Both the position numbers and the translations under genes were made by a program. The notes below the pieces were generated by a model. The model had not been told where the DNA came from, ran no database searches, and worked only from the letters and a program-made list of their open reading frames with translations. DNA of 48,579 bases from Candidatus Cloacimonadota bacterium (GTDB lineage Bacteria; Cloacimonadota; Cloacimonadia; Cloacimonadales; TCS61): the NCBI GenBank assembly GCA_029932755.1, contig JAOZPK010000001.1, forward strand, positions 1 through 48,579, read 5' to 3'. How positions within the stretch are numbered: position 1 is the first letter of the stretch; each line of letters begins with the position of its first letter. Of this stretch, positions 1 to 48,579 are shown piece after piece.

Positions 1-183
1 CTTCCTCTCACCTACTATGACACATAAACTCTCAGATGTGTTTAAATTATTTTGATTTTTTTATTAGTCAATAATTTCACCCTGCTTTTTTAAATTGATT
101 TAATTAAATAACTTATTCTTACATAATAAATATTATTATATAAAAATTTATTTTATTAAACATACGTATCTCAAATAAAAATC

Positions 184-212
184 TTGACAATAGAAACCTG
201 AAATCAAGTAAT
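184..212 (+). promoter_or_regulatory. candidate sigma70-type promoter of the GntR-family gene
   Basis: TTGACA at 184-189 and a weak -10-like AGTAAT at 207-212 (17-nt spacer). The 9-nt direct repeat GAAATCAAG at 200-208 and 239-247 brackets the -10/leader. Confidence 0.3.
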
Positions 213-255
213 TGGTCAGGCCACTTAGAAATAAGGCCGAAATCAAGGGGGTACT

Positions 256-1002
256 ATGTTCAAGCAACTTAAAACAAAGAAGTTCAATGAGCAGATAATA
301 GATCAAATTAAGAAACTGATCGAAGATGGTACTTTAAAAAAGGGTGACAAGTTACCGCCTGAACGTCTTCTCGCTGAACAGTTTGGCAGCAGCAGAGCTT
401 CTATCAGGGAAGCTATGAGCGCCCTGGATATGATGGGTATAATTGAGAGCCGGAGTGGATCTGGTAACTATATAAAGATCAATATAGAAGAATCCGCCAT
501 AGATGAAGCGATGATTGGAGAGCTCCTGACGCATCATAGTTTGTTTGATATTTATGAAGCTAGACAGGAGATCGAACCTTCTCTTGTCTCACTGGCCTCA
601 GTTAGAAAAACAGATAAGGAAGTTTTGGAATTCCAGGAAATTCTTAAAAAATTACTTAATACTTCAAAAAATTTAATAAAAAATCCAGAAAATGTTAATA
701 CTTATATGGAAGAAGATATAAAATTTCATCTTAAAATTGCTGAAATGGCTCATAATCCGATCTTATTTAAATTCTATGCCAGCATTTGTCTACTTCTGAG
801 AGAAGAAACATGGCTGGAATTAAAACGAGCTGATATATTGAAGAATGGAACACAGCAAACCGAGATTGAGCATATTGCCATTGCTGATACGATTATTAGT
901 GGTGATGCAGAACAAGCTAAGAAAAATCTTCATGTTCACCTTGAAAGAATAAGAATAGGTTTACTTTCAAAATTAGAGAATAAGAGTATAAAAGGAATAT
1001 AA
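256..1002 (+). CDS. GntR/FadR-family transcriptional regulator (wHTH + FCD-like ligand domain)
   Basis: AAGGGGG RBS sits just upstream. N-terminal GntR-type wHTH (KLPPERLLAEQFGSSRASIREAMSAL) is followed by an all-helical C-terminal domain. It is the first gene of the co-directional cluster. Confidence 0.9.
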   Translation: MFKQLKTKKFNEQIIDQIKKLIEDGTLKKGDKLPPERLLAEQFGSSRASIREAMSALDMMGIIESRSGSGNYIKINIEESAIDEAMIGELLTHHSLFDIYEARQEIEPSLVSLASVRKTDKEVLEFQEILKKLLNTSKNLIKNPENVNTYMEEDIKFHLKIAEMAHNPILFKFYASICLLLREETWLELKRADILKNGTQQTEIEHIAIADTIISGDAEQAKKNLHVHLERIRIGLLSKLENKSIKGI

Positions 1003-1019
1003 GGGATTAATTAAAAATA

Positions 1020-2345
1020 ATGGAAAATTTGAACACACTTTTTAATGCTGGATCTGTAGCAATAGTTGGAGCCTCGAATAATGTGGGAAAAAAGGGTTAT
1101 GAAATTCTTCAAAATTTAATTCAAGGTGACTATAAGGGTAATATCTACCCCATTAATCCGAAAGAAGCCGAAATACAAGGCTTAACCGCCTACAGATCTT
1201 TAACCTCAATTGGTACAAGGGTAGATTTAATTGTCATTGTTATCCCAAGTAAATTTGTATCTGCTGTACTGGAAGAAGCTGGCCAACTATCCATTCATCA
1301 TGCCGTAATAATAACCGGCGGATTCAGAGAAATAGGATGTGATGACTTGGATGCCGCTATGTTAGCTGTTGCTGAAAAATATAAGATAAACATAGTCGGG
1401 CCCAATTGTCAGGGTGTTAACTATACACCTAATAAGATGTGTGTCTCATGGCCTCTGATCCGGGGAAAAGGACCAATGGCAATTATTGCACAAAGCGGTA
1501 CAGTGGCAGCTCAATTTGGATTAATTGCCGACAAAGACAGTATTGGAGTTTCGGGTCTGGTAAGCTTGGGGAACAAATCTGGTTTAACTGAAATTGAGTT
1601 TTTGGAGTTCTTCGGTACTGATCCCAACACCAAAGCCATAGCCTTGAATCTGGAAGGGATAAAAGAGGGAGCTAAGTTTCTTAAACTTGTAAAAGATATA
1701 CTCCAACAAAAACCTGTTATAATCTTAAAACCGGGAAGAACGGTCAAGGGAATGATCGCTGCCCAATCTCATACAAAATCTATAGCCGGAAGCGATAAGA
1801 TATTTGATGCTGCCTGCCGCCAGATAGGACTTATCCGTGCCGACAGTATTGACGAGCTTTACGATTACACCAAAATATTGGGTTTTTTATCTAAACCAGC
1901 AGGAAACAGAGTACAGATAATAACCAGCTCAGGCGGGAGCGGGATCTTGGCTACTGATATTTTTGAAGAGAACGATGTAGATATGGTTGAGATAAATCCA
2001 GAACTAAAAAGGATCCTTAGTGAAAAATTACCTTCGCATTGTGTTTTATCAAATCCCCTCGATCTAACGGGTGATACAGATGCTGCCAGATATGAAACAT
2101 GTGTTGAAGAAGCTATTAACTTTAATAATTCCGATATGTTCTTATTGATCTTTGGAGATCCTATACCAGGAGCTCATGAAGTAGTTTCCAGATTAAGAAC
2201 AAAAACAGATAAGCCGATAATCGTCTGCTATCTGGGAGGTGGGAAGATCGAAGATGAAGAGACTCAGAAAATGCATCTGGTAGGTATACCGACCTTTCCT
2301 ACTCCAACCAGGGCTGCAAAAGCTTTAGCTATTTTATGTAAATGA
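1020..2345 (+). CDS. acdA: ADP(NDP)-forming acyl-CoA synthetase, alpha subunit (CoA-binding + succinyl-CoA-synthetase-like domains)
   Basis: N-terminal CoA-binding Rossmann segment (VAIVGASNNVGKKGY). Candidate phosphohistidine segment is AAQSHTKSIAGS. The 441-aa size matches alpha subunits of two-subunit archaeal-type enzymes. Confidence 0.8.
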   Translation: MENLNTLFNAGSVAIVGASNNVGKKGYEILQNLIQGDYKGNIYPINPKEAEIQGLTAYRSLTSIGTRVDLIVIVIPSKFVSAVLEEAGQLSIHHAVIITGGFREIGCDDLDAAMLAVAEKYKINIVGPNCQGVNYTPNKMCVSWPLIRGKGPMAIIAQSGTVAAQFGLIADKDSIGVSGLVSLGNKSGLTEIEFLEFFGTDPNTKAIALNLEGIKEGAKFLKLVKDILQQKPVIILKPGRTVKGMIAAQSHTKSIAGSDKIFDAACRQIGLIRADSIDELYDYTKILGFLSKPAGNRVQIITSSGGSGILATDIFEENDVDMVEINPELKRILSEKLPSHCVLSNPLDLTGDTDAARYETCVEEAINFNNSDMFLLIFGDPIPGAHEVVSRLRTKTDKPIIVCYLGGGKIEDEETQKMHLVGIPTFPTPTRAAKALAILCK

Positions 2346-2375
2346 TAATAATAAATAAATAAGGAGATATCTAAA

Positions 2376-4322
2376 ATGAAATGGATCACAAAAGATGAAC
2401 CAGGTTCCATAAAATTAATGATGGGAAATGAGGCAATTGCTCGCGGCGCTATTGAAGCTGGAGTTCAATTGACAGCCTGCTACCCTGGAACACCCAGTTC
2501 GGAGATCGGGGAAGTTCTGGGTGAAGTTGCCAAAGATCTGAATCAATATTTTGAATGGAGCACAAACGAGACAGTAGCCTTTGAAGTAGCAGCCGGGGCA
2601 TCTTTGGCTGGAGCAAGAGCACTGACAGCTATGAAGAATGCTGGATTCAATTTAGTTATGGATAACTTCATGACCCTAACCTACGGCGGGGTCAAGGGAG
2701 GATTTGTGGTTGTTGTTGCTGATGATCCCGGTGCACACTACTCCTCCAATGAACAGGATACCAGAATTGAAGCAGTTGCTGCCGAGTTATTGATCTTCGA
2801 ACCTCAAGATCAGAATCAGGCTCGTTTAATGACAAAAGAAGCTTTTGATATTTCAGAAAAACTTGAACTGCCTGTCTTCTTACGTTCCGTAACCAGATTA
2901 TCACACGCTAGCGGAAATGTCGAGTTTGGTAAGATCTCTCAAAAAAGAAACACGATCGGTTTTAATAAACACTGGAAAATACCCTACCGCTGGGATGTTT
3001 ACGGACCTCCCGGACCTCAAAGTAAACGCGAATGGCTGCATTCACGATTACCCATGATGGCTGAATATGTAGAAAATTCCGAATTTAATAAGCTAACGAT
3101 CTGTGATTCTAAGATAGGAATAGTAACTGTCGGAATAGCTGCAACATATGTTAAGGAAGCATTAGCAGAACTTAATCTAGTGGATAAGATCCATCTATTG
3201 GATCTGGGGATTGTCAATCCACTTCCAAAAGCAAAAGTAGCTGAATTATTGAATAATTCTGATCATCTTATTGTAGTTGAAGAGGGTGATCCGGTGGTGG
3301 AGAACGCTGTTCGTTTGTTGGCTAAAGAATTAAAACCGGAGATAATTATACAGGGTAAACTTTTTGACAACAGGGTTTTCCCGACCGAAGGAGAGATGGA
3401 TCCGGACAATGTAAGAATAGGAATTTCAAATGCCTTAAACCTGGTAATTAATAAAGATCTAAAAAGAGAGGAATTGAAAGCAGCTATTAAAAAGATCATA
3501 ACAACACGTTCTTCCACTCTTTGTCCCGGTTGTCCGCATCTTGGAAGTTACTGGGCCATGCGTAAGATCTTGGAAAAATACGAGGGTAATTCTATCGTTA
3601 ATGGAGATATTGGGTGCTATGAACAGGGTGGATACGGTCTAGCTACCAACACCTTTGAAATTACAGATGAAGATAACAAAAATTTCAAAATAAATTCACC
3701 TTATGAGATCCTCGACACTATCTATGTTATGGGCTCAGGGATCGGTATGGCACAGGGACAATATCAGGTGGGACATAAGGGAAAGATCCTGGCTGTAGCA
3801 GGGGACTCAACATTTTTCCATACTTGTCTGCCGACGCTGGCAAATGCTGTTTATAATGAAGCTGATATCACCTTTGTGGTTTTTGATAATACCTGGACCT
3901 GTATGACAGGCCACCAGCCGAATCCAGTAACGGGTATCAAGGGGAATGGTGATGTGGCAACAATAATTTCGATCGAAAAAGTATCGGAAGCATTGGGAAT
4001 CCACTCTGTAAGTGTAGCTGATGCCTATGATATCGAAGGAGCAAAGAAAGTTTTAAAAGCAGGATTAGACTATAATGGACCTGCTGTAGTTATTTTACGT
4101 CGTGAATGCGCACTTCAGGTTCTACGTCGCAAGGAGTTTCCACCTTTCGAATTTGAAATTCTACAAGATAAGTGCATCGGATGCAAAGCCTGCGTAGAAC
4201 TGGGCTGTCCAGCCATAACATTTGCCAACGGCAAAGCCGATATCGATAGAGCGCTTTGTGTAGACTGCAGTCTCTGCGCCCAGGTTTGTCCAGTAGATGC
4301 AATAATTTGTAGGAGTGTGTAA
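2376..4322 (+). CDS. iorA: indolepyruvate:ferredoxin oxidoreductase alpha subunit (TPP + 2x[4Fe-4S])
   Basis: AAGGAG RBS. TPP-binding GDSTFFH...FDN segment. C-terminal CIGCKACVELGCP and CVDCSLCAQVCP ferredoxin motifs. 648-aa size is typical of IorA. Confidence 0.88.
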   Translation: MKWITKDEPGSIKLMMGNEAIARGAIEAGVQLTACYPGTPSSEIGEVLGEVAKDLNQYFEWSTNETVAFEVAAGASLAGARALTAMKNAGFNLVMDNFMTLTYGGVKGGFVVVVADDPGAHYSSNEQDTRIEAVAAELLIFEPQDQNQARLMTKEAFDISEKLELPVFLRSVTRLSHASGNVEFGKISQKRNTIGFNKHWKIPYRWDVYGPPGPQSKREWLHSRLPMMAEYVENSEFNKLTICDSKIGIVTVGIAATYVKEALAELNLVDKIHLLDLGIVNPLPKAKVAELLNNSDHLIVVEEGDPVVENAVRLLAKELKPEIIIQGKLFDNRVFPTEGEMDPDNVRIGISNALNLVINKDLKREELKAAIKKIITTRSSTLCPGCPHLGSYWAMRKILEKYEGNSIVNGDIGCYEQGGYGLATNTFEITDEDNKNFKINSPYEILDTIYVMGSGIGMAQGQYQVGHKGKILAVAGDSTFFHTCLPTLANAVYNEADITFVVFDNTWTCMTGHQPNPVTGIKGNGDVATIISIEKVSEALGIHSVSVADAYDIEGAKKVLKAGLDYNGPAVVILRRECALQVLRRKEFPPFEFEILQDKCIGCKACVELGCPAITFANGKADIDRALCVDCSLCAQVCPVDAIICRSV

Positions 4323-4323
4323 A

Positions 4324-4917
4324 ATGAAATTTAATCTAATTATATGCGGTGTTGGCGGTCAGGGTAGTATCCTCTCATCAAAGATCATTGCTGATGCAGC
4401 GATTAAAAAAGGATATGAAGTAAGAGTTGGAGAGACTTTTGGTGCAGCTATGCGTGGTGGTTCCGTATCATCACATGTAAAGATCGGTGATATTCATTCC
4501 CCTCTGGTTGCTCATAATAGCGCTGATGTGATACTTTCAATGGAACCGCTGGAAAGTTTAAGGGTCAGTGTAGATTATCTTGCTCCTCAAGGGATTGTCA
4601 TATCAGATATCCGACCTTGGTACCCGGTCGATACTAATGCCGGAGGAGCACCTTATCCTTCCAATGATGAGATCATAGCTGAATTAAAAAAATTGGGTAA
4701 AGAAGTCCATTTCCTGGACGCTGCAGCCTTAGCAAAAAAAGCGGGACATCCAAGGACAACAAACATTGTTTTGATCGGTGCCTTAGCTGCCCTGGGTAAA
4801 TTACCAATAGAAAGCAAATATCTAATAGAAGCTATTAAGGAACGAGTTCCCCAAAAAACTATTGATGTCAATATCAAAGCTTTCGAGTTGGGATTCGATT
4901 CTATCAAAAAGAGTTAA
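4324..4917 (+). CDS. iorB: indolepyruvate:ferredoxin oxidoreductase beta subunit
   Basis: N-terminus MKFNLIICGVGGQG is typical of the POR-gamma/IorB fold. The ATG at 4324 lies ~8 nt after AGGAG (4311-4315), so it is preferred over the GTG at 4315 in the ORF track. It directly follows the iorA stop at 4322. Confidence 0.85.
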   Translation: MKFNLIICGVGGQGSILSSKIIADAAIKKGYEVRVGETFGAAMRGGSVSSHVKIGDIHSPLVAHNSADVILSMEPLESLRVSVDYLAPQGIVISDIRPWYPVDTNAGGAPYPSNDEIIAELKKLGKEVHFLDAAALAKKAGHPRTTNIVLIGALAALGKLPIESKYLIEAIKERVPQKTIDVNIKAFELGFDSIKKS

Positions 4918-4929
4918 CAGGCCTTAATT

Positions 4930-5628
4930 ATGAAAATGGAAAAAGTGAGATCAATTCTCTACAAAGCAAAAGAGGAGAAACGCTGGTTACTTGAACCGGA
5001 AGCTATGGAGATCCTCAAAACTTATGAAATTTCTGTGCCGGAGCATCGATTTATCAATGATATTAAGGAAGCTGTGAAAAGTGCTGAATCGATTGGATAT
5101 CCTGTCGTATTAAAAATAGTCTCACCTGCTATTCTGCATAAATCTGATGCGGATTGCGTAAAACTAAACCTGACAAATGGTGAAGAGGTTAGAAATGCCT
5201 ATCAGGAGATATTGACAAATGCAGAAAAATTCGATCCGAAAGCTGAGATCAGGGGAATAATCATCTACCCCATGGTCAAAGCAGGTTTAGAGACCATTAT
5301 TGGCATAACTGAAGATGCTCAATTCGGTCCTGCTGCCATGTTCGGTTTGGGTGGAGTTTTTGTAGAAGTATTGAAAGATGTAGCTTTTCGTATCCTTCCT
5401 TTAACTCTGGATGATGCCTTGGCAATGATAAAAGAAATCAAAGGCTACCAATTACTGTGTGGAATCAGAGGTGAGAAAACCAAAGATATAATCTCACTGG
5501 CTGAAACAATTGTTAAGGTCTCAAAGTTATGCACCGATTTCCCGGAGATCAAAGAGATAGATCTAAATCCGACCTATGTATATGAGCAGTGCGTTACTGT
5601 CGTAGATGCTAGGATCAGGGTCGGTTAA
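4930..5628 (+). CDS. acdB: ADP(NDP)-forming acyl-CoA synthetase, beta subunit (ATP-grasp)
   Basis: 232-aa ATP-grasp-type protein (GYPVVLKIVSPAILHKSDADCVKLN; C-terminal IDLNP). Its size and architecture match beta subunits of two-subunit acetyl/aryl-CoA synthetases. Confidence 0.8.
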   Translation: MKMEKVRSILYKAKEEKRWLLEPEAMEILKTYEISVPEHRFINDIKEAVKSAESIGYPVVLKIVSPAILHKSDADCVKLNLTNGEEVRNAYQEILTNAEKFDPKAEIRGIIIYPMVKAGLETIIGITEDAQFGPAAMFGLGGVFVEVLKDVAFRILPLTLDDALAMIKEIKGYQLLCGIRGEKTKDIISLAETIVKVSKLCTDFPEIKEIDLNPTYVYEQCVTVVDARIRVG

Positions 5629-5668
5629 TTAATTTATTATAAAATTTAATATAGAGATGGAGGAGTAA

Positions 5669-7735
5669 ATGAAATTGAGAATTGGAGTTGATATCGGCGG
5701 TACGTTTACAGACTGTGTAGTTATCAACGAACAGGGTATTATTCACACTTTCAAAGAATTATCTACACCCAGCGATCAATCGATAGGGCTCTATAATGTG
5801 ATCAAAAAGGCAGCCGAATTTTTTGACCTTTCTCTACATGATTTTCTTGGTTGCGCCGAGATATTTGCTCATGGAACCACGGTGGCGACCAATACATTGC
5901 TGACCAGAACGGGAGCAAAAACCGGTTTGATCTTAACCAAGGGCTTCAGAGATACACTGGATATGAGAAGGGCTCATAAAAACAACATCTGGGATCTTCA
6001 CCTGGAATTTGCACCTACACTGGTTGATCGTTACTTGAGACTTGGAGTAACAGAAAGACTGGATTATAAAGGAGATATCGTAACTCCTCTAAATGAAGAA
6101 GATGTAAGGAAAATTTGTAAAAAATTCCAAAAAGAAGAAGTGGAAGCGGTAGCTATTTGTACACTGTTTTCATTTTTAAATAATGTTCATGAAGATCGCA
6201 TCATGGAGATCGTGAAGGAAGAGATGCCGGAGGCATTTGTCTCTAAATCTTCTGAAGTTCTACCTCAGATCCGCGAATATGAGAGAAGTTCTACTATTGT
6301 AGCCAATGTTTATGTCGGTCCAAAATTAACTGTTTATCTTTCTAATTTGGAGCACAAACTAAAGCAGGACGGATTAGAAAAAGCATTTTATGTAACCGCT
6401 TCAAATGGTGGCATGATGACCTGTGATACTGCTATCAAGCATGCTTCCGCTACTTTACTTTCCGGTCCCGCTGCCGGGTCTATTGGAGCTATCTTTTTCT
6501 CCAAACTTTTAGGAGAGGAAGATATTATCCTGATGGATATGGGAGGGACATCGTTTGATGTATCTCTGATCAATAAAGGTGAGATCACCCTGAGCACAGA
6601 AGGAGAAGTTGCTGGTTATCGCATTGCCAAACCAATGATTGATATCCATACAGTTGGTGCCGGAGGGGGTTCAGTTGCCTGGCTGGATGCCGGAGGGATG
6701 TTGCGGGTCGGTCCCGAATCGGCCTATTCCGATCCTGGTCCGATCTGTTACGATATTGGTGGTGAAAAACCTGCGGTGACCGATGCAAATCTTTTGCTGG
6801 GATATCTGAATAAAGATTATTTCTTGGGTGGAGAAATGCAGGTAAATTATCAGAAAGCTTATGACGGTACTAAGACAATAATTGCTGATTCGATGAATAT
6901 GAGTGTGGAAGATGCCTGTCTAGGTATATTCCAGATCGTTAATCAGAACATGGCAGATGCCACCAAAGTTGTCTCAGTTCAGCGTGGTCATGATCCTCGC
7001 GAATTCACCATGGTGAGTGCCGGTGGTGCCTGTTCAATTCACGCCTGTAAAATTGCTGAGGAAATCGGTTCTCAGAAAATTATCGTGCCTAAAGCTGCTT
7101 CGGTATTTTGTGCCTTAGGCATGCTGGAATCTGATATCAAATTAGATAATGTCCGTAGCTTTAACGGGAATATTCCCGGGCTTGATATTGAAATATTCAA
7201 CGCTAAGATCACCAGGACCGAAGAAGAGGCAATGGGTGAACTACTGGAAGAGGGTGTAGAGAAAAAACGTTCATCATTATTACGTTATTTGGATGTCCGT
7301 TATGTAGGGCAACATCATGAAGTGACCGTTGCTATTCCTAACAATTGTGTGATAAAGAAAGAGCATCTTAAGATAATTGCCGAAACATTCCATAGAGCTC
7401 ATGAAAAACTTTATACCTACTCAACACCTGAAACTCCTATAGAGATAATCAACCTCAGAATAACCGCTGTGGGTCATGTTGATAAAACAGGGCTTTATGA
7501 AAAACCGATTGAGAAAATGGACTTAAGCTCAGCTCTTAAGAATAAACGTAAGATCCGTTTTGAAGAATATGAGAAGGCAATAGATACACCCGTTTATGAT
7601 CGTGATAAAATTAAACCGGGTACGAAAATCGAAGGTCCTGCTGTAATTGAAGAACGAATTACCACAATAATAGTACATCCTAAATGGAATGCCTATGTAG
7701 ATGGTTATGAGAATGTGATCATGGAGGTAAAATAA
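5669..7735 (+). CDS. hyuA: hydantoinase/oxoprolinase family protein, A subunit (ATP-dependent cyclic amide hydrolase/carboxylase family)
   Basis: GGAGG RBS. The N-terminal RIGVDIGGTFTDCVV and central MDMGGTSFDVSLI motifs are ASKHA-type ATPase motifs typical of HyuA/N-methylhydantoinase A/acetone carboxylase beta. Confidence 0.88.
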   Translation: MKLRIGVDIGGTFTDCVVINEQGIIHTFKELSTPSDQSIGLYNVIKKAAEFFDLSLHDFLGCAEIFAHGTTVATNTLLTRTGAKTGLILTKGFRDTLDMRRAHKNNIWDLHLEFAPTLVDRYLRLGVTERLDYKGDIVTPLNEEDVRKICKKFQKEEVEAVAICTLFSFLNNVHEDRIMEIVKEEMPEAFVSKSSEVLPQIREYERSSTIVANVYVGPKLTVYLSNLEHKLKQDGLEKAFYVTASNGGMMTCDTAIKHASATLLSGPAAGSIGAIFFSKLLGEEDIILMDMGGTSFDVSLINKGEITLSTEGEVAGYRIAKPMIDIHTVGAGGGSVAWLDAGGMLRVGPESAYSDPGPICYDIGGEKPAVTDANLLLGYLNKDYFLGGEMQVNYQKAYDGTKTIIADSMNMSVEDACLGIFQIVNQNMADATKVVSVQRGHDPREFTMVSAGGACSIHACKIAEEIGSQKIIVPKAASVFCALGMLESDIKLDNVRSFNGNIPGLDIEIFNAKITRTEEEAMGELLEEGVEKKRSSLLRYLDVRYVGQHHEVTVAIPNNCVIKKEHLKIIAETFHRAHEKLYTYSTPETPIEIINLRITAVGHVDKTGLYEKPIEKMDLSSALKNKRKIRFEEYEKAIDTPVYDRDKIKPGTKIEGPAVIEERITTIIVHPKWNAYVDGYENVIMEVK

Positions 7736-9501
7736 TGGCTGTGGCAAGAAAGAGAACTAAAGAATTTGAAGGTGCTAAAGATCCGATCACCTTTGCTGTT
7801 ATTTACAACCGTTTACTCACGATCAATCGTGAAATGGGTATTACCATGATAAATACTTCGATCTCACCCATCTTTGCTGAAGTCCATGATTTTTCATGTG
7901 CGATCTGTGACTGGGAGAACAGGATAGTGGCGCAAGTTGACGGAGTTCCTTCCCATACAGCCTCTGCAATGGAGGCAGTAAAGGCTGTCAGCCGTGTGTT
8001 TGGAGCCGACATTCATCCGGGAGATGTTTTTGTAATGAATGACCCCTATCTGGGTGGTACACATCTTCCTGATGTAACGATCATGAAGCCCATCTTTTAT
8101 GAAGGGGAAATGCAGTTTGTCTCAATTAATCGAGCCCATCATGGTGATGTTGGTGGGATGGAACCTGGTTCATATTGTCCTGAAGCAACCGAACTTTTCC
8201 ACGAAGGAATACGAATTCCTCCTCTCAGACTATTCAGGGATAACAAACCCATTGAAGATGTTGCCGAGATGATCAAGATCAATACCCGGATGCCGGATGA
8301 TCTATGGGTCGATATCAAAGCTCAGGTTGCATCATGCCGGGTGGGAGAAAAACGTATTCTGGAATTATTAGAAAAATATGGTGTAAAAAAAGTGCGGGAA
8401 TCGATCGAGGATATTCATCTCTACGCAGAGTCACGCATGCGCCGGGAAATTGAAAAATTACCCGATGGCGATTATTTCGGTGAGAGTTTTCTGGATAATG
8501 ATGGATTCACGGAAGATCCGATCAAAATAGCTGTAAAAATAACCATTAAGGGTGATAATGCGATAGTTGATCTTGCCGGCTCAGATCCCCAGGTTACGGG
8601 ATTCGTAAACTCACCTATCGCTAATACTGCTACTTGTGTTTATGTAGCATTTCTGACCACAGTAACTACTCCCGATATTCCACATAACGAAGGAGTTTAT
8701 CGACCGATCAAAATAGAGGCGCCGGAAGGAAGTATTGTTAATCCTCTCTTCCCTGCTCCAGTTGCATCCTGTACACTTGATACTGCCTGTGCAATTCTGG
8801 AAGCATGCTGGCAGGCTTTAAGTGAGATCATCCCGGACAGGGTTCCGGCAGGCTGGAATCGATGGAACGGACCGACCATAACAGGCATCGATCCGCGACG
8901 GGAAAATTTCTATGTCATGTTTGGCTTCAACGGATTCGGTGGGGCAGGCGGTATGAATGGCATGGACGGTCGTCATTATATCGGAGACGGAATCGATCTG
9001 GGAGGATTGATCGCTCCCAATATTGAAACTAATGAAGTTGATTATCCCCATATAACCGAATTTAATGAATATACTCAAGATTCTTGTGGAGCAGGTAAAT
9101 TCAGAGGCGGCTGTGGAGCAAGATACAGAGTGAAGCTTTATGATAAATCTCCAACTCTGGTCAATTTTGGTGATGGTAAAATCTTTCCACCATATGGTCT
9201 TTTCGGTGGAAAAACTGGATCCTGTAATTATGCTTTAATCAATGAGGGAAAGGAAAACCAAAGAGAATTGAAAGCTAAAGAATCAGTGAAATTGAAACAG
9301 TATGATACTTTTACATCATATCCATCCGGCGGCGGCGGCTGGGGGAATCCCATGGACCGCGATCCGGAATTGGTCCGTAATGATGCCCGGGATGAACTCA
9401 TCTCTCTGAGTAGTGCCCGTGAAGAATATGGAGTGGTTATAGATGGAGATGATTATGAGATCAATTGGTCTGAAACAAATAAATTAAGAAATAAGTATTA
9501 G
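7735..9501 (+). CDS. hyuB: hydantoinase B/oxoprolinase family protein
   Basis: The ATG overlaps the hyuA stop by 1 nt (TAATG). It starts with DPITFAVIYNRL and contains a NDPYLGGTHLPD segment, both characteristic of Hydantoinase_B. 588 aa. Confidence 0.88.
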   Translation: MAVARKRTKEFEGAKDPITFAVIYNRLLTINREMGITMINTSISPIFAEVHDFSCAICDWENRIVAQVDGVPSHTASAMEAVKAVSRVFGADIHPGDVFVMNDPYLGGTHLPDVTIMKPIFYEGEMQFVSINRAHHGDVGGMEPGSYCPEATELFHEGIRIPPLRLFRDNKPIEDVAEMIKINTRMPDDLWVDIKAQVASCRVGEKRILELLEKYGVKKVRESIEDIHLYAESRMRREIEKLPDGDYFGESFLDNDGFTEDPIKIAVKITIKGDNAIVDLAGSDPQVTGFVNSPIANTATCVYVAFLTTVTTPDIPHNEGVYRPIKIEAPEGSIVNPLFPAPVASCTLDTACAILEACWQALSEIIPDRVPAGWNRWNGPTITGIDPRRENFYVMFGFNGFGGAGGMNGMDGRHYIGDGIDLGGLIAPNIETNEVDYPHITEFNEYTQDSCGAGKFRGGCGARYRVKLYDKSPTLVNFGDGKIFPPYGLFGGKTGSCNYALINEGKENQRELKAKESVKLKQYDTFTSYPSGGGGWGNPMDRDPELVRNDARDELISLSSAREEYGVVIDGDDYEINWSETNKLRNKY

Positions 9502-9509
9502 GAGAAATC

Positions 9510-10646
9510 GTGATTGAAATTAAAAAAATTGCTATTCTAGGAGCTGGAAATGGTGGCTTCATGTGTGCAGCAGACTTTGCAGATCAAGGTTATGAAGTAA
9601 GGCTCTTTGATGCACTGGAAGGAAAACTGAATGGTGTTATGGAAAAAGGGATAATTGAAGTACTTGATATCGATTCAAAACCTTCAGGCATGATTGGAGA
9701 AATTGCTCTGGCCAGTGAAGATATTGCTGCTGTTATCAAAGGTGCTGATGTTATAATAAATCCCGTCCCCTATTTTGTTACAGAAACTTATGCAAAATTA
9801 GCAGCGCCTTATTTGGAACAGGGGCAGGTTGTAATTTCTTTAGGTAAAGGTGGAGCCTCTCTAACCTGGGCAAAAGTAATAAAAGAAAGTGGCAATAAAA
9901 ATAAAATATTTCTAGCGGACTGTAATACATTGCCTTATGGTGCTTCTAGATTGAATGATTACCAGGTCAGACTTGAAGCTCGTACCCAAAACTTAATGGT
10001 TGCTTCTTTTCCTGCTAAAGACACTGATTTTGTTTATGAAATATTTTCTACTCTTTGGAATACCGAGAATGGATATGTTATCAGAAAAGGTGTCAATCCT
10101 ATTGATACCCTTTTAGTTGATTATAACGCAATTACCCATACTCCTCCCATGATTTGTAATGCAGCCCGTATTGAGAAGGGTGATAAAGATTTTCATCTTT
10201 TCGGAGTTAAGGAAAATACACCGGCTGTTTGTAGAGTAATGGAAAGAGTTGATAGGGAAAGAATGGCTCTGGGTGAAAAATTGGGGATGAAACAAAATAC
10301 CCTGGAAGAAGAAATTCTATTAGTTAAATGGAACAGAGACGGCGTAGATCATCCACTACCATTCTATGAAGCCATCCATACACCCTTTCTGGAGGTATGT
10401 GAAGGTCCGTTCAATTTGGACGCACGTCATCTGACCGAAGATATCCCCTATGGTCTGGTTACTTTTTCGTCCCTTGGTAAAATGCTGGGAGTTCCAACCC
10501 CAGTTATCGACTCGATAATTACAATATCTGAGGCTTTACTGGATAGAGATTTCTGGAGTGATGGTCGTACTGTTGAAGAGTTGGGATTAAATCCAAAGTG
10601 GAGTGTTGAACAGGTAAGAGATTATTTACAAAATGGAAAAATATAA
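9510..10646 (+). CDS. NAD(P)-dependent opine (octopine/nopaline) dehydrogenase-family oxidoreductase
   Basis: GTG start 6 nt after AGGAGA. N-terminal Rossmann motif IAILGAGNGG. The length and C-terminal helical domain resemble the octopine/nopaline-DH family. Substrate unknown. Confidence 0.7.
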   Translation: MIEIKKIAILGAGNGGFMCAADFADQGYEVRLFDALEGKLNGVMEKGIIEVLDIDSKPSGMIGEIALASEDIAAVIKGADVIINPVPYFVTETYAKLAAPYLEQGQVVISLGKGGASLTWAKVIKESGNKNKIFLADCNTLPYGASRLNDYQVRLEARTQNLMVASFPAKDTDFVYEIFSTLWNTENGYVIRKGVNPIDTLLVDYNAITHTPPMICNAARIEKGDKDFHLFGVKENTPAVCRVMERVDRERMALGEKLGMKQNTLEEEILLVKWNRDGVDHPLPFYEAIHTPFLEVCEGPFNLDARHLTEDIPYGLVTFSSLGKMLGVPTPVIDSIITISEALLDRDFWSDGRTVEELGLNPKWSVEQVRDYLQNGKI

Positions 10647-10658
10647 AGGAGTATTATT

Positions 10659-11660
10659 ATGAAAAAATTGAAAGGAAGAGACTTACTTGGTATTACCGAT
10701 CTTACAGCCGAAGAGATCCAGTTTGTAGTGGATGCAGCAAAAAGGTTAAAAGAAGACAGAAGAATGGGAATATCTCATAAAGTTCTCGAGGACAAAGCAT
10801 TAGCTGGTATTTTTGAGACACCTTCTACGAGGACAAGCATCTCTTTTGAATCAGCAATGACCCATCTGGGTGGTCATATGATGTGGCTTGGTCAGGATCG
10901 TCTTTGGACCGGAGATGCAGCAGAAGAGAATTGGTTTGATACAATTAAAACTGTAGATCGTTATGTGGATGGGATTGCTTATCGCTGCGTTAATCGTGAT
11001 AAATTAACTGCAGCAGCTAAATATGCTGATGTTCCCGTGATCAATGCTTCATGTCCTGTTGAACATCCTACTCAGGCTTTAGCTGATGTACAGGCAATGC
11101 AAGAACATCAGGGTGACCTGAAAGGTAAAAAAGTAGCATTCTTATGGGGTTATCGTGCCGCCAATCCTCCTGCAGGACTAACTAACTCTACCATGCTTAT
11201 GGGCGCAAAGATGGGATTTGACGTAACTATTGCCTGTCCAGAAGGATTTGATCCTGACATGAATTACAAAGCAATGGCGGACGAAGCTGCAAAATTAACC
11301 GGAGCAAAGATCAACATAGTAAGATCTTATGAAGAAGCGGTAAAAGATGCTGATTTTATTAATGTCTATTCCTGGGTTTCACCCGAAGTATTTGCTGAAG
11401 GGCTTAAAACTCATTTTAAGGGAAACCCCGAATTTATTAAAATGAAAGCTGGATTGAAAGATAAATGGTGTGTAACGCAGGATATTGTCAATATGGCAAA
11501 ACCGACCTGTAATGTTATGCATTGCCTTCCGGTTTCACGTAATGAAGAGATAACAAGTGAAGCTCTTGATTCTTCCCAATCTATTATATTTGATGAAGCT
11601 GAAAACAGAATGCATACAATTGAAGCATTACTGGCTCTTTTGGTAGGTGGAATTGTTTAA
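10659..11660 (+). CDS. OTC/ATC-superfamily carbamoyltransferase with atypical substrate-binding motifs (specificity unknown)
   Basis: Carries STRTS (canonical STRTR), HPTQALAD, HCLP and a C-terminal FDEAENRMHTIEALL. The OTC DxxxSMG loop is replaced by NVYSWVS, and there is no ATCase-type RxQxER segment. Confidence 0.8.
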   Translation: MKKLKGRDLLGITDLTAEEIQFVVDAAKRLKEDRRMGISHKVLEDKALAGIFETPSTRTSISFESAMTHLGGHMMWLGQDRLWTGDAAEENWFDTIKTVDRYVDGIAYRCVNRDKLTAAAKYADVPVINASCPVEHPTQALADVQAMQEHQGDLKGKKVAFLWGYRAANPPAGLTNSTMLMGAKMGFDVTIACPEGFDPDMNYKAMADEAAKLTGAKINIVRSYEEAVKDADFINVYSWVSPEVFAEGLKTHFKGNPEFIKMKAGLKDKWCVTQDIVNMAKPTCNVMHCLPVSRNEEITSEALDSSQSIIFDEAENRMHTIEALLALLVGGIV

Positions 11661-11768
11661 TTATTTTAGCCGTCGCGGATCATTGTTTTTAATTAAGAAT
11701 AATTATCTGCAAACATTATGTTCATCGTTGCAGAAAACCAAAATAGAAGTTAATGGAGGAGGAGTAAA

Positions 11769-13400
11769 ATGAACAAAAGAGGAAAATTGTTTGTAATCGT
11801 TATTGCGATTATCGTTGTTAGTTTTTTAATACCAGAAGCAAATCTTGCTTATGCCAAGGTCGTAAAACGGGATAAATCCGTTGTCTTTAGTGCTGTTTGG
11901 CCGCCTCAACTTGACCCGGCTGTTGGGCAAGGTTTTGGAAGTGCCATATGCTACGCAAATATCTACGACAGTATTATTTTTCCGCAGAGCGATGGAACTA
12001 CAACTAATCATCTGGCTGAGAATATCATAGTATCGGCAGATGGTCTTGTTTATGATATTACACTCAAAAAAGGTGTAAAATTTCACAATGGTGATGAACT
12101 ACAAGCCGAAGATGTAGTTTTTAGTATGAACCGTATAAAAACGATCGGTGAGGGATTTGGATACCTCTTTATTCCTACTGTAAAGGCAATCAGTTCAGAT
12201 GGCCCATATCAGGTAAAAATTGAATTGAATAAAGCCTTCGGTCCCTTTTTGGCTACCCTGGTAAATCTATATATTCTTAATGAAGATCAGGTAATGGCCC
12301 ATATTAATCCGGATGGTCTCTATGGAGAATTTGGTGATTATGGAAAAGAGTGGCTCATTACCAATGATGCCGGTTCCGGACCTTATATGGTTACTGAAAT
12401 GAGAATACAAGAACATCTGATAGCAGAAAGATTTGTCGATTACTGGGCAGGATTCGATGCCAATAATCCTGATAAATTTATATTTATCGGAACCGCAGAG
12501 CCTGTTACAATTCGAGTTATGATGGGAAAAAGAGAATTGGAAATTTCCGATCAGTGGCAGTCTGAAGAGAGCTTCGGAGCTTTAGATAAAATAAAAGGTG
12601 TAGATTTAGTTAAATTCCTTTCCGGAAGCACACTGGGAATACAATTGAACACAAAAAGAGCTCCTACAGATGATGTTCATGTAAGAAGAGCGTTAGCCTA
12701 TATAATGGATTACGAAGGAATAATCAAGGGTGTATATCCTGGAGCTTCACGACTTGTAAGCCCGGTATCCTTATTAATGCCAGGATCAGATCCTACTATA
12801 GTGGGATACGATACAAACCTAGCTAAAGCAGAAGCTGAGTTAAAACTTTCAAAATATTATGGCAAATTTGATGAATATCCGGTAGATATATGCTGGGCTG
12901 CAGAGTGGGTAACAGCTGATAAAATGGCTCTGCTTTTCCAGGCAAGCGCAGCCAAGATCGGCGTCAAAGTTAACATTGCCAAGCAACCATGGGCAAAAAT
13001 GATCTCCGATGTTTCAAATATGGAAACGACTGCCCATGCAAATATTCTTACAATTGGGCCTCATTATGGGGAAGCCGGTACATTTATTTCACGTTATCTA
13101 TCGAGCAGCTGCGGAACCTGGGAACAAACTGAATGGCTTCAGGATCCGGAAATTGACCAGATGATCTACGATGCTCTGGGTACCGTTGATGACAAAGAAA
13201 GATATAAAAAATACTCCATAATTGAGCATAAAATACTGGATATCTGCCCAACTATATTCTTGGTGGATGTATTGGAAAAACACGCTTATCAAGCAGAATA
13301 TCTTGAATGGGGTGTAGCGAAAAGCAAAGCTATTCCTGTCCAGGGATATAATATTTACATGCGTGACATGAAAATATTCCCTGAAAGAGCTAAGAAATAG
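11769..13400 (+). CDS. ABC transporter substrate-binding protein, family 5 (peptide/opine/nickel type)
   Basis: GGAGGAGG RBS. N-terminal signal/anchor ends AYA-KV. At 543 aa it is a DppA/OppA-like cluster-C SBP. Confidence 0.85.
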   Translation: MNKRGKLFVIVIAIIVVSFLIPEANLAYAKVVKRDKSVVFSAVWPPQLDPAVGQGFGSAICYANIYDSIIFPQSDGTTTNHLAENIIVSADGLVYDITLKKGVKFHNGDELQAEDVVFSMNRIKTIGEGFGYLFIPTVKAISSDGPYQVKIELNKAFGPFLATLVNLYILNEDQVMAHINPDGLYGEFGDYGKEWLITNDAGSGPYMVTEMRIQEHLIAERFVDYWAGFDANNPDKFIFIGTAEPVTIRVMMGKRELEISDQWQSEESFGALDKIKGVDLVKFLSGSTLGIQLNTKRAPTDDVHVRRALAYIMDYEGIIKGVYPGASRLVSPVSLLMPGSDPTIVGYDTNLAKAEAELKLSKYYGKFDEYPVDICWAAEWVTADKMALLFQASAAKIGVKVNIAKQPWAKMISDVSNMETTAHANILTIGPHYGEAGTFISRYLSSSCGTWEQTEWLQDPEIDQMIYDALGTVDDKERYKKYSIIEHKILDICPTIFLVDVLEKHAYQAEYLEWGVAKSKAIPVQGYNIYMRDMKIFPERAKK

Positions 13401-13433
13401 TTTGCTGATCTATATTAGGGAAAGAGACCATAG

Positions 13434-14450
13434 ATGAGAACGATAAAGTTTTTACTAAAAAGATTAGCATTGTCATTGATCGTGCTATTTGGATTATCTG
13501 TAATGATCTTTATTCTGGGGCGTGTTGTTCCAGGTGATCCCGCTAGAATGTCTCTTGGGGCTAATGCGCCCCAAGAGACAGTTGATAGAATGCGGCAGCA
13601 AATGCATCTGGATGAACCACTTGTCGTGCAATACGGATACTGGTTTAGTGGAATTATTCAGGGAGATTTCGGTAAATCACTCTATACAAAACGACCTGTT
13701 ATCGTTGATCTGACCGAGTTTTTCCCGGCTACCTTAGAACTTGTGATCTTTTCGGGATTATTGATGGGTTTGGGTGGTTTGATCCTCGGGATAATCTCCA
13801 CAAAATTCAACAATACCTGGGTCGATAACATAATTCGGATAGTTTCCTACTTAGGTGTGGTTACACCATCCTTTGTCTTTGCGATTATTTTCTTGCTGAT
13901 ATTTGGTTATCTCTGGCCGATATTCCCTACTATGGGACGTTTAAGTCAATACCTAAGTTTTCCTCCAAATCATACAGGGCTATTACTTATTGACAGCTTA
14001 ATAGCCGGCGAGTGGGAAACATTCTGGAATGGATTTTCACATATCATACTACCGGCAATTGCCCTGGCTCTAGGTGGTATGTCTCAGGAGGCAAGAATAA
14101 CCCGATCCTCGATGTTAGATAATATGTCAAAAGACTATATCTTAAGTCACAGGGCTTATGGAATTCCTGAAAAAAAAATTTTCTATAAATACCTGCTTAA
14201 ACCTTCTCTAATTCCAACTGTTACAGTATTTGGACTTGATTTTGCAGTCCTCTTTGGAAATGCTTTTCTGGTTGAAATGGTGTTTAACTGGCCCGGATTA
14301 TCTCGTTATGGAATAAATGTGATGCTGCAAAAAGATCTTAATGCTATCTCTGCAGTGATCATTCTTCTCGGAGCCATCTTTGTATTAATGAATATAGTTA
14401 CCGATCTAGTGGTCTCTTTTCTTGATCCAAGAATTCAACTGGCTGATTAG
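13434..14450 (+). CDS. ABC transporter permease (DppB/OppB-like)
   Basis: Multi-TM protein with the BPD-transporter EAA-like loop (QEARITRSSMLDNMSKDYILSHRAYGIP). Confidence 0.88.
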   Translation: MRTIKFLLKRLALSLIVLFGLSVMIFILGRVVPGDPARMSLGANAPQETVDRMRQQMHLDEPLVVQYGYWFSGIIQGDFGKSLYTKRPVIVDLTEFFPATLELVIFSGLLMGLGGLILGIISTKFNNTWVDNIIRIVSYLGVVTPSFVFAIIFLLIFGYLWPIFPTMGRLSQYLSFPPNHTGLLLIDSLIAGEWETFWNGFSHIILPAIALALGGMSQEARITRSSMLDNMSKDYILSHRAYGIPEKKIFYKYLLKPSLIPTVTVFGLDFAVLFGNAFLVEMVFNWPGLSRYGINVMLQKDLNAISAVIILLGAIFVLMNIVTDLVVSFLDPRIQLAD

Positions 14451-14458
14451 GATATTAT

Positions 14459-15334
14459 ATGAAAAGTAATAAATTTACATTTTGGAAAGAAAATGTAGGA
14501 CGTTCATGGTATAAATTTTCTCGGAATAAACTTTCCGTTATTGGTTTAACCCTTTTTATTTTGCTGATCCTGGCAGCGATCCTGGCTCCTTTAATCACAC
14601 CTTACCCCAAGCATGCGGGAAATTTCGTTGATCTTATTACCGGTTCTCAAGCTCCAGATGCAAGACATCTGATGGGAACAGATATTTATGGCAGAGATAT
14701 GTTTTCTCGAATTATCTTTGCGCTTCGACCTGCACTTTTAATGGGAATAATGGTTTTGGCGATAGTTGTCCCGATCGGCACGATCCTGGGCTTGATAGCA
14801 GGATATTATAAAGGTAAATTTGGTGATCATATTATCATGAGACTGACCGATGTCTTTCTGGGATTGCCACCTTTGATCCTTGCCTTAGCTGTATCTTCTA
14901 TTTTAAAACCAACGCTGACCAATTCAATGATCGCTGTTTCGGTGGCATTTTGGCCCTGGTACTCGAGATTAGTTTATAATATGGTTATCTCCATCAAAAA
15001 TGAGCATTATGTAATTTCTTCCGAACTTCTGGGAGAGTCTAGAGTTCATATACTGTTCAGGGAGATCTTACCCAATTGTCTATCCCCAATTTTTACTAAG
15101 ATGACTCTTGATTTTGGCTGGGTAATTATTATGACTGCTTCCTTGAGTTTTGTAGGACTTGGTGAGCAGCCGCCTGATCCTTCTTTAGGAACGATGGTGG
15201 CAGAAGGAGCTCGTTTACTGCCCGATAAGTGGTGGGTTGCAATTTATCCTGCCTTTACAATTGTACTACTGGTTTTATCTCTTAATCTGATCGGAGATGG
15301 TGTACGAGATATGTTTACAGCAACGGAGGAGTAG
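14459..15334 (+). CDS. ABC transporter permease (DppC/OppC-like)
   Basis: Multi-TM protein with N-terminal OppC-type extension and a conserved ...SSELLGESRVHILFREILPN loop. Confidence 0.88.
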   Translation: MKSNKFTFWKENVGRSWYKFSRNKLSVIGLTLFILLILAAILAPLITPYPKHAGNFVDLITGSQAPDARHLMGTDIYGRDMFSRIIFALRPALLMGIMVLAIVVPIGTILGLIAGYYKGKFGDHIIMRLTDVFLGLPPLILALAVSSILKPTLTNSMIAVSVAFWPWYSRLVYNMVISIKNEHYVISSELLGESRVHILFREILPNCLSPIFTKMTLDFGWVIIMTASLSFVGLGEQPPDPSLGTMVAEGARLLPDKWWVAIYPAFTIVLLVLSLNLIGDGVRDMFTATEE

Positions 15335-16324
15335 ATGGGAGATAATTATCTATTAAAAGTAGAGGACCTTACTGTCGATTATAAAGTATATGGTGGCTAT
15401 TTGAAAGTTCTTGATGGAGTAAATTTTTATGTTAAACACAATGAAAGAGTCGGGATAATAGGAGAAACTGGATGCGGTAAGACAACTACCATGAAATCAA
15501 TTTTACGCCTGCAAGCTAATAATGCTATTTTCAGGAAAGGTAAAATCACGGTTGGAGATCAGGATATTCTGAAGATGAATGATAAGAATTTCCACGCTTT
15601 CCGCAAAAAAGGTCTGGCAATGATTTTTCAGGAACCTATGATCGCTCTCAATCCTGTTTTTACAATTGGGCAGCAGATAGAAGATGTTATCTATCACGCT
15701 AGTGATACAAAATTAAGTAAAGCGGAATTAAAGCAGAAAGCCCGTGAGGTTATTGCCAGTGTATCACTTCCGGATGCAGACAGAATCCTCAGCAATTATC
15801 CTTTCCAGCTAAGTGGAGGAATGCGACAGCGTATCTGCATCGCTCTGGCAATTTCCATGGCTCAAAAACTGCTGATAGCAGACGAGCCTACAACCGCTCT
15901 TGATGTTACTATTCAAGCTCAAATATTAGAGTTGATTGATCAGATCTCCAAGCAGAAGAAGATGTCTCTGATCCTGATCACTCACTCCCTGGGACTTACA
16001 AGAAATACTACAGACAGAATGTATGTAATGTATGCAGGATCAATGATCGAATCCTGTTCGACCAAACAACTTTATGAAAACCCCCTACATCCCTACACAA
16101 TAGGATTACTTAAATCCATACCTCGATTAACCGGAGGAGAATTCTCCAATGGTATTCCGGGACGGCTGCCCGATTATATGAATCCTCAGCCCGGCTGTCG
16201 TTTCCAGAATCGTTGCACTAAGGTTATGGATATATGCCGTAGACAGAAACCAAGCGAAATTGAAGTAGAGCCAGAACACTACGTTGCCTGCTTTCTCTTT
16301 GATCAGAAGGGAGATAAACAATGA
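15335..16324 (+). CDS. ABC transporter ATP-binding protein (DppD/OppD-like) with C-terminal Cys-rich oligopeptide-type extension
   Basis: Walker A GETGCGKT, signature LSGGMRQR, Walker B LIADEPT, H-loop ITHS. C-terminal CRFQNRC...C motif. The start abuts the previous stop. Confidence 0.9.
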   Translation: MGDNYLLKVEDLTVDYKVYGGYLKVLDGVNFYVKHNERVGIIGETGCGKTTTMKSILRLQANNAIFRKGKITVGDQDILKMNDKNFHAFRKKGLAMIFQEPMIALNPVFTIGQQIEDVIYHASDTKLSKAELKQKAREVIASVSLPDADRILSNYPFQLSGGMRQRICIALAISMAQKLLIADEPTTALDVTIQAQILELIDQISKQKKMSLILITHSLGLTRNTTDRMYVMYAGSMIESCSTKQLYENPLHPYTIGLLKSIPRLTGGEFSNGIPGRLPDYMNPQPGCRFQNRCTKVMDICRRQKPSEIEVEPEHYVACFLFDQKGDKQ

Positions 16325-17277
16325 AAGATTTGGATTTTATTAAAATAGAGAATGTTAAAAAATATTTTCCTATTGGAAATGACCTATTTGTAAAAGCATT
16401 AGATGGGATAGATCTGGAAATTAATAAAGGAGAGACCGTTGGACTCGTAGGTGAATCGGGATCCGGCAAGAGTACTCTGGCCTATACTCTGATGGGTATG
16501 TATGAACCTACCGATGGAAAAATAAGCTTCAAAAATGAGAATATCGGATTGAAAGCTCAAAAAAGAGATTTGAGTATAAAAAAAGAGATGCAGATTGTTT
16601 TTCAGGATCCAAGTGGTTCTTTAAATCCAAGAAGAGTTATTTCTAATATTTTATCCCGTCCGCTGCTGCTTCATAAAATCGTTCCAAAAAATGAATTAAA
16701 GGCAAAACTGATCGAGCTCTTAGATTCAGTTGAACTTCCACAGGAGTATTTGTACAAATATACACCTTCGATAGGTGGAGGTGAAAAACAACTGATAGCA
16801 ATAGCTCGAGCCATTGCTGCTCATCCAGAATTTCTAATCCTGGATGAGCCCACCAGTTCGCTTGATGTTTCGGTACAAGGTAAGATCATCAATACCCTGA
16901 TGAAACTAAAAAAAGAATTGAATCTGACCTATCTATTCATAACTCACGATATGAGCTTAATGCGCAATGTTGCCGACCGTATTGCCATCATGTATCTGGG
17001 TAAGATCATGGAGCTGGCAACTACTCGTGAATTCTTTGAAAACCCTCTGCATCCTTATACTAAGATGCTATTATCTTCTATCCCCGTGGTAAGTGCTGAG
17101 GAAGAAAAATTATTACCGAAAGAGATCAAATCCAGTGGTGAGATCCCCAGCCCGGTCAATTTACCAGAGGGTTGTCGATTTATTACCCGTTGCCCTTATG
17201 CTAAAGAGATCTGTGAAACAAAAGAACCGGAATTAACTGAGAGAGAACCCGGTCATTGGTCCAGATGCTATTATTGA
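16321..17277 (+). CDS. ABC transporter ATP-binding protein (DppF/OppF-like) with degenerate signature motif
   Basis: ATGA overlap with the previous gene. Walker A GESGSGKS, Walker B LILDEPT, H-loop ITHD. The signature reads IGGGEKQ instead of LSGGQ. C-terminal CRFITRCP...C motif. Confidence 0.9.
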   Translation: MKDLDFIKIENVKKYFPIGNDLFVKALDGIDLEINKGETVGLVGESGSGKSTLAYTLMGMYEPTDGKISFKNENIGLKAQKRDLSIKKEMQIVFQDPSGSLNPRRVISNILSRPLLLHKIVPKNELKAKLIELLDSVELPQEYLYKYTPSIGGGEKQLIAIARAIAAHPEFLILDEPTSSLDVSVQGKIINTLMKLKKELNLTYLFITHDMSLMRNVADRIAIMYLGKIMELATTREFFENPLHPYTKMLLSSIPVVSAEEEKLLPKEIKSSGEIPSPVNLPEGCRFITRCPYAKEICETKEPELTEREPGHWSRCYY

Positions 17278-17324
17278 TTTAATTTATAAAAAGTTAAAAT
17301 TTCTGTTGTAAAAGGAGATTTTGT

Positions 17325-18176
17325 ATGCAATATTTCCTATCCGCAACTTTGAATGAGTTGCTGCTAGTTTTGGATTCTGAGAGTAATAGCGAAATAATAG
17401 CCGGTGGAACAGACCTGGTCATCATTATGGAGGAGTCGGGTAAAAGACCGGAAAAATTAATTGATATAACAAATATTAAAGAACTTATTGGTATCAAAGA
17501 AGAAAAATTTGGAATCTCTATAGGAGCAGTTACGACTATTGCAAAGCTTGCTGCCAATAATAGTTTACCCTGTTGTTTAAGAAGTGGCGCTGCTTCAATT
17601 GGTTCACCCCAGATCAGAAATGTCGGCACTATTGGGGGAAATATCTGCAACGCCTCACCCAGTGGTGATACCCTGACTCCGCTTATATGTTTAAATGCAG
17701 ATCTCCTGTTGCAATCTACCAAAGGTGAACGGTTAATTTCTACCGAACAATTTTTCCTGGGTCCCAAAAAAACAGTATTGAAAAAAAATGAAGTTTTGTC
17801 GGAGATCCGAATCGGTAATAGATATTTGTCTGGCTCATCCGGTTTCAGGATGATCGGTCAGCGTAATGGGCAAGTTATCTCTCAAGTAAACTTGGCTGTA
17901 TGGCTAAAAAGATCAGCAGAGTCCGGTCTAATTGAAGAAATCCGTATTGCAGCCGGTTCTGTTGCTCCTACTCCGATCAGAATTATTGAAGCTGAAGAGA
18001 TGCTTTGCGGTACAAATCCCGGGGCCAAATTGATCTTCCAAGCTGCCCGCTCAGTACAAGCATGTATCACCCCTATTAATGATGTACGCTCTACTGCTGA
18101 ATATAGGCAGGATGTAATTATTGGTCTGTTTAGTGATATTATGTCACAAATATTAAAGGAGCCCCAATCATGCTGA
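17325..18176 (+). CDS. xanthine dehydrogenase/CO dehydrogenase-family FAD-binding subunit
   Basis: AAGGAG RBS. The segments IIAGGTDL and GTIGGNICNASPSGD are typical of the medium (FAD) subunit. 283 aa. Confidence 0.88.
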   Translation: MQYFLSATLNELLLVLDSESNSEIIAGGTDLVIIMEESGKRPEKLIDITNIKELIGIKEEKFGISIGAVTTIAKLAANNSLPCCLRSGAASIGSPQIRNVGTIGGNICNASPSGDTLTPLICLNADLLLQSTKGERLISTEQFFLGPKKTVLKKNEVLSEIRIGNRYLSGSSGFRMIGQRNGQVISQVNLAVWLKRSAESGLIEEIRIAAGSVAPTPIRIIEAEEMLCGTNPGAKLIFQAARSVQACITPINDVRSTAEYRQDVIIGLFSDIMSQILKEPQSC

Positions 18177-18646
18177 TCGAATTTATATGTAACGGAAAAG
18201 AGATCAGTGTAGATGTTCTTGCTGAGATGAGGGCTTTAGATTTGATCAGAAATGAACTACTGCTTACCGGCACAAAATGCGGCTGCTCCAAAGGTGAATG
18301 TGGTTCCTGTACTATTTTAGTGGATGGTATTCCCGAATGCTCCTGCTTACTACTGGCTCCCAAGTTACAGGGCAAAGTGATTACAACAATTGAAGGTCTG
18401 GAAGGAGCAGATGGAGAGCTACACCCTATCCAACAGGCATTTTTGGAGGAGGGCGCTGTGCAATGCGGATTCTGCACTCCGGGTATGATCCTCAGTACAA
18501 AAGCGTTATTAAAAAAGAATCCTGCTCCCACAGTGACAGAAATTGAAGAGGGACTTAGTGGTAATATCTGTCGTTGTACTGGTTATACAAAAATTATCAA
18601 AGCAGTTCAATTCGCAGCTCTTAAATTGAAAGGATCTGAAATATGA
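18170..18646 (+). CDS. xanthine dehydrogenase-family [2Fe-2S] small subunit
   Basis: 7-nt overlap with the FAD subunit. Cys clusters are CGCSKGECGSCT and CGFCTPG...CRCTGY. 158 aa. Confidence 0.9.
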   Translation: MLIEFICNGKEISVDVLAEMRALDLIRNELLLTGTKCGCSKGECGSCTILVDGIPECSCLLLAPKLQGKVITTIEGLEGADGELHPIQQAFLEEGAVQCGFCTPGMILSTKALLKKNPAPTVTEIEEGLSGNICRCTGYTKIIKAVQFAALKLKGSEI

Positions 18647-20919
18647 GAAATCAGGAATTGGTCCAAGTTGGAAAATCAGCTTTAAAAGTTGATGGTAGAG
18701 AACTCGTTACCGGTAAAGCAAAATTCAGTGGTGATTTTAATTTTCCGGATCTTCTGCATGGTTACGCCTGCCGTTCCAAAATAGCAGCTGGATATATTAA
18801 GGACATCGATATTTCACAAGCCCTGAAAGTTCCCGGAATTGTAGATGTAGTTCTGCCTAAAGATATACTGGGTGGAAATATTGTAGGGATTCTCCCACCT
18901 TATGACCAACCTGTGCTGGCAGATAAAGAGATAAGATATGCCGGTGAATCTTTTTGCCTGGTAGTGGGCACTTCGGTTCGGGCGGCAAAAGCTGGAGCCA
19001 GGGTCGTGATTGCAACAATTGAACCGATACCTCCCATCTTGACGATCGATGAGGCGTTAGCTAAGGATGCTCGTAAAATTCATGCCGCAGGAAATATAAC
19101 TGTCTCTAAAAAATTGATCAAAGGTGATTGTGCCAAAGCTTTTGCCGAATCCGATGTTATACTGGAAGATACTTTTGAAACATCCAATCAGGAACATGCC
19201 TATCTGGAAACGGAAGTTGTCTGTGCTGTACCTTACGGTGATGGTCGAATTACAGTTCACGCATCCTGTCAATCCCCCTTTCATATCCGAGGTCATATCG
19301 CTGCCAACTTGAATGTTCCGGTAGCTAATGTGAAAGTGGTCCAAGCGTATACAGGTGGCTCTTTCGGTGGAAAAGATGATACCGCAACCGAAATCGGCAG
19401 CCTGGCTGCTGTGGCTGCAGTACGGCAGGGTAAACCTGTAATGATCTCGAATGAGAGAGAGGAATCTATTGTCGGCTCAACTTTACGTCATGCCTCGCGT
19501 ATTCATTATCGAATAGCTGCCAAAAAAGATGGCACGATAACAGGAAAGGAGATAAAGATCCTCCTCGACGGTGGAGCCTATGCAGCAGAGAGCCCTTTTG
19601 TTGCTATGAAGGCTTTAATTCATTCTGCCGGACCATATAAAATTGACAATATCAAGGTTGAATCAACAGCCCTATACACAAACAAAACTTACTGCGGTGC
19701 TTTCCGCGGTTTTGGCGTTCCTCAGGTAACCTTTGCCTCGGAATCGATGATGGATGAGCTGGCAAAAAAGCTGAAAATGGATCCTCTGGAATTAAGACGT
19801 AAAAATGCTTTAAAACCCGGAGATCTGAATGCTACCAGTCAAGTCTTCCAGGAATCTGTTGGACTGATCGAAACAATTGATAAGGTTATTGACCTTAATA
19901 GATCATATACATTGCCATCTAAAAAACAGGACCGCTATCTATACGGAACCGGCTTTGCCAGCATGTATCAGGGCATTTCCAATGGTGCAGAAGGGATAGA
20001 TGTTGTAGGAGCAAGCGTTCAGGTTATGCAGGATGGAAGTGCTCTGGTTGGTATCGGTTTAACAGAATTGGGTCAGGGCTCCAGAACAGTATTTGCTCAG
20101 ATCGCTGCCGAAGTGCTAGGTATTTCCCTGGATAAAATTAGTGTTAAACAAGTAGATACCGATACCGTCCACGATTCGGGTCCAACCGTTGCTTCCCGCA
20201 GTACGACCGTTGGAGGTATGGCAGTTTATAAAGCAGCCGGAGAAGTAAAAAGATCATTGCTGAAAATGGCCGCTCTGATGTTCAAAACTGAAGAAAATAA
20301 TATTATTTTAAAAGATAATTTTGCTCAACTGGTTTTTGATGAAAATGCCAAAATACCTTTAAATGATGTCTGTGTGGCAGCCTATTGGACTGGATTCCCA
20401 CTCATGAATTTGTCCTTTTCCAAAGCACCGGAAGCTAAATACGATCAAGACACCACCCAGGGTAATATCTATATAGCGTATAATTACGGAACTCATATGA
20501 TGAGCGTAAGGATTGATAAACTGACCGGAGAAGTTAAAGTGCTGAAACACCTTGCAGTCCACGATGCTGGAAAAGTAGTTAATCCCAAAGCTTTTGAGGG
20601 ACAGGTTGAAGGCGCTTCATTAACCGGTTTTGGTCTGGCTCATCTGGAAAAAATTCAATACAGAGAAGGTGTAATAATAAATCCAAATCTGGCAGATTAT
20701 GCAGTGCCAACCATAAAAGACAGAATTCCCAGTGAAACTATATCAATAGAGACTTATAATCCCACCGGGCCTTATGGTGTAAAAGGTATTGGAGAACCTC
20801 CCGTTTCGGGAGCAGCAGCATCTTTTGCCAATGCTGTAGCAAAAGCAACAGGAATAAGATTCAAGAAACTACCAATAACCAGACAAGTAATATTAGAAGC
20901 AATAAATAGAAAAAAATAG
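18643..20919 (+). CDS. xanthine dehydrogenase-family molybdopterin-binding large subunit (substrate unknown)
   Basis: ATGA overlap with the small subunit. Carries GGSFGGKDD, AFRGFGVPQ and the C-terminal GIGEPP catalytic-Glu segment. 758 aa. Confidence 0.9.
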   Translation: MRNQELVQVGKSALKVDGRELVTGKAKFSGDFNFPDLLHGYACRSKIAAGYIKDIDISQALKVPGIVDVVLPKDILGGNIVGILPPYDQPVLADKEIRYAGESFCLVVGTSVRAAKAGARVVIATIEPIPPILTIDEALAKDARKIHAAGNITVSKKLIKGDCAKAFAESDVILEDTFETSNQEHAYLETEVVCAVPYGDGRITVHASCQSPFHIRGHIAANLNVPVANVKVVQAYTGGSFGGKDDTATEIGSLAAVAAVRQGKPVMISNEREESIVGSTLRHASRIHYRIAAKKDGTITGKEIKILLDGGAYAAESPFVAMKALIHSAGPYKIDNIKVESTALYTNKTYCGAFRGFGVPQVTFASESMMDELAKKLKMDPLELRRKNALKPGDLNATSQVFQESVGLIETIDKVIDLNRSYTLPSKKQDRYLYGTGFASMYQGISNGAEGIDVVGASVQVMQDGSALVGIGLTELGQGSRTVFAQIAAEVLGISLDKISVKQVDTDTVHDSGPTVASRSTTVGGMAVYKAAGEVKRSLLKMAALMFKTEENNIILKDNFAQLVFDENAKIPLNDVCVAAYWTGFPLMNLSFSKAPEAKYDQDTTQGNIYIAYNYGTHMMSVRIDKLTGEVKVLKHLAVHDAGKVVNPKAFEGQVEGASLTGFGLAHLEKIQYREGVIINPNLADYAVPTIKDRIPSETISIETYNPTGPYGVKGIGEPPVSGAAASFANAVAKATGIRFKKLPITRQVILEAINRKK

Positions 20920-20928
20920 GAGATTAAA

Positions 20929-22311
20929 ATGGCTGATTTGTTTATTAAAAATGGTTTAGTATTAACAATGGAACCCGACACTTTCAGTGGACTTGTAATA
21001 GAAAATGGTGCTGTCGCTGTAACCGGGAATATTATCGTAGCAGTTGGAAAAACTTCTGATCTGGAAGCTGAATATGGAAATTCAAAACGTGTTATAGATG
21101 CCTCAGGAAAAATTATAATGCCAGGGCTCATAATGACCCATTCGCACATGGCATACCCCTTAGGACATAATATGCCGGTCGATTTCACACAATTAAAATC
21201 ATTCTGGGATATGTTGATGAAAATGGGTTGGGAATGGCTGGAAGATGTTACAACTTGTGATGATATTTATGCAGCAACCATGTATTCTGCAATGAAAATG
21301 CTGAAAAGTGGTAATACTACAGTTTGCGAAACAGTGGAAGCACCTAATGCTCTACCGGGTCCTCTAATGGCAAGTGCCAGAGCAATAGAAGAGATCGGGA
21401 TCAGAGCTCAGGTTGGTTATGAGATCACTGAACGTGTTCCCGGAGAAGATATTTTGAAAACCCAGAGTCTGGAATGGGCTGATAAAGGTATTCAGGAAAA
21501 CATTGATTTTCTTACCAAATATCCCAAAAATAACGGTAGTCGAATAGAAGCAAGACCAGCCATACACGCTGCCTATACTGTTTCTGAAGAAACATTAAAG
21601 AAAGTTCGTACACTAGCTGATGCACTTGATTGCGGTATTCAAATTCATGTTTCAGAAATTCCCAGGGCTTTTCTTGTAGAAAAATATGGAAAATCCGCAC
21701 CCAAATATCTTGAGGATGCCGGTTTACTTGGTCCGGATGTTATTGCTGGTCACAGTATCGATCTGGATGATGAAGACCTAGAGATCCTGCGTCGTAATGA
21801 TGTAAAGGTTTCCTATACACCAATGACGGATTCACTGGGTGGCAACCTTGTAGCACGTATTCCTGAAATGCTGGAAAAAAATATGAATGTTACTATCGGT
21901 CACGATTGCTTTTTTACTCTGGATATTTCGGAATACATGCGCTACACCTACCTGGTGCAGAAAAATCATCATCATAATCCGCTGGTAGTTTCCCCCTTCC
22001 AGATGCTGGATATGGTCACTATGCAGGGTGCTCGAGCTTTGGGTGTGGAAGATCAGATCGGAAGCCTGAAGGTTGGGAAAAAAGCTGATGTAATACTTAT
22101 TGAACCTGATTCACCATCACCAACAACAGTAGCTACATATTTGTCTTATTTCACAATGACCTTCCAGGGAAAACATGTTCATACAGTAATTGTAGATGGA
22201 AATATTGTGGTGGAAGAATATAAAATGAAGAACGTCAATGAAGCTTTGATAAGAAAAAATTGTGTTGAACATGCACGTCAACTCTGGAAAAGAAATGGTA
22301 TAGAAGTTTAG
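20929..22311 (+). CDS. metal-dependent amidohydrolase, ATZ/TRZ-SsnA/deaminase-like
   Basis: AGGAG RBS. N-terminal beta-sandwich followed by the HSH (HxH) metal motif, an IHVSE (HxxE) segment, AGHS, and an HD near the beta-8 position. 460 aa. Confidence 0.8.
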   Translation: MADLFIKNGLVLTMEPDTFSGLVIENGAVAVTGNIIVAVGKTSDLEAEYGNSKRVIDASGKIIMPGLIMTHSHMAYPLGHNMPVDFTQLKSFWDMLMKMGWEWLEDVTTCDDIYAATMYSAMKMLKSGNTTVCETVEAPNALPGPLMASARAIEEIGIRAQVGYEITERVPGEDILKTQSLEWADKGIQENIDFLTKYPKNNGSRIEARPAIHAAYTVSEETLKKVRTLADALDCGIQIHVSEIPRAFLVEKYGKSAPKYLEDAGLLGPDVIAGHSIDLDDEDLEILRRNDVKVSYTPMTDSLGGNLVARIPEMLEKNMNVTIGHDCFFTLDISEYMRYTYLVQKNHHHNPLVVSPFQMLDMVTMQGARALGVEDQIGSLKVGKKADVILIEPDSPSPTTVATYLSYFTMTFQGKHVHTVIVDGNIVVEEYKMKNVNEALIRKNCVEHARQLWKRNGIEV

Positions 22312-22376
22312 GATTTCCTGAATTCTAAAACTGGAACCTGAAAGCAGTAATTGATATTGATGAAAAGGAGATTAAA

Positions 22377-23558
22377 ATGGCTAATCTGAATTGTAAAATC
22401 GGTGATGTAAAATTAAATAATCCGTTTATTGTTACAGCAGGAGAACACGGCAGAGACGGTGAAGAGATCTTAAAAGTGGCTAAAACAGGGGTGGGTGCTA
22501 TAACCACTAAAACTATTGTCCCTCATCCGGCTCCAGACCCAAGACCTTGTTGTGTTCCCATGGATAATGGTTTTTTAAATTGTGTTCTGGCTGCTATCAT
22601 GCCCAGTGAGCAGTGGTTTAAGGAAGAAATACCTCTCGCAAAAAAAGCAGGCTTACCTATCATAGCTAACCTTGCTTCAGCAGACCCGAATGAAGCTGCT
22701 GAACTGGCTGTTAAAGCTGTGGAAGCCGGCGCAGATATGATAGAACTGGCTACATATTGTCCTCATCTGGCTGAAAACCTGGAAGCCCAGTTTCCCGGAC
22801 TCAAAATTCCACCTCCGGAAATGGATAATCCAAAACCATTCTATAATACCGTTAAGGCTGTACGCGAGGTGGTTAATGTTCCTATTATTGGCAAGGTCTC
22901 GGCTTGTCATTTCTCTAATATTCTACCTTGGATAGAAGCCGGTGTTAAAGCAGGTCTGGACGCTGTTGAAGTTACTGATACGATCGGTCCGGTAATGCTT
23001 ATAGATATTGAAACAGGGCAACCCAAACTTGGTGGTCCTCGCGGATACGGTGGTTTGTCTGGTGGAGCTCTTAAACCCATAGCCATGCGGATGGTTTTTG
23101 AAATTGCTCAGAACTATGATATACCGATCATTGCTTCGGGTGGAATTCAATCAGCCGAGGACGCTATCGAGTATGCAATGGCAGGTGCCACTTATTTCGG
23201 TGTTTGTACGGTGGGTCATTTAGAAGGACAGAACAGATATACATCACTTATCAAAGATTTAGAAGATTATCTTGAAAATAGGGGCATTACTTTGGATGAG
23301 ATCAGGGGTTTAACTTTACGCAAAGTAGAAGAACGTAAAGAAAAGGGATGGGATTGCAATCTTGAACCAATTCCTCCCCTGGTGCATGAAGATATCTGTA
23401 TTGGATGTGGAAAATGCAAGGATGCCTGTATCTACGATGCCATTACAATTGAGAATGGAAAAGCTGTGATCCATAAAGATGTTTGTTATGGCTGCGGATG
23501 CTGTGTTTGGACCTGTCCGACAAAGGCAATTGAAAATATGTATTATAAAGACATTTAA
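22377..23558 (+). CDS. dihydroorotate/dihydropyrimidine dehydrogenase (PreA)-like flavoprotein with C-terminal 2x[4Fe-4S] domain, paralog 1
   Basis: DHODH-type TIM-barrel segments (KTIV...P, ATYCPH active-site-loop Cys, GGLSG, ASGGIQSAEDAIEYAMAGA). C-terminal CIGCGKCKDAC and CYGCGCCVWTCP motifs. Confidence 0.82.
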   Translation: MANLNCKIGDVKLNNPFIVTAGEHGRDGEEILKVAKTGVGAITTKTIVPHPAPDPRPCCVPMDNGFLNCVLAAIMPSEQWFKEEIPLAKKAGLPIIANLASADPNEAAELAVKAVEAGADMIELATYCPHLAENLEAQFPGLKIPPPEMDNPKPFYNTVKAVREVVNVPIIGKVSACHFSNILPWIEAGVKAGLDAVEVTDTIGPVMLIDIETGQPKLGGPRGYGGLSGGALKPIAMRMVFEIAQNYDIPIIASGGIQSAEDAIEYAMAGATYFGVCTVGHLEGQNRYTSLIKDLEDYLENRGITLDEIRGLTLRKVEERKEKGWDCNLEPIPPLVHEDICIGCGKCKDACIYDAITIENGKAVIHKDVCYGCGCCVWTCPTKAIENMYYKDI

Positions 23559-23577
23559 TTATTTGGAGGTTTTATTA

Positions 23578-24768
23578 ATGAACAATATAGATCTAACCAC
23601 AAAATTCTGTGGTCTAACACTTAAGAATCCCATAATTATTCCTGCTGGAATTCATGGAAGAAGCGGTAAGGTGATCAAAGAAATTTCAAGTTCTGGAGTG
23701 TCCGCTATCTGTACAAAAACAATAGTTCCCCAATCTGCACCGGACGTATTGCCTTGTTTTGTTGAGGTTCCCAACAAAACCGGTATGCTTAATTCCGTGT
23801 TTGGCTCTGATAAATTCTCTGAATACTGGTTTACTGAAGGCATTAAAGAAGCAAAAGAGGGAGACGCCCTTGTCTTTGCAAATTTAGCAGGTTATTATCC
23901 TGAACAAGCTGCTGATCTAGCTCAGAAAGCTGAAGCGGCTGGGGCAGATCTGATCATTACTCCAACCCACTGTCCACATATGGGTGAAATTCTAAATGCC
24001 ATGTTTCCTGATATGAATTTCCAGGAAGCGGGACTTGCGGATACAGCAGGCATGACTGCAACGGTTAAAGCCATTAAAGCTGCTGTTAAAATACCCGTTG
24101 TTGTTAAACTTTCCGGTTCACATAACCACATAACACCGGAATGGGCTAAAGCAGTAAAAGAGGCAGGAGCTGATGGCATAGGTGTTTCAGATGCTTTTGG
24201 ACCTGCTCTGGCGATCGATACAAAAACGGGACAACCAATGCTGGGAGGGCCCAGAGGAATTGGTGGTTTAACCGGCCCTGCCATTATGCCCTTAGTTTTA
24301 CGCATGGTTTTAGAAACAGCAATGTCTATCGACCTGCCAATTCTTGGGGTGGGGGGTGTAACCAGTGCAAATGATGCCTTACAGTATATCATGGCTGGTG
24401 CTACACTGGTTGGAGTTGTCACAGCCGGTCACGTTGATGGACCTGTACGATATACAAAAATCATTGATGATCTCAAGATTCTATTGGAGCGTAACAATGT
24501 ATCTTCTCTAGAAGATGTCAGGGGACTCACGATAAAACGAATTCAAGAAAGAAAAGAAAATGATCAGGTTGCGGTAACTCAACCTATTGTTCCTCTTATA
24601 GATATTGATATATGCACCGGTTGCGCTAAATGTATTCCTGTTTGTGCTTTTGATGCAATGTGGATGGAGAACGAAAAAGCAAACATAAATAGTGAACTTT
24701 GTATTGGCTGCGGATTATGCAAAAGTGTGTGTCCATTTAATGCAATAATCCATGAATATTACAAATAA
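23578..24768 (+). CDS. dihydroorotate/dihydropyrimidine dehydrogenase (PreA)-like flavoprotein with C-terminal 2x[4Fe-4S] domain, paralog 2
   Basis: The ATG at 23578 lies 8 nt after GGAGG and is preferred to the ORF-track start at 23479, which overlaps the upstream gene. Same architecture as paralog 1 (PTHCPH, GGLTG, GVGGVTSANDALQYIMAGA, CTGCAKCIPVC, CIGCGLCKSVCP). Confidence 0.82.
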   Translation: MNNIDLTTKFCGLTLKNPIIIPAGIHGRSGKVIKEISSSGVSAICTKTIVPQSAPDVLPCFVEVPNKTGMLNSVFGSDKFSEYWFTEGIKEAKEGDALVFANLAGYYPEQAADLAQKAEAAGADLIITPTHCPHMGEILNAMFPDMNFQEAGLADTAGMTATVKAIKAAVKIPVVVKLSGSHNHITPEWAKAVKEAGADGIGVSDAFGPALAIDTKTGQPMLGGPRGIGGLTGPAIMPLVLRMVLETAMSIDLPILGVGGVTSANDALQYIMAGATLVGVVTAGHVDGPVRYTKIIDDLKILLERNNVSSLEDVRGLTIKRIQERKENDQVAVTQPIVPLIDIDICTGCAKCIPVCAFDAMWMENEKANINSELCIGCGLCKSVCPFNAIIHEYYK

Positions 24769-24914
24769 AAAAATGAGCAAGGGAGGTTGAAATGTTGTTG
24801 CTGTACCTATAATAGTGTCATATCCAGAAACAGTTAATGTTTATTTTTAGGAATAAACTAAAACTGATGAAGAAATAAGAATAAATTTAATTTAATTAAG
24901 TAAGGAGAAGAAAA

Positions 24915-26297
24915 ATGGAAGTTGAACAAAATAAAGATTTTGAGAGTATGTCCAGCTTAACTGTCGGAATAGATGATAAGTTAAGTTTAGGTGAAAATAT
25001 TCTCTACGGATTTCAACATGTCCTAGTGTTAATGCTAGCCCCTTTAGTTACTCCAATTATTTTTGCCAGTATCTTTAAATGGGATATTGCTGTTACGGCT
25101 TATCTCATGATGATCATGTTGCTAGGAGCGGGAATTGAGACTCTGGTTCAGACCAAAGTCCTGAAACTCCCTGTCGCTCAAGCTCAACATATCGTTTTTA
25201 TCGCAGCAATGATTCCGGCGATCTATACACTTGGTCCGATTATGGCCTGGGTAGGTTTACTGATTGTCAGTTTCATAACAATTCTGTTAGTGATCCCATT
25301 TAAAAAAGGATTGCTCGGAAGATTTCTACCCTATGTCGCCACTCCGGTTGTTCTAGGACCCCTGTTTATAGTTATGTCGGTGGGATTGGCAAAGATGAGT
25401 TGTGTAGATTTGATATTCCCACCCGATTATGTAAATGGTGGAAATATTGTATCTTCCACTAATCTGATCTTGGCAGGGATAGCCATGGGTGTTCCTCTGA
25501 TCATATCATTCCTGTTACCAAAAGGGATCTTACGTTATGCCAGTATTCTCTGGGGTGTTATCATCGCAATTATTGTAGCAGCTTTAATGGGACAAATAGA
25601 TTTTGCCCGTGTTGCGGCAGCTCCGTGGTTTGTTGCACCTAAAACTATCTGGGCTCTATTTGAAGGAAATATGGGAAGACCTTTAACTATATCATGGAGC
25701 TTTATCCCTGTGGTATTGATTCTCTTCATTGCTGAGCTTAGTAATGTGCTAGATACTATGGGTTGTTACCAGGCAACAGCTAATCTGGTTGGACAAAAAA
25801 TGACGACCGAACGAGCTAATCGCGGATTATTTGTGGAAACAGTTGCTTCTTTTGTTACTACGATTTTCGGTAATATCCCCTGTACTTCATTTAGTCAAAA
25901 TCTTGGCGTGCTTTCTCTATCCAGGGTTGGTGCCAAAAGTATCATGGTTGCCGGTGGAGCTATATTGATCTTTTTTGGGTTATTCTACAAAATTGGAGTC
26001 TTTTTTGCAGTTATACCATGGGCTATCTATGGTGGTGCTCTTATCGTATTGCTTGGTACTATTCTGGTTGTCGGAATTCAAATGATCGTAACTATGAAAA
26101 TGACTGAAACCAATAAGCTAATTGTTGGTTTCTCAAGTTTTATTGGCATAGCATTTGCTTTTGTTCCTTTTGGAGTTGCACAGCAGTTCCCATTATTTTT
26201 CAGCTTTTTTATTGGAAATCCTATAGGAACAACAGTTGTATTAGCAGTTATTTTAAATCTGGTCTTTGTACACTGGCTAAAAAGCCCGGGAAAATAA
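24915..26297 (+). CDS. NCS2/NAT-family nucleobase (xanthine/uracil-type) permease
   Basis: AAGGAG RBS. Highly hydrophobic 460-aa polytopic protein with a NAT-signature-like segment FSQNLGVLSLSR. Confidence 0.8.
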   Translation: MEVEQNKDFESMSSLTVGIDDKLSLGENILYGFQHVLVLMLAPLVTPIIFASIFKWDIAVTAYLMMIMLLGAGIETLVQTKVLKLPVAQAQHIVFIAAMIPAIYTLGPIMAWVGLLIVSFITILLVIPFKKGLLGRFLPYVATPVVLGPLFIVMSVGLAKMSCVDLIFPPDYVNGGNIVSSTNLILAGIAMGVPLIISFLLPKGILRYASILWGVIIAIIVAALMGQIDFARVAAAPWFVAPKTIWALFEGNMGRPLTISWSFIPVVLILFIAELSNVLDTMGCYQATANLVGQKMTTERANRGLFVETVASFVTTIFGNIPCTSFSQNLGVLSLSRVGAKSIMVAGGAILIFFGLFYKIGVFFAVIPWAIYGGALIVLLGTILVVGIQMIVTMKMTETNKLIVGFSSFIGIAFAFVPFGVAQQFPLFFSFFIGNPIGTTVVLAVILNLVFVHWLKSPGK

Positions 26298-26317
26298 ACA
26301 AAGATCGTTTTTCATTA

Positions 26318-26351
26318 ATAGAGGGGGAATTCCCCCCTTCTATTTTTTTTT
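26318..26351 (+). terminator. rho-independent terminator closing the catabolic island
   Basis: GC-rich hairpin TAGAGGGGGAATTCCCCCCTTCTA followed by a run of nine T. Confidence 0.85.
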
Positions 26352-26393
26352 AACAATTTACTTTATTATCTCAAGATAGTTTTTTGAATTTCT

Positions 26394-26860
26394 CAAAAAC
26401 TTGACACTCTAATTATAATTTGAGCTATTTGCATCATGGTAAAAATAATTTATAGTTTATAATGAGAAGGCTCAGGACATTCCTCACGTTCACGTGAGAT
26501 GATAACCCATTTATTGGGAAAAGGGCATACTGTAAAAGTAGCCAGTTACGATCGGGGCTATCAAAATCTGAAAGACGATTTTGATGTGTTGGAAATTGAA
26601 GGATTCTCGATCGTCAGTGATGATAATAAAGTATCTATCGGCAGAACTTTATTACTATACTGGATAGATTCGAAGTTTCCAATATTCTCAAACAGAAGTA
26701 TTTTAAGGAATTCCAAACCGATTGTGTGATAGCCTATTTTGAACCAATGGTTGCCTATCTGGCAAATGAAATGGATATTCCTCTGATTACAATTGATAAT
26801 CAACACCGTATGCATTATTTGGAATTTTCCTGCCCCTTTGAGTAGAAAGCAGAGGCACTT
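26394..26860 (+). pseudogene. decayed duplicate of the promoter and first ~147 codons of the glycosyltransferase gene at 28193
   Basis: Aligns by eye to 28151-28630 at roughly 85% identity, including the CTTGACACTC promoter box. It has a TAA at codon 9 (TCG in the intact copy), a 13-nt deletion/frameshift near 26655, and a TGG->TAG change at 26842-26844. Homology ends just before the Fic gene. Confidence 0.85.
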
Positions 26861-26886
26861 TTGTTATCCCCTTATCATTAATAATA

Positions 26887-27927
26887 TTAAAAATATGTGT
26901 TTACTGCAAATTCAAACTGATCAATAAAAATTTTCTTAAAATTTGATAAATTATTTTGCTCATAAAATAATAACATCGATTTTTTATAATCTACAGAATC
27001 AACTGTTCTGAAAGACAAAGGGCAATGATTATTATCAATTAAGATTGCATTACTTACGATTCTTGCAGTTCGTTTATTTCCGTCCATAAATGGTTGAATA
27101 TAAGATATGAGGATTAGAGCTAATAAGGTTTTTTCAAACACATTTTCTTTGCTATTAATCAATTTGCAGGTCATAGTTAATGCTTCTGTAATTTGATATT
27201 CATTATCTAAAGGACGGTAATTTGTTCCTGAAATACCGACTCTTCTTTTTCTCAAATTCCTTTCTACATTGAGTTCTTTTATTAGTATACTATGAATGTC
27301 TTCTATTTTTGATAAAGACAATGGATGTAAATAATCTGGATTATCAATAATAAAATCAAGAGCATCTTTATGATTTAAAAGCATTATTGCCTCTTCTTTT
27401 GTTTTTCCTGAAGCAGTTTCTCTTTCCTTTAATAATCTTTCTGTTTCTAAAAGAGAATAGGTGTTTCCTTCAATTTGTGATGATTTCCAGCTTAAATCAA
27501 TTGCTAATCTTTCAAGTTCCTTTCTATATTCATTTTCTGTTAATTGAGAAATATTTTCTATATATATTTTTTGAAATTCTTTAAGTTTTGATAATTCGCT
27601 TTTTGTGAATATACTATGATTACTTAGAACATTAGTAATAATTTTGAAGTTAAATTCTTGCTTTATTTCTCTTTCATCAATTTCTTTTCCATAATATTTC
27701 TGAATATCAATTGGCTGAATTAATTCATACACAGGTGAAATAAAGTATTTTGTTCCTTTTCCTCTTCCTTTTGTTTTTATGAAATTTTCTGAAATCAGAT
27801 TTGTTAATATTCTCTTTAATGTAGCATAACTAATTGCTAAAGAAATGCCGTCATAAATTTCTTTTGAGGAACACTCTTTTTTTGTTTTTATAAATTCAAT
27901 AATATCAACTTCTCTATCTTTTAACAT
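26887..27927 (-). CDS. Fic-domain protein with N-terminal wHTH; Fic motif reads QPFMDGNKRTAR (catalytic His replaced by Gln)
   Basis: AGGAG RBS (reverse complement at 27935-27939). N-terminal HTH-like segment. Inhibitory-helix-like motif SSQIEG (residues 149-154). Fic core motif at residues 278-289. Confidence 0.85.
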   Translation of the reverse strand: MLKDREVDIIEFIKTKKECSSKEIYDGISLAISYATLKRILTNLISENFIKTKGRGKGTKYFISPVYELIQPIDIQKYYGKEIDEREIKQEFNFKIITNVLSNHSIFTKSELSKLKEFQKIYIENISQLTENEYRKELERLAIDLSWKSSQIEGNTYSLLETERLLKERETASGKTKEEAIMLLNHKDALDFIIDNPDYLHPLSLSKIEDIHSILIKELNVERNLRKRRVGISGTNYRPLDNEYQITEALTMTCKLINSKENVFEKTLLALILISYIQPFMDGNKRTARIVSNAILIDNNHCPLSFRTVDSVDYKKSMLLFYEQNNLSNFKKIFIDQFEFAVNTYF

Positions 27928-28157
27928 TTATAAACTCCTTTTTAAGCTCACATCATCAGCTATTCAAGCTCATATATTAGACATATTGAGCTATTCTCAT
28001 TCTGCAAATGAGCTACAAAACTTAATTAATATGTTACCCATATCCCGTCAAGTTATTACAGAATAAGATGTTTGCAGTATAAATATCTCACTAAATCTAA
28101 AGTCTGATAGATTAATCTTTGATTTATAAAAAAAGACATAGTAACTAATCCAAAAAC

Positions 28158-28186
28158 TTGACACTCCAATTTAAATTTGAGCTATT
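28158..28186 (+). promoter_or_regulatory. candidate promoter of the glycosyltransferase gene (conserved in the pseudogene copy at 26401-26429)
   Basis: Perfect TTGACA at 28158-28163 and a poor -10 candidate GCTATT at 28181-28186. The ATG at 28193 follows with no purine-rich SD. Confidence 0.35.
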
Positions 28187-28192
28187 TGCACC

Positions 28193-29293
28193 ATGGCAAA
28201 AATAGTATATAGTTTATCGGGAGAAGGCTCAGGTCATTCATCACGTTCACGGGAGATGATAACTCACCTTATAAAAAAGGGGCATACAGTAAAAGTAGCC
28301 AGTTACGATCGGGGCTATCAGAATCTGAAAAATGATTTTGATGTATTGGAAATTGAAGGATTCTCGATCGTCAGTGAGGATAACAAAGTATCTATTGGTA
28401 AAACTTTCGCCCAGAACTTTACTACTATACTGGATAGATTTGAAGCTTCCAATATTCTCAAACAGAAGTATTTTAAGGAATTCAAGCCCGATTGTGTGAT
28501 CACAGATTTTGAGCCGATGGCAGCTTATTTGGCTAACGAACTGGACGTTCCACTGATAACTATCGATAATCAACATCGTATGCGTTATATGGAATTTTCC
28601 TGTCCCTTTGAATGGAAAGCTGAAGCAATATTTATTGAGAATTTGATCAGGGTAATGATCCCGCGTCCCTGCATATCTCTGGTTACAACTTTTTATTTTG
28701 GTAAGAAAAAGAATGACCGCACCTTTATGTTCCCGCCAATCTTAAGGCAATCGGTATTAAAAGCTAAGCCATCTGTGGGAAATTACATACTGGTCTATGC
28801 CACCCAGGAATACGACACACTGATAAAATTTTTGAAAACTTATAAAAGAGAAAAATTCATAGTCTATGGATTCAACATGGAAAAGATCGAAGGAAATCTG
28901 ACTTATAAATCTTTCAGCAGAAGTGGATTCCTAAGTGATCTGGCAGGATGCAGAGCGGTAATTGCTACAGCCGGCTTTACCTTGATGACTGAGTCTTTCT
29001 ATTTGGGAAAACCTTATCTAGCCTTACCCATGAAAGGACAATTCGAACAGGTATTGAATGGTTTGATGCTGGATGAATTAAAATTTGGCAAAAGTGCACT
29101 CGATCTTGAGAAAGAAAATATCTCAGCTTTTCTCTACGATATTCCCGAATACACAGAAAATTTGAAGAACTATGAACACAAAGACAATAGTGCAATTACC
29201 GAAATGCTGGATTTAATATTAGCAAATGATGGCCAGATGCTGCAGAGTTTTCACGATAAACGCAAAACGATCTTTCATTTTGATGAAAAATAA
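28193..29293 (+). CDS. MurG-like GT-B glycosyltransferase (GT28/GT1 superfamily; MJ1255-like by recollection)
   Basis: N-terminal GEGSGHSSRS glycine-rich loop. C-terminal ATAGFTLMTESFYLGKPYLALPMKGQFEQVLN donor-binding segment. Confidence 0.7.
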   Translation: MAKIVYSLSGEGSGHSSRSREMITHLIKKGHTVKVASYDRGYQNLKNDFDVLEIEGFSIVSEDNKVSIGKTFAQNFTTILDRFEASNILKQKYFKEFKPDCVITDFEPMAAYLANELDVPLITIDNQHRMRYMEFSCPFEWKAEAIFIENLIRVMIPRPCISLVTTFYFGKKKNDRTFMFPPILRQSVLKAKPSVGNYILVYATQEYDTLIKFLKTYKREKFIVYGFNMEKIEGNLTYKSFSRSGFLSDLAGCRAVIATAGFTLMTESFYLGKPYLALPMKGQFEQVLNGLMLDELKFGKSALDLEKENISAFLYDIPEYTENLKNYEHKDNSAITEMLDLILANDGQMLQSFHDKRKTIFHFDEK

Positions 29294-29306
29294 GGATGAC
29301 TGCATA

Positions 29307-30203
29307 CTAATTGTCACGAATCTTTTGTGCCACTCTTTCCACAAGACCATAAACTAATTCAAACTCGAATTGCTTAAAATCCTTATCCCTAAGAACAGGT
29401 TTCAGCTCTGTTTCAATTTGATCTTGTAATTGCTTTTTTCTTATCTTGCTGATAGAGATAGAATCATTACCTGGTATACTTAGTTTCTTTTTAACAAGTT
29501 TTAAAAAATTATTACTTTCAAAATCAATATCAAGATTGTGCATTGAATAAAATATATCAAAATAGTCTCTGATAGCAGGTTCTCTGCGAGAAAGAGCCGC
29601 TCTGAATTTTTCCGCAAATAATTCTTCAAGTGATAAACATTGAGTTTTAAAATCTGGTATAACTTTTTGTTCGCTAAAAGGATCGATCAATAATGTAGAG
29701 GTTTCCTGCCAGATCGCATCTATCATAAGTTCTTCTCTCATTCCAATCTCGATCTTGATCGTTCCAGGTTTCTTCTCAGGTTCAACAACAGAATGATAAG
29801 ATAAAGTCCCAATATACTGTCTTGATTCGTTGAATCCTCTGAACTTTTCATAAACTTTGAAACACTTGTTCGCTTTGATTAGTTTAGATAATTGATCCTT
29901 TATAGGTTCAATCAATCGACTCCGATCCTTTCTTGATATCTCCGGTTTTGCCGGAATTACAAAATCCAGATCTTCACTCATCCGATAAAAATCTACATAA
30001 ACTTTGCTTAAGCAGGTCCCGCCCTTGAACACAAGATTTGTTTCTGGGTCCTGATAAAGATAGGCTAGTATCAGTGAGCAGTAATAATCCTTTTCGATCA
30101 TACTCGAAAGAAATCCGGATCTTTGAGCCACTGAAATCACCACTTCTCTAAAATAGACCGGATCTTTATGAATCTTAAAATTCGATCTGTTAGATCTTTC
30201 CAT
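29307..30203 (-). CDS. AbiEii/AbiGii-family nucleotidyltransferase toxin (type IV TA / abortive infection)
   Basis: Carries FKGGTCLSKVY and RMSEDLDFVIP NTase motifs, characteristic of the DUF1814/AbiEii family. 14-nt overlap with the upstream partner gene. Confidence 0.85.
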   Translation of the reverse strand: MERSNRSNFKIHKDPVYFREVVISVAQRSGFLSSMIEKDYYCSLILAYLYQDPETNLVFKGGTCLSKVYVDFYRMSEDLDFVIPAKPEISRKDRSRLIEPIKDQLSKLIKANKCFKVYEKFRGFNESRQYIGTLSYHSVVEPEKKPGTIKIEIGMREELMIDAIWQETSTLLIDPFSEQKVIPDFKTQCLSLEELFAEKFRAALSRREPAIRDYFDIFYSMHNLDIDFESNNFLKLVKKKLSIPGNDSISISKIRKKQLQDQIETELKPVLRDKDFKQFEFELVYGLVERVAQKIRDN

Positions 30204-31002
30204 TAATTATCAATCCCCATTTTTTATTTACACTACCTTTAAGATCAGTATTTGGAATAAGTGGTTTTAATGTTTTCGAACTTCTAATCTTATTCTGAAG
30301 CTTTTCAACTAATTTCTCATCAATATTTAATGTTTCTAAAAAATAACCCAATCTGCGTTGAACAATTTTATTACCATATCTTATTGCATTACTGACCAGT
30401 TTTGCGGTAATCTCCTGATCTTTTTCGATCTCATCTCGTATCCAATTAAAAACTTTTGGTATTGTGTTGTACCTGTTCCAATCATAAATACAATCTATCA
30501 GAAGTCTAGCTTTTGAAACATACGGAATTTTGATTCCTTTTTTGGTTACAACGAACTCGGCACCTTTTAATCTTTTAGTTGATGTTTTCATAAATACAAA
30601 AGAACTTCCTCCAATCTGCTTATCGCCATATATTTTATCGTTATATACATAAATTCTGTTAGAAATTTGCGTTGTGTAGCCATAATAGTAAATTGCTGTT
30701 GGTCCGCTGATCATATATTTTGCATCATAATATTTCATAAGATTAACAACTATTTCCATTCCATCAATTATCACATTTGAAGTTGGAGAGAGTTTATTAG
30801 GAATTAAATAATATCCAGCTTTCAATCTGGTAATAATTCCCTTTTTATTTAAACTACTTAGTAAATCTTTATCTGTTTGCTCAGCAATACCAAGGACATC
30901 CTTAAGATCTCCCGTACTTAATGTTTTAGTTCCCCTTAATTGCAAATAAGCAATCGCTTTCATTTCAAGTGAACCAAATTGTCTTCTTTCTTTATTATTC
31001 AT
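30190..31002 (-). CDS. AbiEi-family antitoxin/transcriptional regulator (N-terminal wHTH)
   Basis: 270 aa with an N-terminal wHTH-like segment (KAIAYLQLRGTKTLSTGDLKDVLGI...GIITRLKAGYYLI). It lies immediately upstream of and overlapping the AbiEii gene, which is the canonical AbiE gene order. Confidence 0.75.
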   Translation of the reverse strand: MNNKERRQFGSLEMKAIAYLQLRGTKTLSTGDLKDVLGIAEQTDKDLLSSLNKKGIITRLKAGYYLIPNKLSPTSNVIIDGMEIVVNLMKYYDAKYMISGPTAIYYYGYTTQISNRIYVYNDKIYGDKQIGGSSFVFMKTSTKRLKGAEFVVTKKGIKIPYVSKARLLIDCIYDWNRYNTIPKVFNWIRDEIEKDQEITAKLVSNAIRYGNKIVQRRLGYFLETLNIDEKLVEKLQNKIRSSKTLKPLIPNTDLKGSVNKKWGLIINGKI

Positions 31003-31061
31003 TATTATCCCTGCACGACTATTTACTCATATTTTAAGAAAATCTCTATCTCATGCTTTTA

Positions 31062-31121
31062 CAAATTCTTATCATTGCTAATTTGCTTATCTTATATTTT
31101 CTGTCAAATTATTTCTTATCA
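31062..31121 (-). promoter_or_regulatory. candidate abiE promoter/operator: direct repeats flanking a TTGACA box
   Basis: On the minus strand, TGATAAGAA occurs twice (plus-strand TTCTTATCA at 31066-31074 and 31113-31121). The two copies flank TTGACA (plus-strand TGTCAA at 31102-31107). Confidence 0.3.
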
Positions 31122-31324
31122 AATAATAATACCAAAAATCAAAATCTAAAATTATTCAATCCACAACAATATCCTTGACTACAGAATCTCAAAAACATAA
31201 AAGAGTATAAAATCACTAAGGATAGAATAATGAGAAGAAAAGATAAAGAGAACACAGACAAAAAAGTGATATCCTAAAAGATGAATAAACGCTCCAACTT
31301 TATTATGATTGAGGTGTAAAGATA

Positions 31325-32326
31325 ATGCAAAAAAAACTTTTCATATTGTTTTTCTGTTTATTTGTTATTGTCTTATTTGCTGAGACAGTATTTCTCATAA
31401 ATGGTGAAACGATATCAGGTAAGATTATCGGATTTAAAAGTCAAAAGGTCTATTTGGATTATGAGAAAGAACTCTATATCATCTCATACTCTATGATCTC
31501 TAAAGTTGTTGATGATAATAATAGTGTTATCGCGATCAGCGATATTCCGGAATTAGATCACTATCAGTTAAAATTCAATTCATTTACAAAATTCATAGAG
31601 ATAAAACCTGAGAAACCACCTAAATTATTCACTCCAAGATATAGTAGTAAAAGGTTTGGTGAATACTATGATCACAGAACAAATAGAATGCTCTTCGGGC
31701 TTACCGCCCGTGCTTTAGAAAAAAATATTCTATCAATTACAAATTACGATGTTGCATTAATGAACTATTCGATCGGTCTTTTTCATAATACCGAATTTGA
31801 AATGTTTATGTCACCGTTCTTTATGTCCGAGATATTTGGAATCTCCGTAAAGTACCAAGTCTACTCTCACCCGCTTTTGGCAATATCACTCAGAAGCGGC
31901 TATAGATTCTTCGGTGATCCTCTTCATGATGAAGGATTTAAAGATAAATGTTATGATATGCCCAACTCGCTGCTCCTTACCTTTGGAAGTGTTGATCATC
32001 AAATCTCAGCGAATATCGATGTTAATCCAACAATTGATCATAATTATGAAAGCATCGACCGCTTTATCACGTTCACTTATCATATAGGGGGTTCTCTACG
32101 CCTCTTCAAGCATATGAAGATCTATTTTGAAATATTCAATTCATGGCCACTTGAAGATGAAGAGGATTTTAGTTATTCCCATTTCACATGGGCTTCGGGT
32201 ATACGGTTTTTTTGGAAAAAAAACTCTCTTGATCTTGGTCTGCTTGATTATGGTTATAATCGAGGTTCAATGTCAGACACAATGTATCCAATAGTTTCCT
32301 ATACACATCACTTTTACACAAAATGA
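31325..32326 (+). CDS. hypothetical secreted or outer-membrane protein
   Basis: Hydrophobic N-terminal signal-like segment (LFILFFCLFVIVLFA). The C-terminal two thirds are rich in alternating aromatic/hydrophilic stretches. I recognise no family. Confidence 0.6.
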   Translation: MQKKLFILFFCLFVIVLFAETVFLINGETISGKIIGFKSQKVYLDYEKELYIISYSMISKVVDDNNSVIAISDIPELDHYQLKFNSFTKFIEIKPEKPPKLFTPRYSSKRFGEYYDHRTNRMLFGLTARALEKNILSITNYDVALMNYSIGLFHNTEFEMFMSPFFMSEIFGISVKYQVYSHPLLAISLRSGYRFFGDPLHDEGFKDKCYDMPNSLLLTFGSVDHQISANIDVNPTIDHNYESIDRFITFTYHIGGSLRLFKHMKIYFEIFNSWPLEDEEDFSYSHFTWASGIRFFWKKNSLDLGLLDYGYNRGSMSDTMYPIVSYTHHFYTK

Positions 32327-32724
32327 AACGCTCTGGTTCTAGTATAATATTTGTTAATGATAAAAAACAGATTCTGCTATTCTTAAGAGATGATAAAGCA
32401 GGCTTGCCTTATCGCAATATGTGGGATGTTCCCGGTGGACATGTGGAAGAAAATGAAACTCCAAAAGAGTGTATTATACGTGAGATGAAAGAGGAGATGA
32501 ACCTTGATCTAAAAGATTTCCAACTGCTCTGCCAAACAGAATTTGATGACAGGATTGAATACACATATTGGAAAAAAGTTAATTTGAATATTGCTGAAAT
32601 AGACCTGATGGAAGGTCAATATTTAAAATGGTTTACTCAGCAGGAAGCAGCCGATACTAAACTTGCTTATGGATTTAATGAAATAGTGAAAGAGTTTTTT
32701 TTAACTTATCTTTCCCTTATTTAG
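32323..32724 (+). CDS. NUDIX hydrolase
   Basis: ATGA overlap with the upstream ORF. Nudix box GGHVEENETPKECIIREMKEEMNL (GX5EX7REUXEEXGU). Confidence 0.85.
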   Translation: MKRSGSSIIFVNDKKQILLFLRDDKAGLPYRNMWDVPGGHVEENETPKECIIREMKEEMNLDLKDFQLLCQTEFDDRIEYTYWKKVNLNIAEIDLMEGQYLKWFTQQEAADTKLAYGFNEIVKEFFLTYLSLI

Positions 32725-32782
32725 GGAAAATATATAATTTATTGTTCCTAAATCAAGGACAATATCATAATTTAAGATCTTT

Positions 32783-33118
32783 TTGCTTGATATTTCTTTA
32801 AATAATTATGGAAAATTATTAGAAAACCTGATTTTTATTGAATTAAAAAGAAAAGAGAGTGAAATTTATTTTCACAGGAATGGTATAGAATGCAATTTTA
32901 TGGTTATGAAAAATTATGAAATTTCTCAATTAATTCAGGTATCTTATGACATTTCAAATGAGAAAACATTAAATAGAGAGTTAATTGCATTAATAAAATT
33001 ATCAGTAAAATTCCCAGATGTAGAATTACTATTAATCACAATTCTTTACGAACTATTTGACCAAATAAACAGAAGTGATCAATATCGTATGCAAATAATT
33101 AGAGGAGAATTACATTGA
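32783..33118 (+). pseudogene. remnant of the C-terminal (DUF4143-type) part of an AAA ATPase gene
   Basis: Translation (LENLIFIELKRK...IYFHRNGIECNFMV...) resembles the C-terminal nuclease-fold domain of AAA_14/DUF4143 ATPases such as 43626-44756. The N-terminal ATPase part is absent, the start is TTG, and there is no RBS. Confidence 0.5.
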
Positions 33119-35859
33119 GTGAAAATAAATTGTATCAACGATCAACTGAGGATGTTCTAAAGACCTTAGATTCATCACCCAAAGGATTAACCTCTTCAGA
33201 AGCGGGATCGAGATCTGCAAAATATGGGAAAAATGAGCTGATCACAAGTAAAAGCATTTCTCCCATAATAAAATTTTTAGTTCAATTCAAAGATGTATTT
33301 ATGATCGTGCTTTTGGTTGCTGCAAGCTTATCTTTCTTTATTAAAAGTTATCGTGACGGTATCATCATGTTAACTATTGCCCTCATCAATGCAGTGATTG
33401 GCTTTATGCAGGAATATAAAGCGGAAAAAATCATGGAATCGTTGAAGAAACTGGTACAGTCGCCATCAAAAGTGTTCCGTGATGGAGAGTTCACTGAGAT
33501 CCATCAGGGAGAGTTGGTTCCGGGTGATATTGTCAGTTTGGAGGAGGGGGATAAGATTCCCGCCGATATCAGGATCATAGAATCATTTAACTTGCGCACC
33601 AATGATGTCTCTCTAACCGGTGAATCGATGCCGCAGGATAAGCATAGCAATGCGATAGCAAAAGAGAGCCAGTTGGCAGACAGAGATAACATGGTCTATT
33701 TGGGAACAACAGTAGCATCCGGTAATGCCAAAGGAATCGTTACAACCACGGGCATGAATACGGAGATGGGAAGGATTGCCGATCTTACGCAGGAGGAGGA
33801 TAGCTCCCGTTCACCTTTGCAGCAGGAGCTGCAGAGCGTTGCCAATCGATTAACTATTTTCGCAGTTATCATTGCTGTCTTTTTATTTCTTATTAGTGCC
33901 CTGCAGGGACTAGGTATTAACTTTGCCTTTATCTATGCTTTGGGTATTGCAGTTGCTGTTGTACCTCAAGCCTTGCCGATGCAGATAACTGTTGCGCTCA
34001 CTCAGGGAGTAAATCATCTGGCCAAAGAGAATGCAGTTGTAAAGAAACTATCTTCTGTAGAGACCCTGGGCTCAACTAATGTGATCTGTACAGACAAAAC
34101 CGGCACCTTGACCAAGAATGAGATGACCGTTAAAGAGTTATGGTTTTCCGGTAAATATTATAAGATCACAGGTCTGGGTTATAAACCGGAAGGAACTATA
34201 CTGGATCAGGATGATAAAGAACTTTCCCAAAAGGATATATATGAGATCGAGGTGATGCTCGATGCTGCGACCATGGCTTCCAATGCAACTATCCATGCAC
34301 CTGATGAGAACCATCACAGCTGGTATCCGGTGGGTGATCCAACTGAGGCTGCGCTGATAACACTTTCTACCAAACTGGGAACCCACTCCCCTACCGAAGA
34401 TGAAGAGAATCCTGAGCTTCATGAATTCAGCTTCGATTCGGTCCGTAAACGAATGAGCTCTATCCGCCAATTCGGTGATGAAAAATATCTGACAATGAAA
34501 GGGGCTACTGACAGTATTCTTTCGGTAAGCAAGCATATCTGGCGGAACGGCAAGAAAGAGACGATCACCGATAAAGATAAGCAGAAGATTGAAAACATCA
34601 ATGATGAATATTCCAAAGAGGCAATGAGAGTGATCGCGATCGCCTATAGAAAATTGGATGTAGATGAGAACGATTATGTTCTGGAGGATATTGAAAAGGA
34701 CGTAATATTCTTAGGACTTATCGCCATGACCGATCCTCCAAAGAAAGGTGTAAGGGAAGCTATCGATAGTGCTCATGCAGCTCATATCCGCACATTTATA
34801 ATGACAGGAGATCATGCTGTTACTGCCCAGGCAGTCGGCAAAGAGATAAACCTTTCAGCTTTAGGTGAAGATGTACCGGTTATTACAGGTGCAGAGTTTA
34901 CAGATCTTTCTAATGAAGAGCTGAATAAGATCATGACAGAAAATGATTCTCTCATTTTCAGCAGGGTATCACCGGAAAATAAATTAAGGATTGTGAAACT
35001 ACTGAAAGAACAGGATAAGATCGTGGCAGTTACGGGAGATGGAGTAAATGATGCACCAGCACTCAAGAGTGCACACATCGGTGTTGCGATGGGACAAATG
35101 GGGACAGATGTTTCCAAACAGGCAGCTGAATTAATTTTACTTGATGACAGCTTTCCCACATTGGTCAGTGCGATCCGAGAAGGCAGGATCATCTATAATA
35201 ATCTCAGGAAAACAGTTTTAGCTTCACTCACAAGTAACGGAGCTGAATTAGCAGTTGTATTGCTTGGATTATTGGGCGTAACACTATTCAAGTGGCCTAT
35301 CCCGATCCTGGCAATTCAGATATTGGCTATCGATCTATTTGCTGAGATACTGCCCCTGACAGCACTTACATTTGATCCCGGCTCTAAGGATTTGATGCAT
35401 TCACCCCCGCGAAGCCGTACAGAGCATATTATAAATAAGAGGACTTCTACAGAGATCATTTTCTTAGGCTTTCTGATGGGCTTATTGGCATTTCTTAATT
35501 TCGGGTTCTTTATCAAGCGCATGGGTATCGTACTTACGGCAGATCATATCCTATATGCCAGAGCTACAACTATCTGTTACACAACTATAGCTTTCACACA
35601 GTTTATTAATATTCTCTCCAGGCGCTACGACCTGAAGTCAATATTCTCGAAAAATTTATTCAATAATCCCAAGATGTTCTATTCAATAATCTTCTCGATA
35701 TCCATCTGTTTGTTGGCAATTTATACTCCCGGCTTTAACAATTTCCTTGCATTTGCCCCATTGCATTTAAGCGATTGGATCTCAATTTTTGTAGCTTCAG
35801 CGATCTTTTTATTAACTCATGAACTGATTAAGGTTTTTAAGAATATGAAAAGAAAGTGA
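33115..35859 (+). CDS. P-type cation-transporting ATPase (P2-like), ion specificity uncertain
   Basis: TTG start 7 nt after GAGGAG. Carries an N-terminal cation-ATPase domain, TGES, DKTGTLT, MTGD and GDGVNDAPAL motifs, and 10 predicted TM segments. The TM4 motif reads VPQALP instead of PEGLP. Confidence 0.9.
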   Translation: MSENKLYQRSTEDVLKTLDSSPKGLTSSEAGSRSAKYGKNELITSKSISPIIKFLVQFKDVFMIVLLVAASLSFFIKSYRDGIIMLTIALINAVIGFMQEYKAEKIMESLKKLVQSPSKVFRDGEFTEIHQGELVPGDIVSLEEGDKIPADIRIIESFNLRTNDVSLTGESMPQDKHSNAIAKESQLADRDNMVYLGTTVASGNAKGIVTTTGMNTEMGRIADLTQEEDSSRSPLQQELQSVANRLTIFAVIIAVFLFLISALQGLGINFAFIYALGIAVAVVPQALPMQITVALTQGVNHLAKENAVVKKLSSVETLGSTNVICTDKTGTLTKNEMTVKELWFSGKYYKITGLGYKPEGTILDQDDKELSQKDIYEIEVMLDAATMASNATIHAPDENHHSWYPVGDPTEAALITLSTKLGTHSPTEDEENPELHEFSFDSVRKRMSSIRQFGDEKYLTMKGATDSILSVSKHIWRNGKKETITDKDKQKIENINDEYSKEAMRVIAIAYRKLDVDENDYVLEDIEKDVIFLGLIAMTDPPKKGVREAIDSAHAAHIRTFIMTGDHAVTAQAVGKEINLSALGEDVPVITGAEFTDLSNEELNKIMTENDSLIFSRVSPENKLRIVKLLKEQDKIVAVTGDGVNDAPALKSAHIGVAMGQMGTDVSKQAAELILLDDSFPTLVSAIREGRIIYNNLRKTVLASLTSNGAELAVVLLGLLGVTLFKWPIPILAIQILAIDLFAEILPLTALTFDPGSKDLMHSPPRSRTEHIINKRTSTEIIFLGFLMGLLAFLNFGFFIKRMGIVLTADHILYARATTICYTTIAFTQFINILSRRYDLKSIFSKNLFNNPKMFYSIIFSISICLLAIYTPGFNNFLAFAPLHLSDWISIFVASAIFLLTHELIKVFKNMKRK

Positions 35860-35876
35860 ACAGTAGATTTAATATA

Positions 35877-35908
35877 ATGGGTAGCTTTTCAGCTTCCCAT
35901 TTTGTTTT
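35877..35908 (+). terminator. rho-independent terminator after the P-type ATPase gene
   Basis: Stem ATGGGTAGCT / AGCTTCCCAT (one mismatch), loop TTTC, followed by TTTGTTTT. Confidence 0.65.
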
Positions 35909-36036
35909 CATTATAAATTGTAGAATGATCTTAAATATTCATAGTAATAATAAACAAGTTGACAAACATACAATTAAAACTCCTTATGTGAATAGTAATT
36001 CAAATTTTAAACAAAAAAAGATAAACAGGAGGAACA

Positions 36037-37236
36037 ATGATCATTTCAAAAAAAATCTTATTTTTAATTTTTATTCTTTTATCTTCAGCTTTGTATTCTA
36101 CAATTATTAATGTACCGGCAGACCAACCAACAATACAAGTAGGAATCGATGCTTCTACAATCGCAGACACAGTTCTTGTACAACCCGGAACATATGTTGA
36201 AAATATTAATTTCAACGGAAAGCTTATTACACTTGGATCATTATTCTTAACAACACAAGACTCAAGTTATATTTTATCAACTATTATTGATGGAAATGCT
36301 GCTAGTCGTGTTGTAAGTTTTGTTAGTAGTGAAAATTCATCCGCTATATTAAATGGATTCACTATTACAAATGGCTCAAGTTCTTATGGTGCTGGTATTT
36401 ATTGTAATGGTGCAAGTCCAACTCTGGTAAATCTTCTAATAAAAGAAAATACAGCTATAAGTGGTGGAGGTGGAGTATCATGTTACCACGCTAGTCCAAC
36501 CTTTAAGAATGTAACTTTAATCAACAATCATACCGATAGTCAAGGTGGAGGAATTTATTGTTATGGTAATAGTAATTCGTTAATAGAGAATGTAACTATT
36601 TCTAATAATACTGCTACTGTAGGCGGTGGAATCTGGTCTCATACTTCAGAACCGAATATTATAAATTCTATTCTTTGGAATAATTCACCTTGGGAAATAG
36701 ATTTAAACTCGAGTGCAATTACAGTATCGTATTCAGATATTGAAGGTGGTGAAGCCGGAATTGCAATTAACAATAACTGCACAGTGAATTGGTTGGATGG
36801 CAATATAGATGAAGATCCTTTGTTTGTTGATGCCGGCAATGGAGATTACAATTTGACTGAAGGTTCTCCTTGTATAGATGCCGGAGATCCAAGCTCACCT
36901 TTAGATCCGGACGGTACAACTGCAGATATGGGAGCTTGGTTTTATGATCAAAGCAGTGCAATTGAGGAAAATGAAATTCAGAATGTAAACTATAATCTAT
37001 CAAATTACCCCAATCCATTTAACCCGCTTACAACAATAAAATTTGATATAAAAGAGAATGAGATCGGTACCTTAAAAATATTCAACATGAAGGGGCAATT
37101 ATTAGAATCGTATCAGTTTGATGCAGGAGAACATAATTTCCAATGGGATGCATCCAATATGAGTTCGGGCGTTTATTTATATCAACTGCAAACAGAAAAT
37201 ACTACTGTAAATAAGAAGATGCTGCTACTAAAATAG
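36037..37236 (+). CDS. secreted right-handed beta-helix repeat protein with T9SS C-terminal sorting domain
   Basis: AGGAGG RBS and a signal peptide. Repeated GGGI(Y/W)C...N..I.NN turns. C-terminal NYPNPFNPLTTIKF...GVYLYQLQ...KKMLLLK tail. Confidence 0.85.
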   Translation: MIISKKILFLIFILLSSALYSTIINVPADQPTIQVGIDASTIADTVLVQPGTYVENINFNGKLITLGSLFLTTQDSSYILSTIIDGNAASRVVSFVSSENSSAILNGFTITNGSSSYGAGIYCNGASPTLVNLLIKENTAISGGGGVSCYHASPTFKNVTLINNHTDSQGGGIYCYGNSNSLIENVTISNNTATVGGGIWSHTSEPNIINSILWNNSPWEIDLNSSAITVSYSDIEGGEAGIAINNNCTVNWLDGNIDEDPLFVDAGNGDYNLTEGSPCIDAGDPSSPLDPDGTTADMGAWFYDQSSAIEENEIQNVNYNLSNYPNPFNPLTTIKFDIKENEIGTLKIFNMKGQLLESYQFDAGEHNFQWDASNMSSGVYLYQLQTENTTVNKKMLLLK

Positions 37237-37260
37237 GTAAAGTAGTTATTTCATCAAATA

Positions 37261-37287
37261 AAAAAGCCCGATAAAATCGGGCTTTTT
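37261..37287. terminator. bidirectional rho-independent terminator between convergent genes
   Basis: AAAAA-GCCCGAT-AAA-ATCGGGC-TTTTT. The perfect 7-bp stem is flanked by an A-run and a T-run. Confidence 0.85.
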
Positions 37288-37308
37288 ATTAATAAGTTTA
37301 TCTATTAT

Positions 37309-38175
37309 TTAAAATAGTTTATAACTCAATCCTAAGCCAAGTGTCTCTTTGAATTGAATTTCATCAATAACCATTTCGTTATAGAGTAATTGAATATAAA
37401 GTTTGAGATTGATCAGACTTGTTAAACTAATATCAACATCATGCTGCCAGTTCATTCTTACTTGTTTCCAGTCATCTTCATATTCCGATCCTTCCAAGCT
37501 TTCCGATTCAGAATAAACAATAGGTTTATAAAGATTTAAGTTTGTGGAATACTTGATCATATTCTCTTTAAACGGTTTAGTGTAAATAGCTACAAACTCC
37601 ACACCGCCATCATTTGTATTATCATCAAGATTACTGTCAAAATACTGTTTGAACGCTGCACCAAGACGAGTACTTAATTCCTGTGTGTCATCCTTAATAA
37701 ATACTTTAGCAATACCAAAAGTTTCTGTTATAGTATTCGGATTGAATATTTTTGTCTCTTCCTCGCTTTCATCCAAGAACTGTGATTTATCCCTGAAACT
37801 GGCAAAAGGATCTACAAAGGCACCCAGTGTGAAACGGAACATCGATTCAAAATCGACCAAGTCTGTAGATTTATCCGGTTTTGCCCAATATTTTTCATCC
37901 GTTAATTCATCTACCATTTGTGTGTGGGTTTGACCAAAAGCGAGCTTGAGCGTATTCTTATTATGCAATTTTGCCGTTAACTGCTTTTCCGCCAAAAAAT
38001 TTGCATTGAATACCCAGGAAATTGATCCTCTCTCTTCACCAGCCCAATTGTCGCTGTAAGCATTTTGATTCATTGTAAGCGAAAGATCAGCAGCCATATT
38101 CCAATCATCTGCCATTAATCCTGCAGCTACAATCATAACCACCAAAATTAAAGTTATTTTTTTCATTTTTACCAC
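37309..38175 (-). CDS. putative outer-membrane beta-barrel protein (DUF3078-like by recollection)
   Basis: Signal peptide, an early NQNAYSDNWAGEERGSISW segment, alternating beta-strand pattern, and a C-terminal ...LGLSYKLF aromatic terminus. Confidence 0.6.
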   Translation of the reverse strand: MVKMKKITLILVVMIVAAGLMADDWNMAADLSLTMNQNAYSDNWAGEERGSISWVFNANFLAEKQLTAKLHNKNTLKLAFGQTHTQMVDELTDEKYWAKPDKSTDLVDFESMFRFTLGAFVDPFASFRDKSQFLDESEEETKIFNPNTITETFGIAKVFIKDDTQELSTRLGAAFKQYFDSNLDDNTNDGGVEFVAIYTKPFKENMIKYSTNLNLYKPIVYSESESLEGSEYEDDWKQVRMNWQHDVDISLTSLINLKLYIQLLYNEMVIDEIQFKETLGLGLSYKLF

Positions 38176-38176
38176 C

Positions 38177-38983
38177 TTATTCTTTAATCATGTGAACATC
38201 CATCTGCGGATATGGAATGCTTATATTCGCTTTATCAAATTCTTCTTTTGCACTCTCGATCAGATCAAAATGAACAGTCCAATAATCTTCTGTTTTGCTC
38301 CAGACACGAACTGTGAAATCAATTGAACTATCACCCAAATTCCCCAACCTTACAAAAGGTTCCGGATCTTTTAAGATCAATTTATGCTCTTTGATTATCT
38401 TGTTCAGTATATCTTTGACCTTACTTATATCAGCCTCATAGCCTACACCGAAGGTCAGATCAACACGTCTTGTCTTTTCAGCTGTATAGTTTGTAATCGT
38501 GCCGTTCATGATCTGAGCATTGGGTACAATGATCTTTTTATTATCAACCGTATTGATATCGGTTGTAAATATACTGATCTTACTTATACTTCCGGATACA
38601 CCACCAGCTTCTACATAATCACCCAATTTAAATGGTCTGAAGAGGATTATTAAAAATCCGGCAGCGAAATTGGAGAGTGAACCCTGCAGAGCCAGACCAA
38701 TTGCCAAACCGGCTGCACCAATAATCGTCATGAATGAAGTGGTTTGTATACCAATTTGTGAAAGAGCAGCTAGAATTACAAATATGTATAAAGCACTAAA
38801 AACCATCGATGAGGCAAAAGATGAGATAGTTTTATCTACATTCTTTTTATCCATCACTTTTACGATCAATTTTTGCAAAACTTTTGAAACCATGCGTCCA
38901 ATAATCAAAATGGCAACAGCTGCAATTATTTTTATACCAAAAGTAGCTCCCCATTCAATTAACTTGTTTAATAATTGTTCCAT
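38177..38983 (-). CDS. small-conductance mechanosensitive channel (MscS family)
   Basis: Three N-terminal TM helices followed by the conserved beta-domain segment FKLGDYVEAGGVSGSISKISIFTTDINTVDNKKIIVPN. Confidence 0.88.
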   Translation of the reverse strand: MEQLLNKLIEWGATFGIKIIAAVAILIIGRMVSKVLQKLIVKVMDKKNVDKTISSFASSMVFSALYIFVILAALSQIGIQTTSFMTIIGAAGLAIGLALQGSLSNFAAGFLIILFRPFKLGDYVEAGGVSGSISKISIFTTDINTVDNKKIIVPNAQIMNGTITNYTAEKTRRVDLTFGVGYEADISKVKDILNKIIKEHKLILKDPEPFVRLGNLGDSSIDFTVRVWSKTEDYWTVHFDLIESAKEEFDKANISIPYPQMDVHMIKE

Positions 38984-39003
38984 AATTTTCTCCTAATTTT
39001 TAT

Positions 39004-39031
39004 GTGTGCACCCTGCAAGCAGGATGCACAC
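39004..39031. other. intercistronic stem-loop between the ompA-like and mscS genes
   Basis: GTGTGCACCCTGC-AA-GCAGGATGCACAC, a 13-bp stem with one mismatch. No U-tract follows on the transcribed (minus) strand. Confidence 0.5.
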
Positions 39032-39059
39032 AATTTATGTTTATTTACTTAGATATGTA

Positions 39060-40457
39060 CTATTTTGTTCTAAAGAATTCAATACGTCGATTCTTAGCTT
39101 TTCCTTCTTTTGTGCTATTGGAAGTCATCGGATTTTCAGGTCCATAACCATTTGCAGTCAATCTATCAGCTTGAACACCCTGATTGATCAGATAATTTCT
39201 CACAGATTCCGCTCTTTGCTTTGATATTTTCATGTTGAATTTAAGTGAACCTGTATTATCGGTATAGCCGTTAATTTCAAGATTCATTTCAGGATAGTCG
39301 TTAAGAGTGCGAACAACTTTTCCAAGTACCTTTTTTGTATCATAAGATAGTTCAGAGCTGCCCGAAGCAAAATTTACACCATCAAGTATAATCGGTGCTT
39401 TTGTTTCAAATACGATCTCAGGTTTCTTATCAGGACATCCGTCTTCATCTTCAAAACCATTTAAAGTTTCCGCTTCATTCGGGCATTTATCGTCAACATC
39501 TAAAATACCATCATTATCGTTATCCAGATCCGGTGCTCCATCTTCATCTTCAAAGCCGTCAAAATCTTCTGCTACATTTGGAGACAGATCATCTACGTCT
39601 AAAATACCATCACCATCATTATCATCTTCCGGCACACCATCTTCATCTTCAAAACCATCAATATCTTCTGCTATGTTCGGCTCTTTATCATCTACATCTA
39701 AAACTCCATCACCATCATTATCATATTCCGGGGCTCCATCTTCATCTTCAAAACCATCAAAATCTTCAGGATTCAGAGGATCTGCATCATATTTATCTTT
39801 AATACCATCATTATCAGTATCTTTAGCACTTACTAAATGAAGGTTAAATCCCAATCTTGCTTCCAAGACTCCTGTCTCTACTGCATCAATGGGACCATAA
39901 CCGGACATATTCAGTTCATTATTTATCAAGTGATTGTAGCGAAATCCAGCTTCAATACCAATTACTCTGGTTAAATAATATTCAAAACCAAGCCCCATAA
40001 CTACCATTGCACAATTATCATTTCTTACAGACTCGCCAAGTTCTTCTGAATATGAAAAATTAATATCACTTACATTTGAAACATCTTTCAAATCCCAAAA
40101 CAACATTCCGGCACCAAGTGAAGCATATGGTACAAATTTCATATCCTTAGTAAAATTATATTTCAAAGAAATTGATAACGGAGTAAGATAGGTTAAATAA
40201 TAGAAATCTCCATTGTCGTCATAGTCTTTGGGACGTGACCAGCCTTTACCTGCTGAAAATTCCATACCAACACTTTCACTAAAGTATATCCCAATTTGAC
40301 CACCACTCCACATTTTCCATTGGTTAGTCTCTTTACCACCAAAGAGGCTAATCCCACTTGCATGGATACCAATGTATGGTTTACCGCCTTCAACTTGTGC
40401 ATTCAACCCAACATTTAACGAAATCAAAATAACAAACAATACTACTAGTTTTTTCAT
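39060..40457 (-). CDS. OmpA-family protein: N-terminal beta-barrel, thrombospondin type-3 (Ca-binding) repeats, C-terminal OmpA peptidoglycan-binding domain
   Basis: Signal peptide, then the acidic repeats DxDGFEDEDGxPxxDNDGDGILDVDD, then a C-terminal INGYTDNTGS...NRRIEF OmpA_C segment. Confidence 0.9.
   Translation of the reverse strand: MKKLVVLFVILISLNVGLNAQVEGGKPYIGIHASGISLFGGKETNQWKMWSGGQIGIYFSESVGMEFSAGKGWSRPKDYDDNGDFYYLTYLTPLSISLKYNFTKDMKFVPYASLGAGMLFWDLKDVSNVSDINFSYSEELGESVRNDNCAMVVMGLGFEYYLTRVIGIEAGFRYNHLINNELNMSGYGPIDAVETGVLEARLGFNLHLVSAKDTDNDGIKDKYDADPLNPEDFDGFEDEDGAPEYDNDGDGVLDVDDKEPNIAEDIDGFEDEDGVPEDDNDGDGILDVDDLSPNVAEDFDGFEDEDGAPDLDNDNDGILDVDDKCPNEAETLNGFEDEDGCPDKKPEIVFETKAPIILDGVNFASGSSELSYDTKKVLGKVVRTLNDYPEMNLEINGYTDNTGSLKFNMKISKQRAESVRNYLINQGVQADRLTANGYGPENPMTSNSTKEGKAKNRRIEFFRTK
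39429..39821 (-). repeat. coding tandem repeat (99-nt / 33-aa period, about 3.4 copies) encoding TSP3-like acidic motifs
   Basis: The unit E-D-x-D-G-F-E-D-E-D-G starts at residues 231, 264, 297 and 330, giving an exact 33-residue spacing. Confidence 0.85.
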
Positions 40458-40714
40458 TTAAGCCTCCATATTCTTTTTTATTTGTAATTATAATAATTAA
40501 TACTTCTAATCAATCAAGAAATATGAATTATTTTAATTTGTAATATGATACTAAATTTAAGATATATGTCAAATAAAAAATCCTGACAATATTTTACTAT
40601 ATCAAATAATTATATATGTGATTTCTGTTTTTATTTCTCTTTACAGCAATATTGGAGTTTCGTTTTTGTTGGTTATGAGTAAAATTGTGTTTTTTAACTT
40701 TTTAAGGAGATAAT

Positions 40715-43495
40715 TTGAAAAAGAATATCCTGATTATTTTTATTCTCTATACAACAGTATTATTTAGTGTTAGTATTTATGATATTCAATATACTACAAA
40801 CCCGGGAGGGAATGGAACATATCCATCACCATACGCAGGACAAATTGTAACAACAGGCGGTATTGTGGGTGGAACCGATTTTAATAACGGAAGATTTTTT
40901 ATCACATCTTCGTGGGGAGGTGATTGGCAAGGAATTTACGTTTATGATAATAACCAGAATGTAGCAGTTGGTGATAGCGTTATCATTGAAGCGGAAGTTT
41001 ATGAATATTGGGGATTCACTGAACTTAGCAATTTAATTTCCTGTGAAATAATCTCCTCAGGGAATTCTCTTCCGGCATATCTTGTTACTTCAATTTCCAA
41101 TGCAATAAACGAAGTTAGAGAAAGCACACGAGTAGGTATTAGCCCTTATGATTTATCGATTACACAAACTTACGACGAATGGGGGCAATGGAAAGTTGCT
41201 GATGGAAGCGGAGAATGTACCATTAGTACCGGATTTATGAACATGCAGGAAATGGGCATCCCGCTTGTAGTGGGCTATCCTTTGTATATCGGTGGATTTG
41301 TTACATATTTTTGGGAAGAATTTCAGCTCAATCCAATTAGTTTGTATTCCATTTCAACAGCCCCTGAGAATCATATCATTTCAATTCAAGAACAATTATT
41401 GTTCTCTCCAGAAGAATTTGAAATTCCGATATACCATACAGTTTTCAATAATGGGCAAGTTCAATCATATCAATTTGAGTTACAATATAATTCAGAAGTG
41501 GTCGAATATGTAGGTTATGAAACATTGGGAACGCTTTCGGTAAATGGAACAATTGAAATTGAACAGGTGGGAAATGGAACAATTTCTCTTTCATATAATG
41601 GAGATTTTTCTTTTGAAAATATGGAAATTCTTCTTAAATTGAATTTTTCCGGACTAGAAACCGGTAGTGCGGATTTGGAGTTTTCAGAATTTGTAATCAA
41701 TGATAATTCAGTGGAATATTTTTCTATTGAGGATATAATTTTGCAATTGGAAACTATCCCGATCGGTGATACTCTAACTGTTATTCAAAGACCAATTATG
41801 AATATTCCCCAGATAACTATCCCAAATGAAGAATTTAACATTGTATGTCTGGCGGACGAATCAACTACAGGTTGGACAGCAGAATTGATACATTACAATA
41901 AGCTTATCCCTCTGAATATTTCAAATACTTTTTACGACCCTGATCTGGAAAGATGGATATTAACAGTTACTGCTCCCATTCCCGACATTTATGAACTCTA
42001 CGATCTGATCATTAGTGCCAACGGAATTATTACAGATACAACCAGAAATGCTGTTCATCTTATACCGGAAAGAAAAACAAATTATTCCTTTATCCATATA
42101 ACAGACTCCCATCTTCCAACCCATATCTTTTATCCCGATCCCGCCTCTTTAACCGATTCAACAGAGGTGGAAGACCTGCGTCAAGTGATCAATGATATCA
42201 ATCTGATCAATCCGGAATTTGTTCTGTTTACAGGTGATATAGTAAATGAAGGTGAGATGGAAGAGTTTGAGAATCGACGGGTTTATACTAAAGCCCAAAA
42301 ACTGCTGGAGGAGTTGAAGGTTCCCTTCTATTTAACTTCGGGAAATCATGATCTCGGTGGTTGGATCAGTTCTCCCCCTTCGCAAGGGACAGCCAGACGT
42401 AACTGGTGGAACTTCTTCGGCTGGAACTGGCTGCAGGATCCACCTCCCGCCGATCCTTATTATACTCAGAATTATAGTTTCGATTACGGGCCAGTTCACT
42501 TTATCGGCATGGAAGCTTATCTGAATTACGACAGTTATATGTTCAATATTTATGGTGATGAGAGCTTTACCGATTTGCAGATGCAATGGCTTGAGGATGA
42601 TCTTAGCATGGCTTCAGCAAGCGAATCGCAAGTAATGTTCTACCATTACGATTTTTCTGAGCAGATAGATCTGGATGAGCTGGAGATAGAGATGGTTCTT
42701 TGGGGTCATATCCATTCCAACTCCGGGAATATAAACACTACTCCCTACAATCTTGCCACAGCTGCAACCTGTGATGGAAATCGTGCATACAGGATAATAA
42801 ATGTTATTAATGGCACCTTAGAACCCACTAATACGATCTATGCAGGTTGGGATGGAGAAGAACTCAGTGCAACTTTTTCACCCGATAACAATGGCTTAGT
42901 AGATAGCGTATTCTGCTATATTGAGAATTCTCAAAATCTAAGCTTTTCTGAGGCACAACTTAAATTTATTATGCCTGCCAATGCTGAAGAATATCTAGTT
43001 TATAATGGAACTCTAGCTCAAATTGATGATTCTGGTGAATTTGCGGTTTGTTATGTTTCAGTGGATATCCCGGCAAATGGAAATGTCGCTGTTTCGGTAG
43101 TAGCCGATTTTAATTCTTCAACAGAAAATATAATTGTTCCTCAAGATTTTCAGCTAACTAATTACCCCAATCCTTTCAATCCTTCTACAACAATTTCTTT
43201 TTCAGTAACCGCAAAGGACGTTAAGAACACAAAGCTGACAATTTATAATTTAAAAGGACAAAAAGTGAAAGATCTAAATGTCACCCTGAGCGGAGTCGAA
43301 GGGACAGTTAATAATTATCTTCAAGCTCCCAGTCCTTCGTCTACGCTCAGGATGACACAAGCTGGGAGTAATAAATATTCTGTTATTTGGAATGGAACAG
43401 ATGATAACGGAATACATGTTTCATCCGGAATCTATTTTATTAAATTGAAAAATGGAGATCAGGAAAGTTCAAAAAAGATAATGTTATTGAAGTAA
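40715..43495 (+). CDS. secreted calcineurin-like metallophosphoesterase with cohesin-like module and T9SS C-terminal sorting domain
   Basis: TTG start 5 nt after AAGGAG, and a signal peptide. Phosphoesterase motifs are HITDSH, GDIVNEG, GNHD and WGHIHSN. C-terminal NYPNPFNPSTTISF...GIYFIKLK...KKIMLLK tail. Confidence 0.85.
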   Translation: MKKNILIIFILYTTVLFSVSIYDIQYTTNPGGNGTYPSPYAGQIVTTGGIVGGTDFNNGRFFITSSWGGDWQGIYVYDNNQNVAVGDSVIIEAEVYEYWGFTELSNLISCEIISSGNSLPAYLVTSISNAINEVRESTRVGISPYDLSITQTYDEWGQWKVADGSGECTISTGFMNMQEMGIPLVVGYPLYIGGFVTYFWEEFQLNPISLYSISTAPENHIISIQEQLLFSPEEFEIPIYHTVFNNGQVQSYQFELQYNSEVVEYVGYETLGTLSVNGTIEIEQVGNGTISLSYNGDFSFENMEILLKLNFSGLETGSADLEFSEFVINDNSVEYFSIEDIILQLETIPIGDTLTVIQRPIMNIPQITIPNEEFNIVCLADESTTGWTAELIHYNKLIPLNISNTFYDPDLERWILTVTAPIPDIYELYDLIISANGIITDTTRNAVHLIPERKTNYSFIHITDSHLPTHIFYPDPASLTDSTEVEDLRQVINDINLINPEFVLFTGDIVNEGEMEEFENRRVYTKAQKLLEELKVPFYLTSGNHDLGGWISSPPSQGTARRNWWNFFGWNWLQDPPPADPYYTQNYSFDYGPVHFIGMEAYLNYDSYMFNIYGDESFTDLQMQWLEDDLSMASASESQVMFYHYDFSEQIDLDELEIEMVLWGHIHSNSGNINTTPYNLATAATCDGNRAYRIINVINGTLEPTNTIYAGWDGEELSATFSPDNNGLVDSVFCYIENSQNLSFSEAQLKFIMPANAEEYLVYNGTLAQIDDSGEFAVCYVSVDIPANGNVAVSVVADFNSSTENIIVPQDFQLTNYPNPFNPSTTISFSVTAKDVKNTKLTIYNLKGQKVKDLNVTLSGVEGTVNNYLQAPSPSSTLRMTQAGSNKYSVIWNGTDDNGIHVSSGIYFIKLKNGDQESSKKIMLLK
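43280..43357. repeat. 78-nt palindromic (MITE/RPE-like) element inserted in frame in the T9SS sorting domain
   Basis: The arms 43280-43303 (GTCACCCTGAGCGGAGTCGAAGGG) and 43333-43356 (TCCTTCGTCTACGCTCAGGATGAC) pair at 20 of 24 positions around a 29-nt loop. The element encodes 26 extra residues that are absent from the paralogous sorting domain at 36037-37236. Confidence 0.6.
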
Positions 43496-43514
43496 ATTTA
43501 GAATATTTTCTTGC

Positions 43515-43542
43515 TTGACACTCAAGAAGAAACATTTAAAGT
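43515..43542 (+). promoter_or_regulatory. candidate promoter of the AAA/DUF4143 ATPase gene
   Basis: TTGACA at 43515-43520 and TAAAGT at 43537-43542 (16-nt spacer). Confidence 0.3.
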
Positions 43543-43550
43543 TGGGAACG

Positions 43551-43614
43551 TGTTCCTGAAATTATATATAAATACAGGATTATGTTCCCGTAATTATATA
43601 TAGATACGGGATTA
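43551..43614 (+). repeat. two tandem 32-nt units, each an AT-rich-loop hairpin, directly upstream of the ATPase RBS
   Basis: Units 43551-43582 and 43583-43614 are identical at 28 of 32 positions. Two of the four differences are compensatory within the stem (CCTG...CAGG versus CCCG...CGGG). Confidence 0.75.
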
Positions 43615-43625
43615 GGGAGAGTGTT

Positions 43626-44756
43626 ATGATTAAACGAGAAATCTCAAAACAGATTGAAAAACGTCTTTTTAAAGGCAAGGCTATCATTCTGATCGGAGCC
43701 CGGCAAGTAGGAAAAACAACCTTGATCAATGAATTGCTTAAAAATATTCCTGAAAAGAAGCTTTTCATCAATGGTGATGAAGCAGATTCCTTTTTCTGGG
43801 CACAAAAGCCAACAACAATTAAGCTGAAGACTTTGATCGGAGATCATAAAATTGTTTTCATCGATGAAGCACAACATATTCCTAATATCGGCATCATCAT
43901 GAAACTTATAATAGATAACATTGCAGATGTGCAGGTGATTGCTACCGGTTCATCTGCTTTGGAAATTAAGAATTTGATGAATGAACCGCTAACTGGTCGA
44001 AAATATGAATTTCACCTTTTTCCTATTAGTTTTACTGAAATAGTGAATCATACAGACATCCTAGAAGAAACAAAAACATTACACCAACGTTTGATTTATG
44101 GTTCTTATCCTGAAATAATCACCCATCCCAAAGATAATAAAAAGTTATTAAATATGTTGGCTGGCAGCTACTTATACAAAGATATTCTAGCATTAGATGC
44201 TATTCGAAAACCCGAAATACTTAAAAATCTCGTTCGTGCTTTAGCCTATCAAATTGGAAATGAAGTTAATTATCAAGAACTCAGCCAACTGGTGAAATCC
44301 GATGCAAAAACCGTGCAAAATTACGTTGATCTCCTGGAAAAAACATATGTGATCTTCAGATTGCCAGCCTTTAGCAAAAATTTGCGAAATGAGATAAAGA
44401 GAGGACGTAAGATCTATTTTTATGATAATGGAATTCGTAATGCCTTGCTGGGAAATCTTACAGATATTGAGTTGCGTACTGATAAAGGTGCTTTATGGGA
44501 AAATTATCTAATTTCTGAACGTAAGAAATTGTTGAATTACCAGGATCGTTATGTTCAAAGTTATTTCTGGCGTACATTTCAGCAAAGTGAAATCGATTAT
44601 ATTGAAAAGGAAAATGAAGATATTTCAGCTTTTGAATTTAAATGGAATCCGCAGGCAAAATGGAAAATGTCAAAACCGTTTAAAGAAAGTTATCATCCTA
44701 AAGAGATGAAGATCATTCATCCCCATAATTATTATGAATTCTTGGGAGTTGAATAA
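43626..44756 (+). CDS. AAA-family ATPase with C-terminal DUF4143 domain
   Basis: Walker A GARQVGKTT and Walker B IVFIDEAQ. The C-terminal segment EIDYIEKE...AFEFKW is typical of the AAA_14/DUF4143 architecture. Confidence 0.85.
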   Translation: MIKREISKQIEKRLFKGKAIILIGARQVGKTTLINELLKNIPEKKLFINGDEADSFFWAQKPTTIKLKTLIGDHKIVFIDEAQHIPNIGIIMKLIIDNIADVQVIATGSSALEIKNLMNEPLTGRKYEFHLFPISFTEIVNHTDILEETKTLHQRLIYGSYPEIITHPKDNKKLLNMLAGSYLYKDILALDAIRKPEILKNLVRALAYQIGNEVNYQELSQLVKSDAKTVQNYVDLLEKTYVIFRLPAFSKNLRNEIKRGRKIYFYDNGIRNALLGNLTDIELRTDKGALWENYLISERKKLLNYQDRYVQSYFWRTFQQSEIDYIEKENEDISAFEFKWNPQAKWKMSKPFKESYHPKEMKIIHPHNYYEFLGVE

Positions 44757-44769
44757 AAGGAGACTTTTT

Positions 44770-45342
44770 ATGAACCGATGTCCTTGGGGAACAGCCGATG
44801 AATTATATATCCGTTATCACGATGATGAATGGGGAGTACCCGTTTACGATGATAAAAAGCAGTTTGAATTTCTTGTATTGGAATCTACCCAAGCCGGGCT
44901 CAGTTGGCACACGATCCTCAAGAAACGAGAGAACTATCGTGCTGCCTATGATGAATTTAATGTACAAAAAGTAGCAAAATATGATGGGCAGAAAATTGAA
45001 GAATTGATGCAGAATGCCGGTATCATCCGCAATCGTCGAAAGATTGAAGCTTCGGTTAATAATGCTAAGTTATTTCTGGATATCCAAAAAGAATTCGGTA
45101 GTTTTTGTAACTATTTATGGGGATTTGTAAATGGAAAACCACTTGTAAACAATTGGACTGAAATATCGCAAATCCCAGCTAAAACCGAATTATCTGATCG
45201 CCTCAGTAAAGACATGAAAGAACGCGGCTTTAAATTCTTAGGATCAATTATTCTCTATTCACATATGCAGGCAACCGGACTGGTAAATGATCATCTGAAA
45301 AGCTGTTTCCGCTGGAAAGAGTGCCAGGAAATTTCGATATAA
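44770..45342 (+). CDS. tag: DNA-3-methyladenine glycosylase I
   Basis: The ATG at 44770 lies 8 nt after AAAGGAG and is preferred over the ORF-track start at 44734, which overlaps the previous gene. Carries RCPWG...YHDDEWGVP...LESTQAGLSW Tag motifs. Confidence 0.88.
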   Translation: MNRCPWGTADELYIRYHDDEWGVPVYDDKKQFEFLVLESTQAGLSWHTILKKRENYRAAYDEFNVQKVAKYDGQKIEELMQNAGIIRNRRKIEASVNNAKLFLDIQKEFGSFCNYLWGFVNGKPLVNNWTEISQIPAKTELSDRLSKDMKERGFKFLGSIILYSHMQATGLVNDHLKSCFRWKECQEISI

Positions 45343-45369
45343 AAAGTAAAATCTTTCTGGAGTAATAAT

Positions 45370-48300
45370 ATGAAACGAATAATTAAGCTAATATTAATAG
45401 TGATAATATCTTTTATTTTATTTATGTCTATTTTCATTATAGTTGAAAGGATTTTGTATCGTAAAGAAGAAAATAGGAGAATACTATCTGCTACTAATAG
45501 TATCAATCAATCAAAATTAAAAGAATTTAGATTCAAACCAAATAGAAAAAAGAAACTTACTGAGCATGTTTTGCCTATCAATAAAAATAAGCATAATAAA
45601 GAAAAAATTAAAAAACTACAAGAAGTATCTGCAAGAATTAAAAATGAAAATATTATTTTCGAGAAGATAGCTAGTGATAGCCTGAAGAAAGCTAGAGAGA
45701 AATATAATAAACTACCCAAAAATAAACAAAAGGTATTAAGAGATAAATTAACAGAAGCTGCAAAAGCAAATGATCTTTTAACTGTAAAAAAATTGGTTCA
45801 TCAAGGGGTATTGATCTCAGATATATCTTTTAGAAATGGAAATTGGAGTGGATATGAGAATTTCACACCAATAATCCAAGCTACTGTTGAAGGAAATTTA
45901 GAGATACTAGAGTATCTTTTGAAATATAGAGAATTTGATCTCCAAAACAGCAAAATATTCCTCAAATCACAAGCTGATCCGGAATTAACTTCTGGCTTAG
46001 TAGAAGCATTAAGAAATGATCATCCTAAAATTGCAATTTTCTTGATGAAATCAGGAGCATCACATGCAAGTTTGCCACAGGGATGTATCATTAGTTTTGA
46101 GTATACACCCATGTATATAGCTATAAATAAAGAGTATACTAAAGTTGTTGAATATCTTATAATGAGTGGGATTAAAGTTGATGAGATGCATCTACAAAAA
46201 GCTATAGAAACCAAAAACAGTGAGATTGAAAATATAATTAGAACCAATCTTGCCAAAGAAAATAACTATGATTACCTTATTGCAAAAAACATTGTAATGA
46301 AAGGTCAAGATTCAAAATTGAGTGTTTTAGACTCTCTTTTCACAGCAGGATTAGATATAAATTTTGCTGGTGGTTGTCTTTTACGGTTAGCTTGTAAACA
46401 CAATCAATTCGAAATGGCTAAATTTCTATTAGAAAGAAAAGCTGATCCAAATCAATATTATGTTGTGGATAAAAAAAATAGATGGAGACAATCCTTTAAT
46501 AGTTGTGATATGAGGTCAAACATTACGGCATTGATGCTTGCTTGCAAAAATATAAATTATCAGATCGTGGATTTACTAATCAAAAATAATGCTGATATAA
46601 ATGCTGCTGATTCTAAAGGCAGAAATTCTTTTTATTACTTATTTGATCATGAACGACATCATAAATATCCTCAAGATTGTACAGTTAGCAAAGTAATTAA
46701 ACTCCGAAAAAGTATTTTTAAATTGCTCTGTGATAATGGGATTTCCAAAAAAGATGCTTTTCACTATATCCCTATAAGTTATGGTAAAAATAGTAATCAA
46801 TATATTGTTGACCTTGTTGAACTTCTAATAGATGAAGGCATCGAAATAAACTATCTAAATGAAGATCATAATATCTCTTTGCCAAAACACTTCCTGCAAA
46901 GACTCATGATATATGGAGATTTTGAAATTTTTGACCATTTGATAGAGAAGAATATCGACCTAAGTATTACTGATTATGAAGAGAAAACACTTTTAATGTA
47001 CCCACTCATTAAAGAAAGGTCAGACATACTTTTCAAGAAATTAATTGATTATGGTTTAGACATTCACGCAGAAGATAGAAGCGGTAATAATGTCTTATTT
47101 TATCTGCTTAAATCAAGAAAAGAAAGACTAATCGGTACAGTCAAATTATTAATAGATAGGAATATCGATTGCAGTCATAAAAATATTTTTGGAAGAAACC
47201 CATTAATGCAAAAGCTTAATTATAGCCAAGAGATGGAGGAGGTTATAAAGCTGATAATCCAAAATGGTGCAGATGTAAATGCGCAAGATAAACGTGGTAA
47301 GACAGCTCTATTATATAATTTGCAATCTCCAGAAATTTGCAGTTTACTCATTGGGTATGGAGCAGATCTAAACATTAAAGATACACGTGGGAATTCATTA
47401 ATTTCTCAATTGATCAGAAAAAGTTCAGTTGAAGCTATTACCCTATTTTTAGAGAATGGATTAGATATTAATAAACAAGACAGAAACGGAAAAACACCAC
47501 TGTTTTATGTAATTCATCACATGAGTGATGATAAACTTAATCTTCTAATCCAAAAAGGAGCAAAAACCGACATTGCAGATATAAACGGACAAACACCCTT
47601 GATGAAAGCAGTAAATACTAATATTGAAATAGTCAAAACACTTATAGAGAACGGTGCAGATATTAATGCAAAAGATAATCATGGAACTTCTGTATTAATG
47701 TATGCAGCGACTTTAGGTAAGCTTGAGATTAGAGATAAAATGATAATGTTCTTAATTAATAGTGGTGCAAATATTCAAGCGAAAAATAATGAAGGAAATA
47801 CAGCTTTTGATTTTTATATTAATCTAGTAAATTATGACAATCTTATATTTAGAGGCTTAGGAAAGGATTACATAATTTTGCATTCTAATGAAGGTGGAAA
47901 GGATCTAGAAATATTGAAACTACTATATCAAGAAAACAGCAATTTCAACACCAAAGATATTTATGGAAATTCTTTAATGCACAATTGTATTTACGAGAAT
48001 TATGATAATGAATTGATTAATTATTTTATTGAAAATGGAGCAAAGGTAAATATTAAAAATGATGCTGGTAACACTCCTTTTCTTCTGTGCACAATTGCTA
48101 AAAATTGGGAAAAAGCAGAATTAATGTTAAATAATGGGGCAGAACCTAATATTACTAACAATAAGAAAGAATCTGCTTTAGATTTATTATTGATAGATAT
48201 TATGAACAAAATAGAGATTGAAAAGTATTTGCAGAACCAAAATATGGATAATGAACTATTCGCTGCTTTTGCTAAGCACCAAATGAGTATTAATTTCATA

Positions 48301-48429
48301 AAATCATTTCTGCAATATATAAAGAGAACAAATCAAAAATTAGATGATACACATAAAACAGAAAAAATATTAAAGACAAAAGGTTATGATTCATTAAATG
48401 AGCTGCTGAATATGAGCATAACAGAATAA
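45370..48429 (+). CDS. membrane-anchored ankyrin-repeat protein (about 20 ANK repeats)
   Basis: N-terminal TM helix (LILIVIISFILFMSIFIIV), then a Lys-rich linker, then repeated G.TPLM.A......(I/V)V..L(I/L)..GA(D/N)(I/V)N units along about 850 aa. Confidence 0.85.
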   Translation: MKRIIKLILIVIISFILFMSIFIIVERILYRKEENRRILSATNSINQSKLKEFRFKPNRKKKLTEHVLPINKNKHNKEKIKKLQEVSARIKNENIIFEKIASDSLKKAREKYNKLPKNKQKVLRDKLTEAAKANDLLTVKKLVHQGVLISDISFRNGNWSGYENFTPIIQATVEGNLEILEYLLKYREFDLQNSKIFLKSQADPELTSGLVEALRNDHPKIAIFLMKSGASHASLPQGCIISFEYTPMYIAINKEYTKVVEYLIMSGIKVDEMHLQKAIETKNSEIENIIRTNLAKENNYDYLIAKNIVMKGQDSKLSVLDSLFTAGLDINFAGGCLLRLACKHNQFEMAKFLLERKADPNQYYVVDKKNRWRQSFNSCDMRSNITALMLACKNINYQIVDLLIKNNADINAADSKGRNSFYYLFDHERHHKYPQDCTVSKVIKLRKSIFKLLCDNGISKKDAFHYIPISYGKNSNQYIVDLVELLIDEGIEINYLNEDHNISLPKHFLQRLMIYGDFEIFDHLIEKNIDLSITDYEEKTLLMYPLIKERSDILFKKLIDYGLDIHAEDRSGNNVLFYLLKSRKERLIGTVKLLIDRNIDCSHKNIFGRNPLMQKLNYSQEMEEVIKLIIQNGADVNAQDKRGKTALLYNLQSPEICSLLIGYGADLNIKDTRGNSLISQLIRKSSVEAITLFLENGLDINKQDRNGKTPLFYVIHHMSDDKLNLLIQKGAKTDIADINGQTPLMKAVNTNIEIVKTLIENGADINAKDNHGTSVLMYAATLGKLEIRDKMIMFLINSGANIQAKNNEGNTAFDFYINLVNYDNLIFRGLGKDYIILHSNEGGKDLEILKLLYQENSNFNTKDIYGNSLMHNCIYENYDNELINYFIENGAKVNIKNDAGNTPFLLCTIAKNWEKAELMLNNGAEPNITNNKKESALDLLLIDIMNKIEIEKYLQNQNMDNELFAAFAKHQMSINFIKSFLQYIKRTNQKLDDTHKTEKILKTKGYDSLNELLNMSITE

Positions 48430-48464
48430 TTGATAGAATTATTAAAATACGAGGAGGAACAAAA

Positions 48465-48579
48465 GTGGACTTTTTAAAACTGGCAATGGATACGGCAAAA
48501 TCATTAGGAGCAGATTATGCTGATATCCGTATTCAAAGATCGAGTACCGAAATGATCTATCTGCGTAACTTGAGTTTGA
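48465..48579 (+). CDS. TldD/PmbA-family metalloprotease, 5' fragment (continues beyond window)
   Basis: GTG start 7 nt after GAGGAGG. The N-terminus ...AKSLGADYADIRIQRSSTEMIYLRN resembles TldD/PmbA N-termini. Only 38 codons are visible. Confidence 0.5.
   Translation, partial: MDFLKLAMDTAKSLGADYADIRIQRSSTEMIYLRNLSL

Follow-up and report, generated by a model that had tools for sequence, protein, structure and literature searches.

A transcarbamylase of an uncharacterised OTC-fold clade, encoded beside HyuAB and an opine-dehydrogenase-like oxidoreductase

The transcarbamylase gene and its neighbours in the window

The open reading frame at positions 10659..11660 on the forward strand of the window (the whole 48.6-kb stretch of DNA that was analysed) starts with ATG and encodes a transcarbamylase (TCase) of 333 aa. 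A ribosome-binding site, AAAGGAG, lies 8 nt 5' of it, and a promoter and terminator scan around the gene gave no signal exceeding the shuffled background. The gene belongs to an array on the plus strand headed by a GntR/FCD regulator (256..1002), which takes the same position in L002, L085, L103, L107, L108, and L135. Behind the regulator come the alpha subunit of an ADP-forming acyl-CoA synthetase (ACS; 1020-2345), IorA (2376-4322; 626 bits with the IOR_alpha model against a cut-off of 650.9), IorB (4315-4917), and ACS beta (4930-5628). This IOR/ACS module (1020..5628), also present in L004, L005, L085, L090, L118, L133, and L134, is predicted to convert a 2-oxoacid to its acyl-CoA and then to the acid with formation of ATP. 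HyuA (5669-7735) and HyuB (7735-9501) follow; they match Pfam Hydantoinase_A/B and form the two halves of an ATP-dependent hydantoinase/lactamase pair, and their nearest NCBIfam models are caprolactamase CapA and CapB, both scoring under the cut-off. An opine-dehydrogenase-like (ODH-like) NAD(P) oxidoreductase (9510..10646; Pfam Octopine_DH) stands immediately before TCase and over its full length matches 1bg6, the N-(1-D-carboxyethyl)-L-norvaline dehydrogenase of Arthrobacter (E 3.8e-41). TCase closes a four-gene block, HyuA-HyuB-ODH-like-TCase.

Downstream on the same strand, an Opp/Dpp-type ABC importer composed of SBP_bac_5, two permeases, and two ATPases (11769..17277; also in L085 and L121) is followed by the FAD (17325-18176), 2Fe-2S (18170-18646), and Moco (18643-20919) subunits of a xanthine-dehydrogenase-family (XDH) enzyme, which is 30% identical to E. 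coli XdhA and 28% to XdhD. Next lie an amidohydrolase of the TRZ/ATZ-SsnA group (20929..22311), SsnA-like at 254.6 bits against a model cut-off of 444 and 24% identical to E. coli SsnA; two tandem PydA/UacX-like reductases with a DHO_dh domain and 2x[4Fe-4S] (22377..24768); and a PbuX-like NCS2 nucleobase permease (24915..26297). A tblastn search of the 48.6-kb window returned no match to carbamate kinase, YgeX, YgeY, or D-hydantoinase, and Aminotran_3, AFOR (aldehyde:ferredoxin oxidoreductase), Grd, OCD, and MtmB/MttB were not found in it either.

Carbamoyl-phosphate site, specificity loops, and clade membership

Membership of the transcarbamylase superfamily is evident from the two Pfam domains (OTCace_N, E 2.4e-39; OTCace, E 5.2e-37) together with STRT at residues 56-59, R109, HPTQ at 136-139, and HCLP at 288-291. 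Every string quoted in the initial annotation (STRTS, HPTQ, HCLP, NVYSWVSPEVF, KDKWCV, and the OTC-like C terminus) is present in the 333-aa product. An AlphaFold2 model of the protein (pLDDT 91.7) retrieved OTC, PTC, and AOTC structures with Foldseek at TM 0.85-0.88, and a sequence search of the PDB placed P. furiosus OTC on top (~39-40% identity, E 4.6e-65). Against the curated NCBIfam models, TCase stayed under the cut-off for every one. The best match was the OTC model TIGR00658, slightly short at 272.5 bits (cut-off 280.85); the others were the OTC model NF001986 (264.3; cut-off 306), the PTC model TIGR04384 (227.6; cut-off 500), the AOTC model (178.9; cut-off 288), the ATC model TIGR00670 (141.4; cut-off 236.95), and the YgeW models NF005538 (109.8; cut-off 453) and TIGR03316 (100.2; cut-off 500).

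The carbamoyl-phosphate (CP) site includes FETPSTRTS (residues 52-60; 10812..10838), with FETPSTRTSISFE located at residue 52; here T54 takes the place of OTC K53 and S60 that of OTC R59. For the transcarbamylase family the motif is written Fx(E/K/N/D/A/Q)xSxRT, with S-T-R-T as the CP ligands listed (Shi et al. 2015, PMC4581275). TCase departs from OTC at the fifth residue, where it has Ser and where OTC R59 is unlisted as a ligand, and at the third position of the longer motif, where Thr replaces the OTC Lys. S56, T57, R58, and T59, together with R109, H136, Q139, C289, L290, and R317, align with the OTC CP ligands, and residues S56 through S60 are invariant in 57 clade members. An earlier description of the CP motif as non-canonical was therefore right that STRTS is real and overstated the case, since all four ligands S-T-R-T are intact. 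The carbamoyl-binding HPxQ motif lies in SCPVEHPTQ (residues 131-139; 11049..11075), whose C132, P133, and E135 are clade-invariant, with HPTQ beginning at residue 136. Toward the C terminus, VMHCLP begins at 286, with HCLP at 288-291 (11520..11531), and FDEAENRMHTIEALL at 311; the terminal FDEAENRMH segment is OTC-like. As aligned, the CP site of TCase is canonical. Most clade members carry HCMP at the HCLP position (HCMP 74 and HCLP 44 among the 120 closest homologues listed; HCMP 40 and HCLP 13 in the metagenomic loci), and this clade-typical form departs from the superfamily HxLP.

At the second-substrate site, the ligands of the OTC, ATCase, and YgeW enzymes are all replaced. The 80s loop RLWTGDAAEENW (residues 81-92; 10899..10934) is 2 residues longer than in P. 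furiosus OTC and is the least confident stretch of the AlphaFold2 model (pLDDT 62); its W83 occupies the position of OTC Q82*/YgeW Q98*, and R81, W83, G85, A87, and E90 are invariant in the 57 clade members. A proline-rich loop, WGYRAANPPAGLTNS (residues 163-177; 11145..11189), carries a 6-residue insertion relative to the GDxxNN segment of OTC, and W163, G164, P170, P171, G173, L174, N176, and S177 are invariant in the same set. The 240s loop NVYSWVSPEVFAEGLKTHFKGNPEFIKMKAGLKDKWC (residues 235-271; 11361..11471), with NVYSWVSPEVF at residue 235 and KDKWCV at 267, is lengthened and takes the place of the DxxxSMG loop of OTC. Here Y237, S238, W239, V240, P242, F245, A246, K263, and W270 are invariant, and three short helices (242-246, 248-251, and 257-264) are predicted by the AlphaFold2 model.

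The ornithine ligands of OTC are replaced (K53 by T54, N167 by G173, D231 by Y237, and M236 by P242); OTC S235 aligns with S241 of TCase, and the DxxxSMG motif is nonetheless missing. TCase has no equivalents of R167, R229, and Q231, the ligands of ATCase, R167 aligning with G173. As the initial annotation had stated, neither DxxxSMG nor RxQxER occurs in the TCase sequence. The resemblance to YgeW that it described is borne out by a MAFFT alignment, which pairs WGYRAANPPAGLTNS with the YgeW proline-rich loop TWAYSPSYGKPLSVPQG, YSWVSP with PKSWAP, and KDKWCVT with HKDWHCT. The YgeW substrate ligands are not kept, however: K270 is replaced by Y237 and Q160 by S131, and D124, S200, and K203 are replaced as well. 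Clade-invariant aromatic residues (W83, Y237, and W239) stand at several of the replaced ligand positions. The segment corresponding to the 120s loop has 15 residues in TCase and 20 in YgeW, so that the sequence signatures of the knot are split, with the proline-rich loop present and the extended 120s loop absent. These alignments support the view that TCase acts on neither ornithine nor aspartate, and the claim to that effect is upheld by the ligand replacements, by scores under the OTC, PTC, AOTC, ATC, and YgeW cut-offs, and by a clade separated at 100% bootstrap. An OTC-like core would here be combined with YgeW-like proline-rich and 240s loops, a 120s loop that is not extended, a Trp as in AOTC, STRTS, and, in most members, HCMP, which would be a new loop mix.

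The clade comprises at least 120 cluster representatives across several phyla; its hosts include Spirochaetota, Bacillota, Bipolaricaulota, and related groups, and the 120 homologues listed form a tight group, 61-93% identical and nearly all of 333 aa. Its hallmarks are STRTS, the 80s-loop Trp, a proline-rich loop WGYRxANPPAGLTNS, the long 240s loop YSWVSPEVFA...KDKW, and usually HCMP. STRTS was found in 119 of the 120 closest homologues listed (STRTA in the remaining one), and YSWVSP plus NPPAG in 117. Because these deviations are near-universal in the closest homologues, they reflect neither chance nor sequencing error. Among canonical OTC loci, STRTR occurs in 77 of 79, and DxxxSMG in 74 of 82 motif hits. 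In a neighbour-joining tree, built without AOTC, SOTC, or PTC sequences (those families were compared by HMM scores and motifs), the clade was separate at 100% bootstrap and TCase fell on the OTC/Pro-loop side; YgeW and the clade grouped together with a bootstrap of only 59%. A sister clade, 48% identical, likewise carries STRTS. Identity of 61-93% across several phyla, with the 100% bootstrap clade, was counted for purifying selection on TCase. A scan of species-representative genomes with the TCase protein gave, among the matches listed, one clade member (L005); matches to the generic FDEAENRM pattern dominated. Where clade members are named, they are called "ornithine carbamoyltransferase" or "hypothetical protein."

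A genuine divergent OTC, working in arginine synthesis or the arginine deiminase pathway, would explain the near-miss with TIGR00658 (272.5 bits against 280.85), the top PDB match to P. furiosus OTC, and the OTC-like FDEAENRMH. We hold it to be very improbable: DxxxSMG is missing, the replacements of K53, N167, and D231 are invariant throughout the clade, scores in a 50%-clustered library fall from 476 to 339 and then 253 bits between the clade and canonical OTCs, and neither the window nor any of over 60 related contexts showed arginine biosynthesis or arcA/arcD genes. By its motifs and scores, the gene product is a carbamoyltransferase of the OTC-fold family from an uncharacterised clade, not the OTC of its pipeline label. 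Motif and score tests also failed for membership in ATC, PTC, AOTC/SOTC, DPTC/DBTC, and UGTC, as they did for true OTC. Pseudogene status was ruled out by clade-wide conservation.

Conserved gene linkage and candidate substrates

Metagenomic loci of the clade were gathered with a hand-made, clade-specific DNA pattern. The ODH-like gene lies directly upstream of the TCase gene in 39 of the 40 metagenomic loci with room for it, and HyuA-HyuB precede the ODH-like gene in every locus reaching that far. In relatives, the amidohydrolase gene shares its contigs with those for TCase and the ODH-like enzyme. The sister-clade locus retains all five (TCase, amidohydrolase, HyuA, HyuB, and ODH-like), and neither XDH nor UacX was found within 10 kb there. 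The neighbours named initially, hyuAB and an amidohydrolase, are both present in the window, but the tightest partner, the ODH-like gene, had been overlooked. In the window, and likewise in L089, L090, L099, L105, L109, L117, L140, and contig 165355, genes for XDH, the SsnA-like amidohydrolase, and UacX are located downstream, and a UacX-like reductase adjoins the amidohydrolase in L005, L089, L090, L099, L105, and contig 165355. Bmp nucleoside transporters are encoded in L086 and contig 165355. A carbamate kinase gene stands beside the block in L002/L003 (TIGR00746, 371 against a cut-off of 358); in L089 and L090 the block has AA_kinase genes on its flanks. Genes for carbamate kinase, YgeX, YgeY, and D-hydantoinase were not found inside 53 short metagenomic loci. 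Across the loci, AFOR and IOR/ACS alternate. Grd complexes are inserted directly after TCase in 8-9 loci, and a corrinoid protein with MtmB-like and MttB-like methyltransferases in 11; an MtmB-like gene is also present at the sister-clade locus.

To judge from sequence and gene context, TCase probably serves in the catabolic phosphorolysis of a ureido intermediate during the breakdown of an N-heterocycle. The invariant HyuA-HyuB-ODH-TCase block is in keeping with the earlier suggestion that TCase acts catabolically on a product of ring opening, as are the carbamate kinase genes adjoining the block in L002/L003, L089, and L090. We infer that TCase would convert a ureido compound and phosphate to an amine and carbamoyl phosphate, from which carbamate kinase would yield ATP, CO2, and NH3. 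HyuAB would spend one ATP opening a hydantoin-type ring, TCase would regain that energy from the ureido group exposed by ring opening, and the ODH-like enzyme would act one step before or after TCase. The hydantoin may be supplied by the molybdenum hydroxylase, the PydA/UacX-type ring reductase, and the SsnA-like amidohydrolase. The logic would be that of the reductive urate (2,8-dioxopurine) pathway, with HyuAB, TCase, and the ODH-like enzyme replacing HyuA, YgeW, and YgeY. The ring substrate need not be urate, because the SsnA-like protein is only 24% identical to SsnA and the XDH is nearer XdhA than XdhD. YgeW and YqeA produce ATP from 2,3-diureidopropionate (bioRxiv 10.1101/2025.04.24.650524; PMC12507026), and phosphorolysis on its own is thermodynamically unfavourable, as noted for YgeW (PMC12507026).

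A biosynthetic carbamoyltransferase, making a natural-product precursor in the manner of DPTCase/DBTCase, is conceivable in that transcarbamylase equilibria favour synthesis and that the DPTCase product albizziin is chemically near the candidate substrates. The HDLP and (T/S)RWQ(T/S)(T/M)G signatures are missing, however, no NRPS or other biosynthetic genes were found near TCase, and the genes around it serve catabolism and energy conservation (HyuAB, IOR/ACS, carbamate kinase, and Grd). An inactive paralogue would not be expected to conserve all the catalytic residues. We give this pair of explanations together very little credence.

For phosphorolysis, the single best guess at the substrate, which we favour tentatively, is 2,3-diureidopropionate and/or its mono-ureido derivatives; TCase would then do the work of YgeW in a modified version of the reductive urate pathway. 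XDH and UacX would reduce the purine, the SsnA-like enzyme would generate ureidomethyl-hydantoin, and HyuAB would open this to 2,3-diureidopropionate, from which TCase would strip a single ureido group or both, each leaving as carbamoyl phosphate. The ODH-like enzyme, and then AFOR or IOR/ACS, would oxidise the diaminopropionate-level product, possibly via 3-aminopyruvate to the glycine level, which would give back the four reducing equivalents used upstream. The steps match published enzyme logic, and the co-located XDH, SsnA-like amidohydrolase, and UacX-like reductase genes, with the NCS2 permease in the window, argue for this scheme. In L090 a PALP gene follows the carbamate kinase gene, where YgeX might sit, and SbnB (diaminopropionate) is the family that best matches the OCD protein of L001; glycine or an amino acid as the end product would be in keeping with Grd, amino-acid permeases, and Aminotran_3. 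Against it, the feeder enzymes are only distant relatives of characterised ones, the YgeW ligands K270, Q160, and D124 are lost, the role given to the ODH-like enzyme is conjectural throughout, and the corrinoid methyltransferase module is left unexplained.

Less probable as the substrate is a C2 acid carrying an N-carbamoyl group, for example N-carbamoylglycine or ureidoglycolate. HyuAB would open hydantoin, or a hydantoin losing its side chain, to N-carbamoylglycine, which the ODH-like enzyme may first oxidise to the ureidoglycolate level. TCase would then release carbamoyl phosphate together with glycine or with unstable hydroxyglycine, whose decay to glyoxylate and NH3 would pull the reaction forward. 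On this reading, gene order would match reaction order, and in L001 and L002 the ODH-like and TCase genes share 1-8 nt. The alternation of AFOR with IOR/ACS would be expected if the product is glyoxylate, both an aldehyde and a 2-oxoacid, and the position of the Grd complexes directly after TCase is consistent with it. Bulkier pocket residues (Q82 to W83 and D231 to Y237) suggest a small substrate, an argument drawn from the alignment alone. On the other side, we know of no route from a reduced oxopurine to unsubstituted hydantoin, and N-acyl amino acids are not known as substrates of opine dehydrogenases.

N-Carbamoylsarcosine, or another N-methyl-N-carbamoyl amino acid, seems rather unlikely. 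Creatinine or a methylated heterocycle would give N-methylhydantoin, HyuAB would act as a classical N-methylhydantoinase, TCase would release sarcosine and carbamoyl phosphate, and the ODH-like enzyme would break sarcosine down into glyoxylate and methylamine. The textbook reaction of HyuAB is the hydrolysis of N-methylhydantoin at the expense of ATP (PMC4417704; PMC12623156). Sarcosine is a secondary N-(carboxymethyl)amine, the type of substrate on which opine dehydrogenases act, and the corrinoid/MtmB-like/MttB-like insertions, with the MtmB-like gene of the sister-clade locus, fit such chemistry. The Grd B subunits score best against sarcosine-specific GrdF/GrdG; the scores (379 against 800 and 270 against 780) nevertheless fall far short of the cut-offs. 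XDH, UacX, and the nucleobase and nucleoside transporters would have no explanation. Creatinine deiminases are CodA-like, but the amidohydrolase belongs to the SsnA/TRZ-ATZ group, and no cytosine/creatinine-deaminase-type model was returned for it in family searches. We know of no transcarbamylase that uses a secondary amine. Moreover, the known N-methylhydantoin fermenter has a hydrolase instead of a transcarbamylase (PMC4417704). Some other ureido compound appears unlikely, and none of orotate, pyrimidine, hydantoin-5-propionate, allantoin, or pterin substrates fits the gene set better than the three leading proposals.

We consider it nearly as probable as its contrary that the clade is a transcarbamylase type unrecognised in both structure and function, with a ureido substrate not used by any characterised relative, and that it makes up, with ATP-dependent HyuAB, the ODH-like enzyme, and the SsnA-like amidohydrolase, the conserved core of an undescribed, internally redox-balanced, anaerobic N-heterocycle (purine-type) pathway ending at the glycine/sarcosine/glyoxylate level. 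Such a pathway would feed Grd reductases or corrinoid methyltransferases, depending on the phylum. No description of a HyuAB-ODH-TCase module was found in the literature. The block suggests an energy-neutral opening of hydantoin, with one ATP spent and one regained via carbamoyl phosphate, and points to a fourth, undescribed anaerobic purine-type breakdown route, one year after the reductive urate pathway was solved. It bears on nitrogen cycling in sediments and digesters and on alternative enzyme sets for uricolytic probiotics. Because the ornithine site is gone from the OTC-labelled members of the clade, arginine pathways reconstructed for these MAGs are in error. Furthermore, the clade combines the four specificity loops found in the transcarbamylase fold in a new way and lends itself as a natural experiment for telling loops that form the knot from loops that set specificity.

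Comparison with known transcarbamylases and pathways

OTC (P. furiosus, PDB 1pvv/1a1s; E. coli ArgI) gives the highest overall match in sequence and structure (TM 0.86). TCase shares with it identical CP ligands, including R317 (OTC R319), HCLP, a short 120s loop, and the C-terminal AENR. In contrast to OTC, its SMG loop is replaced and 12 residues longer, it has the 6-residue proline-rich insertion and W83 for Q82*, and the clade is never found with arg or arc genes. With YgeW (YTCase, knotted), TCase has in common the proline-rich loop W-x-Y...P, S-W-x-P, K-D-W, C132 before HPxQ, and an extended, helix-containing 240s loop. They likely share a physiological role as well, in which a ureido acid arising from hydantoin opening would undergo phosphorolysis linked to carbamate kinase. 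The two are only 30% identical, however, and TCase is 63 residues shorter (333 versus 396 aa in E. coli YgeW), agreeing with the earlier estimate of about 60, and lacks the extended 120s loop and the extra N- and C-terminal helices; its partners are HyuAB and the ODH-like enzyme, whereas those of YgeW are HyuA, YgeY, and YgeX.

The knotted AOTCase and SOTCase also have a proline-rich loop and an 80s-loop Trp (W77/W75 versus W83), with TM 0.86 to 3kzk. They differ from TCase in having SMRT/SLRT in place of STRT, an extended 120s loop, and a Lys opening the 240s loop where TCase has Tyr; unlike that of AOTCase, the TCase gene lies outside arginine biosynthesis clusters. PTC, of the agmatine deiminase pathway, is like TCase a catabolic, ATP-yielding member of the OTC branch with comparable fold scores, but TCase has Thr rather than Gln as the third motif residue and lacks the 230s-loop motif and the 20-residue C-terminal extension of PTC, ending level with OTC in the alignment. 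ATCase is set apart by RxQxER in the 240s loop, Arg167, and HPLP, where TCase has HCLP and no counterpart of the first two. DPTCase/DBTCase have HDLP rather than HCLP/HCMP and (T/S)RWQ(T/S)(T/M)G rather than YSWVSPEV, and ureidoglycine carbamoyltransferase has H(T/S)LP and belongs to the ATCase branch, outside which TCase falls.

Among pathways, those for creatinine/N-methylhydantoin and for allantoin-oxalurate follow the same logic: opening of a hydantoin ring, a possible dehydrogenase step, and then loss of the ureido group. In the allantoin-oxalurate route, which employs ureidoglycolate dehydrogenase, the oxamate transcarbamylase AllFGH, and carbamate kinase, the ureido group leaves as carbamoyl phosphate for ATP. 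However, these pathways remove it with a hydrolase (N-carbamoylsarcosine amidohydrolase) or the three-subunit AllFGH, unrelated to the OTC fold, and neither has a member of the opine-dehydrogenase family. The reductive urate cluster (XdhD-type Mo enzyme, YgfK/UacX, and SsnA) has the same three families that are adjacent in the window, there in the form of distant relatives only. An opine-type dehydrogenase, AFOR, Grd reductase, and corrinoid methyltransferases all recur in clade clusters but have no function in the canonical urate pathway. The downstream enzymes HyuA D-hydantoinase, YgeY, and YgeX are missing from the window, which has HyuAB, the ODH-like enzyme, and TCase instead, while its XDH, SsnA-like, and PydA/UacX-like set resembles, at the level of protein families, the upstream half of the 2025 reductive urate pathway.

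A transcarbamylase clade outside the characterized families

The transcarbamylase (TCase) gene at 10659–11660 (+) has 333 codons and an ATG start with AAAGGAG 8 nt upstream, and its product contains both transcarbamylase domains (Pfam; E = 2.4e-39 and 5.2e-37). All of the strings quoted in the initial annotation were found in the protein, each at its expected residue, and a motif check located neither DxxxSMG nor RxQxER. TCase fell under every curated NCBIfam cutoff, scoring 272.5 bits against the ornithine transcarbamylase (OTC) model (cutoff, 280.85), 227.6 against putrescine (PTC; 500), 178.9 against N-acetylornithine (AOTC; 288), 141.4 against aspartate (ATC; 236.95), and 109.8 against YgeW (453). 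Judged from its sequence, TCase is a transcarbamylase at the superfamily level only. Among solved structures, the closest in sequence is Pyrococcus furiosus OTC (E = 4.6e-65), from which TCase differs by reading STRTS instead of STRTR, by two more residues in the 80s loop, by six extra residues at the GDxNN segment, and by a replacement of the SMG loop that is 12 residues longer. Membership was tested for OTC, ATC, PTC, AOTC, YgeW, and the N-succinylornithine (SOTC), diaminopropionate or diaminobutyrate (DPTC/DBTC), and ureidoglycine (UGTC) enzymes, and each test failed.

The best 120 database relatives of TCase are 61 to 93% identical to it, are nearly all 333 aa long, and come from Spirochaetota, Thermoanaerobacterales, Bipolaricaulota, and other groups; where the source names them, it is as "ornithine carbamoyltransferase" or "hypothetical protein." Of these 120 homologues, 119 carry STRTS; among canonical OTC loci, STRTR was found in 77/79 and DxxxSMG was kept in 74/82 hits. 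In an alignment of 57 of the 120 relatives, the invariant or nearly invariant residues were S56-T57-R58-T59-S60; R81, W83, G85, A87, and E90; C132-P133-x-E135-H136-P137-x-Q139; W163-G164...P170-P171-x-G173-L174-x-N176-S177; Y237-S238-W239-V240-x-P242...F245-A246; and K263, W270, and H288-C289-x-P291. HCMP is commoner than HCLP in the clade (74 versus 44 among the 120 homologues and 40 versus 13 in metagenomic loci); as read from these sequences, HCMP in most members is a departure from the superfamily HxLP motif that is invisible from one sequence. An exhaustive search of a 50%-clustered library returned one representative of the clade (476 bits) and a lone sister, P0362 (48% identity, 339 bits), also with STRTS and HCMP; the next score was 253 bits, and the rest were lower. 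In a neighbor-joining tree of 136 sequences, built without AOTC, SOTC, and PTC sequences, bootstrap support was 100% for the clade, 91% for the clade with its sister, and only 59% for the grouping that unites E. coli YgeW with all the other proteins whose proline-rich loop reads W-x-(Y/W)...P. Many more uncharacterized OTC-like proteins with this loop lie in the library (P0362 to P0472), with odd catalytic motifs (NCMP, NPMP, DCLP, HALP, and HVMP). From sequence comparison, the "knotted" side of the family appears far more diverse than its three characterized members.

To map the active site, we aligned TCase with ArgI, PyrB, and YgeW of E. coli and carried over the ligands listed by Shi et al. 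2015 (PMC4581275). The carbamoyl phosphate (CP) site of TCase is canonical, because all CP ligands are retained (S56, T57, R58, T59, R109, H136, Q139, C289, L290, and R317). The initial annotation had called the CP motif noncanonical; the Ser of STRTS, however, stands at the position of OTC R59, which is absent from the CP ligand list (PMC4581275). Trp83 occupies the site of a neighboring-subunit residue (OTC Q82, YgeW Q98), much as AOTCase (W77) and SOTCase (W75) use a Trp donated by the neighboring subunit. The second-substrate ligands of OTC (K53 to T54, N167 to G173, D231 to Y237, and M236 to P242), YgeW (K270 to Y237, Q160 to S131, D124 to V111, S200 to A168, and K203 to P170), and ATCase (R167 to G173, with no counterpart of R229) are all replaced. 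That TCase is a genuine OTC, as the database names would have it, is thus highly improbable. The resemblance to YgeW noted in the initial annotation proved genuine: the proline-rich loop of YgeW aligns with the loop inserted in TCase, and the two 240s loops share S-W-x-P and K-D-W. In an AlphaFold2 model of TCase (pLDDT 91.7, pTM 0.91), the 240s loop is predicted to form three short helices, similar to the short helices described for YgeW (PMC4581275), and Foldseek matched the model about equally to OTC, PTC, and AOTC structures (TM 0.85 to 0.88). The proline-rich loop is a signature of knotted transcarbamylases, and all known members also have an extended 120s loop (Shi et al., PMC4581275); by alignment, the TCase clade has the former and lacks the latter.

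Gene neighborhoods of the transcarbamylase

TCase lies in a single long co-directional gene array in the window. The order is a GntR regulator; acyl-CoA synthetase alpha, IorA, IorB, and acyl-CoA synthetase beta; HyuA and HyuB; an opine-dehydrogenase-like (ODH) gene; TCase; an Opp-type ABC importer; xanthine dehydrogenase (XDH)-family FAD, 2Fe-2S, and Moco subunits; an SsnA-like amidohydrolase; two PydA/UacX-like reductases; and an NCS2 permease. No carbamate kinase was found in the 48.6-kb window. The ODH-like protein (9510–10646, +) is homologous over its full length to the N-(1-D-carboxyethyl)-L-norvaline dehydrogenase of Arthrobacter (1bg6; E = 3.8e-41), and the alignment shows conservation of a His and an Arg..Glu-Asp segment that we take to be catalytic in the 1bg6 enzyme. 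At 1020–5628, the ADP-forming acyl-CoA synthetase (ACS) subunits alpha (1020–2345) and beta (4930–5628) flank IorA and IorB (IOR), forming a compact cassette for turning a 2-oxoacid, through acyl-CoA, into acid plus ATP; the cassette also accompanies HyuA-HyuB-ODH-TCase in related loci L004, L005 (twice), L085, L090, L118, L133, and L134. The two tandem DHO_dh-plus-ferredoxin reductase paralogues (22377–24768) are represented by one copy in most related loci; their listed open reading frames (ORFs) overlap by 80 nt (23479–23558), and therefore the true start of the second is probably farther downstream.

The HyuA-HyuB-ODH-TCase block was present in 11/11 contexts reached via protein look-ups, and in L001 and L002 the ODH and TCase genes overlap by 1 to 8 nt. 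A metagenome scan with a clade-specific DNA pattern added 53 loci. Forty of them extend far enough upstream of TCase to show the adjoining gene, which is ODH-like in 39. Of the 44 that extend far enough downstream, 11 continue directly with a corrinoid protein gene accompanied by MtmB-like, MttB-like, and OCD genes; 10 with a ferredoxin and a tungsten-type aldehyde oxidoreductase (AFOR); 8 with a Grd selenoprotein reductase (a ninth has it behind a transporter); 7 with XDH genes; 2 with ACS/IOR genes; and 1 with the ABC binding protein. The consensus order is [ACS/IOR]-[GntR]-HyuA-HyuB-ODH-TCase-[corrinoid methyltransferases or Grd]-[Fd-AFOR]-XDH-SsnA-like-UacX. Moreover, comparison of three hit lists placed the TCase, ODH-like, and SsnA-like families on the same contigs (165355, 56037, 80192, 32017, 27011, 46537, 35908, 20275, 15821, 13805, 23870, and 8005 bp). 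The sister clade retains five genes at 48 to 59% identity, in the order TCase, amidohydrolase, HyuA, HyuB, and ODH-like; its locus also has an AFOR set and an MtmB-like gene, and neither XDH nor UacX was found within 10 kb. In L002/L003, the HyuA-HyuB-ODH-TCase block has a neighboring carbamate kinase gene that passes TIGR00746 (371; cutoff, 358), and in L089 and L090 the block is flanked by AA_kinase genes.

In the slot right after TCase (L095 to L147, e.g., L105:1868–14482, L096, and L108), 8 to 9 loci have Grd, and 11 instead have a corrinoid protein gene accompanied by MtmB-like, MttB-like, and OCD/SbnB-like genes. Because these two modules alternate there, we suggest that they share one product of the block as their substrate. 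To our knowledge, no known purine pathway explains the methyltransferase set. The MtmB-family genes (L001:11692–13056; L092:8218–9603, −) are uninterrupted ORFs of 454 to 461 aa and thus have no in-frame amber codon for pyrrolysine; across the loci of the two clades, the proteins share 46% identity, and they matched no NCBIfam model at E <1e-20. In spirochaete loci, the substrate-specific Grd B subunits (L002:11022–13689) are divergent, with sarcosine-specific best matches (GrdF, 379 bits [cutoff, 800]; GrdG, 270 [780]) and 342 bits against glycine GrdB (602); this Grd may be a reductase for a new substrate. Alongside the recurrent AFOR (L002:18286–20793; L092:17385–20993) are a Fer4_11 ferredoxin and a small ThiS/MoaD-like protein; L092 adds a Pyr_redox_2 flavoprotein. 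This layout is that of the AorABC tungsten aldehyde oxidoreductase of Aromatoleum, which would imply that the pathway has an aldehyde intermediate.

Past the NCS2 permease gene (26300–48579), G+C falls from about 0.40 to between 0.30 and 0.36. This part encodes Fic and AbiEii toxin-type proteins, DUF3078, two T9SS C-terminal sorting domain proteins (36037–37236 and 40715–43495), and OmpA (39060–40457), a set characteristic of a Gram-negative host of the Bacteroidota/FCB type. The operon genes, in contrast, have their nearest relatives under Clostridia, Thermoanaerobacterales, and Spirochaetota labels, and the operon may stem from horizontal transfer. Ankyrin repeats make up most of a 1019-aa protein (45370–48429), which is unusual for a free-living bacterium; its gene adjoins those of a methyladenine glycosylase (44734–45342) and an AAA_14/DUF4143 ATPase (43626–44756).

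Proposed role and candidate substrates

In the reductive urate (2,8-dioxopurine) pathway, published in 2025, urate is converted via 2,8-dioxopurine and its dihydro form to ureidomethyl-hydantoin, which HyuA opens to 2,3-diureidopropionate; YgeW phosphorolyses one ureido group to CP, from which YqeA makes ATP, and YgeY and YgeX complete the route to pyruvate (PMC12507026; bioRxiv 10.1101/2025.04.24.650524; PMC12990295). Its first three steps use the same families as here (XDH-type, PydA-type reductase, and SsnA), and the region at 17325–26297, with XDH (FAD, 2Fe-2S, and Moco), the SsnA-like amidohydrolase, two UacX-like reductases, and the NCS2 permease, seems to resemble its upstream half through distant relatives. 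A search of the window found no HyuA, YgeW, or YgeY of that pathway; in their place are HyuAB, TCase, and the ODH-like enzyme. Since the feeder families match and the block replaces HyuA/YgeW/YgeY, TCase is probably a catabolic carbamoyltransferase that phosphorolyses a ureido acid from ATP-dependent ring opening. Gene linkage and the makeup of the active site are established by the sequences, whereas the reaction direction, substrate, and ATP coupling are our inference: HyuAB would spend ATP on ring opening, and TCase would phosphorolyse the exposed ureido acid and regain that ATP; a biosynthetic role has very little probability. With E. coli SsnA, the SsnA-like protein shares only 24% identity, and the window XDH is nearer XdhA than XdhD of E. 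coli; the ring substrate therefore may not be urate but another oxopurine or related heterocycle.

Three mutually exclusive refinements of the ureido substrate were considered. The most parsimonious in view of the feeder enzymes, which we advance tentatively, is 2,3-diureidopropionate and/or its mono-ureido products. After TCase, the ODH-like enzyme and then AFOR or IOR/ACS would oxidize the diaminopropionate-level product, possibly as far as the glycine level by way of 3-aminopyruvate, which is a 2-oxoacid with an aldehyde tautomer. This would return the four reducing equivalents that XDH and UacX consume and so restore redox balance; such a scheme would account for the alternation of AFOR with IOR/ACS, the Grd complexes, and the amino-acid permeases. 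The substrate is unlikely to be an N-carbamoyl C2 acid (N-carbamoylglycine or, if the ODH-like enzyme acts first, ureidoglycolate); in favor of such an acid, the reaction order would match the gene order, the bulkier pocket residues suggest a small ligand, and an unstable hydroxyglycine product would draw the unfavorable phosphorolysis forward. N-Carbamoylsarcosine or another N-methyl compound is quite unlikely. ATP-dependent N-methylhydantoin hydrolysis is the classical HyuAB reaction (PMC4417704; PMC12623156), sarcosine is a secondary amine of the opine type, and the corrinoid methyltransferases and sub-threshold GrdF/GrdG matches point to N-methyl chemistry; however, XDH, UacX, and the nucleobase transporters would be left without explanation, and no known transcarbamylase uses a secondary amine. 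We know of no pathway that explains the roles of the ODH-like enzyme and the methyltransferase module.

A full-text literature search found no description of the HyuAB-ODH-TCase module. An SsnA-based survey relied on IPR017700 (PMC12507026) and probably missed such clusters, because the window amidohydrolase falls short of that model. The chemistry proposed for TCase is familiar, namely, the ATP-yielding ureido phosphorolysis of YgeW and catabolic OTC and PTC, while the clade, its loop architecture, its obligatory ODH partner, and the pathway around it are new to the literature and open to direct experimental testing.

Follow-up and report, generated by a model that had tools for sequence, protein, structure and literature searches.

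The 26-codon block at positions 43280-43357 of the window (the whole 48,579-nt stretch of Candidatus Cloacimonadota DNA analysed) is probably a REP/REPIN-like repeat with a CGTC/TGTC tag, carried in the manner of Rickettsia palindromic elements (RPEs) as a passenger in a permissive loop of a T9SS C-terminal domain (CTD) and turned over by recombination. Its layout is REPIN-like, with two copies of a short palindromic repeat of the REP type set head to head as an inverted doublet and lodged in frame in the beta4-beta5 loop. The block encodes VTLSGVEGTVNNYLQAPSPSSTLRMT and lies in frame within the open reading frame at 40715-43495. It is not a chance palindrome: a search of the genome for the repeat of which the arm is the core returned about 49 copies, against one in a reversed control.

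The host gene (40715..43495, plus strand) was identified by translation, Pfam and orthologues as encoding a secreted phosphoesterase of the calcineurin-like type, 926 aa long and ending in a T9SS sorting domain. The protein scores 60 bits with the Pfam family Metallophos, and orthologues were found across the order. Its type A CTD (43163..43492, plus strand; Pfam, AF2 and Foldseek) is split by the insert. The Por_Secre_tail profile (PF18962) reaches 34.1 bits over a cut-off of 27, with a match to residues 817-857 (profile positions 2-40 of 75) that ends at the insert, while FlgD_ig and CHU_C pick up beyond it at residues 880/885 (profile position 44) and run to about residue 920. Thus, the domain is split exactly there, as the original prediction of an in-frame 26-codon block interrupting the sorting domain had it; the paralogous tail of the protein encoded at 36037-37236 is indeed continuous. 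AF2 models the CTD as an Ig-like beta-sandwich, for which the best Foldseek matches are PorU (6za2), PorZ (5m11) and a T9SS substrate CTD (8glk_D). The genome also encodes secretion machinery, with a SprA-like protein at 502.9 bits and a PorU-like protein at 370 bits, under its cut-off of 420. By profile, fold and machinery, the phosphoesterase tail is a type A T9SS CTD.

The 24-nt arms originally placed at 43280-43303 and 43333-43356, matching at 20 of 24 positions around a 29-nt spacer, were reproduced; a repeat search shifted them slightly, to 43279-43302 and 43334-43357 (24 nt, 88% complementary, 31 nt between them). The element turned out to be longer than the arms suggested. On the left, a repeat core in sense orientation (43279..43303, plus strand) consists of a TGTC tag followed by ACCCTGAG-CGGAGT-CGAAGGG and is read as VTLSGVEG. 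The T at 43279 completes the tag, and the core represents the C5...G variant of a covarying stem pair. An AT-rich spacer (43304..43325, plus strand) separates this core from a full 43-nt repeat unit, U, in antisense orientation (43326..43368, minus strand), which contains the right arm and is read as PSPSSTLRMTQAGS. Unit U is bounded by an outer 7-bp stem, CTCCCAG (43326-43332) and CTGGGAG (43362-43368), that encloses the core TCCTTCGTCTACGCTCAGGATGAC (43333-43356), the complement of GTCATCCTGAG...CGAAGGA, and the sequence ACAAG (43357-43361); an ACAAGCT extension accompanies the unit at many other genomic sites. As single-stranded DNA, positions 43274-43375 fold with -19.1 kcal/mol (z = -4.29, none of 200 shuffles as good), and as RNA with -33.9 kcal/mol (z = -3.62). 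Across 43000-43700, Rfam run at permissive thresholds gave nothing but noise, in the form of miRNA and CRISPR-repeat models that fell far short of their gathering scores. Inspection also led us to reject CUGAG...CGAAGG as a hammerhead-like motif, since it lacks the G8 and A9 of CUGAUGA and the GAAA context does not match.

The window contains no second copy, in agreement with the original prediction; dozens are found elsewhere in the genome. The repeat comprises a TGTC tag and the stem AYCCTGAG/CGAAGGRT, of which the arm in the window is the core. Defined as GTCAYCCTGAG-N(3-50)-CGAAGG, 49 units were detected in this MAG (1 in the reversed control). The unit is present in 19 of 41 relatives and the core in 51 of 201 Cloacimonadota genomes sampled. 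An identical core was found in 46 of 301 sampled Bacteroidota/Ignavibacteria genomes, bearing out the suspicion that this repeat class appears translated in FCB-group genomes; copies there yield the spurious peptides HPERSRR, FDSAQ(D/G/P)D and PSTPLR(M/V)T. The reversed-pattern control was zero in the relatives and in the Cloacimonadota and Bacteroidota sets. The repeat belongs to a dispersed family found in more than one phylum, and its distribution among genomes is patchy.

The unpaired tag fits the CGTC/TGTC type: GTCA has a T before it in 37 of 39 units here and in 18 of 24 sampled Bacteroidota units, which gives TGTC. The stem has 8 positions, two of which form a tandem G.A/A.G mismatch. 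Its second pair (position 5 with the base after AGG) is T-A in 41 units, C-G in 16 and other in 6 (n = 63), and the closing T of the first pair is present in 35 of 63. Three unit architectures occur in the genome (short loop, inner hairpin and nested core), with loops of 5-6 nt in 23 units, 18-47 nt in 25 of the other 26, and 58 nt in one. The inner-hairpin subtype is common to CTD loops and intergenic sites; such type B hairpins differ in their stems, yet fold with a mean of -6.9 kcal/mol versus -1.8 for shuffles. Judged from sequence, the covarying stem pair and the folding of the inner hairpins point to a repeat structure that is selected.

Inverted pairs like the doublet in the window are found in other genomes, spaced 49-71 nt start to start. 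About half of the copies in this genome, and most in Bacteroidota, are intergenic or lie in unrelated genes. Four of the six reading frames of the unit are open. In CTD loops its DNA yields the peptides VILSGxEG, (SPSL)CHPExxEG and PSxxLRMT, and at other sites SFDSAQDD. Outside CTDs, in-frame copies were found in ValRS and in PurD-like and HemN-like open reading frames; where ValRS is aligned to 1gax, the copy coincides with a gap. The original proposal of a dispersed, RPE-like palindromic repeat residing in frame in a T9SS sorting domain is thus upheld by the existence of other copies, among them the in-frame one in ValRS. An exact-match scan of about 2.9 million viral contigs produced only 10 contigs, so phages are no obvious vehicle.

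Within the genome, 15 of 118 CTDs carry the unit, always between KGQKVKxL and YSVxWNG, which is the beta4-beta5 hairpin loop of the type A CTD. Thus 15 of the 49 units fall within roughly 0.2% of the genome, an approximately 160-fold over-representation. Translation of the copies in this loop uses three different frames or orientations, and hence the conserved object is DNA rather than peptide. The loop is also occupied in other genomes, including another genus (G020 C14, C116, C87, C95 and C31; G008 C48; G012 C166). Short units seem to replace the loop instead of lengthening it, as would be expected of cassette exchange, or of old insertions since reshaped, more than of simple transposition. 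Neither a conserved target motif nor a duplication was found at unit borders, with nothing upstream beyond the T of the tag. Of 14 element-bearing CTDs placed in a tree, 12 belong to a single 22-member CTD subfamily, so part of the enrichment may reflect inheritance through duplication and not repeated targeting. A single origin, with one old insertion inherited by this subfamily, could therefore be rejected only in part; the mixture of architectures, orientations and orthologue states nevertheless requires later exchange.

Among orthologues of the phosphoesterase within the genus the loop takes five states, from the doublet through single units of two kinds to no unit at all. The doublet is found in G000 and G006, a single sense unit read in frame 1 in G013 and G007, where unit U occupies the same site, and a degenerate single core in G009. 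The loop has no unit in the same-genus or same-family orthologues G011, G002, G010 and G024, and the segment is likewise absent from all compared orthologues from other families. These states are at odds with the gene-body tree, the middles of the CTDs are mosaic, and both unit orientations occur at this one site. Relative to the G009 state, the doublet has one spacer-plus-unit block added beside the resident core. No insertion was caught in progress: in no orthologue is there a clean empty site differing by the element alone, as the difference extends to the entire loop. Neither the flanks of the block at 43280-43357 nor the orthologue comparison revealed a target-site duplication. The arms of the doublet are identical between the window and G006 at 48 of 48 positions (24/24 each), against 78.5% for the gene, while the 29-nt spacer (43304-43332) is identical at 22 of 29 (76%). 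The perfect conservation of the arms could point to function, as could the fact that about 13 of 14 single genic units, which are not independent of one another, have the sense orientation.

In the AF2 model with the insert the strands are kept, and residues 55-78 have pLDDT below 50. The G011 orthologue, which has no insert, is modelled at pLDDT 88.7 with its strands in an identical order and a loop of 9 residues where the insert would be. The fold is thus predicted to tolerate the insert as a disordered loop, with the beta-sandwich retained. Exaptation as a surface loop, one of two consequences originally envisaged, finds no backing here; the insert is predicted to be disordered and looks merely tolerated. 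The other, impaired recognition by the T9SS, is also unsupported: the conserved tag motifs and the modelled fold are intact and the G006 orthologue retains the insert in an open frame.

We compared the element with described repeat systems. It resembles the CGTC/TGTC REPs (Di Nocera, De Gregorio & Rocco 2013; PMC3733652) in its tag and its inverted dimers and may also do so in its stem of 8 positions opening with an A-T pair, a likeness judged from the published description. That paper describes dispersed, short imperfect palindromes with an unpaired (C/T)GTC tag (often TGTC or CCTC), often in inverted dimers, with a stem 8-9 bp long whose first and second positions are complementary A/T residues, a 4-5-nt loop and a short CCA-like tail. 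They occur in Bacteroidetes, Chlorobi and other phyla, their intragenic units and dimers encode 20-30 residues, and RPE-4 and RPE-6 are classed among them. In our repeat, by contrast, no CCA tail follows AGGR, the stem has the tandem G.A mismatch, and the loop either measures 5-6 nt or is enlarged by an inner hairpin or a nested core. The text of the paper makes no mention of Cloacimonadota or T9SS tags, and its supplements contain none of the repeat motifs or peptides searched. With REPINs (Bertels & Rainey 2011, PMC3116915; PMC3337134) the element shares two inverted REPs around a spacer and arms better conserved than the spacer. Classical REPINs are extragenic, are built from REPs of the GTAG type and lie beside a RAYT gene present in one copy, whereas the doublet here is part of a coding sequence and none of the RAYT-like genes has flanking units.

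In-frame insertion into protein-coding genes, including housekeeping ones, tolerated as extra surface segments, is the habit of RPEs, as cited in PMC3733652. In-frame, non-disrupting insertions are what we find in the CTD genes, ValRS and the PurD-like and HemN-like open reading frames. This supports an element that works like an RPE, a comparison of behaviour. It differs from RPEs in lineage and apparently in sequence family, in how strongly it prefers a single loop within a single domain family, and in the several architectures and both orientations at the preferred site. The MITE-like label attached originally should give way to REP/REPIN-like. Small size, non-autonomy, hairpin formation and multiple copies are shared with MITEs, but no IS-matching terminal inverted repeats and no target-site duplication were found. 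When the literature was searched in full text for the arm strings, all that matched were unrelated primers, and searching by words brought up no paper about repeats within T9SS tags.

Selection on the peptide, with the 26 residues forming an ordinary lineage-specific loop and the palindromy incidental, is scarcely credible. The insert does stay in frame in two species, but the same DNA is found in three frames or orientations within the same loop of paralogues and orthologues, dozens of copies are non-coding, the loop is predicted to be disordered, and all third-codon positions of the arms are conserved relative to G006 where the coding flanks diverge. Perfectly kept arms around a drifting spacer are also what would be expected of a host-beneficial cis-acting nucleic-acid signal in the 3' part of secreted-protein mRNAs, the peptide being incidental. 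Such a signal might stabilise the RNA or mark a site of processing, or it might pause translation and so help the cargo fold or be targeted before the tag emerges. The covarying stems, the RNA fold, the mostly sense orientation of single genic units and the fixed distance of 47-71 codons between unit and stop codon in many CTD genes would suit it as well. We consider it unlikely, however: only 15 of 118 CTDs carry the unit and close phosphoesterase orthologues do without it, many copies are intergenic or in unrelated genes, both orientations occur at one site among orthologues, no Rfam family matches, and the repeat is patchy among genomes. Gene conversion among copies could also explain the conservation of the arms.

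Another explanation makes the CTD loop an actively targeted attachment site, at which a strand-specific enzyme (for example, a RAYT-like Y1 protein) inserts or exchanges units at a resident hairpin, so that the hot spot would be enzymatic and not due to tolerance plus recombination. The over-representation in the loop, the occurrence of A, B, nested, U and doublet forms at one site, the doublet equalling the G009 state plus one block, and the inner-hairpin subtype shared by CTD loops and intergenic sites are all in its favour. The genome also has three RAYT-like open reading frames (C46, C176 and C196), with Y1_Tnp matches on C50, C46, C176 and C196. Yet no core lies within 1.2 kb of these Y1_Tnp genes or borders any RAYT or IS200-like gene at that range, and among the 41 relatives gene and repeat are only loosely associated (both in 14, repeat only in 5, gene only in 10, neither in 12). 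With no upstream motif beyond the T of the tag, CGTC-type REPs reported in PMC3733652 to have no dedicated transposase, and mosaic CTD middles pointing to ordinary recombination, we regard such targeting as very improbable. A broader proposal, that the loop in one T9SS tag subfamily is an actively used safe harbour and exchange point for a cross-phylum REP family, where a single-strand DNA enzyme recognises resident hairpins and adds, flips or swaps units in frame, or else that the hairpins are a host RNA signal in the messages of secreted proteins, would explain the perfect arm conservation in a diverged gene, the approximately 160-fold enrichment and the sense bias; we give it a small chance.

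We favour the REP/REPIN-like passenger turned over by recombination. The element would be selfish or neutral and may persist at the loop because the loop is presumably solvent-exposed and the CTD is presumably removed after export. Most of its spread and swapping would come about through recombination or gene conversion, which could draw on the paralogous CTDs, over 100 in number, as well as on the repeat copies; fresh insertion beside resident units may also occur, and mobilisation might rely on some single-strand DNA enzyme.

In-frame hitching is a known habit of selfish palindromic repeats, with precedents in Rickettsia and in scattered REP insertions; the T9SS-tag loop is a new, recurrent niche. 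A single secretion-tag loop that holds about a third of a genome's copies, with several architectures and both orientations represented, and varies among genus orthologues is undescribed in the searchable literature. The copies provide a natural map of sites in T9SS tags that tolerate 8-30 extra residues, and a tractable case for studying how repeats of the REP type move and what holds their stems constant. They also carry a warning for annotation: part of many CTD sequences in MAGs of the FCB group and Cloacimonadota is repeat DNA and not protein signal.

The palindromic block lies within the plus-strand ORF at 40715–43495, which encodes a 926-aa phosphoesterase; its domains are Metallophos and a T9SS sorting domain of the Por_Secre_tail type (the secretion tag). 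A repeat search of the window recovered inverted 24-nt arms (43279–43302 and 43334–43357) that are 88% complementary; in the register of the original prediction, 20 of 24 positions pair around a 29-nt spacer, as it had stated. Translation confirmed that the 78-nt block (43280–43357) forms 26 codons in the frame of the host ORF. Compared with shuffled sequences, the region folds far more stably, with z = −4.29 for DNA and z = −3.62 for RNA. The sorting domain is indeed interrupted: the Pfam match breaks off at the insert (profile position 40), and related models restart beyond it, at position 44. The observation is real, and its interpretation as an in-frame RPE-like palindromic repeat in a T9SS sorting domain is essentially right. 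The palindrome is present as described; its proposed extent had to be revised, the true element being larger than the 78-nt block. The right arm is part of a full 43-nt unit (43326–43368) that has an outer stem of 7 bp (CTCCCAG/CTGGGAG), and a T at 43279 precedes the left arm, giving it a TGTC tag. Just 3′ of the host stop, before the ORF at 43626, there are also two adjoining hairpin units of ~32 nt (43545–43614), which were recovered as inverted repeats, gave only weak miRNA-model noise in Rfam and share no sequence relationship with the TGTC repeat.

The MAG containing the window (G000; 2.23 Mb, 34% GC, 215 contigs, 82% complete) carries 49 units of the form GTCAYCCTGAG-N(3–50)-CGAAGG, against 1 for the reversed control. 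Position 5 and the base that follows AGG covary (T-A 41, C-G 16, other 6), and GTCA is preceded by T in 55 of 63 units; thus, the unit consists of a TGTC tag and the stem AYCCTGAG/CGAAGGRT, which contains a tandem G·A mismatch. In architecture A (23 copies) the loop is 5–6 nt long. Architecture B has an inner hairpin in place of the loop; the sequence of its stem varies among copies while complementarity is kept, and the inner hairpins of 15 such units have a mean fold energy of −6.9 kcal/mol vs −1.8 for shuffles. In architecture C (7 copies, 46–47 nt) a sense core carries an antisense core nested within its loop (contig positions C47:14786, C54:20697, C154:22482, C168:1658, C207:3544, C20:2753 and C21:2063). 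Given the order of their complementary segments, a single strand of such a nested unit could adopt an H-type pseudoknot.

An iterated profile search identified 118 T9SS tags in G000, which for a 2.2-Mb MAG is an unusually high fraction of the proteome. Units are borne by 15 of the 118 tags, every one between KGQKVKxL and YSVxWNG, 47–71 codons before the stop. Tag loops make up ~0.2% of the genome (at ~36 nt per loop), yet hold 15 of the 49 units. There the units are read as VILSGxEG, as SPSLCHPExxEGRG and, additionally in two doublets (pairs of inverted units), as PSxxLRMT; with short units the loop tends to be replaced, not lengthened. In the tag tree, 12 of the 14 placed carriers fall within one 22-member subfamily, where all architectures are intermixed and 10 members have no unit; the two others lie elsewhere. 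A second doublet-bearing tag, paralogous to that of the window (C182:6928–7272), has an open frame of only 114 aa with a TAG within the aligned stretch, and may be a pseudogene or a fragment. Unit-pattern matches were also found in the equivalent tag loop of two genomes of the same genus (G008, contig C48; G012, C166) and of a genome from another genus (G020, contigs C14, C116, C87 and C31), which on C95 has a doublet with 54-nt spacing in this loop.

Read directly in all six frames, the core is interrupted by TGA in two and open in the other four (VILSGVEG, CHPERSRR, SFDSAQDD and PSTPLRMT). In-frame copies are present in several non-tag genes of G000. The valyl-tRNA synthetase gene (L007, C38:16253–16275) contains a single core, read VILSGDEG, that sits in an alignment gap relative to the T. 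thermophilus enzyme 1gax. A PurD-like 433-aa ORF has an in-frame doublet (C201:6677–6744) and a HemN-like 402-aa ORF has a core read CHPERSRR (C112:1530–1552), the identity of both being judged by local sequence only; a 1002-aa ORF carries a core read in frame as SFDSAQDD (C81:16787–16809).

Cloacimonadota genomes were searched for the core with a 6-nt loop, allowing at most one mismatch. In the first sample it was found in 13/13 genomes of the same genus, in 5/11 from other genera of the family and in 0/16 from other families. A wider Cloacimonadota sample yielded the core in 51 of 201 genomes; G181, from another family, has 96 matches, many as inverted pairs 55–70 nt apart, and most genomes of its neighbouring families lack the core. 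The combination of patchiness and high copy number suggests that the repeat has spread in bursts or horizontally. In the Bacteroidota/Ignavibacteria phylum, an exact search was positive for the core in 46 of the 301 genomes sampled. The reversed pattern, used as a control, had no match in any of the genomes searched in either phylum. The Bacteroidota sites examined (n = 20) are mostly intergenic, encode the familiar spurious peptides and include a doublet at one locus. One Bacteroidota genome (G465) contains four or more cores arrayed in tandem with a 46-nt period (L128, C39:34100–35100) and a core in the last T9SS-tag loop, 17 codons before the stop (L127, C32:49300–50200). Only 10 viral contigs had an exact core copy. 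The repeat is structured, dispersed, cross-phylum, in frame and concentrated in one loop.

Among orthologues of the host gene, the 78-nt doublet of the window recurs in G006; G013 and G007 have a full unit in sense orientation, frame 1, G009 has one degenerate core, and G011, G002, G010, G024 and the compared orthologues of other families have no unit. The IYN-to-WxG span is mostly 84–87 nt in unit-free orthologues (75 in G024, 96 in G022) and 156 nt in the window. The tree of the gene body pairs G006 with G007 and places G000 beside (G011, G002), so loop states do not track descent. Across orthologues the tag is mosaic in its middle part, and its last 25 residues are orthologous. Between G000 and G006, nucleotide identity is 78.5% over the whole gene, 70.7% in the 5′ part of the tag and 22/29 in the spacer; the left and right arms are each identical at 24/24 positions. 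By simple arithmetic, 48 identical arm positions have p ~1e-5 at the gene's overall identity. The repeat turns over among orthologues, and its arms are conserved at the DNA level.

AlphaFold2, run on a 24-sequence alignment, kept the beta-sandwich in the model with the insert, with strands 45–49 and 80–87 confident and residues 55–78 at pLDDT below 50. The insert-free G011 orthologue was modelled with equal strand order and a 9-residue loop at this place (mean pLDDT 88.7). The fold is thus predicted to tolerate the insert. Foldseek ranked the PorU and PorZ tags highest and also matched the tag of a T9SS-bound substrate (8glk_D). Genes for a PorU-like protein and an SprA-like translocon are present in G000. 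Characterised T9SS systems cleave off the tag once the protein has been exported.

The element is of a known kind, an in-frame REP/RPE-like repeat. CGTC/TGTC-tagged REPs were defined by Di Nocera et al. 2013 (PMC3733652), who reported intragenic copies, with dimers encoding 20–30 residues, and Rickettsia RPE-4 and RPE-6 as members; a dedicated transposase is not known for these REPs (PMC3733652). By the description of that family, the tag agrees with our unit, whereas loop length and the CCA tail disagree. For the stem, described there as 8–9 bp with complementary A/T in its first two positions, our unit has 8 positions, two of them the tandem G·A mismatch; the closing T of pair 1 is present in 35 of 63 units, and pair 2 is mostly T-A or C-G. 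The window block shares the form of REPINs, which are inverted REP pairs. A literature search for repeats in T9SS tags found no paper.

Candidate mobilising genes of the Y1 type in G000 comprise one IS200-type gene and three RAYT-like ORFs (190–203 aa; C46:21698–21889, C176:736–1278 and C196:9981–10550) with NHFH(F/L) and NPVK motifs, two of which share 48% identity. The matches of the RAYT-like ORFs to Pfam Y1_Tnp are weak (21–28 bits), and the C176 fragment, the one tested against the curated RayT model, scored 27.9 bits (cut-off 80). No core was found within 1.2 kb of any of the IS200-type or RAYT-like genes of G000, and RAYT-like gene and repeat co-occur weakly across relatives.

A functional role for the repeat is kept alive by the conservation of its arms and by the sense bias of single genic units (~13/14, not independent), although we regard such a role as unlikely. 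We favour a passenger, which would be retained where it is least harmful; the tag loop could be such a place because it is exposed and, in characterised T9SS systems, belongs to a tag that does not stay on the exported protein. The repeat would have been moved and swapped chiefly via recombination among paralogous tags and repeat copies. The new aspect of this known kind of element is the secretion-tag loop as its recurrent niche, with fast turnover.
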